Shown one piece after another: positions 1-64,000 of a DNA stretch of 64,000 nucleotides (positions within the stretch are counted from its first letter, which is position 1; the number at the start of each line of letters is the position of its first letter). The position numbers were made by a program, and so were the translations under genes. This DNA comes from Sphaerodactylus townsendi (lineage: Eukaryota), in NCBI RefSeq assembly GCF_021028975.2, contig NC_059434.1:88660001-88724000 (forward strand), given 5' to 3'. The notes under the pieces are model-generated. The model ran no database searches and was not told the origin of the DNA. It worked only from the letters and a program-made list of their open reading frames with translations.

Positions 1-643
1 GTGTTTTTTCAGTTTCTGGCCTACAGGGGGCATAGTTTTAGGCTAGCAGCATCAAAATTTCAGGGTATCTTTAGGAGGCTCTCTTGATGATACCTCCCAG
101 GTTTGGTGAAGTTTGGTTAAGGGGGTCCAAAGTTATGGACCCTCAAAAGGTAGACCTATCAACTATTAGCTCCCATTGGAAACAATGGGAGATGGGGGCA
201 CCCCTTTGGGGGTCCATAACTTTGGACACCTCAAACCAAACTTCACCAAACCTGGCTGGTATCAGCAGGGGACTATCCTGATGATACCACCTAAGCTTAG
301 TGAAGTTTGGTTTAGGGGATCCAAAGTTATGGATGCTCAAAAGGTAGCCCCATCTACTATTAGCTCCAATTGGAAACAATGGGGGATGGGGCACCTTCTT
401 TGGGGGTCTATAACTTTGGACCCCCTGAACCAAACTTCGCCTAACTTGTCTGGTATTAGCAGGAGTGTCGCCAGACAATATCCTGAAATTTTGGTGCCAC
501 TATCCTAAAAACTGCGCTCTCTGCTGGCCGACAAAGTAAAAACACTAAAAATGTCAAAAATACATTTTTGCTGAGGCCCCCCCCCCCCCCGGCGTGCGCC
601 CAGTGCGACGCGCATCTCCTGCCCAATGGTAGCTATGACACTG
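1..643. mobile_element. End of a non-autonomous hAT-like DNA transposon with an internal ~190-bp palindromic minisatellite (cut by the window start)
   Basis: Tandem units carry the inverted arms gaagtttggtt.aggggtccaaagttatgga / tccataactttggacccc.tgaaccaaacttc. The end tagctatgacactg (630-643) resembles the reverse complement of the TIR cagtggcgtagcta at 7626. The same internal sequence recurs at 8400-8980 and 15592-15746. Confidence 0.7.
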
Positions 644-2069
644 CCTCGGGCAGGTGATCCAGCAGGCTGTGTCAGAGCACCTGCCCTGGGCTTTGGGCCA
701 AAATCTGGAACTTGAACACAGTTGTCCATCTTGGTTGACAATCTCTGACTAGAGTTGCAAAAGGACACTCCATTCCTGCTACATTTAACAACGGCATTTG
801 ACCCTTAGCCATTCTATTTTGGTGGATTAACCGCAATCTATGTTTGGAGTAAAAGGGACAGTGGTTTTGGTCCCTTCTCTCTCCGGTTCGAACCTGCTGC
901 TGTTGAGCACCTGGGAACACTTGCCCAAGCTAACCATTCCTCCCACCCCGGCCTTTCCTCCCCCTCTTGTTCCTCTTGCCCCCTTCACTTCCCTCCTCCC
1001 TCTCCAGCCCTCTCCATCAGTGTGCAGATCCCACCCTATCCACACTCGACATTCGTGCCAGCGTGCCTTCCCCCCATCCACGATTTCTCCTTTCCTTTCC
1101 CTGCCACAGCCCTGCCTTGCACTCCAAACCCCTCTGAAAGCGTGGCGCCACCTCCACTGCTGTGCACTTCCCTCAGCCTACATCTGCCCCACCCATTGCC
1201 CTGCAAGCCAGTAAAGTTGGAGAGTCCATTAAAAAATATGCTCTCTATAATTTATTTATGGACTGAAGTCCAGAATTTTAAAGCCAAATCACAATTCCAC
1301 AATTAGCCTCACAAATCCCCTCTTTGCAGCCCCTCCCAGATTCTCTAGAAATGTTCACCCAGGTTGCCAGCAACGGATGCCAGCAAAGGAATATTTTCCA
1401 AAAGTTTTCTCCCATACCTGTATTCAAAGATGCCCTACAGGTTCCCCTCAGAGATTTTTTTCTTCATGTTTTGTCTTTTTGCCCAGTTAATTTTTTACTT
1501 TCTCTTGAAGATTATATTATCTTCCTTTTGCTTTAGTCTGGTTGTAAAATATTTTTAGACTATTTAGTTGTCAAAACATCTACTGAGTTGCAAGGATATT
1601 TTGTTCTTTTCTTATAAGCAGGCAGCCAAGAGTTTGCTCAGGAGATGCAGGCTGGTCCAGCTGGGGCCTGACAAGTGGAATGTGTGTGTGTGTGTGTGTG
1701 ATGTGGTGTCTTGTCCTCTGTAAACCTTTTGCGGACATCACCCTTCCCTCCTGGCGGGCTGAGGGCAGCAGCCATTCCACAGCAGTGGTATCACCGGGGG
1801 AAAAAATCTCTGAAGAGGCTCTTTGGGGCGGCTTCCTTGAGTGGGTGTGGCCAGTGCTTTCTCCCTTCTGCACGCAGGAAGGTGAAAGGACATATTGTGG
1901 AAAGTAAACGGCTGGCAGATCTGGAAGAGCTGCTTTTCACTTGTGTGCTCTTTTTAACTGCCTGGTTTGCTGTTTTATGGTGTTTGTTCATCTTACCTTT
2001 GACACCAGAGCACTGGCACTTGCAAAAGGCTTTGACAGACAGGTACCTCACCAGAGACTCCTGAGAAAG

Positions 2070-2440
2070 TTTTAGCAGTCGTGGGATAAGAGGATGGGTT
2101 CTCTTGTGAATTACAGATCAGTTAAACAACAGGAAGCAAACTGTAGGGAAGTCAGCAATAGGGTCTCACAAGGATGGGTGCTGGGGCCGGTGACATTTAA
2201 TTTGCTCATGAACTACCTGGAACTGGAGGTGAGCAGCGCAGCGGCCAGATTTGCACAAGACACCCCCTTATTTAGCATGCAGAAGACTCAGGTGGATTGT
2301 GAAGAGCTCCGGGAGTCTCTGAACAAATTGGGTGATGGGCAGATGAAGTCCAGAGCTGCTAACTTGTCAGGTGGTGATACCCACTGGGATAAAAAAAAAT
2401 TCCAGCTTTAAGTACAGGCTCATGTGGTCTGAACTTGCAG
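2070..2440 (+). mobile_element. Degenerate CR1 LINE ORF2 (RT) fragment
   Basis: Translation VSNRVSQGWVLGPVTFNLLMNYLELEVSSAAARFAQDTPLF resembles the CR1 RT motifs GVPQGSVLGP..F and KFADDTKL. Confidence 0.75.
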
Positions 2441-2648
2441 AGGCTGAAAGGGGAAAAGGCCCAAAAGATCAGTGAAAGCGTCAACACGGTGGGTGGTAGT
2501 GGCAAAAAGAGCAGACTTCACACTGGCTGTTTGCCTCGGTCCTTGGGGAGAAGGGGTGGTGCAAAGAAAGGAAGCAGCCGCCCAGGGAAGAGCCGGCCGG
2601 TCCTGCAAGAGCGCAAGAGAAGCAGCCAAGAGGGGCTGGCCCGGGCTG

Positions 2649-5600
2649 TCACTCAGTCCCACCGTTCCTGAGGTCCACCAGCTGCTCCAGAGCATCCCAG
2701 AGTTTGCGGGTGACGCCTGGGTCTTGGGCGCAGGCAGAAGGTAGCACCAGGCTGCAGTCGCTGTCAAAGTACTTGCCTGTGATGCCCTCGACTTCCCTGG
2801 AGACAGCGCAGTACAGTGTGCTGACGGCACCCTCTTCTGCTGACTGGTGGGGACAGGAAGCAGAAGTCAACCAAAATGCCACATCCATCCAGACGGGCCG
2901 CAATCCTTAATGGGGGGTACTCCAGGGACTCCAAACATTACAGTTTTTGCCATCACAAGGGACACTGCTCCCACGTTGTTGCTTTCGCCCTGGAGCCACT
3001 AAGGCAGAAGCAGGCCTGCCCAATGGCTACACAATAACCCTGTGGCTGGAGCTGGGTGGGGTCCATGCAAGGCTCACGGGCACAGAGTCAGCCTGGGCAT
3101 CTGCCGCTTCCACACATCCCAGGTTGCCACCCAGAAGAGGGTAAAGTGTGCCATGCTCAGCTTCTCCAAGGTCATGCTCCCTTGCTGGATGCTGTGGCTC
3201 AGCCAACTCTGGGTGTTGGTGCAACTCCCCCCCTCTAGCCAGAAGCAAGGGCCCTCGGGGCCCCAGGTGGGCAGGGGCTGCTTGGCTCTCACCCGACTCA
3301 CCTTCATGAAGATGCTGCAGACGTTGTAGAGCAGGCGGACCGCCCAGGAGAAATGGCGCATGATGCCTGTCCTGACGACCCCCGGGTTCAGGGAATTGAC
3401 AGTCACCCCTGCAAAGGAGGCCGCCTGTCACTAACTGATCTCCCTGTCCCAAGAGGGGGTGGCGTTTCTGCTGAACTGGGAGTCAAGCAGGAATGCAGGG
3501 ACTGGTCTCTGAAGGAGCGCGGGGGCGGGGGGTACTTCTCTACAGCAGTCCCAAGGGACGGGCAGTTAACAGGGTTTGAGTACCAAAGGCAACCCTGTCA
3601 AGAGTTCTCCGCTGCCCCCTTTGCAAGAAAGGATCCCTCTGTCTGGGGAGAAGGGCGGGTCTAACAGCACCGCTCCACCCCAATTCCTCTCCTGCCCCCG
3701 CCCCCCCCAAGGCCTGAGGCAGGGCCAGCTCAAGGCGCTTTGTGACCCCAGCAGCAGCCCACCCAGAGGTGGGATCCAACCAGTTCTCGCCACTTCTCTA
3801 GGTTACTAATTATTTCTGAGTGCCGAGAAGGGGTTACTAAAGCAACCTCCCTGCCCAATAGGGACCAGAGGCGCGTGTGTGGCGGTGGCGCCACTGTTTG
3901 AATCCCACCCCCATCGGAACCTGTAATTAACATCTTTGGATCCCACCACTGAGCCCACCCCCTGCTGTGTTGCTGCCGCCTTGCTGCCTGGGGAAGGGGG
4001 GGCCAAGCGGCAGGGGACCTTCCTCTGCGCGTGGCAGCAGTTCTGACCTGTGCCCTGCAGCTGCCCGGCCAGCTCGTTGGCGAAGGCCACGTTCATGAGC
4101 TTGGAGCTGTAGTAAGCCTGGCTGCAGTTTTTGGGCGGCTCCTCCCCAGTCAAGAACTTGACGTTGACCGTCCCCTTGTAATGCACGAAGGAGGAAACGT
4201 TCACGATCCGTGCCGGAGCAGAGGCCTTCAAGGTACCTGCAAGGACGGGGAAGGAGGCAGTCTGAGAGCCCAGAGCCAAAGGAAGCAGAAGCGGTGAGGG
4301 AAAGAGGCCCGCTCTCGCTGGCTCTCGCACCCTTTGCCCCAAGAGGCACCCGTCTCCAGCACAGCTGCCATGGATGGAGGCCACAGGTATACCCCCCCCC
4401 CCCGGATGACCTTTGCTAGACAGAAGTGGTTGGGTGAGCCCGGCTGTGTTCAGGTCTCTGACTCCCCCTTAAGAGGAAGACACAAGCCAGACTCCCGGCC
4501 CCCAGGGACAGGCCCAGGGGTCCCAACGTGGCCCGGGGCACAGAAGAGAAGTCTGCCTTACCCAGCAACAGGTTGGTCAGCAAAAAGGGGCCAAGGACGT
4601 TGGTGGCAAACAGCAGCTTCACCTCCTCCACAGAGGCAGCACCTGGCAAACCTGGGGAAGGAAGGAAGGCAGAGGAGAAGTGGGGGGGGAGGGAAGCAGG
4701 ATGCTGGGGTCGGGGGGGGGGGGAGCAACCAGCCTGCCTGGGACTGCAGAACCTGCTCCGCTCCCTAAAACAATGTGGTGTAGGGTTATGGGGCCCCTGG
4801 GATGAATCTCTACTCATACCTTCAGCACTTGTTGGGCTGCTGTTAGGAGTACTGAACAGAGGGAAGGGGGATTATACAAGCTGATTTGGGTCACCCGTGG
4901 GGAGAAGGGAAGGGTTTAAGCCCCCCCTGCCTGCTTTCTTTGAGTACCTGTTGGACCTCCCATCCAAGAAGGGAAAAGTTACAACAACAACAACAACCTT
5001 TATTTGGCATTTAAAGGGAAAAGTTCACCTTGGTTTCATCCCAGCAAAAACATGAGCAAAATCAGATTAAATTGGACACACACACACACACACCCACACA
5101 CACACCCTGTTTCCAAGGTAGGCTGCAGTCAGGTGATCCCCTGAAGGTCAACAACCAGGGATTTAGGCTAAACAGCTGGTGGAGGCTGTGGAGGGGACCG
5201 CCCCCCTTCTCAGTCTATGAGGTTGGGGCAGCCCCCTCTGACCAGCCCCCAGGTAGAGGCCCCTTGGCTGGTTCAGGGCGTTGTAGGGATCATTCTACTG
5301 GGGAAAGGAGGGCAAGTAATATGAAGAAGAATGTAGTGTTGAAGGCTTTCATGACTGCACTCAGCTGGTTGTGGTGTGTGGCCACAGTCTGGTGGATCTT
5401 GTTCCTAATGTTTTGCCTGCATCTGTGGCTGGCATTCGATGTCGGGGGAAATGTTAGGAACAAGACCTACCAGACCACGGCCACGCTGCCTGGATAGCCC
5501 ACAACCACCAAAATGAAGAGTTTGGATTTATACCCCGCTTCTCTCTCCTGTAAGGAGCCTCACAGCAGCTCCCAAGCTCCTTCCCTTTCTCTCCCCGCAG

Positions 5601-6790
5601 GGGAGCTGAGAGAGTTCTGAAAAACTGTGATTATCCCAAGGTCACCCAGCAGTCCCAACCAAGAGGAAGGCAGGCAGGTAACTACAGGGTCTGAGCCCAG
5701 CCCACCTTTCCTCCTCTGCCTGGAGCAGTTCCTGCGATGCTCCTGGCTCAGCTGGCCCTGGGACTCCCTGCCCCGGCGAAGGAGAAGAGCGGTGTGGGGT
5801 TCCCACCTGTGCCTTCCCACCTGTGATTCCTGCATTGTTGACCAGGATGTCCAGCCGGGGCTCCTCTGCCAGGAACCGCCTGGCAAAATCCCGGACGGAG
5901 GCCATGGAGCTGAGGTCCAGGAGGCGCAGGTGCACGTTGGGGTTGCCGGCCGCCCTGCGGATCTCGTCCAGCGCAGCCTGGCCCTTGGCTGGGTCCCGGC
6001 AGGCCAGGACGGTGCGGGCGTTCCGGCGCGCCAAGTCCACGGCCACGCATTTGCCAATCCCTGCAAGGCGGGTCCCGCCGGGAACGGGAGTCAAGAAGGG
6101 ACGGGGGATTTTTTGCACCCCCCGCCTCCCCTGGGGGCAGCCAATATACTGGGGGGGGGTCGGGTGAGGACATGGTCAGCGCTTTCCCCAGGGGCTGCAG
6201 CAAACTCCCCCGTCAAATACGCGAGGACGGACTTTTGGGAATGGTTTTCTCTGCAGGCCTTTCTTGATTCTCCCGGCCTCTCCCTGGAGCCATCGCCGGG
6301 GCTGTTCTTTTCATTCGGGGAGGCAGATAGAGATCCGTCCCCACCCGCCCGCCCGCCCCCCGGTCAGTTCAGGTGTTCAGTTCCACCAAGTTTTCGGGTG
6401 TTGCTGCAGCTACTATTTGGACCTGGGCGGCCTCAGGATCTTCCGCGGCCGGGAAGGAAGGATGGGCATCACTATCAGTTCAAAGAGGGGGGCCGCCGGG
6501 GGGCCGCCCAGGGTCGCTTGCTGCCCGTTTGGCCTCCCCCCCACCCCCACCCCCTGGCCCGCAGCAGCCCTCCCGCCTGGGGGCTCGGCGCCAGCCCTCC
6601 TCGTTCGGCCGTCGGGCGGGGACTCACCGCTGTTGGCGCCGGTGACCAGGGCCGTCTTGCCGCGCAGGTCCACCGAGCAGGCTCGCGGCCGCCACGTGCG
6701 CCTCCTCCAGGGCCCCGCCAGCAGCAGCAGCAGCAGCAGGGCCAGGCCGGCCAGCGGGGCCAGCAGCGCGGCGAGCGGCGGCGGCGACAT
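2649..6790 (-). CDS. Retinol dehydrogenase 11/12/13- or DHRS13-like short-chain dehydrogenase/reductase, 6 exons, 327 aa
   Basis: Exons (minus): 6790-6628, 6060-5821, 4651-4562, 4236-4048, 3408-3302, 2843-2649. All junctions are GT-AG with consistent phase (984 nt). The protein has an N-terminal hydrophobic anchor, TGANSGIG Rossmann motif, LDILVNNAG, RIVNVSS, catalytic YYSSK, LNPGVVRT and GKYFDSDC. The exact ortholog cannot be resolved by eye. Confidence 0.93.
3764..3951. mobile_element. hAT-type MITE (188 bp) in RDH intron 4
   Basis: TIRs cagaggtgggatcc / ggatcccaccactg. Perfect 8-bp TSD agcccacc at 3756-3763 and 3952-3959. Same family as 44894-45479, in the opposite orientation. Confidence 0.88.
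4981..5013 (-). mobile_element. Extremely 5'-truncated non-LTR retrotransposon tail
   Basis: The minus strand reads aatgccaaataaagg(ttg)n. It is flanked by the 12-bp direct repeat aagggaaaagtt at 4969-4980 and 5014-5025. Confidence 0.65.
5340..5510. mobile_element. Penelope-like element pseudo-LTR remnant in inverted arrangement
   Basis: Inverted arms gtctggtggatcttgttcctaa / ttaggaacaagacctaccagac. Shares gccagccacagatgcaggc and opposite-arm motifs with 8020-8350. Confidence 0.55.
5514..5670. mobile_element. Squamate SINE fragment (Squam/Sauria-type)
   Basis: Contains gaagagtttggatttatacccc...gagctgagagagttctga...cccaaggtcacccagcag. Related copies occur at ~18500-18640, 19790-20010, 21285-21500 and 59200-59330. 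Confidence 0.55.
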
Positions 6791-7500
6791 GGTGCTCGGG
6801 CGGCGGGGCAAGCAGAAGGCGGCGGGCCAAAGGCGCCGCCGGCCCTCCCCAGGGCGGGATCGCCAGCCGCCGCCCAGGCTCCTGTGGCCCGCGGGGGCCG
6901 GACCCGAGGACCTCAGAGCAGAGCCCCTCCTGCGCAGCCAGCCCTCCTCCGCTCCTCGCACTGGCCCGCCAGGTAGGTGCCTCGCGGAGCTCCCAGGCAG
7001 GAGGGGACAGCGAGGGCTGCTGCTGCTCCCCCCCCCCCCCGAGCACCTGGCCTGCGAAGGCACCTGCAGCCTCAGGTCAAGACTGGTCAGCCGAGTGCAC
7101 GCTTGGCCTTGGGGCCGACCGGAGACCGGAGCGGCGAGGGGCACCCAAGGAGGCACCTCAGGGCGGGCGAGCCCTGGCACGCGGGGTGGGGGGCATCGTG
7201 TTGCCCCCTTCTCCCCATCTGCGCAGACCTCTGGCAAGAGCGACCCGGCCAATGGCGCCCCCCCCCCCCCCGCGGCGGCCAAAGGGCGGCACTCGGGGCT
7301 CCCAGGAACGGGACGTTCACCTCTTCCTTGAAAAGCTGCCCGGTAGAAAGATCAGTTTTGGGGGTGGGGGGGTGGATGTGCCCGCCGTCAGAAAAGGGCC
7401 ACGAGGGCCGCGGGGTAACTTGGAGCTGCTCCCTGGACCGAGGAGGAGGACGAGGAGGGCCTGCCTGCCTGCCTCCCTGGGCGAAGGGGATCCCGGCGGC
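6250..7500. promoter_or_regulatory. CpG island / promoter of the RDH-like gene
   Basis: Very GC- and CpG-rich stretch spanning exon 1 (ATG at 6790) and the upstream region. Confidence 0.6.
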
Positions 7501-8019
7501 TGCTCTGTTCCTCTCAGGGCCACCCTCCTGTGTGTGTAATAAAAGCGGGGGTACCGAGGGGGGTCTCAGGGGTAGGATCGAGGCCCCTTGCTTTTCCTTG
7601 TCAGGTGAGGCGGGTGTTCTGGGTCCAGTGGCGTAGCTAGGGAAAATTGAGCCCGGGACAAAATCTGAGTTTTGCGCCCCCCCCCCCCCGCATATGGGCA
7701 GCGCCCCTCCCCCTTCCCCACCATGACCAAACACCATCACATTATAGAACATGCCCCAACACATGAATCTGAACACACCCAGTGCTTCCCTTACGTTTAA
7801 ACAACATTGAAAGAGTGTGATGCTTATTATTTTTTTTTGAAGTGTGGAATCCACCCTGAAACAGCATCACTTTTAATGTTGTTTAAACTAGAGAGCCCAG
7901 ATTCTCACCAGAATTCACCTTAAAGAGAGACTCTGGGCTCTCTAGTTTAAACAACATTGAAAGTGATGCTGTTTCAGGGTAGATTTCCCACCCATCCACC
8001 CCAAACAGCACCATTGTCA

Positions 8020-8350
8020 AAGTTGGTTTGTTGTGGGTTTTCTAAGCTGCATCCGGCTGTGGTCTGTGGTAGATCTTGTGGCTGGTAACATCTTCAGAGG
8101 TTATTGTATCACAGAGTGGCTGAAGGTATCTTTCAGAGGTGTATCACAGAGAGAGAGTCTGTTATACACTGTGTCCAGACTCTCTCTTATAACCGAGACT
8201 TCTCCCTGCTTTTGATACACCTTCTGAAGATGCCAGCCACAGAGGCAGGAAATGAAACGATTAGGAACAAGATCCTACCAGACCATGGCCACACAGCCTG
8301 TAAAACCCACAACAATCAGTTGAATCTGGTTGTGAAAGCCCTTCAACCAA
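8020..8350. mobile_element. Penelope-like element remnant (inverted pseudo-LTRs) with a degenerate hammerhead-like core
   Basis: ctgaagatgccagccacaga...gaaacgattaggaacaagatcctaccagaccatggccacacagcc...aaaacccacaac, with an inverted partial copy at 8025-8100. Confidence 0.6.
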
Positions 8351-8980
8351 TACTTTCAATGTTTTTTTAATCTAGGGAGCCCAGATTCTCCCTTTAAAAT
8401 CCACTCCAAAAGGGGGGTGGATTTAAAGGGAGAATCAGGGGAAAATTTGAGGGTGCTTGTCAGGAGGAAGCAAATATTTTAAGATAACAGTACCAAAATT
8501 TTAGGCGTATCTTTAGGAGACTATCCTGATTATACCACCCCAGGTTTAAGTGAAGTTTGGTTCAGGGGTCCAAAGAGTTATGGACCTTTCAAAAGGGTAG
8601 CCCCATCTACCATTATCTCCCATTGGAAACAATGGGGATGGAGCACTCCTTTTGCGGGGGTCCATAACTTTGGACCCCCTGAACTAAACTCTTTCTCCAG
8701 TAACCTGGGTGAGTATCAGAAGGAGACTATCCTTATGATACCACCTAGAGTTTAGTGAAGTTTGGATTCAAGAGGGTCCAAAGTTATGGACAGCCCTCAA
8801 AATGACTCAGCCCCATATATGCTATTAGCTCCCCATTGGAAACAATGGAGGATGGAGGTCACACCCCTTTGGGGGTCCATAACTTTGAGACCCCTGAACC
8901 AAACTTCACCAAACTTGGCTGATATCATCCAGGGGAGAGTCTCACCTTGACGATAGCCCTGAGAATTTTGGTTGCCGCTC

Positions 8981-11900
8981 TATGAGGAATTCCATAGAAG
9001 CAGAAATAAAAGGCTCTTTTTGGTGAGGAAAAGACCCGGGTTTAATTTCAGACTATCTTAAATAATTACCATGCGACATGCGAGTGGCAGGAATGACACT
9101 TCGGCCATGAAGCACAGGTTATAACTCTATTCACTACATCATCCCCATCCTGCTTCCCCATGGGAACGCAGTCCTCATCTCCTCAAGCAAGATAAAGTCT
9201 CCTACTGATGAAGCTGGCCTGTATCAGCCGGGCTGTGGAATGCACTCCAAAGGGTTACCTTACCATCAACACCATTGAAACCATTAGAACCTTACACACT
9301 CTGCCTCCGCCAAAGAAGACCCTCCCCCCCCCAGGTTTTGCTACGGAAGAAGTAGCGATGTGGAAAGCATGAGGAAATAGAGGTGGGAAGTCAATATTTG
9401 GAATAAACTCCATTGATTATACCCAGAGGAATATCCACCCAAAGAGACTAAATATTGCAAGCTGTTATGACAAAGCGAGTCCAGGATGGCGTCAATTTCT
9501 AAGTAGTGCTTGGCAGCCATGTAATAGTCGGTGGGGCCTCTCCGGCCGGAGTGTGCCGAACACATCGGCGGGAGCCTCCCTTGAGTAAGCTGGAATGGAA
9601 GACATTGGATAGATGAATGTTACTAAGAGAGTTAGGCAAACCGTCAACCCGGGCAGTGACATCGTAAATCGCTTTAGTAATCTGAAAAAGGTCCTTAATG
9701 AATCTTTACACTTAAGTTCCAGAAGAATTTATGCCTGCATCTCGAGATTTTTGCACAGTGAACAAATACACCCAAAGCCCACGCAGAGGGAAATCGGCGG
9801 TGTTTATCCAGCACAGCTTTTTTTGGGGAGTGCCTGTTGGAGTGCCAGGGTATGTCTGACCGATTTCCACCCTCAAGACTGGGGCGAAATCCCATTGTTG
9901 AAACTCTGGAGGGTCCCAAGCAACCATGGTGGTAGTTGTGCAACTTGTGGAAGGAGCGACCAGACATTTACTAATTTAAAGAGGGTTTTCTTGTACCATG
10001 AACCGCATTTGTTATAGGCTCCATTCAAGCTGGAATAAGCTCTCGCACCAAATCTGTCTTGGTGGTAGTTACTGAATTCTTAACAGCAGTAAGCTACTAC
10101 TCTAAGGTTCTATTTGGATTTCTCTCCGACTCACGTCACTTTTGAGCGTGGTAGGAAGCGACTGCAGGGCTGACCCCAACAAATCCCAAAAACGCCCAAC
10201 TAGAGGCAGGAAATGAATTAAATACGGGCCTTGATGGGAGACCACCTTAACAGAAGGAATGTAGACAGTACAAGCTATGTTGAATGAACAGCCTGGCCAA
10301 CTTAGGAGGCCGGAGGATGGGAAGCAACATGGAATAAGAAATAGGCTGTTGTTTAGAAAATAAGTCCACCACCACCCACACAAAACATGGTACTTGCCAA
10401 GGACTTTTCGAGACGGAATCTGGTAGCCAAAATCCATGGGAGATGACTTCCCAAAGAAGGGAGGCCACCGGGAGAGGTTTTTTTTCAACAGCCCATGGGG
10501 CTTTCAGGATAGTTTAGGCTTCTGCACAAACAGAAAGCAGCCCTTACTCATATATGCCCTCAATGTCCTTGCGCATTACGCCGGGCCACCAGGAATGTCG
10601 CAGTGATTTAAATGCAGGATTTTCAGAAGCCAAAATCGTCCAGCCGGCCCGGGCGTCGGATGACAGGCTTCAAAAGAACCTGCTTGGCGGAGGGGAGAGC
10701 ACGCGTACCAACATTCCCCCTCCGGCTAAACTCCATTCCTCCGCTTGCCGGGTTGTAGAGTCCACTGCTACCGCTGGAGGCTTCACTGCGGCAGCCCCGC
10801 TTCCTCGAAGTTCCCGCGAGTAGAGGGAGAGAGGACTAGGTTAAAGGCCAAGTGGAGAGGAGGAGTGGGCGTTTGAGATAGGGTGACAGCCGGCCCCAGC
10901 TGGGAGGAGAGGAGAACAGTGCGTGCGATATGTCTCGTAGAAGGCAGCTCCACCCCTCTCCCGAGGTATAGCCGCTTGACGCTGGTCAGCCAGTTTATTA
11001 GTTTCCAGGAAAAAATGGGCTATAAGCTTGAGAACGAAAGAAAATACATTATGGAGTTGTTTCTGAGACATCTTGAGAGTCAGGTGGAAAAGAGCTGCCA
11101 GGTTTTGTGATCAGAGTTCCAAACCTGAAAGGGTGTTTAGCCCCCCTCCAGCCAGTGGCGCCAAGTGGAAGTGCTACTTGGTAACGTTCTGCAGTCTTTA
11201 TCCCTAGTCCAGTTAGAGTTTCCAACACCAGAGAGAATTTCTTAATTAAATAAGCACCGCGGAACCAGCCTGCAATATTTGTTTTTCTGCAGGCAGGGCT
11301 GCCCTCAGGGCAATTGGCTTTGGTCCAGGGGACATCCACGTGAACCACTGGCAGGAGATCTGGAGTCAGGAGGTGCTTTGGGAATGCAGTTGGTGGTAAA
11401 AGCAGACTTTGAAGAGTTGAAAGGCTGGTTAATACCTCTTCAGACCAGGAAAAGGAGGGCCCCAGGCTTCTGGTGGACGGTGGATCTTACACCTTTGCAT
11501 TAATTAGGGATGCTGTGAGAGGGAGAGTCAGGGTCAAGCCGGGTGGGAGGTATAAAGTCACGCGATAGAAATTAGCAAAACCAAGAAAAGGTTGGAGTTC
11601 TTTATGCGGTTGGTGAGGGGGCAGGCCATTGGAGGACTGGGCGTCCAATTTTCCCAACAGGATCCATTTTCAAGCTTCTCCTCGGCTGCAGATCATTGGC
11701 CCAATGAAGTCAATGGAGGTCTAGGTGAAAACAGCGTTTGGAGAGTTTGGCAAAGGGGGAAAGATTGTCGGGCAAGTTTCAATTACCTCCGAACCAATGT
11801 TTCATGCTCTTCTATGGTTTGTGGAAGGTAAATTAAAACGCGTCATCTAAGTATACCACAACTCCCTTTGTACAATAAATCATGGAGAACTTAGTTGATA

Positions 11901-14900
11901 AGGGCCATAAAAGCCCGGGGGGCCCCACTTAACCGAATGGCATTATCAAGTATTAACAAGGCTATTAAACTTTGTGTTAAAACGGATCAAAGTGTTCATA
12001 GCCTTCAGCAATTCTGGACCCTGTAGTAGCTTCTCTCAAAGTCCAATTTAGTAGAAATCTTTGGGCCCTAGTGCATCTAAGGGTCCTTGATCAAAGGCAA
12101 AAGGATATTTATTGGACAGGGAGACCGCGATTGAGACCTCGATAATCTGTGCAAAGCCAGTAGGGGCCCATGTAACTTTTTTTGCGAAATAAGCCCGGAG
12201 CAAGCGTGTGTGTCTGGTAGCCATACATTATGAACCCATGGCGAAGCCAGGTTCTTGTCCAAGAAGGCACGTAAGCTCCTTCTCCTCATTTTGGGACTCA
12301 TCTGAAGGGTAGTTTCTACGCTTTGGGCATTCTAAGCCCTGGTTTGTATAACGATTTTGCAGTCAGTGTCTCTATGGGGTGGCAACTGATGCATTCTTGC
12401 TCCCTGAAAAAAACTCTGGCTAGATCACTTGATCCTTGCAGGTGGGATGTCAATAGAATCAGGAACACCAATGGCTGGGAAAGAAGCCAGGGAGGGGTGT
12501 GTCAGGAGAAGGTGGAGTTTTCCCCCCAATTCATGTGTTCACCATAGGGAGGGTCAGTGGTTCCAAGATCCGTTCTTTCCAAAATGAACTTTGGTTCATG
12601 TAACAACTCTTTCCATGGCATACCCAAAAGCGATGGAGTGTTTGGCCACTGGCGTCAAAATAAAACTAATTTTCTCCCAATGGGTGTATGAACGGAGGAG
12701 AACCGGCTGTGTGTTTTTGAACTGGGCGGTCCTTAGTCTCGAGGGGCTGCCGTCCATTCAGGTGAATGGTATGGGCTTAGCCAGAGGAATTTGTGAGGTC
12801 CAGACTTCGCTCCTCTGCCGCCTGGGGCGCAAAAGATAAGCAATGGGAGCAACCAAGAATCCACAAAAGGGCGAGAATGAAATGCGAGGAATGTGTTTGT
12901 GAGGGTTTGGCCAAGCAACGCTTGGACAAAGTAATGGGAGCGCTACCTTCACTCAGCGTCCAGAGTCAGAGGACCCATGTCCATGGGGGGGGGGCTGAAG
13001 AAGACGAAACAGCTGCTTCCCCTCTCTGGAATTGCGACTTCGAGTGATCAGCTTTAGGCGAAATTCACCGTCCGAGGCTATGACCCCGATCGTGGCGCGG
13101 GTGGCTTGGCGCTTGGGTGGAGTGCTTGTGAGCTGGAGTAGTTAGTTTTGTTTTCATGGGACAAGTTGCGCCATTGGATGGCCTGGCCCCTCCGCCAGTA
13201 AAGACACAATCCCAGTCCGGCTAATTTCCGTTGCTCGAGGTGGTTTTGGGATGCGGCTGGGCTTGGCTTGGCGGAAGCGCTTAGTGGGTTTAGGCGTGAA
13301 GGCTTCGACGCACGAAGGCGTGTTCAAACGAGGATACATGCACCCTGGGATCCCGCAACTGGATCAATCTGCAATGATACGAAGGAACCCGAATTAAAAA
13401 CACCGTTTCCGCGCCCAGCTTGCTGCCGTCCACAGCATCCGAGAAGTATTAGCGATTTCATGCGTTCAGGCCACTTCCAGGAGGGAGTCGAGCAACCGCC
13501 GCCGCGGGAATTCGCGGGCAAAATTCTGCAAGCGATTAGGTTGCCCTGCTGAATAGTTTTGATGATGCGGGGATGGCTTCACTTCTCGGCGCTGGATCGC
13601 TAGGCGGCTCTTAAGGCCTGGAGGAATCACCGGGGCACCGTCTTGCAGAGTCTTCATCTTGCAAATCAAAAGGAGTCCACCGAACCAGTCGGGCGCTGCC
13701 CACATCCAGGACTGAGCCGATGTCCCGTATTTTTCAGCTCAGACCGGGGTATAAATCATCATAGTCTTCCAAGCTGGGCATTGAGTTGCAAAATGAAGGC
13801 GTAGGGAAGTTTGGAGGCGGTCCCATCAAAGCGGACCGGGTGTCGGGGCCTCCATAGTAACCCCCCCCGTTCCACTGGCTCTTGGCGCCTCGCTAGGCGT
13901 GCATGGTTGCTTGTAGTTGAAGCAGGTTGGGCGGGCGGCTGTTGTCTGGGGGCCCGGAATCCGGCGCTGGCGGTGCCGCTGGCGTTTGGGTGGCAGGACC
14001 CAGATGCGTGGCCCCCTGGCTTGACATTAATGGCTCAGTAACAGCATAGACTCCAACTTGGGGCTTCCACAGTCTGGCTGCCTCCGCCAAAACTTCCCTC
14101 TCTAGCAATAGCTCCCAGCTCTCCTTATGCGGGTCAATGCATCCCTGGTAAGCATTAAACAGCTTTTTTTTTCTCGACGCCATTCCAATTCCAGCCAGTT
14201 AAGTCCCGTTCAAAGCTGCAGTGAGCTCACTTTTGCGCGGCGATAAGGCCTGAAAGCGCTTTCGCAAGGTTACTATAAATCCGGTCTGGAGTGTTCCAGG
14301 ACTTTATCATGGACCTGACGGATTCTGGGCATATTATTAGTTAGATAGCATTCTTTGTACCGGTCCAACTCGAAGCTGGAGATCTTTCGCGTTAAGCAGC
14401 TTCCCGGTCCCTCACCAAGGTTTTAGCTCTTGCTGCAACTGTGCCCGTTCTTCCTCCCATTTTAGCGTTCAATGGTCCACATCACTTCTTGGGCATCTCG
14501 CGGTCGCCTTCCCACTTCCTCATCCCAGGTCTCCCCCCCCTTAAGATGTGGAGAGGGAACAGATCCGGCTGGGAGTGCAGGCTTTCCTCCCGGACTCTTA
14601 AATCGTCTGGAAAGCGTAGACATCCCGGGGACACCCGTAGCCACCGGTGGTGGCTCCCCGAGGCACCTCCAGGTCGGTCAGCTGGCCGGGATCAGGGGGG
14701 GGGGTCCGGTTGGAAAGCGGTGCGGATACCCCTCCCAATCCCCAGGTTCAGTCCCAGTGTCCTTTGGGCCAGACCCCAGTCAGCATGCCGCGGTGGTTCT
14801 TTGGGAGCATCCACTCAAAAATCTGAGAGTCCAGGAACCGTTCAATATAGATTCCTGGGTTGCACCGCCTCAGCAAAGGTGGTCCAGGCCGTCTCCTCCA

Positions 14901-15591
14901 TATTGAGTTGCATCTGAGGTTTGTGAAATCCACACGCAGCGGGTAGAGATCCGGATCCACAGGCATTTCGCATCCATAGACAAGCGCTAAGCGACTTTCA
15001 TGTAAGTCCCTGCATGGTGCGTGCGTCACGTCCCTCGTTCCAGCGGGTAGGAAGGGAGACTTCGCATGCTGTCTGAGGGGCGAGGAAAGAGTTTCACTGG
15101 CGCAGGCCCGTTCTCCTGCGGTTCCTCCAGATCCAGAAGGGAAAGATTGAAGACCCTTCTTTGGGGGGCTACGCGCCTCCGCAATGACTGTCCAACCTCT
15201 CGTAATGAGCAGACACTAGAGGTCCACTGCACCGTGGTAAATAGATGGATTAGGTTTTACGCTTACAATGTAAGGAATTCCATAGAAGCAGAAATAAAAA
15301 AGGCTCTTTGGTGAAAAAGACGTTTATTCGAGACATCTTAGAAAAGCTCAAGAGTACAATGCGGTAACAGGAATGACACTTCCTCGGCCAGAAGCACCAG
15401 GTTATAACTCTATTCACCGCATCCCTACCATCCTGCTTCCCCATGGGGCTCTAGGAATTCCTCGTATCTCAGCGCCAAGAGAGATAAAAGTCTCCGCCGA
15501 TAGAGCTGGGCTCCATCCCGCCGAGGGCTGCTGAGATGCACTCCGAGGTTACCTTACCATCAACACCATTGAAACCATTGAAACCTTTACA
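8981..15591 (-). mobile_element. Ty3/Gypsy LTR retrotransposon, Tf1/sushi (chromovirus) type, copy 1; full length, ORFs frameshifted
   Basis: LTRs are 8981-9296 and 15269-15591. TSD is ccgct (8975-8979) / ccact (15592-15596). A purine tract lies next to the 3' LTR. Minus-strand motifs: gag PVRFDG (~13830) and a degenerate CCHC knuckle (~13160-13210), RT KGVVVYLDD (YLDD 11853-11842), integrase, and a chromodomain-like EIDAILDS...LQYLVS (~9400-9520). Confidence 0.93.
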
Positions 15592-16995
15592 CCACTAGCC
15601 TAAAAACTGTGCCTCCTGCAGACCAAAATTGGAAAAAACAGTAAAAAATACAGAAAGCTTCAAACGAACCTGCAATTTTTCCGCCCACCACAAGGTGGCG
15701 CCCGGGGCGCTTGTCCCCGGATGTCCCCATGGTAGCTACGCCTGTGTCTGGGTCTCATCGGAAAGTGGCGGGGGGGGGGGGGGGCTTGCTGCTGCCAGAG
15801 CCCCAAGACAGCCCCCGCCCTGCCCTGAGCCTCACAACACACTGTTGCAAAATCCGTGCTGGAGAGACCAGGGAAGCGGGTGAGAAGATCCCCTCTCAAG
15901 GCCGCCTGGAGCAACTGGCAGACAGCCTGGCCCCGGCTGGGGCTGCACACAGACACACCCACCCACGCTTAGCTATAAGGATGCCAATGTGGTCTGAAAT
16001 GCAGTTGAAGGATGAGAAGAACCATCTTCTGCAGGCCCTGGAGGGGGGCGGGGCGGGGATTCAGGCATGTAATGGGGGATTGAACCCCCCCCCCTTACCT
16101 ACGTCCTTTATAGGTTGTATGAAGGGGGCTTCACATGTGTTAATGTGCACAAGGAGGGCCTTTCTGACCCCATCGATGACGCCATGAGGATGACTGACTT
16201 GAGGACTCTGCCAACAGGATAAGACTTGAAGGGTTGTTGTGCAGCTGCTTCTGCCTCAGCCAAATACACTTTCCTTTCACCCCACCACTCGCCTCTGAAG
16301 TCCGTTGTTGGGCCAGGACTTCGGAGAACATCACTGGTGTAAACCCTGGACTCATCAGCATTGTTGGGGCAGCCCCCCCCCCCCCACTGGCTCATCATCC
16401 CTGGGAGCTGAGGCAAGGAGGGCCGGGGCTGAAGGAGACCCCCTGGCCCCCGAGAGAGCAGGCGGCCGTGCGAGGAGTGCCTCAAGGGCCAGGGGTCTTC
16501 CTCACAGGGCTGCATTGCCGAGCCTGCAGACTGGCCCCCCAGTGGGGAAGCACAGGCCTCCAGCAGACCAAAGCAGGCCAACCCGGCTCACCAGGCTAGC
16601 CCAGGGACAGAGCAGGCTGGCGGCTGGATTCGGTTCACTCTCCCACTTGTTTTTAACTACACCCGTTTTTAAACTGAGGCTGGATGGGCGTTTGTCAGGA
16701 GTACTTTGACTGCGTGTTCCTGCGTGGCCGGGGGCTGGACTGGGCGGCCCTGGGGGTCTCTTCCAACTCTAGGATTCCCATGATTGTTCAGTGAATCCCT
16801 GACAGTGACAGATACGTAACTTGCCTGTCTGAAGGCAATGAGGAAGGACACCCTGCTTTCATCAGAAACTGCTGAGCCAGTCCCAAAGAGGCCTCCGCTG
16901 CTACAGGAACATTCTGGGCACGCAGAGTTGGTTTCGCAAGAGCCCGTTTGTTTTCATAAGTCGTATACATATCAAAGGGCAGGTCAATTTAAGTA

Positions 16996-17001
16996 TTTAT
17001 T
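16996..17001 (-). terminator. Putative C2orf81 polyadenylation signal AATAAA
   Basis: tttatt on the plus strand, ~340 nt downstream of the stop codon at 17337. Confidence 0.5.
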
Positions 17002-17336
17002 CATGGCGGTTACCTGACAACAGTTGACCCTGATCTGTCGATGTCTGACAAGCCAACTGCCAAAAGGGTCTCTGAAGCCACCCACAGGCCCAGGGCAAGC
17101 CCCCTTCCTTGCCCTCCAGTTGCCCTGGCAGGGGCCTCTCCCCACTGGCCCCCTGCAGGGGTGGAATGGCGTCAGCCGGGCCAGGATGGGGGGAGGAGGA
17201 GTGGCACCACCGGGCACAGAGAGGTCCCTGGGAGGAGGGCGGGCTCTGGCTGAGGCTGCCGGCTGCCATCGTAGGCGGGAGAGCCTCCTTGTTCTCCTTG
17301 CTTTGCCTGCTGCAGCGTGGAGAGCGAGGGAGCAGG

Positions 17337-26400
<9,064 letters not shown>

Positions 26401-28222
26401 AGCCAAGAAGAGTGGCCCTCCCCGAGTGCCTTTGCCGGACTGTCCAGGGGCAGGAGTGAGGGCGCAGTCTGCAACCCCGAAGCAGGTCTTGTAGGGTGAC
26501 AGGTGGCGTGTAGGGCCGGCCAGGTCCCCCAGTCTGGTCATGGCTGGGGGATGCCCTGCCAACCTGTCTGCAGTGCCTTCTCCTCCACAGTTGCCTCTGG
26601 TGTCCTTTGCTTACTGGTTTCAGCATTTATGCTCTGCTTTTCTTTCTGGTAGGGATCCAAAGCAGTTTACAACAGGACATAAATATTCATTCAGAACATT
26701 TATTAGATGCCTTGTGGAACTGAAGGCAGCATGCCACAAAACTCAATCAAGTGTTCCAAAAGACACAGAAAAGACCACACTTTAAATGATCCAATTAAGA
26801 CTGCCAATAAACATGAAGAGAATGAGTCAATCGCAGCCCTCAGTGAAATGAAGAGTGGGCTCCTGCAGGTGGAAAGTGAGCAGGGACAGGAGCTGCTTCA
26901 GGGCCGTGCCCACCAGGAACGGTGTGGAGGAAGGGGCCTGGTGGCGGCAGAAGTCTTCATGGCTGCTCATCCTCAGAGATGTGGAGGTGGAGGGGAGCCT
27001 TCCCGGTCCTGATCCCTCCAGTCCAGCCTCAGGAGCCCAGGAAACCCCAGCAACCCTCCCAGGCATCCTCTGCTAGGTGACCCCGCCCTTTCCCCCAGCG
27101 AGGAACAAGTCACAGCAGATCTGTGCATCCAGCACTCAGCATTGGCACTGGCGTTCGAGGCAGAGGTCCCTAACCTTTTTGAACCTGTGGGCAACTGTGG
27201 AATTCTGGCCCAGGAGAGAAGGCCAAGCTCTGCAGAAAGGGTGGTTGCTGGTGGTGGAGCCACACACACAAAGCCTACGTTGTGGGGGGAGGGGGGGGGA
27301 AAGGGGTAATCTTAAAAAAATACTTTGGGGAAGGAGAGAGACAGAATAAAACCAACCCAGGTCGCAGCAGAAGCTGAAATGAAATTATTTGGAATCTGCA
27401 CTGCCGATTGGCTCTGCAGGGGCCAATCAGGAGCCTTGCTGGGTGAGAGCCCCAGGCTGCCCCGTTGTCCACCTCTCAGAATGCTTGGTGGAGGCCAGGA
27501 GAGGGGCTGGGGTGCACCGTGGTGTCTGCAGGCCCAGCACGATGTCCCCCTGGGGCACGGGCACGGTCCTTGGGGACCACCTGGTTTCTGCATTTCCCAC
27601 TAGCTGGTGCAGGGACCATCCGGGGCATCTGGACTGTTTCAAGCTGCAGCAGTCCAGGGATGGTGAGCTCAGCCCCAGCCCCTCCCCCTTGACTGCTTTT
27701 TGGACAGCAAAACCAAAACAGGCCTGGGTTGCTGTTTATAGAGACTGGGCTGCAAACAAGTCAGCAACAAGGAAGTTGAGTAACCATTGAAAGAGTGTGC
27801 CTGACCGGTTTGTATCAGCTAGCCTAGAAGGGACACCTGAAGCCACTCCTCATGCTGCCCTCAGAACTGGTCCTACATAATGTTCAATTTGGTGTGTGAA
27901 GAAGAGGGCCTGCACAAAACAGCCTACACTGAGAATGAAACTTTGCTGACCTCAAAAGCCCTTTGGGAATGGGGCGGTATATTAAATCTGAGAGAGAGAG
28001 AGAGAGAGAGAGGTGTCCCTGGACTCCAAATGTTTAATTAGGACAGGCCAGCGACACCTGAAGCTGCAGAAGAGGAAGGTAAAAGTCCTTCTTTCTCAGC
28101 GTCCTCCCCATTGGCTCTGGACAAGATGGTGTCCTTGGTTAAATAACAGCTCGGTTCTGATGTGGGATGCTCTTTCGTGCCCAGCACTATTAAACAAGGG
28201 GAGTGGGAAAGGCTCTGATGCA

Positions 28223-28440
28223 GGAGGGAAGGAAGGAAGGAAGGAAGGAAGGAAGGAAGGAAGGAAGGAAAAGAGGGGAAAGAGGAAAAGGAGGGAAGGA
28301 AGAGGAAAGGAAGGAAGGAAGAGGAAGAGGGAAAGGGAAGAAGGAAAAGGGAAGAGGAAGGAAGGAAGGAAGGAAGGAAGGAAGGAAGGAAGGAAGGAAG
28401 GAAGGAAGGAAGGAAGGAAGGAAGGAAGGAAGGAAGGAAG
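28223..28440. repeat. (GGAA)n polypurine microsatellite in WDR54 intron 1
   Basis: Two long pure ggaa arrays with an A/G-rich spacer. Confidence 0.95.
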
Positions 28441-31405
28441 GTCCTCTTTATGTGTTCTGCAGCACACCCATTGGCTGCAACGTGGGGATATTCCCCTTCA
28501 CTGTCCTCCTGCACTCTCTCTTCAGGCAGCCTGGTGTGTCCTCCCCTCTCGGACCCTGTTGGTGCTGACATCGCAGAAAGGAATCCAGGTGAGAGACCAG
28601 GCTCAGGGGGGGGGGGCTGTGGTTGCTGGCCACAAAGGACACCAAGGCAGGGAGTGGCAGCCGTCTGGGTGTCAGGTCACATGCTCTTCCAGAGGATTGC
28701 TGGACCAGCCTGAGATGGGATTCACGGTGTATGTCTCTTTCTTCCTTTCTCCCAAGATGTACGAGGCAGATGGATCCATTATGGTTTACTGGCATGCTCT
28801 GGATGCTTCAGAGTCATCACCAGGTACGGTTGTGAAAGAAGTGGGGTTTTTTGGTAGAGGGAGGTTCATGGTGCTCATCTAGTACTTGGTTCCTGGAGGA
28901 GGCGGCTCAGGAGTGGCTGTGGATCCAGTCCTTCCAGGGCCAGGCAGAAGGATGCTTTGATTTGTCACACCTCTCCTGCAAGGCGGGAGACGTGTGTGGT
29001 GCTCCTCCTTGTCAACATTCCCTGTTCCCCTGACCCCCCCTCCCCTCCCCTCCTTTCCAGGACAGGCTGTGTTTGCTCGTGGGATCGCAGCCACTGGCCA
29101 GCGCTTTGTGTGTGTGGGTAAGTGACCGTTCCTGGGCGAGGGGGAGGGATGCAGACTGAGATGGACAGAGAGGTTGTGGACTTGGGAGCTGGGGCCGGAA
29201 AGGTTTAGGGCCTGAGGTCCAAAGCCGACTTGTGGGTGCTACATCCCCAGTAGATGCTGCAGCTGGATTCCAGAGAGGTGCTTTCGTAGGGCAGCAGAGG
29301 GGTTTGAGGGAGAGCGCCACTCTGGCGGGTGAGCCAGAGGGGTCTTTCTACAGAGCGGGTGGCCTCCAGGGTCCATAGCCCCGTTTCTCAGGAAGTAGAG
29401 GAAGGGATGGTTGGCGCACCATGGGGTCCTCGTGTGGGGGGCATGGGCAGGGGGGCTCGTCCTCATGGAAGAGAGGATCCTCAGCCTGTTTCCCTGTCCC
29501 CTGCAGGGACGTCGCTGGGGTATGTCCTTGTTTTTGATATCCCCGGCAAAGGCACCAACATCACCTTGAGCGAGGTTCTGGAGGAGCACCATGCTGCCGT
29601 CACGGATATTGGCGCTGAGCTCTGTGAGCAGCCGGTGAGGCACAACCCGGACCCCTCAGGCCTGCTGCTTTGCCGCCCGCTTCCCTTGGTCCTGGGTGTG
29701 GCCTGCAGCGCTGAACCTGTCGGTCACCCACAGCACACCCCTTTGCCGTTGCAGCTGATGGCTTGTTGCGCTTGTTGTGCGAGGAAGGGTCATTCAGAGG
29801 ACTCCTGTGCTTTGGGTGTGTGTGGGGGGGGGAGGGGCTTCCGTTGGTGCCAAGTGCAGCTTCTCTGCGTCAGACCAGAGGCAGAGCCCTGCGGTTCAGA
29901 TCTCCTCTTGGCCAGGATGCTCCCTGGGTTCCTGGCTGCCCTTGGTGTCTGATACGGAGACCCCAGTAACCACTGGGTTGGCTTTTTGTGCCCCTGTAAG
30001 TGCACTCTGTTGCCAAAGCAGCTGATGCATGTCTGTGCTTGGCACACACTCACACACACTGCTGCTCCTTTGTGTTGCTCTGAGGAGGAGGAGGAGCAGA
30101 GATTGAAGCTGTTTCTCCAGCCAGAGGCCCTGGCCGATGAAGCTGTTCCTGGCACCCTCTTCAGAATGGGGCAGTGGCAGCTGACAACTTCTGGTGGCTC
30201 AAAGCTTGCTTAGATGGGCAAATCCTCAGGACTTGATTCCTGCAGAGCATCAGGCGTTGGCGCCCCAAGCCATTGGGCCAGGGGCACCACTGAGGCATCG
30301 CCCCATGGAAGCCACCTGGGCGGGGGTGGGGGTGTTGTCATGGATATACGTTACTTGAGGTGGCCAGAGGCTGATGTGAGGGTGTCGCACCTCCAGGTCT
30401 TTATTCAGAGTGTCCCTGGCCTGGGCAGAAATATAGAGGAGCAGTTGCTGCTTGTGACTGGCTGGAATTCAGGGCCAGCCCAGGTTCCCAGAAGCCCAAG
30501 GGTGGGATCAGGGTGGACCCCCAAGGGTAGCCCTGGTAGCCCCATGCATTGAAGGCCGAAAGATGGCAGCAGAGCATCTCGAAGGAAGAAGTTCCAGACG
30601 TGCCTCATAGTTTGTTTTGAGGTGCAGGGGGGGGGGCATGTGCCTCCCCCCACGCCCATTCAGATGGCTGATGTTGCTTCGCAAGGATGCTTCCACGCAC
30701 TGTGGCTGGCCTCCTCGTGTCCTGCTCCCCGTGAACTTCCTCTGCTTGCAGGCTGAGCTGCACAATTGTTCCTCTCCCTCTCCCCGCCTGCCTGCAGGAA
30801 GGAAGCATTGACCTGGTGAGTGCCGATGACTCGGGCGGGCTGTGTGCCTGGCGCTCTGGGGAAGAGTTCCAGCTGGTCTCCAAAATCCCAGCTTCTGGGT
30901 AAGCCTGAGGAGGGGTGGGAGGGGAGTCTTCAGTTGCACCTCTGCTTGATAGAATGATGGGGGGAGGACCAGTGACTTGAACCCCTCCCTGCATCAGGCG
31001 AAGGTTGTAAAAATGGCACACTTGACTCTTTGCTTATTGTAAAAACAAGTGGTTCTGCGTTACAAGGTGGGAGAAGGAAACCAAGGGTTAATGAGATTGA
31101 ACTCTCTAGTCCTAAAACATTCCTGAGATAGGAGAAAACGTTTCATAGTTTGTAAAGTCTGAGGTGCTGCTGGCACCACGAGGAAGCTGAGATAACTCTT
31201 CCTTGCTCCAGGGGAAACCTGGAGATTGGGCAGGAGCTTTGGGGATGGAGAGTCACACGGGTCAGAAGTCACATGGGTCAGACTGTCAGCCAGCCCCCGA
31301 AGAAAGGTGTAATTGCTCAAGATCTGGGAGGGATTCCCTTGTGTGACTGACGCTGTGGTCCTGTCTGCGCTGATGATAAAATGCAGTTTGGCTTTCTGCA
31401 GTCCT

Positions 31406-32447
31406 TAAGAACATAAGAACATAAGAACAAGCCAGCTGGATCAGACCAGAGTCCATCTAGTCCAGCTCTCTGCTACTCGCAGTGGCCCACCAGGTGCCTT
31501 TGGGAGCTCACATGTAGGATGTGAAAGCAATGGCCTTCTGCGGCTGTTGCTCCCGAGCACCTGGACTGTTAAGGCATTTGCAATCTCAGATCAAAGAGGA
31601 TCAAGATTGGTAGCCATAAATCGACTTCTCCTCCATAAATCTGTCCAAGCCCCTTTTAAAGCTATCCAGGTTAGTGGCCATCACCACCTCCTGTGGCAGC
31701 ATATTCCAAACACCAATCACACGTTGCGTGAAGAAGTGTTTCCTTTTATTAGTTCTAATTCTTCCCCCCAGCATTTTCAATGAATGCCCCCTGGTTCTAG
31801 TATTGTGAGAAAGAGAGAAAAATTTCTCTCTGTCAACATTTTCTACCCCATGCATAATTTTACCAGACTTCCAGTGTATCCCCCCTCAGACGTCTCCTCT
31901 CCAAACTAAAAAAGGTCCCAAGCGCTGCAGCCTTTCCTCATAAGGAAGGTGCTCCAGTCCCTCAATCATCCTTGTTGCCCTTCTCTGCACTTTTTCTATC
32001 TCTTCAATATCCTTTTTGAGATGTGAGACTTGAACTGAACACAGTACTCCAAGTCTTGGTCGCTGCTTTATATAAGGGCATGACAATCTTTGCAGTTTTA
32101 TTATCAATTCCTTTCCTAATTATCCCCAGCATAGAGTTTGCCTTTTTCACAGCTGCCATACATTGAGTTGACATTCCCATGGAACTATCAACTAAGACGC
32201 CCAAATCCCTTTCCTGGTCTGTGACTGATAGCACTGACCCCTGTAGCGTGTATGTGAAGTTTGGATTTTTTGCCCCTGTGTGCATCACTTTGCATTTTGC
32301 TACATTGAACTGCATTTGCCATTTCTTAGCCCACTCACCTAATTTATCAAGGTTCGCTTGGAGCTCCTCGCAATCCTTTGTGGTTCTCACCACCCTACAT
32401 AATTTGGTATCATCTGCAAACTTGGCCACCACGCTACCCACCCCTAA
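31406..32447 (-). mobile_element. Young 5'-truncated CR1 LINE in WDR54 intron 6
   Basis: Minus-strand ORFs VAKFADDTKLCRVV...MQFNVAKCKVMH...ERDLGVLVD, EKVQRRATRMI.GLEHLPYEERL and FFTQRVIGVWN. Ends in an (ataagaac)n terminal repeat. Confidence 0.95.
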
Positions 32448-34617
32448 TCCTTGTGTGATTATTTGGGCAGAGTTGGCCACGGGGCCTGTGCGGGGGCAGA
32501 GACCGGATGTTGTGGAATGCAGACTCGCTTCCGGTCCTCAGCAGGGATCCCACTGCTGTGATTTAAATACTGGGTGGCACCTGCACGCTTTGGCATGATC
32601 TCTCTCCACTGAGCCTGCTCTCCCCTTCCTGCCCAGGTGCCCCTGTTCCTCCGTCAAGCTGTGGAATGGGGTGATTGTGGCCGGTTACGGCAGCGGCCAG
32701 ATCCGTCTCTACGAAGCAGCCAGCGGCACCCTCCGAGCTGAGGTGGCTGCTCATGCGCGCTGGATTTACGCCCTAGACCTGGCTCCACTCTCAGGGAAGG
32801 TGAGTCTGTCCCTTGCTGGAACACCTGGGATCCCTCCTGAGTTCCCTCTGCTTCTTGCTGATTGGGGGCCACTGGCTTCCTTGGCTCTCCCTGAACTTTA
32901 AGGGTTTGCAGACGGGCCCATTTTCTGGAGGGGGCCTGTCTCTCCTGCAGCACAGGGGTGTGTGGTGAGGTGGGAGGGACTGGACACATGGGAATGGGGG
33001 ATGCTCCCCTCGGAGGGCAGGCAGGCAGGGAAGGATAGGAAGAGCTGCTCTGCTCGTGTGGTGTGCCATTTCTGGCCAGCAAAGGTGGGGGCAGCAACTA
33101 GGGCCAGCTGAGAGGACAGAGAAGTCTGCCCAAGCATAGCTCCTGCTTTCAGAACAAAGTGGGGGGGCTCAGCCCATCCTGACCCGTGAGCTTCCTGGAG
33201 GGGCCCACCTGGCTGCTTCCACTCCCCCCTCGGTGTCTTTCTGTCATGCAACTCCCAGGAGGGCCCCCACCCACCCACCCCGTGAGCTGTTTTGGGCAAT
33301 GAAGGCAGATTCTCCATCTCAAGCCTTCAGCCTGGGGCCGGGGAGAGAGAGCACACCCTCCCTGCCTTTCCTTCCCCCTGCAGCTGCTGTCGGCGGCCGA
33401 GGACTCTTTTGTGGCTGTCTGGGAGCTGATGTTCAACCTGGACACTGAAGACATTGAGGTAAGGGGTGTGGGGAGCAACCTCTGTGCCACCCTCTTCCCC
33501 AAGGGAGCCCTGAATCCTGCCTGGGTTCAAGAAGCTGCTTCAAAGAGCCCCCCCTCCCCCGCCACAACTGACTGATCTGGCTCAGCTTGGCCATTGGCTG
33601 CGTCCTGTCCACACGGCATCCTTAGCCTGGGACCCGATTTAACCCTGAAGATATTTGGCACCTGCACCAGGGCTCAGGGCACAGAAGGCCTTAGGAGGGG
33701 GGGGGTGCCCATTTTGGAAACAAATAACCCCCACACCCACCAGAAGCCCCGCAGGAGGAGACAGTGCTGTCAACCCTGCCGAAAGGCAACACGCGCATCC
33801 TTCTCCTAGCCCAGGACTGGTTGCCCTGGCTCAGTTCTCTGCGAGGCTGGAGGGAGAAGGGCTGCCCCGGGGAAAAGCCCCCTCCGCTGATGCGGTTGTG
33901 GGAAAGGCTGGGAGGGGGGAGGGTGCAAGGAGGGCCGGGCCGGGCCAGGCAGGCCATCCCTTGTCCTTGACCGCTGCCAGCACTATGTGCCCGCTGTGCC
34001 CAGAACAGGTCCCCCAGCCCTCCCCCCCACCCCGAAGGTTGATTCTTGGGGTCTGCTGGGGGTAATTCCTGCCGAACTCCTTACAGATCAGGCACTGCCA
34101 GACGGAATGTGTGACAGACACGCAAATCTGCGGGGCCCGCTTCTGTGACCCAGAGGGCAGCACCTTCGCCGTCACCGGCTACGACCTCAGTGAGATCATC
34201 CGCTACGTCCAGCTGTAACACACACACACACCCATGCAAACAGGCAGGGTCAGACACTAACCTTGGAGGGCAGCATTTACTCTCTGGGGCTCTTGGACAT
34301 CTCAGCCAGGAGCCACCACTGGAGGTGCCGTCCGGAAGCTCTGGCCCCCAGGCACATTCTGCTCGAAGCTCCGCTGGCTGGCTGGAGCAGGAACGCTGGG
34401 CCAAGTGAAGAAGATCCCTGTGCGGTCAGAGCCCTTGAGACAGGCCCCGCCCCTTCCTGCCCAGATGGAGCCCCCGCCCCCCCCACTCCTTCATGCCGGC
34501 CCATTCAGAGCCGTTCTCGTTTGGCAGGCCCCTCACCGTTGGGGACCAGCGGGGACAATGTTAGGAATGGAATAAGCTTCCATGTTACAAGGTAATTTAT
34601 TTGTGTATATAGAGAAG

Positions 34618-34623
34618 AATAAA
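34618..34623 (+). terminator. Putative WDR54 polyadenylation signal AATAAA
   Basis: AATAAA ~400 nt after the stop, followed by GU-rich sequence (gtgattttgtgg...ttgtgttg). Confidence 0.6.
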
Positions 34624-35879
34624 AAAATGGAAGCTGTGATTTTGTGGACGTTGTCACTTTGTGTTGATGTCCACAAGCAGGTTGAGCAGTGGCTGCTGAT
34701 ACTTGGCCTTGGTAACCCGCCTCTCTCGCTGGCCCTTGGGATTCCCACCCTGTTTTTCCAAGGAGGACAGGCCCCTCACCCCTCCGTTTGCACACACTCC
34801 TGACCCCTCCCCACTCTTAAGCAGGCTCCCTGCCACAAGGCTGCAGGAGGAAGCGCACCCCCCCCCCATCCCTAGCCCTCCTCTCTCAAGGGGCTCTTGG
34901 TCCTGCTCAAACAGGCTTCCTCAGGCTCCCGAGCAGGGCAGTGCCCGGCCTCCCACCTATGGGTGAGCAGCACAGAGGTCAGAACGGATGCATATTCAGG
35001 CTCGGAGCCCAATCAAGTGGAGTGGCGTATTCCTTGTGGAAGGGTCTTTGGCCCCGTGGAAATTTAAGATGGATCTGCTGAAAGGTTTGTGCGACCCACA
35101 GAAGGGGCCAGGGAGGCTTCTGTGTCCCACGCGCACTGCCAGCCAGGGGTGGAGTGAGGGGGGACCGCACCCAGGGCATGCCTGCGCCCCTGCTACACTG
35201 TGCGCCAGGTGCATTGCACCCCGCCCCGCTCTTCGGCTCTGCACCCCTGCTGTCAGCTGCCCATTGGCCTCGGGTTCATCACGGGACCTTCCTGGAAGCC
35301 CCTCGGCTTGCTGCCAGGGGGCTGGGTGGGGCGGGCCGCTTCCCCGGGGTTTTTATTTGTGCTCACTCTTACAAGGGCACCTCTCTGTTCATTCTTGCCT
35401 CAAGCGAGGAAGGTGGGCTGGTCAGTGGCCCGTCAAGGAGGCTCCTTCCTGCCTCCTGCGCTAGATGGAGCAGAGGACAGCTCACTGCCCTCCTGCCAGC
35501 AGCACCAGTGTCTGGATTCCACTCAATGTGGGAAAGGGGGGCCTGGCCCAAGGACCGCGCCGGGGGGGGGGGAGCAGAGGGGGAGCTGCCTCCACAATTG
35601 CTCCAATGCCTCACACCAAAGGGGGGGGGGCTACTGCTGACTTGTGGGGCTTGGCAGGGACCTACGCATGCCAGCCTCCAGCCTGCACAGAGACAGCGCG
35701 GCCTGGTCAAGACCACAGCTGCCCCTGCCCGGGGCAGGACTAGCTGGCGCTGGGAGAAGACTGCCTGGGTCAGCCGGGGCAGCATTTCTGAGAGGGGTCA
35801 CGACAGAAGCCGTCACGCGTGCACTCACCCACCTCAGTGCAGCACAAAACAACACGCCCAGCCCACAATACAAAAGGCT

Positions 35880-35885
35880 TTTATT
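35880..35885 (-). terminator. Putative RHOBTB polyadenylation signal AATAAA
   Basis: tttatt on plus, ~1.05 kb after the stop at 36940, with GU-rich sequence downstream on minus (ttttgtattgtgg). Confidence 0.55.
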
Positions 35886-36939
35886 AAAGGTTAAAACAGT
35901 CCAATACTTAAAAGTGTGTAAGAAAATGAGGGGCGGACTAGGCCCAATTCACAGTGGTTAGGAAGAGAGATGCGCATCAGCCTCGGGGTTGGGGGGGGGG
36001 GCGGCATCCGTCAGAGCCCTTCAGGACAGGCAGTGCTGCAAACAGCACCACCCAGGGAGGTTTGTGCTCAGCTGAGGCAGCAGAAAAAACAGGACACCTA
36101 GAAAAAGTGTAAAACGGTTTGTGTAGAATTCCTGGGGTGGGAAGGAAGGAAGGAAGGAAGGAAGGAGGAAGAGGCCCCTCCCCGCCCTGGAGATCGGGAA
36201 TAGCCTGCCTTTCTCCCACCAAGGTGCCTCCAGGGAGGGAGGGCAGCCCCCCCCAAGGAGATGGGGGAGGCTTGCATTGTGTCCAAAGGCACCACGAGGC
36301 CCAGAAGGGGTGCCAAACGCAGCTCCGCCAAAGCAGCAGCCTGAAGCTGCACTTACAAACTACAGACCTTTACAGAATTGCTACCCTTCCCCCCCCTCCC
36401 ACCAACGTACAAGTTCCACGGTTCCTTATCTTTGCATGCACTCCCCACACCCATCCACCCCCCACCCTTCCCCCGACAGTCTCAGCAAGTGGTATCACAA
36501 CTTCAGTTCCAGCCTATCAACCAGAAGAGATCTTTCTCCGTGCAGGAGCCCCGTGTGGGGAGGAGCCCAGGCCCTCTGCTGCCTCCTCACCTGCCCCCCC
36601 CTCGGCTGGGGCCCAAATACTGCTAAGGTCAGAGGTAGCAACTAGAGAAAGGCTGGTGCGAGGCCTGGGAGTGCAGTAGGCCCCGTCTCCAGCACCAGGT
36701 ACAACAGGGGTGTAAACACCAAGTGAAGGCGCGGCGGCAGCGGCAAGAAGCACAGAGCCGACAGGAAGGCAGACGGCAGGTAAACGACGCAAGGAGCGGC
36801 TCTCCCTTCACGCCTGGCGGGCAGGTAGGCAGAAAGCCCCGACGCCCTCCCCTCTCCTCCCCCCCATAAAGGCACGAGCAAGGCTGGCAGCCTGGTGTCT
36901 GTCCCCTTTTCCTGGCAGGCGGGGAGGGCGCGGGGCCAC

Positions 36940-42700
<5,761 letters not shown>

Positions 42701-44519
42701 CGTGATATGGACGGTTACCGAGAAGTGCCCAGGAGCGAGAGGCGCCCTGAGTCTTCATGTGCACCCCTGGGCCACGGACATTTGCCACCCACGTTAAAGG
42801 ACACCATAGACCCATGGGCACAGACAGGACACACACACACACCCCCCCCAAGCCCAGTCCTGGGTCTTGTGTCTTAATCCCCGTGGCCTCAAGGAGAACT
42901 TCATGGTAGCTGAAGCACAGGAAGGGGGCAAGGAACTGCCCAGGCTGGAGGAGCAGAGCCCAGGGAGAGGGGAAGAGCCCATCTTTCCCCCAGAGCACCC
43001 CCACGGGGCAGCTCTTCTCTCTCTCAGACACACCCCCCCCCCTCCGGGGAACTTGGAGTAAGACTAAAGCCAGTGGGCGAGAAGGCCTGGAGGAAGAGAA
43101 GTCCAAGGTCCTGGTCTCCCCAAAGCTCGCAGCCTATGGGGGCATCTCTGCCTGCAGCACCCATTGAGGGGGTGTGACTTGGGCAAGGTCGAGACTGCGG
43201 GCAGGAGCACTCATCTCCCCCCACCCCCTACTGCTAGTCGTCCAAGTCGCTGGTGCCCACAGTTAGGTCTCTGCTGAAGCTGCCTGTGGGGAGGGCAGGG
43301 CTGGTGGCTGCCTCCAGAGGGCCACGGAAACCCACCCATGGGTGCAACGGAGGTAGCCTGGCGAGGAGAAACACACCTCTAGGCTGGACGACCGCAACTT
43401 GCTCCACACAGAGCTGCCCTGGGCCCTGCCCCAGAAACTCCTGTGGCTGCTGTGTGGGGCCTCACCGGGACTCCGTGGCAGCACCTGCTGCTCTGGCTCC
43501 GGGGGCGGTCCTGACTCGGTTTCAGGGGGTTGGTGTTGAGCATCAAAGCCATGAAGAATGTGGGCATCTGCAAGACCACATCTGCCACGTTGTGCTTGGC
43601 TAATAACCGCTTGCTGGCGATCCCTGGTCCAAAGGCTGGCCCGCTGTCTGTGACCAGGGCTAGGCCGTTCTCAGTCAGGGCGCTAGTCTGGGGGAACGCT
43701 CTTCCCCCAATGGCACTTTGCTTCTCCTTGGCCAACCCCAATGTCTGATGAGACCCGGCGGGCCCTGTGGGATCTCACACAATTTCGCAGAGTCTGTAAG
43801 TCAGAGTTGTTCCACCAGGCCCGTGGTTAAGGCAGTCATGATATCCCATGGAGTGAGCCCCCCTGTCCTCCCCCCTCCCTGTTTGTCTTTGCTTCTTATG
43901 TTGTATGAAATGAGGGGGGATTATCTGTTTAAGTTGTTGATTTTAACACCACCTGGTTGAGATTACATTGCTGTGGGTTTTAAGATATTGTACAGATTTT
44001 ATTGTTATTTTTTATTGGGCTCTTCCTTGGGCCTGCCAGGGGAAGGCAGCCTATACATAGAATGAATGAACACCTGAGCTGAAGTTGGCCTGAGAGAAGC
44101 CACTGCTGTCCTCCATACTGTTGGATCAGGATACGCAGGTCTGGTCCCTTGCAGTTACCCCCAAGATCCTGGCAGCAGACCCACGTGACGGAGGCCAAAC
44201 AGGGCCCAGTTTGCCAAGGACCAGGACAGGCCAGCAGACCCCAGCAGGACCCCCAACCTGGACTGGCTGGTGATTGGGCCAGAGCTTGTAAAAGCTTGAT
44301 TGGGCCGGAGCTTGAAGGAATACACAGGACCTTGGAGAGGCTTCAGATGTTCGTGGAGAGCGCAGGAGTGGGGCGTGACTCTTGGACAGCTGCAAGAACC
44401 CCCCAGATCATGCAGGAAGGGGAGTGCAGTATCGTCCGGCCCCAGGAAAGAGGGAGGGGATGAAACGCCTAGCAATGCCACAGCGGGGGGGGGGGGGGGC
44501 TTCGCTTTCAGCCACGGTC

Positions 44520-45770
44520 ACTCAATGGGTGAAGAACAGAGGGGGTCACATGGATTTTTTTGGCCTTCCCTTTCCCAGGATGTGAAACGGTGTTTATTGT
44601 CAAGGCTGCTCAGCATGTCAAAGAGTCTCCAACGCTGCCCCCCCCCTTCGGGCCCCCTTGTTCCCATTCCTGTGATCCAAGTTCCATTCCAGCAGACCGC
44701 TGTGGATCCCAGAGGGCTTCTACCATGTGCACAATGAGGAAGTGGATATCTGTTGGTAGTTGTGGATTGCGCCACCCGCTACCCTGAGGCCGTGCCCTTG
44801 TGTACTCTTAGAACCAAGGGGACGAGCATGGAGGCATCTTTTTGAACACATGGGGCTGCTCAGGGAAATCTTAACGGGCCAGGGAGCTCCGCCCAGTGGT
44901 GGGATCCAAAAATTTTAGTAACAGGTTCCCGTGGTGGTGGGATTCAAACAGTGGCGTAGCGCCCATGGGGCTGAGCGGGGCACGACGGTGCGTGGTCGGG
45001 CATTCCGGGGGCGGGGCATTAATAATTTCTCTGTTACTGCAAAAAGCTCTTACTGTAAAAAAAGTTCCTAATTTCCAGCTGGTATCTTTCTGTCCATAAT
45101 TCAAACTCATTATAGCCAGTCCTATTGTCTACTGCCAAAAGAAACAACTACTTCTCCTCTCATTGACTGCCTGTCAAATACTTAATACTTTCAAATACTT
45201 AATTTTGTTTCTAGAAATCAAAAGAAGGATACTTTCCTTAAACAAGGAACTTTACCATATTTCTAAAACATGTTTTTAAAACAGCCCAACAGGGAGAATT
45301 ATCCCGTTTTCTACCTTCGCTAACCAGCCACATAGGAAACAACAGGACTTGATGATTTTTGGACCTAATGGAATTTCTAACAGAAAAGCAGACCCAATGA
45401 GTAACCCCCTCTCGGCACACATAAATAATTAGTAACCCACTCTCGGGAACTGGTGAGAACCTGCTGGATCCCACCTCTGGCTCCGCCACAGCGCAGGTGA
45501 CCAAGTGGCTCCACTGAGTGTTGGGGCTAAGGCAGAAGTTCACAGCAGCTGTGCTCCTTCAAACAGACAAGTTAGCAAAGCGCTTCAATCAGACCGTCAA
45601 GTTAGTACTGAAGGGAAGTAGTGCATGATAAACCTGCCCAATGGGACCTCTTGGTAGACCCCTTGCTGTTCATGATGAGAGAGACCCCCACAGGGCATGT
45701 CCCATTCCAGCTGCTGTATGGGCAGAAGCCCCACGGTCTTTTGGATGTAATGAGGGCCAAGTTGGTGTCC
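44520..45770 (+). mobile_element. Old Gypsy integrase remnant interrupted by a hAT MITE
   Basis: Plus-strand fragments PLVPIPVIQVPFQQTAVD, YLLVVVDCATRYPEAVPL, GLLREILTGQG and WDLLVDPLLF..RETPTGHVPFQLLYGQKPHGLLD. Confidence 0.8.
44894..45479. mobile_element. hAT-type MITE (586 bp)
   Basis: TIRs cagtggtgggatcc / ggatcccacctctg. Perfect 8-bp TSD gctccgcc at 44886-44893 and 45480-45487. Confidence 0.9.
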
Positions 45771-46700
45771 CAGGAGCCTGGGGAAGGCAGCCTGTCCCCA
45801 AGGACAAGCAGCAACTCTGCTCCCCACACCCCTCCCTCACCTTCCCCCCGGGAGGCAAGGTTGGGGGGCCTCAGCAGAACCCAGGAGGGAGATAATGGCA
45901 CACAAATCCCGACCCCCTTGGACAAGGACACTTGGAGCCATTCTCTGGGCAGCTTTTTCCGCAGGGCCCGAGGGGGGAGGTGAGGGCTGAGCATGCCCGG
46001 CTTGGCCGGGGGGGGGGGGAGGGGGGCGGGCAGGGGGGACAGTATCTGCCTGGTAGGGAGTCAGCCAACAATTGAGCTTCATTTCATCATACACGCACCA
46101 ACCCTAACCCTAGCCCTCCCCATGGAATACCAAAAGCTCAACACTTGGTCTGTATGCAGCATCGCAGCCTTCCCATCATCAGCTACACTTCGACAAAGAA
46201 AACAGTGAATATATATATTTAATGTGTGAAGGAGGAGAGGTAGCCCTCCCGCATAGGTTGGCATGACCCCTCCCCACAACATTGGCACAAATCCCTGAAC
46301 ATCAGGATGAGAGCAAAGGGGCGGGGGGGGGCAGGATTCCAACACCGAGCTCCCCCCTCCCCCGCCAGTCCTGGAGGAGGCCACCTTCTGCCACCACAGC
46401 TCCCTTTCCCCAGGCCGAAGCACCCCCGTCTCTCCCCGAAAGAAGGACTCTTTGCTCCTGGGCTGACACCTGAGACATTTTCTGGCCAGGGCAGCCACTC
46501 GGTCCCCGGCCCCAAACTCCCCTCCACAGGGGCCCAGGTGGTCCAAGCTGAGGCAGGATGCGGAGGCAGCCCGGAAGCCCCGGCTCTCGCAACGAGACGC
46601 TGCTCCCGAAAGCTGCCAGCACCCCCTGTCAGTCACGCCAGTCCCGCCTCCTCCGAGGGACCTTGCTTCCCTGCCCCAAGCAGCCACGAAGGACGTCTTG

Positions 46701-49700
46701 TCAGACCTGGGACTGCAGCCACAGGCGAGGGTCGAAGGTCGGGTGGGCCCGGGGGTGCAGCGGCGGATGGGTGGGCTCTGGGGTAGGGCTCCCGCTGCTG
46801 GAGGAGCTGGAGCTGGAGGGAGACGGGCCGTGGGTCCGAGGCAGGGGCGGGCGGCTGGAGCGTCCATTCAACAGGCTCAGCTTGGCATCCAGGGAGAGGG
46901 TGCGAGGCCGCCTCCACGGAGGGTGCAGCAGGCGTGGGCTGGCGCTGGAGTTGCTGTCACTGTCTGAAGCCACGGCGGGAGGGGGCCCTGGCCCCTCAAA
47001 GAGGGACAGCCACGCAGGGCTGCCCAGACCTGATACCCGACGAGCCAGGATCTCTGTCACGGCCTCGATGTCATCCGCTGGTTCAATAGCTGGAAGGGAG
47101 AGGGGCGGAGGAAGGGAATGACCACCCTGTGCCTCGGAGGGGCTGCGCAGGAGAAGGCAGGGTCGCAACACCCCCTCCTCTGCTCTTGCCCTTCAGGGGT
47201 CCACCCGGCCTCCAACAGCCCCCACGCTGGCAGCCGCTCGCCCTGCAGCCCCAGCACCCCCTTCCCACAGACAGCTGCCAGACGGCAAAAACCTTCGCAA
47301 AGCACCCTCCCCCCCCACGCCCGATCTACAAAGGCTGGTGTGGGGCTTTGAGGGGTCAAACACCCCCCACTGGAGCTGCAGGGAAGCAGTCCCCCTGAGG
47401 CTACAGCCCCCCAGGATCAGTCGCATCTTTCAGGCAGCATAGGCTGAACTCTTCCCCCCCCCCCCCCAATAGAATGGGACAGGCTGGGAATTCTGAAACA
47501 GGTGCCTCCCCCCTCCCCCCAGGTGAAACAGAACTGGCTCTCCTGCCTCTCAGCTGGAGTTTCCCCCAATCCAAGCAACAACTTTCTCTACACCCCCCCC
47601 CCCCCACGGGGTCCTACCTCCCGTCCAGCTGAATTACTTCACCTGTCACTGTAATAGGAGGAGAGCAGAGCCCGAATCTCCTCAGAGACAGCGGTGTCCT
47701 GCAACAGAAGCCCCTCACAGGCGGAGGGCAGCCCCACGGGGCCAGGGAAAGCTGGGGGTGGCGGCATGGGGACAGAGAGGAAGAGACACAGAGGGACACA
47801 TGCAGAGAGAAAGCAGGAGGAAAGTACAGAGTTACAGACACATAGATCCGGGTGGGTGACGCAAAAGAGAGATGTGGGGTGGGCCCATGGAAACAGAGGA
47901 GTGAAAACGAGCCCTAGAAGGAGCAGAAAACAGAGAGCCCTCCCAGCCCCCGCCCCAGGCAGGGAGCCTTGCCCCAGGCGGCCCGTGTGCTGGGCTCTGA
48001 TGGCCCCTGAGAAAATGACCCTGCAGCCCCGGAGGCAGCTTTGGGGTTTGCTTTCTCCACTGCTTTCTCCACTTTCTCCTGGGCAAGAGGCAGGATTTGT
48101 CTACCACAGAGGGCCGAGTTCGGATCTTAGTAGCTACCTGCTGTGAAAAAGGCCCAGCTTTCCGCACTAAGGACTGCAGAGAGCACGTCTTGGAGTGGGG
48201 AGGGCATGCCTGGAGCACCCCCAAGAGCCCGGGAGCGGGGTTTAAGATACACAAATAATGTGCACACAGAAGCCGCCGTCACCGTTAATTTCTGTGCCGG
48301 GAAGAAGAGTTCTGTCCGAGTAATTCTTTTGCTCCACTTAAGAAGCTCTAAATGCCGGCAGCAATTGAAGTCTCAGCCCCATGGACCCAGGGACAGAGTT
48401 GCTGGGCCGGATTAGGTCTGCTGTCCCCCCGGCCCCCTCTGCCAGGCTCCCAATCTCCCCTCTCCTTTCCGAGAGGATGGGCACCATCATGACATCAGGC
48501 ATCAAGCCCCTCCCCACACCTGCTTACCTGTCTCATGATACAAAGAGCCCTGCTTGGGCAGCTGAGCAGTGGGCCGGCGCGGGGAGGGCACCTCCACCTT
48601 CATCAATTCGTCACAGCAGCGCTTCCACTGACCTGGGGCAGGAGGGGGACAGTTAGCGAGACCCCGCCCTGTCAATCCAAGGGTGTCAGTCAAGTGCTTG
48701 ACCACTGTCATGTGGCCCCCCAAGACCCACAACAGCCCTCTATCCCCACCCTCTGTAAGGAATTCCATAGAAGCAGAAATAAAAGGCTCTTTGGTGAAAA
48801 AGACCGTTTATTCAGACATCTTAGAAAGCTCAAGTACACTAGAAAGTGGCAGGGAATGACACTTCCGGCCAGAAGCAATAGGTTATAACTCTATTCATCC
48901 CATCCCCTTCCCAGCCTCCCATGGGAACGGGAGACCCTCATTCCTCCAAGCGCAGAGATAAGGTCTCCATGCGATGAAGCTGGCCCATAAAGCCTCGGGC
49001 GTGCGCGGAATGCACCCAAAGGTTACTTTACCATCAACACCATTGAAACCCTTACACTCTGCCTCCCTTTAAAGAAGACCCCTCCCCCCCAGGTTTATCT
49101 TGGAAAGTTAGCGCCAGGAAAGCTTAAAGAAATAGGGCAGAAGGCCACACATTTTACAGGAATAAACCCATTGAGTTATACCCAGAGGAATATCCCACCC
49201 AAGAGACTAACATTGTGCAAAGCGTTTGCCATGATTAAAAGGAGAGTCCAGGATGAAGCGCCAATTCTCAGAGTGCTTGTGGCCATCAATACAGTCGGTG
49301 GGGCCCTCTCGGCGGTCAGGCTGTGGGCATCGGAAGTGCCGGAGCCCTCCTTGAGCAAGCTGGAATGGAAGACAGGATGAATGTTACCAAGAGAGTAGGG
49401 CAACTCAACGGCAGTGACATCATTAATCACTTTGAAAGTAATTCGAAAAGGTCCCACCTAATCTTGCCAAGTCTGGAAAATTTATGCACATCTCTGAGAT
49501 TCTTAGTAGACAAATACACCCAAGCTTCACACGCAGAGGGAACTGAATGTTTATCCGAAAAGCTTGCAGCTTTTGGGAGTTCCAAAGCCTGTTGTGGCAA
49601 ATGTTGTCTGGACCCATTTCCACCCTCGCTAGGGATGAAATCCATTGTTGAAACTCTGGAGAGGTCCAAGCTGTCATGGGTAGTTGTGGCAACCTTGGCG

Positions 49701-52700
49701 GGAAGGCGACACTAGACACAATTTCCCTCAAAGGGTTTTTTTTTTGTACTTCTATGAACCGTGACATTGTTATAGAAATTACGCCATATAAAGCGAACGA
49801 ATGAGCTCGCACCAATTGTCCTGGTGGTAGCTGGTGTAACAACGCATTAAATACTGCTCTAGAGGTTCTGTTCGCTTCTCTCCGCCTCACCGTCCACTTG
49901 AACGTGCGGTGGGGCGGCGACCAGCTGAAGGGCCCCAACAAACCCCAAAACGCCTTCCAGAACTCTTTGAAATGAATTGGAGGTCATGGTCGAGACCACC
50001 TATAACGGGCTGAAATGTAGACCTATAAACATGTTGGAATGAACAGCCGCGCTAACTAGGATGCGGAGGAGGGATGGAAGCACACGAGGAATAAAATGGG
50101 CTTATTTAGAAAATAAGTCCACCACCACCCACAAAACCGTGTTAAGGCATGACTGTCGGCAAGACCGTCTGTAATAAAAAATCCCATGGAGATGATGACT
50201 TCCCAAGGGCGGAGGCCACCGGGAGAGGTTTCCCAACAGCCCGCTGGGGCTTCCGAATGGTCGGCTTCTGCACAAACCGAGCAACCTTTAATATACGCCA
50301 TCGTCCTTGGCGCATTATGCTACACCAGAACTGGACGGCGGGCTCAAATGCAAGAAGTTTTCAGAAAGCCAAAAATGTCCAGCCGAAGCCAGGCATCGCG
50401 GCAGGCTTCCAGAACCCAAGCTTGGCGGGAGGGGGGGGGAGGCACGCACTCAACATTCCCCCCCTCCGGCCAAACTCCCATCTCTCAAACGCACTGAGCT
50501 CACTTCCTCCCTGGAGGCTCGTGCAGCCCCGGCCTCCTCGAAGTCTCCAAGAGGAAAGTGGGGGAGACGAAAGGACTAGGAATGCATGGGTGGAGGAGGG
50601 GTGGACGCGTTGAGATTGGGCAGGACAGCCAGCCCCAACTGGAGGGGAGAGAACAGTGCGTGGAATGTCTCCGTATGTTCAATGCACCCCCTCCTCGGTA
50701 GCTAGCTGAGAGGCCTGCGTCAGCCAGTTTATTGGTTTTCCAGGGGAAAAAAATGGACTGTAAAAGAGAACAGAAGAAATGAAGCCCAACGGAGTTTGGA
50801 GCTTCATGAGTGGACTCTTTACCTCTAGTCGCGTTAAAGCAGGTCTGTGAGAGGGAGAGTCAGTTCAGTTAATTGGGGTATAAAGTCCACTATAGAAATT
50901 AGTAAAACCAAGAAAAAGATTGGAGTTCTTTATGGTTTAATTTGGTGGGGCAGGCCAATTGGAGGACCGCGGCCAGTTTTAGCAGGGATCCATTTTCAAG
51001 CCCTCATGGTGATCCGGTAACCCAAATAGTCAATGGAGGTCTGGGTGAAAACAGCATTTGGATAGTTTACAAAGAGAGTTGTCGAAGCAAAGCGCTTCAA
51101 TACCTCCAACCAATGCGTTTCACATGCTCTTCTATGTAGTTTGTGAATAAATTAAAACGGCCATCCTAAGTATACCTACAACTCCCCTTGTACAATAAAT
51201 CGCTTGGAGAACTTCGATATGGGCTATAAAACCGCCAAAGCCCGGGGCCCCTAATTCTAACCCAATGGCATTATCGGGCATTCAAACTGTCCAAACTTTG
51301 TGTTAAAGCGCAGTCAAGTGTTCATATCCTTCCAGCAATTCTGACTCTGTAGTAGAAGCTTCTCCCAAGTCCAGTTTATAAAATGCCTGCTTGCCCGGAG
51401 TCGCCTAAAAGCGTCCCCGATCAAAGGCAAAGGGTATTTATTGGACAGGGAGATCGTAATGGCGAACCTCGAGTAATTCAGCACAAAGTCAGAAAAGACC
51501 CATCTTTCTTTTCACCAAAACAAAACGGGAGACAGCGTGCAGGCGGTAGTTTGGTGCAGTCATACCGTATGAAACCGCTGAACAGTTCTTCTTGTCCAAG
51601 AAGGCACGGTTCCCTTCTCCTCATTGCAAGGACTCATAATGGTAGATTCTACCTTTGGGCAGTTCGCTCTGGTTGTAATAACGATTTTGCAGTCCAATGC
51701 CTCTATAAAGTAAGGCAACTGATCGCATTCTTGCTCCCCGGAAAACTCTGGCTAGATCATGGTACTGCCCGGTGGGATGCCAAATATCAGAATCCGGGGA
51801 GCAATCGCTGATGAAGCCAGGGAGGGGGCGTGTCAGGAGAAGCTGGTTTTTCCCCCACCATGTGTTGTTCAACGAGGGAGGGTCAGTGAACTTTGTAGGA
51901 TCCGTTCTTTCCAAATGAACTTTTGGTTCATGTATCAATAACCATGTACCCAAAACTATGGAGTGTTTGGCCAGAATACCGGTTCTTCAAAATAAAACTA
52001 ATTTTCTCCCAATTGGTCGCGAACGGAGGAGAACCGGTTGTGTTTTGAACTGGCCGGTCCTCGTTCTCAGGGGCTGTCATTCATTTTAGGCGAATGGTAA
52101 GGAGCTTAGCTAGGGAATTTGATCCAGACCTAGCTCCTCTGCCACCTGGGGTCAGTATTAAGCAATGCTGCCGCAACGCCAAGGGCCGAGGCTGGTACGC
52201 GAGGAATGTGCTTAGCTGGGTTGGCCAGAAGCAACGCTGACAGTAATGGAGCTGCCTTCACTCACCGCTGCGTCAGGGAGGTCGGACCCATGTCCATGGG
52301 GCTGATCAGGCAACAGCCGTTTCCCTCCCCAAATTTAGCCGATGACCAGCTTTAGATCAGCCCGTCGAGGTGGCCCCGACCGCGCGATGGTGGCTTGGCA
52401 AGATGGAGGCGCGGCGGTAGCTGAGCGGTTGGTTTTGTTTCTTGGGACAGTTACGCTAGATGACCTGGCCCCTCCGCAGTAAAGGCACAATCCCAGTCGA
52501 CTGACGCATGCGTTCAGAGGTGGTTTCGTAGAGGGCAGCTGGAAGCTTGACGAATTAAGTGGGCGCAGTGGCAGGTTTTTGGCATGGCCGATACCGCACG
52601 AAGCAGTATTCCAACGACGCCACCTGGGATCCCAACTGGATCCAACTGCTAATGAGTACCGAGGAACCCAATTAAAAACACCCGCTTCAATGAGCGCTTA

Positions 52701-54943
52701 CCGTCATTCACACAGCATCCGAGAAAGTATTCGTGATTTCATGCGTTCAGAGCCACCAGGAGGGAGTCGCAGCAGCCGCCGCATCTAAATTCAATGGGCA
52801 AATTCTGCAACGAAGGTTGTCTTTGTTGGATAGTTTTGATGGTGCTGGATAAAGCTTCATTCTCCGGCTTCGAATCTTGGAAGCCAGCGCTCTTAAGGCT
52901 TGGAGAATCAAGCGGGCACCGCGGCGAGAGTCTTCAATCTTGCAAATCCAAAAGAGTCACTTAACTGTCGGTTGTTGCCCCATCCAGACTGGAGCCGATG
53001 TCCCGTATTTTTTCGCTCAGACCGGGTATAAATCATCATAGTCTTCCAAGTGGGTATTGAGTTGCAAAATAAAGTAGTGAAGTTTTAGCCGCAGCGTCCC
53101 ATCCAAAAGCGGGCCGGTATCGGGGCCTATAGTAACCCCCCCGCTCCACGGCTCTTACTGCAGGGCGGCGCGGTTGCTGGCTGAGTTAAGCAGGTTAGCA
53201 GGCAGCCAACTGCTGCACGGGAGGGCCGAGAATCGGGGGCGCTGGCTGTGGCTGATGGCGTTAAAGTGGCAGGACCCAGGCACATTGGCCTCCTGTTCCG
53301 AGCATTATCAGTAACAGCATAGACTCCAACTTGCAGGGCTTCCCTGGTCTGTTGCACCTCCCTTAGCTCCCTTTCCAACGCAGTCAGTTCCCTCTCCTCA
53401 TGCGGGTCATCGCATCCTGGTGGCGCATGCAGAGCAGCTTTTCTCTCGCTCCACTTTAGCCAGTTCGGCCCCGGGCGAAGCTGCAGTGAGCTCACTTTGC
53501 GGCGCAGGGCTCCGTTGAAGCGGCTTCGCTGCTGTCGGGCAAATCCAGTCTGGAGTGTTTCAGGACTTTATCATGGACTTGCTGGTGATTCTGGAGGCAT
53601 ATTGTCGTTGAGTTTATCTTTGGTAACGCGGTCCAACTTCGGAAGCTGACCTTCTTTGCGCTGCCGCTCCCGTCCCTCTCTGCAGGTTTCGCCATTTGCC
53701 AGTAACTGTGCCCGCTCCTCCTCCCATAGCTGACGCTCACGGGTCCATGCTTCTTGGAGCATCTCGCGAAGTCGCCCCACTTCCTCATCCCAGGTCTCCT
53801 TCGATGGAGAGAGGAACAGATCCGGCGCTGGGAGCGCAGGCTTCTTCTTCGGACTCTTAAATGCGTCATTCGGAAGGGGAGACATCGGAGACACCGTTAC
53901 CGGTGGCTCCCTCAGGCACCTTTACGGTGCGGCTGCTGACCCGGGTCAGGGGTCCATTGGAAGACAGTACGGATACCCCTCCCAATCCCAGGTTTAGATC
54001 CCAGTGTCCTTTGGACGGGCCCCAGTTAACATTGTGCCACAGTGGTTCTTGGGGAGCATCACCAAAATACCGAGGTCCAGGGAACCGCTCAATGTTGACT
54101 CTTGCCGTTTGTTGCCGCATCGAAGGTGGCCGAGCCCGTCTCCTCCATGACAGAGTTGCATCCTGAGGTTTGTAATCCACACCAAAAAACGGTAGAGATC
54201 CATCCACAGGCCTTCCATCCATAGGACAGGCTCCCCAAACGACTCATGTAGGTCCCCATGAGTGCGCCGCCACGCCCCTCGCTCCAACGGAGTAAGCAAG
54301 GAGGAACTCCGTATGATCACGAGGACGGAGAAGAAGTCACCAGCGAGGAGCCCGCCTCTCCCGCCGGGTTCCTCCAGATCCAGAAGGGGAAAGGTCGGAG
54401 CTCTCTTAGCCAAGACTACCGCGACCTTCGTAGGTAACATTCCAACCTCTCCATGTCGAGACACTAGAGGTCCACTGTACTAGTAAGATAGATGGATTAA
54501 GGATTCCTGCCACAATGTAAGGAATTCCATAGAAGCAGAAATAAAAGGCTCTTTGGTGAAAAAGACCGTTTATTCAGACATCTTAGAAAGCTCAAGTACA
54601 CGCAGAGTGGCTTGGGAATGACACTTCCCGCCAGAAGCACAGGTTATAACTCTATTCATCCCATCCCCCTTCCTGCTTCCATGATAAACGGAGACCTCAT
54701 CTCCCGCGCAGAGATAAGGTCTCCGCCGATGAAGCTGGCCCATCGCCCGGGCCGTGGAATGCACTCAAGGTTACTTTACCATCAACACCATTGAAACCCT
54801 TACACCCTCAGAGCCACGGCCAGCATAACATGGTTAGGGGCTCCGCCCCAGTCCTTCCCAGTGGACAGAAATTCCATGCATCACTCCCTGAAAAATAACA
54901 CAGCTGCAGGGCTTCCATCCCAAAGCACGCACCCACCCACCCA

Positions 54944-55011
<68 letters not shown>

Positions 55012-58000
55012 CACCCCATCCCTCCAAAGCTGGATACAGAGTGGCCCCACAGGAATTCGCTTCTTACTCCAAGGTGGATGGAGAACGGCCCGCAGGGCCC
55101 TTGCCGTGAAGGGTCCTTCTCATCGGAGGACAGGAGGACACCTTGCTGGGTGAGGCAGGAAATCATTTCCTGGCGTCCTTCCTCCTGCAGGAGTCACCCT
55201 TGGCTCAGCTCCGTAAGCAGTTTATCTAATCCTGAAACTTGTCAACAAATGTCAACTAACTTTAAAAGCATTAACTCACAGGTAGAATCAACAGAAACAG
55301 TGAAGGTACGTAAACAGGTAAGTGAAGAAGTCATAGAACAAACATAGTAAAGGAAAGGCTCTGAAATGTAGAGGATTCTGACCATGACCACAGGAGGGCC
55401 AAGATGTCCTCCTGGCCTCTGATGAGAAGGAGCCTTCATGGCAAGTGTCCAATGGGCCATTCTCATCGGAGGCGGACACCTTGCTGGGACACCCCCTCCC
55501 CCCGCCGAGCAATGTTCTTTAAATGGGTGATTCTCCAGCATTGCCTGCAACACCCTTCCACCCAGTGCAGTATCTGAAGAATGGCGTTTATTGATTTCAT
55601 GGTGTCTGATGAAAGATGATAGGGAGGACCAGGTGGCCACACACTTTCCACTGAGGCCTGTCTTTTGAAGCCTCCATTAGCTGCCACACTCCTCGGACAT
55701 TTTTTGTCCCTCATTGGGTGGAGATACTGAAATGAACAGTGCTCCTTAGACGTCCTGTCCTGGTAAGGAAACCCTTCCGTCCTCAACAGACATCCAGCCC
55801 CTGCCAGGTGACTTCCTGTGGGTGTTTGGGATCTGGATGGAACGAAGGGAGGTCTACCTCTGTGGGCCTCAAGGCAAAAGGTAGGGCCCAGAGGGAGCAG
55901 GATCTGTCCTTGGGGAAAATGTAGAGGTCTCTTCTCATGGGCTCCATGTTCCGAAGCCCTTCTAGTTGAGGTTCTTGCGGTGAGGAATAGAGCTTTCATC
56001 CTGAGGAATTTTGACGGAACAGCGGTTGGTTAGAACATTAAGAGTTTAGGCTCCTCCATGAAGGAATGCCATGAATGGGGGGGGGGGTGTCCTTATCAGT
56101 GGCTCCCTTGAGGAAGCACAAAATTAGAGGATGTTGAGAAGGAGGAAAACCTTTGAATATGGTAACACTGTAGCTGGTGCTGCGATTGGCCTTTCAAGGG
56201 TGCTAGCTCTCAGCCCCTTTTCTCCTCTTTCGTGGAGAAATGGTTGCACGTGTTGCAATTCTGGACTAGTGCTGGTGACATGTTTTCCTGTGACACCAAC
56301 GGCACTGGAAATCAGCAGCCCCAGTAAAGCCAATAAGGCCATCGGTGGAGGATGCTTGCTGCTGAGTACCGCGGAAGACAGTTCCTTGGTCTTGGCAATC
56401 TTCCTCTCTGGGAGCACGAACTGGTTGGTGGCTGTCCCAATTAATACCCCCAGATGCTCTAGAGTCTGCAAAGATTACAGGCGACTCTCGGACACGTTGA
56501 CTAGAAATCCAAATTCCTGAAGAGTGCTGCTGACAACCTGCGTGTCCTCAAATAAGCCTGTCGTCCATGAAAGGATGTCGTTTGTTCTCCTTTTCCCTCA
56601 GCCTGATGATGGGATGGAAGAGCATCTTGGAAAATACTGTGCGTGCCGTGGCGAGGCTGAACAAAAGCGCAAAATTGGAAGGGAAGATCAGCCACGCAGA
56701 ACCCAAGGAATCTGCGGTGACTGCGATCCATTGGTACATGGAGATAAGCTTCTGTCAGATCTGCAGACAGGAGAAATTGTAGGGTTGTAGGGATTCTGAG
56801 TTGTTCTAGGGCTGTAGGGATTCTGAGAAGTTCTGAAAAGTTTCCATGTGGAAGTGTTTGGTCCTGGTGAATCTATTTATGAATTTGAGAACTAGTATTA
56901 TATGCCAATTTCTGTTTTTCTTCTGTACTGTGAAAAAAAAAATAGAATAGATGCCAGATCCCCTCTGCAAAGGAGGTACCAGTTCTATGGCCTTGCTCTG
57001 CAGAAGGTGTTGTACTGGCTATTTGTTTCTGAATCGTTGGAGAAAATTATTTGAAAATTGGGAGGGAAAGAGGTGATCCAGTGGGGTCCAATAAAATACT
57101 GTTGAATATCCCTGAGTCACTATTTCTAGTGTCCATGCATTGGTTTGGGTGCTGACCCATTTGTCCTGAAGTCCCATTGTTTGGCCTGTTTATTGTTCTT
57201 ATCTTCTTTGTCAACTCTGTGAAAGTTGTTTCTGGGAAACCTGGGGTTGAGGTGGTAGAGCACACCTTGATTGCCATAATCGTCGCCTCCTGGGCCTTGC
57301 AGAGTGCTTTTTGTCTAGACTGCCCTGTAAGTTACCAGCTCCATCCTCTGAGACGAGTCCAGAAGATTGTAGGGTTGCTATGGGAGCATCAGTCAGTGGA
57401 ACCTGGAAAAACTGGTTAGTAGAAGAGGGTGAGGCATAAAGCTTTCTGGCATAGGCTGGGAGGTGTCTGTTAGACATGGGATTAGCCTGTTCAGATTTAA
57501 TCTGTTCTTCTAGGTGTTCCAGCATAGGAAACAGACATATCTGTCCTGGGGGAAAAACTCCTTGATGCCCTCAGGGCGTTTTTTCTCTTTGGGAGCAGAG
57601 AGCTGATTTCCCCGCCTTCCCCTCGTTTTTCTTGCAGCTCAAGGGCTTGCAAGGTTTGGGAAGCAAGTTATGTACAGTCACCTGCTTTAAAGGACCTGGT
57701 GGCAGGTTCAGGTGATTCCATTTCAAAGAGGTGAGGGGTGCCTACCAGATTAGGATTAAAGTCAGATATCAGCTCAGCAGTAGCAGAATGGAGTGTGCCA
57801 GACAGTGGCCCCTGCTGTTTGCAAAACACTTTCTTCTTCCCTCATGGATTTCCTCACGAAGGCTGTGAGAACCGGAGGAACTTCATAGTCATTGTGAATT
57901 TGGGAGGATCTGAAGGTAACTGCTGCCTCTTTGTGGCTGGGGGTAGGAACGCGGACGGTCCTCCCGGCCACTTCCTGCTCCTGGCTGACCTGAAGGGCGT

Positions 58001-61000
58001 AACTCCCCATCAGAGCAAAGGAGCGATTCGGAAACAAGGTGGCCGCCAGCTTCTCCTTGAGTGCTGAGGCTATATCTGGGCTCGTCTTCTGCACACCTCT
58101 TTTTGGCTTGAGCTGCAGTTGAGGGCATTTCAGCTGGCTCTGTTTGGGTGGAGACCCGCATCTCACCAGCTGACACCGAGTCCTCGCGCTCTCCCTCACT
58201 GCATGGCTCTTCTTCATGATCGGAGCAGAGGCTTCCCCCATCAGAGCGGCTCATGACTTGAGCGGCAGTAAGGCACGCTCACCAAGTCAAGAGTTGCGAT
58301 CTCCAGGCTGCTGGCCCTGTCAGAAGAGAAAGGCTGGGGGGGAGGTAGCCATACAAAAAACAGGAGTGATGGCCTAAGGACTGAGTAAACTGAATCAACA
58401 AAAGAATAGATTTGAAAGAGGTGGAAGGAAGCAATAGAACAGCGGCTGAAGGAGGTAAAAACCAACTGCTAGTTCTAATCTAGAATAGCGAAGGGCTACG
58501 CTGTGGGTGCTCTCCCTCTGGAGGCAGGAAAAGGGCTGAGGCAAGAAGGAAGCAAGAAAATAAATCCCTGCCTCCCTGATTGGATGGTGGGAATCACCCA
58601 GCAAGATGTCCTCCACCTCTGAAGAGGGCTGCCTTGTTCAAAATGAGGGGAAGCCAGGAAAGAGTGGCAGAGACAGGAAGCCCTCCACCCCCACCCCCCA
58701 AATCACACACGCAGGCTTGGGGAAGGTACCGAAATGGCTGCTCTCCAGGCCGTGACAGCGCCCGTGGAACATGAACCAATGGCTGATTCTTCAGATGAAC
58801 TGAAGTCCTTGCAATGCTAAGGAAGGAANNNNNNNNNNNNNNNNNNNNNNNNNNNNNNNNNNNNNNNNNNNNNNNNNNNNNNNNNNNNNNNNNNNNNNNN
58901 NNNNNNNNNNNNNNNNNNNNNNNNNNNNNNNNNNNNNNNNNNNNNNNNNNNNNNNNNNNNNNNNNNNNNNNAGACAGCACCTGGGACATCTCTAGACTTG
59001 GCCTGGCAGTGACATGTGCTCGAGGTGGTTCCCTGGCACCTGACACCACAGCGGTTCACAAAAGAAAATATATGCAGCAACGAAAGCAAACTCAATCTGC
59101 AACTCAGAAAGAATTCAGACAACTCAGGACCCTGAGCTGTCCTTGGAAAGGCTAAGCAGCTCTTACCACCATACCCTGCCCTTTAGAGCCCTGTACAGTG
59201 GTTCTTGTCTCACAACAACCTTCTGAGGTTGGTTTGGGTAAGGGAGAGGAGTGATTGGCTCAAGGTCACTGAGTTAATTCCAAGGCTAAGTGGGAATTTG
59301 AACCCAAGGCCCCCAGGCTGCAGTCCTGGTTCTCACCCCCCACCCCCACCCCCACCCCCACCGAAAAGCCTGACCTTGAAAAGACCCGTCCAGAGACTCA
59401 AGCAGAGCCAGGCAAACAGTGGCCAGAGACGGCCTGCAGATCAACTTCTCTCCAGAGGGGAGGGGTCTGCTGCAGGACCCCCATCCCAGCTTGCAGTGGT
59501 ACAGCCAGAGTGGACGGGGACCTTTTGGGAAACCCCTCCCTCCCTCCCTCCCAAATGGCAGCAGCAGGAAAAGAAGAACCAGCGGTGGCTGGAGGGCCCA
59601 ATCCGGGTCGCCCCCTCACGCTTCGTGGCGCCTCTTCCACTCACTCATGTCGTAGAAGTGCTGCCAGAAGGCCTCCATCCAGCGCTGCGTCTCTGCCCGG
59701 TTCTCCGCCTGGAGCGTGTGGGTCACCTCCTCTGCCCCGTAGTGGTTGGTGATCAACATGCTCTGCGAATGGTTCTTGGGGTCCCGCTCCATCACCCGGA
59801 TGCGTGTCTCCTGCGGGTGCAAAGAGGTCTTAAGGGCAGGAGGGGCCCCCTTTCTTGGAGCAGGCCCAGCCTCCCCCACAGGCTCGGAGCCTGCGTGTCG
59901 TGTGGGGGGCATCCATTTGGCTGCTGGGTGTTCTGGAAGCCTGTGGTGGGCAGGGGGGGCAAGGGTCACACGCGGAGTGGTGTGCAAGGCGGTCTGAGGC
60001 CATTCGTGCTCCCCGCCCACGACACAGCACTCCCCCTCCCCTCCCAGGCTGCCCCGGGTGCTCCGCATCACCCTAGCAGCGGAACAGCCCCCACTCGGCA
60101 CACAGAAGGTCCCGCGGTCCGCCCTGGGGACAGGCAGCGGGGGATCAGGCCCTGGAGTGAGCAGGCGGAGCGCCCTCCGCCCGTGGGCTGGTTCACTGAC
60201 CTTGCTGATGGTGATGGTGAAGGCCGGCTCCACGGGGGTTTCGGCATCCTGGGGGTGGTGGTAGCAGAGCAGTTTGGGGCCACGCAGGACGCAGAAGAGC
60301 CGGAGCCAGCCCGGCTGCTCCCCTGGCTGCAGAGAAGGCACGTGGGGAGAGGCAGTCGGCCAGCAGCTCCCGCGAGGAGGAGGAGGAGGAGGAGGAGGAG
60401 GAGGAGGGCCGGCTTCCCCTGTTCCTTCCAGAACGCCTCACAAGCCCCCCACGGCCACCCACAGCCCTTGCCCATGACGGAAGGGGCGGTCGACATGCTC
60501 ACTTCAGGCCGGCCTGCGCTGCTGCTGCTGGCTGCCAACTCCCAAGCAAAGCTGCACCCACGCATGGCTAGATGTGGCGCTACCACTGTGACACGGCAGC
60601 CCTTTGCCACTGGACTGCCTTGTCCAAACCGGCACGTCTGCTGGAGGCTGGCAGGCTGCCACATGAGAGAGTAGCACCTGGCAAGGGGCGGGTGCAGTCG
60701 GGCAGCAGACCCCGCCGGAAAGCGGCACCCGCGCAGCCCACCTTGATGTGGCAGCTGACCAAGCGGAGCCTCACTTTCTGTCCTTTTCTTGCATTTGTTG
60801 ACAAGCTCTGGCTGCTCCACAGACCTTAAACGTTGCCACTGAGCCCATCCTGGCTGCCCTGAGCCTGCCTTCCCCCCTGCAGGGAAAACGAAATCGCTCC
60901 CCCTCTGCTGTGGATGTTTCACTAGAGTAGCCAGGCAAATGTTGAAACTGGAGGATCATTACCTCCAGTTCTCCATCATTACCTTAGTTCTCCGAGTTGG

Positions 61001-62204
61001 GACTTTCCCTCATTATCTCTCAGTGTGTGGACAAGATGCAGCCCCCAGGGAAAGACCCGGACTTCACGGCTTGGGCCCACCCAAAAGGAAGAGCTTTTTT
61101 CCTCTGGTCCGGGGCGTTTATCACCTCCGCTCTCACCCCTTGATCCAAGCCAGCAGCCCCCGAGAGACCAGGGCGTTCAGTGTGCAGCCTTTTAAGAGGC
61201 AGAGCCCCCATTGTCAGAAACAAGAGCATTTATTCTGGGCGGCCCAAAAATACCCCAGAAATCTAGCTGGTCTCCAAGATGCTGCAGGTGAGCTGCTCCG
61301 CTCTCCTCCTCTGGGGTTTCTCTGATCTCCCTGCCTCAAGAGGAAGAGACGTCTGGCTTCCTAAGGCTCCGCCCCTTGAGGCGGGAGGTTCTAGCAAGGT
61401 GAGAGACAGCAGAGCCTTTCTTTTTCCACCTGTTATTTGCTCAGGGGCTGCTGGAGGGCTCGGTCTGCCGGGGGGGGGGGGGATGGGGGGATGGGCAGGG
61501 AGGCGTCACTCCCAGGCCTTGTCCTTTCTGCCCACTAGATTTTTGCAGAAGAGCTCCTGTGAAATGGACACAGGGCAACCCAACTCAGGGTATCAACCTC
61601 ACTTGTTGCTATGCCCAGAGAGGACATGAATGTGGCTTGGTTGGGCCAGGCCCCAGAATGGCAGCGGGGGGTGGTGGTCCTGGGCTGGAGAGCCTTCAGA
61701 AAGGTGGGGTGGCTGCCTTGAGAGGGCTCATCAGGCCCACAAGCCAGCTGAGGCATGCCCCCCCCTGCCCCCCGTCACCAGGCCAGACTGGGAGAGCGGG
61801 GAAGGGGTGTTGTCTCAGCTGGCTTGTGCGCCTGTCTGATAAGCCCCCTCAAGGGCCACATCCAGGCTGCCTGTTTGACCCCACCACCCACCACCCGGTC
61901 AAACTATTGGAGTGGCCTCCAGAGTGTGTTTCTCCACAGCTACAACCAAGAAGGAAATGCAGGGGAGCAAGTGGGGGAGGAGGGAGGGGAACACCCCCCC
62001 CCCTCTGCTGGAACACAGGCAGCAACGGAGGCTGCAGCAGGTAGCATGTGAGGCAAGGAGGGCACTGCTCCACACCCGGAGCCTCCCCCCCACTCACCTG
62101 CACCCTGAGAAAGCTGCCCATCATCTGGTGGACCATGCAGCGGGGCTGGGCAGCAAGTCGGCAGCAGACACTTCCGTACAGGGGCAGCCAAAACGAGCTC
62201 TCCT
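46701..62204 (-). CDS. RTKN: Rhotekin, last five coding exons (PH domain and C-terminal tail); the 5' part lies beyond the window
   Basis: Exons (minus): 62204-62098, 60326-60201, 59810-59645, 48632-48528, 47089-46701, phases consistent. Motifs FWLPLYGSVCCRLAAQP, QRWMEAFWQHFYDMSQWKRCCDELMKVE, KQGSLYHE, AIEPADDIEAVTEIL, RPRTLSLDA and the PDZ-binding-like end WLQSQV. Syntenic with WDR54. Confidence 0.94.
48754..54804 (-). mobile_element. Ty3/Gypsy LTR retrotransposon, Tf1/sushi type, copy 2, in an RTKN intron
   Basis: LTRs 48754-49056 and 54516-54804 (TGTAAG...CTTACA). Perfect TSD ccctc at 48749-48753 and 54805-54809. PPT aaagggaggcagag next to the 3' LTR. Integrase GPFRI...IHPVFHSSLLK. Colinear with copy 1, except for a ~0.4-kb deletion near 50800. 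Confidence 0.95.
54929..55012. repeat. (GCAC)n / (CCAC)n tetranucleotide microsatellite
   Basis: acccacccacccacgcacgcacgcac... tandem array. Confidence 0.95.
55081..58626 (-). mobile_element. DIRS1-like tyrosine-recombinase retrotransposon, degenerate and internally deleted
   Basis: ITRs 55133-55153 vs 58594-58614 (20/21 match). ICR at 55400-55488. Remnants of gag (KLY..F.VP..DAPIATL..SLDKK), RT (HRRFLGF..FQFCA, LATARTVFSK, PFMDD), the RT-RH linker (LEHLGVLI..LPERKI) and YR (KALFLTARTSTRRASEHGA). Confidence 0.85.
58829..58971. other. Assembly gap (143 N)
   Basis: Run of N; the left flank ends in aaggaaggaa. Confidence 0.99.
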
Positions 62205-62879
62205 CTGGAAGACAAGAGGGAGCAGGGGGGGCTGGCATCAGGCAGGGAGCAGCCAGGAGGGGCCCAGAGCTGGGCGGGGCGGTGGGGGGCGGGCAGGGAG
62301 ACAGGCGGGCCTTCAGGAGAAGAAAGCCAGTGGGTCAGTGTGGACTCACAGGCTCCGGAAGGCAGCAGCCCTTGGAGGCATGAGAGCCTCTGAGGCAGGC
62401 CAGGGGAGGAAGAGCCCTCGGGGAAGAACCACCCCGCCCGGCTTTCATGCACGCCAGTTGCTGGACGCTAAAGGGGGTGAGGGTGGGGGGCGTGGCTCTT
62501 CTGGAATCAGCTCCCGACAGCTCCAGTTAAATGAGGGTCACACAAAAGGAGGCCTCGGTGGCCTCAGGTTGCAAGGCCTGGCTGAGCAAGGCTGCTAAGG
62601 AGCCGGTGTTTTGGAGGATGTTGGTTCAGAGGGCCGCCATGAGTCGGAAGCAACTTGGTGGCACTCGGCATACACACAACACACACAAAGCAACGGATGA
62701 GGTGAAAGACTTTGACTCGAGACCTTGCAGGGCTGCTGCCGCTCAGAGCAGGCGAACAGTTCTGACAACAAGGTACTTCATTAAAGATTTCCGGAATAAG
62801 CCAAGAAGTGGGAGGAAGGGCACTCCTGTGGACTGGAGCAGGTCAAACAGCAAGAAGCTGAGAGCTGGCATAAAGCGAC

Positions 62880-63976
62880 AATCCCTGCCCGGGAGGGAAG
62901 AGGGAAGCCAGCTCCCACAAGGGTCAGGACTGGGACCACCAACGTTTTATTTGTTCACAAATGTTCTGGATTTGGGACTTAATAGTTTAGCAGCCAAGTT
63001 TGCAGAGGATACCAAATGGCTCAGGATGGTAAAACCCAAAGTGGATTGTGAAGAGCTACAGGAGAATCTATCCAGACTGGGTGAGCGGCCAGCAGTGCGG
63101 CAAAGAAAGTCCAGTGCTGGTAAGTGGAAGGTGATACAGATTGGAAGGAAAAAATGCCAACTTTAAATACAGGCGGCTGGGTTCAGAATTGGCTGAGACC
63201 AAGACTGGGAGAAATCTTGATGACTCAGAGTGCAAACTCCGTGCGGAGGATTATCGAGAAAGGAGCTGAACATAGAACGGCCAAGGTTGAAATGAACATA
63301 AGAACATAAGAACAAGCCAGCTGGATCAGACCAGAGTCCATCTAGTTCAGCTCTCTGCTACTCGCAGTGGCCCACCAGGTTCCTTTGGGAGCTCACGTGC
63401 AGGAGGTGAAAGTAATGGCCTGCTGCTGCTGCTGCTCTGGAGCACCTGGACTGTTAAGGCATTTGCAATCTCAGATCAAGGAGGATCAAGATTGGGAGCC
63501 ATAGATCGACTTCTCCTCCATAAATCTGTCCAAGCCCCTTTCAAAGCTATCCAGGTTAGTGGCCATCACCACCTCCTGTGGCAGCATCTTCCAAACACCA
63601 ATCACACGTTGCGTGAAGAAGTGTTTCCTTTTATTAGTCCTCCTGGCACCCACCAGCAAGGCAGGGTCCGGCTGCTCTGGGACCAGGTCACCGGCAGGAG
63701 CTGGAAATAGCAACCAGAAGGGGCTGGAAAAGGGTATGCCTCAGCACTCCTGAATGGGTTGCTCCAACGGACTAGCAGTCCATTAGTGGCTACTAGCCAC
63801 AGCCATGGTGACTAAAGGGAACCCCTGCATCTGGAGGCCACGCGAGACGAAGGCCTCAGGCTCTGTGCCCGCCGGTTGTTGGCCCTCCAGATGAACAGGC
63901 TGGCCCGTTTGTGAGACGGGATGCTGGGCTGGACAGATGTTCACTGCTGTGATCCAGCAAGGCTGTTCTTATGTTC
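62880..63976 (+). mobile_element. Older CR1 LINE fragment (plus strand) interrupted by a younger CR1
   Basis: LPQGSGLGPPTFYLFTNVLDLGLNSLAAKFAEDTKW... RT remnant, with a 3' tail gatccagcaaggctgttcttatgttc at ~63950-63976. Confidence 0.7.
63294..63638 (-). mobile_element. Young CR1 3' end fragment
   Basis: Nearly identical to 31409-31753 (aacataagaacaagccagctggatcagaccagagtcc...gaagtgtttccttttattagt). Confidence 0.92.
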
Positions 63977-64000
63977 CCATGCAGGGTTCCCATGTGGAAC

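Follow-up and report, generated by a model that had tools for sequence, protein, structure and literature searches.

The window analysed here, a stretch of 64,000 nucleotides from Sphaerodactylus townsendi, contains two related and decayed Ty3/gypsy LTR elements, both on the minus strand, whose family very probably primed reverse transcription in the manner of Tf1, without a tRNA; we give this reading a probability of about 0.88. The first-pass annotation had proposed self-priming from an 11-nt RNA, and this reading is supported since the 11-nt match prevails in the family contigs and has no human cytosolic tRNA 3' end as a competitor. By every sequence test run the family behaves like Tf1. 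The mechanism itself is already known; what is new here is another host group, which does not change the picture. In the proposed scheme, RNA polymerase II would start at an initiator A about 30 nt after a TATA-like box (the predicted start), and the transcript's first 11 bases would fold back and pair with the primer-binding site (PBS). The RNase H of the element would then cut after base 11 and free the primer, a step carried over from Tf1, the reverse transcriptase (RT) would extend it through a 2-nt spacer into U5 and R, and once strands had been transferred the 3' R would serve to restore the primer sequence. Of these steps, the start of transcription, folding in vivo and the RNase H cut are inferred.

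According to the available portions of the papers cited here, self-priming was shown experimentally for Tf1 of Schizosaccharomyces pombe (PMC7175516, PMC5341516), with a primer of 11 bases released by a cut between bases 11 and 12 (PMC7175516), in agreement with the 11-nt mechanism that the first-pass annotation had taken as known. Its further statement that self-priming had been proposed for the Tf1/sushi group is likewise in print, vertebrates included: the same portions describe self-priming as a common feature of the group (PMC10085805, PMC6317226) and, citing Butler et al. 2001, as implicated from fungi to vertebrates (PMC10085805, PMC6317226, PMC4600332). Furthermore, a vertebrate V-clade has been defined that is present in fish, amphibians and amniotes (PMC2774666), and full-length chromoviruses are reported in reptile genomes (PMC3670739). 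For the vertebrate relatives, self-priming is so far only "implicated" or inferred in this literature. Our search, mainly of non-subscription literature, returned no study of this family, of self-priming in a squamate or gecko, or of a vertebrate in which it was tested by experiment, which does not establish absence from print. A literature search for the letters of the PBS gave nothing relevant, the supplement of PMC9943672 being free of matching text, and the portions available of PMC11042837 and PMC4340606 held nothing decisive.

The features of the two elements are, beginning with copy 2:

54805..54809, minus strand, left copy of the 5-bp target-site duplication of copy 2
54516..54804, minus strand, 5' LTR of copy 2 (TGT...ACA)
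54644..54648, minus strand, TATA-like box of the copy-2 5' LTR
54607..54619, minus strand, deviant form of the putative self-primer motif, copy-2 5' LTR; predicted +1 at 54619
54569..54574, minus strand, AATAAA poly(A) signal within the predicted R, copy-2 5' LTR
54514..54515, minus strand, 2-nt spacer between 5' LTR and PBS of copy 2
54503..54513, minus strand, copy-2 PBS, to which an LTR 11-mer is exactly complementary
49092..54502, minus strand, copy-2 internal region, broken, with leader, gag including a CCHC motif, protease, RT-RNase H and integrase
51767-50837, minus strand, RT-RNase H of copy 2, about 0.5 kb of RNase H missing
49457-49332, minus strand, SH3-like module of copy 2, then putative chromodomain traces in separate frames
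49057..49091, minus strand, purine-rich tracts before the copy-2 3' LTR, candidates for the PPT
48754..49056, minus strand, 3' LTR of copy 2, 88% identical to the copy-2 5' LTR
48846..48857, minus strand, putative self-primer motif with one extra base, copy-2 3' LTR
48749..48753, minus strand, right copy of the 5-bp target-site duplication of copy 2
15269..15591, minus strand, 5' LTR of copy 1
15374-15364, minus strand, deviant motif of the copy-1 5' LTR
15255..15266, minus strand, degenerate copy-1 PBS, which pairs usefully with none of the LTR motifs
9297..15254, minus strand, copy-1 internal region, broken, with gag, protease, RT-RNase H, integrase, SH3-like module and a putative chromodomain remnant
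12429-11001, minus strand, RT-RNase H of copy 1
9502-9407, minus strand, putative chromodomain remnant of copy 1, directly after an SH3_Tf2-1 match
8981..9296, minus strand, copy-1 3' LTR, with an ambiguous right end and target-site duplication
9084..9094, minus strand, exact putative self-primer 11-mer, copy-1 3' LTR, whose first base is the A of a YYANWYY initiator match
48887-48883, 15406-15402 and 9123-9119, minus strand, TATA-like boxes of the other three LTRs

Copy 2 has paired TG...CA LTRs and a target-site duplication, as for an LTR retrotransposon, and copy 1 has both LTRs, which are 77% alike. The internal regions of the two copies are about 71-73% alike and carry about 20 frameshifts per 300-440 codons; both copies are dead. 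The order gag-PR-RT-RH-IN can still be followed, the tblastn pieces being colinear in both copies with the proteins P0006, P0017 and P0021. Pfam on 78 stop-to-stop fragments gave two SH3_Tf2-1 matches and three weak unrelated ones, and nothing else; the putative chromodomain remnant at 9502-9407 is the best match in the six frames of the window, with an E-value of 0.017 (0.002 pairwise), below the Pfam threshold. AATAAA also starts at 48812 and 15328, with ATTAAA in its place at 9046. As a side observation, some RNase H sequence of copy 1, about 0.5 kb long, is absent from copy 2 at about 50803-50837.

On the minus strand the LTR ends in ...CCTTACA at 54516 and is followed immediately by TT-GTGGCAGGAAT-CC (54515-54501). 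The 11-mer of this PBS (54513-54503) is the exact complement (11/11) of the LTR 11-mer at 9094-9084; on the minus strand of the window each of the two occurs once, and there is no pairing at either base adjoining the 11-mer duplex. Complementarity over 11 nt at offset 2 lies within the range given for self-primers in the available part of PMC6317226, namely at least 10 complementary nt beginning 0-5 nt after the LTR. For the PBS, placed 2 nt inside the LTR by the first-pass annotation, both coordinates and letters proved correct, and the complements that it had listed, perfect at 9094-9084 and with one extra base at 48857-48846, were both found. It had also cautioned that the copy-1 PBS and both 5'-LTR motifs are degraded, and indeed all three deviate from the 11-mer. 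The two partners of the exact pair lie in different copies, the PBS in copy 2 and the 11-mer in the 3' LTR of copy 1, so that no single transcript of the window carries the pair perfectly; in the native fold, the deviant motif of the copy-2 5' LTR still forms 5+5 bp with the PBS. Two further observations concern the PBS. The copy-1 5'-LTR motif (15374-15364) and PBS (15266-15255) show two reciprocal differences from the family form, which may be covariation or chance. The base after the PBS of copy 2 (54502) is C, as it is in 9 of the 14 distinct PBS types, copy 2 included (binomial p 0.017 against 1/3, for related loci that are not independent); it would face the G of the cap and is a possible footprint of a capped primer.

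Promoter geometry supports the 11-mer as the predicted 5' end of the transcript. This 11-mer begins at the A of an initiator-like TCATTCC, which matches YYANWYY and is present in all four LTRs, at a distance of 29, 30, 29 and 32 nt from the first T of TATAA; the spacing of 29 nt for the box at 9123-9119 had already been noted. The box reads TATAAC, which is a weak TATA box.

The family was further examined in contigs from four of eight listed public runs (X1, X3, X5 and X6, with three organism labels) aligned on 54380-54830. The four runs gave 6398, 1981, 550 and 62 aligned contigs, hence the family is highly repeated. The 11-mer of 9094-9084 accounts for 97.6, 99.7, 100 and 100% of the summed depth over the LTR motif in X1, X3, X5 and X6 respectively, from 41, 14, 4 and 2 contigs across the motif and at a depth far below that of neighbouring positions; among the loose contig ends listed, those in X1 and X3 agree with it. 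Between 54498 and 54550 no alternative letter reaches 10% in the contigs of any of the four runs, in counts that favour window-like records (at least 80% alike) and in which a contig with a different PBS would be clipped and go uncounted. The 11-nt match, which the first-pass annotation expected of the family as a whole, is thus its prevailing form in the spanning depth. Separately, two contigs in X5 and one in X6 have loose ends at 54591 with a different 11-mer at the predicted start, and these apparently belong to another subfamily and offer the most promising lead on covariation inside the family. With its very high copy number, clean 11-nt signature, canonical TATA-initiator spacing and apparent subfamilies, this squamate family is ready material for counting covariation and, in an amniote host, for mapping the capped ends and the cleaved ends of its RNA. 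Moreover, PBS finders that rely on tRNAs will miss self-priming families, as this one probably is.

The nearest protein is Sphaerodactylus townsendi LOC125424948 (P0006), a gene-model protein compared here as protein, with 53% identity to copy 1 and 57% to copy 2 as measured on X-marked RT-RH read-throughs; the next best proteins reach 45-48%. A FastTree phylogeny of the RT-RH region was built from 49 sequences and 438 columns, comprising both copies, 32 of 125 proteins and 15 of 88 related loci, with a guide profile that left out the gecko protein. Both copies are sister to the gecko protein (support 0.999), this group lies inside a lizard-snake clade (1.0), itself inside a vertebrate clade (0.98), and the latter is nested among chromovirus-like elements of fungi, protists and metagenomes. 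The placement within the squamate clade of vertebrate chromoviruses supports what the first-pass annotation had called a squamate family, and the family is probably a chromovirus of squamates in the Tf1/sushi group. Within that group it most likely belongs to the V-clade, a name taken from the host and the domain content because the tree holds no named sushi, Amn or Tf1 reference, nor a non-chromovirus outgroup. Two candidates, P0003 and P0004, were rejected as relatives, being unrelated repeats; a protein search with a 65-aa fragment gave no match, and a search of viral contigs for the LTR-end/PBS pattern gave 0 matches.

Several likenesses to known systems go with this placement, those with a citation resting on the parts available of the papers. 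With Tf1 and Tf2 the family shares an 11-base LTR segment complementary to a PBS just inside the 5' LTR and the Ty3/gypsy domain order, and it may share a chromodomain, here a putative remnant below the Pfam threshold; the 5-bp target-site duplication is shared with their fission-yeast relatives (PMC10085805). It differs from Tf1 and Tf2 in that the host is a vertebrate, the primer letters are separate ones, the copies are dead and the start site and cleavage are predicted ones. With the vertebrate chromoviruses it shares a tree position among polyproteins of fish, frog, lizard and snake, most of which have a chromodomain, and with Sushi the TGT...ACA ends of the LTRs and an AATAAA near the LTR 3' end (PMC3601003). 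For vertebrate members of the Tf1/sushi group self-priming is inferred too, through the papers that cite Butler et al. 2001. In the plant Tcn1 clade a self-primer was predicted by the same criterion of length and offset as was applied here, but the hosts there are a moss and a club-moss (PMC6317226).

The layout of the signature recurs in the relatives. A TATA-linked complement of at least 10 nt was found in sense orientation in 17 of the 88 related loci versus 4 of 88 in antisense (Fisher p 0.004). Under a stricter rule, fixed after the hits had been inspected, the counts are 15 sense versus 1 antisense among the 88 loci, many of which are without a whole LTR, and represent 10 distinct PBS sequences. 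These matches lie mostly at offset 2 and start at an A 30-35 nt after the TATA. This signature scan replaced a scan for LTR pairs, since many of the 29 terminal repeats that the latter returned in the 88 loci were contig overlaps. All three fish-clade loci have a complement of 9-11 nt in the 3' LTR at offset 1-2, with different letters in each. Hence, the layout is kept in the relatives while the letters change, as self-priming predicts. Covariation within the family itself was not demonstrated. The three fish-clade elements (L010, L011 and L012) come from public metagenome assemblies, each with a 9-11 nt self-primer signature, and two of them have a TTAA-type motif instead of a TATA about 30 nt upstream.

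Folding of the RNA was predicted for the leader. In copy 2, the native R-U5-PBS from the predicted +1 through the PBS gives -29.1 kcal/mol (z -2.58, with 2 of 200 shuffles as stable) and is predicted to form one long hairpin that places the 5' end on the PBS and pairs R with U5. The copy-1 leader, whose PBS is degenerate, fails to fold in this way (z +0.43). The in-silico fold of R-U5-PBS that the first-pass annotation had suggested as a check is therefore borne out for copy 2 and not for copy 1. Furthermore, a U3 control from the copy-2 5' LTR (54620-54743) forms a strong hairpin at z -3.41, beyond that of R-U5-PBS, hence a good z-score is not specific. The two-strand duplex of the exact 11-mer and the PBS is worth -19.6 kcal/mol; in copy 2 the pairing probability of primer and PBS falls from about 0.9 to at most 0.3 when a leader of 180-320 nt is folded. 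For Tf1, the available part of PMC10085805 describes a "pretzel" in which two side duplexes flank the primer-PBS pairing. The central duplex and an R/U5 hairpin are the elements of such a structure that are predicted in copy 2, where the flanking duplexes do not rise above shuffles (40 of 100 and 21 of 100 shuffles as stable). Only 1 of 16 side-duplex tests is below 0.05, in a test that is weak, as relatives passing it number 4 of 11 downstream and 0 of 11 upstream.

These folds bear on a rival reading that accepts the complementarity as real but assigns it to RNA folding, to packaging or to a switch of translation, or takes it for a relic, with priming by some other route; the local U5-PBS hairpin could then be the relevant structure. 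The end of U5 does carry 6 nt of the primer motif, which can form a hairpin of -8.4 kcal/mol with the PBS, and the side duplexes at the level of shuffles also agree with this reading. However, a conserved primer copy at the U5 end had to be rejected, as only 3-5 nt of it are present in 11 relatives whereas the layout of the LTR 11-mer is kept, and the search gave no alternative primer that matches over the same length. We consider this reading improbable, at odds of some twenty to one or worse.

A tRNA as primer is the other kind of alternative. The human tRNA reference used, with CCA appended (261 cytosolic records and the mitochondrial ones; PMC13023127, supplement 5), serves as a proxy for the host. 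The 7-mer needed at a 3' end occurs at the 3' end of 0 of the 261 human cytosolic records; it is present five times in the human set, always within the anticodon loop of Gly-GCC, so that no human cytosolic 3' end fits the PBS. A consensus PBS matching a tRNA 3' end had been named beforehand as the result that would speak against self-priming, and no cytosolic match of this kind appeared in the human set. None of the 31 tRNA probes of PMC7428014 (supplement 5) fits the PBS, ARAGORN found 0 tRNA genes within the window, and Rfam gave nothing near threshold at 54300-54900.

An 8-nt stretch in the Gly-GCC anticodon loop is complementary to bases 1-8 of the PBS, so that a 5' half of tRNA-Gly(GCC) ending there could act as the primer. 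The 8-nt match is found in 4 of 5 human Gly-GCC records and at the end of the PBS suited to priming, and half-tRNA priming does exist in some copia lineages, according to the part available of PMC6317226. However, the match covers 8 nt only, against 11/11 for the LTR motif, and by rough arithmetic some 8-nt tRNA match has a chance of about 0.2. In plants, the same source gives half-tRNA primers only in Ty1/copia, with Met or Ile (PMC6317226), and the relatives of the present family retain the LTR complement with other letters. Priming by such a half in place of the element's own 5' end is accordingly hard to favour. A double use of the PBS, which would pair with the element's own 5' end while 5' halves of tRNA-Gly(GCC) could also prime or block the family, is a long shot as well; if true, it would place a vertebrate element on the border between priming itself and being primed by tRNA halves.

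Conventional priming, in which a full tRNA would use the TGG that begins 3 nt after the LTR, is slightly less probable still. Besides the TGG at this offset, the 3' end of human mitochondrial tRNA-Trp matches over 6 nt exactly, and over about 10 with one G:U pair; no human tRNA 3' end, mitochondrial ones included, matches the PBS exactly beyond 6 nt. A mitochondrial tRNA normally would not reach cytosolic particles, which counts against tRNA-Trp. Moreover, 0 of 261 human cytosolic records offer a 7-nt match at the 3' end and 0 of 31 tRNA probes fit; a full tRNA would also leave the LTR 11-mer unexplained.

Concerning chance, shuffles of the 20 nt that follow the LTR gave at least 11 matches anywhere in the four LTRs in 177 of 200,000 cases, and 40 of 11,272 internal 20-mers, from 4 sites, have at least 11 LTR matches. 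The expectation becomes about 6e-5 when position is taken into account (PBS offset 0-3; start 24-36 nt after TATAA). A chance match or an assembly artefact, which the unusual richness in indels of both copies and the four internal sites with 11-nt LTR complements would favour, is largely refuted by independent contigs that show the same two motifs, as well as by the low position-aware expectation and the recurrence of the layout in relatives, and is next to negligible.

The LTR pairs are rich in indels, with 14 indels to 16 substitutions in copy 2 and 28 to 31 in copy 1. Among other repeats of the window, the pair 31409/63294 has 0 indels to 17 substitutions and the tandem at 64-451 has 2 to 31. 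The excess of indels in both elements may be due to assembly or polishing errors in a high-copy family, which makes part of their "decay" and any LTR dating doubtful; dating by LTR divergence was dropped because the indels equal the substitutions in number. Furthermore, the two LTRs of copy 1 resemble each other no more than LTRs from separate copies do, hence copy 1 may be a recombinant.

Elsewhere in the window, 56501-56872, 32004-32537 and 45612-45983 contain fragments that by eye resemble a DIRS-type RT, a CR1-type RT and a gypsy-type integrase respectively. Two host genes are presumed, also by eye, on the minus strand, namely a short-chain dehydrogenase/retinol dehydrogenase at 3800-7000 and a RhoBTB protein at 36600-42000. 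Finally, a palindromic tandem repeat of about 194 nt forms two clusters, at 36-510 and 8477-8972, one of which adjoins the 3' end of copy 1.
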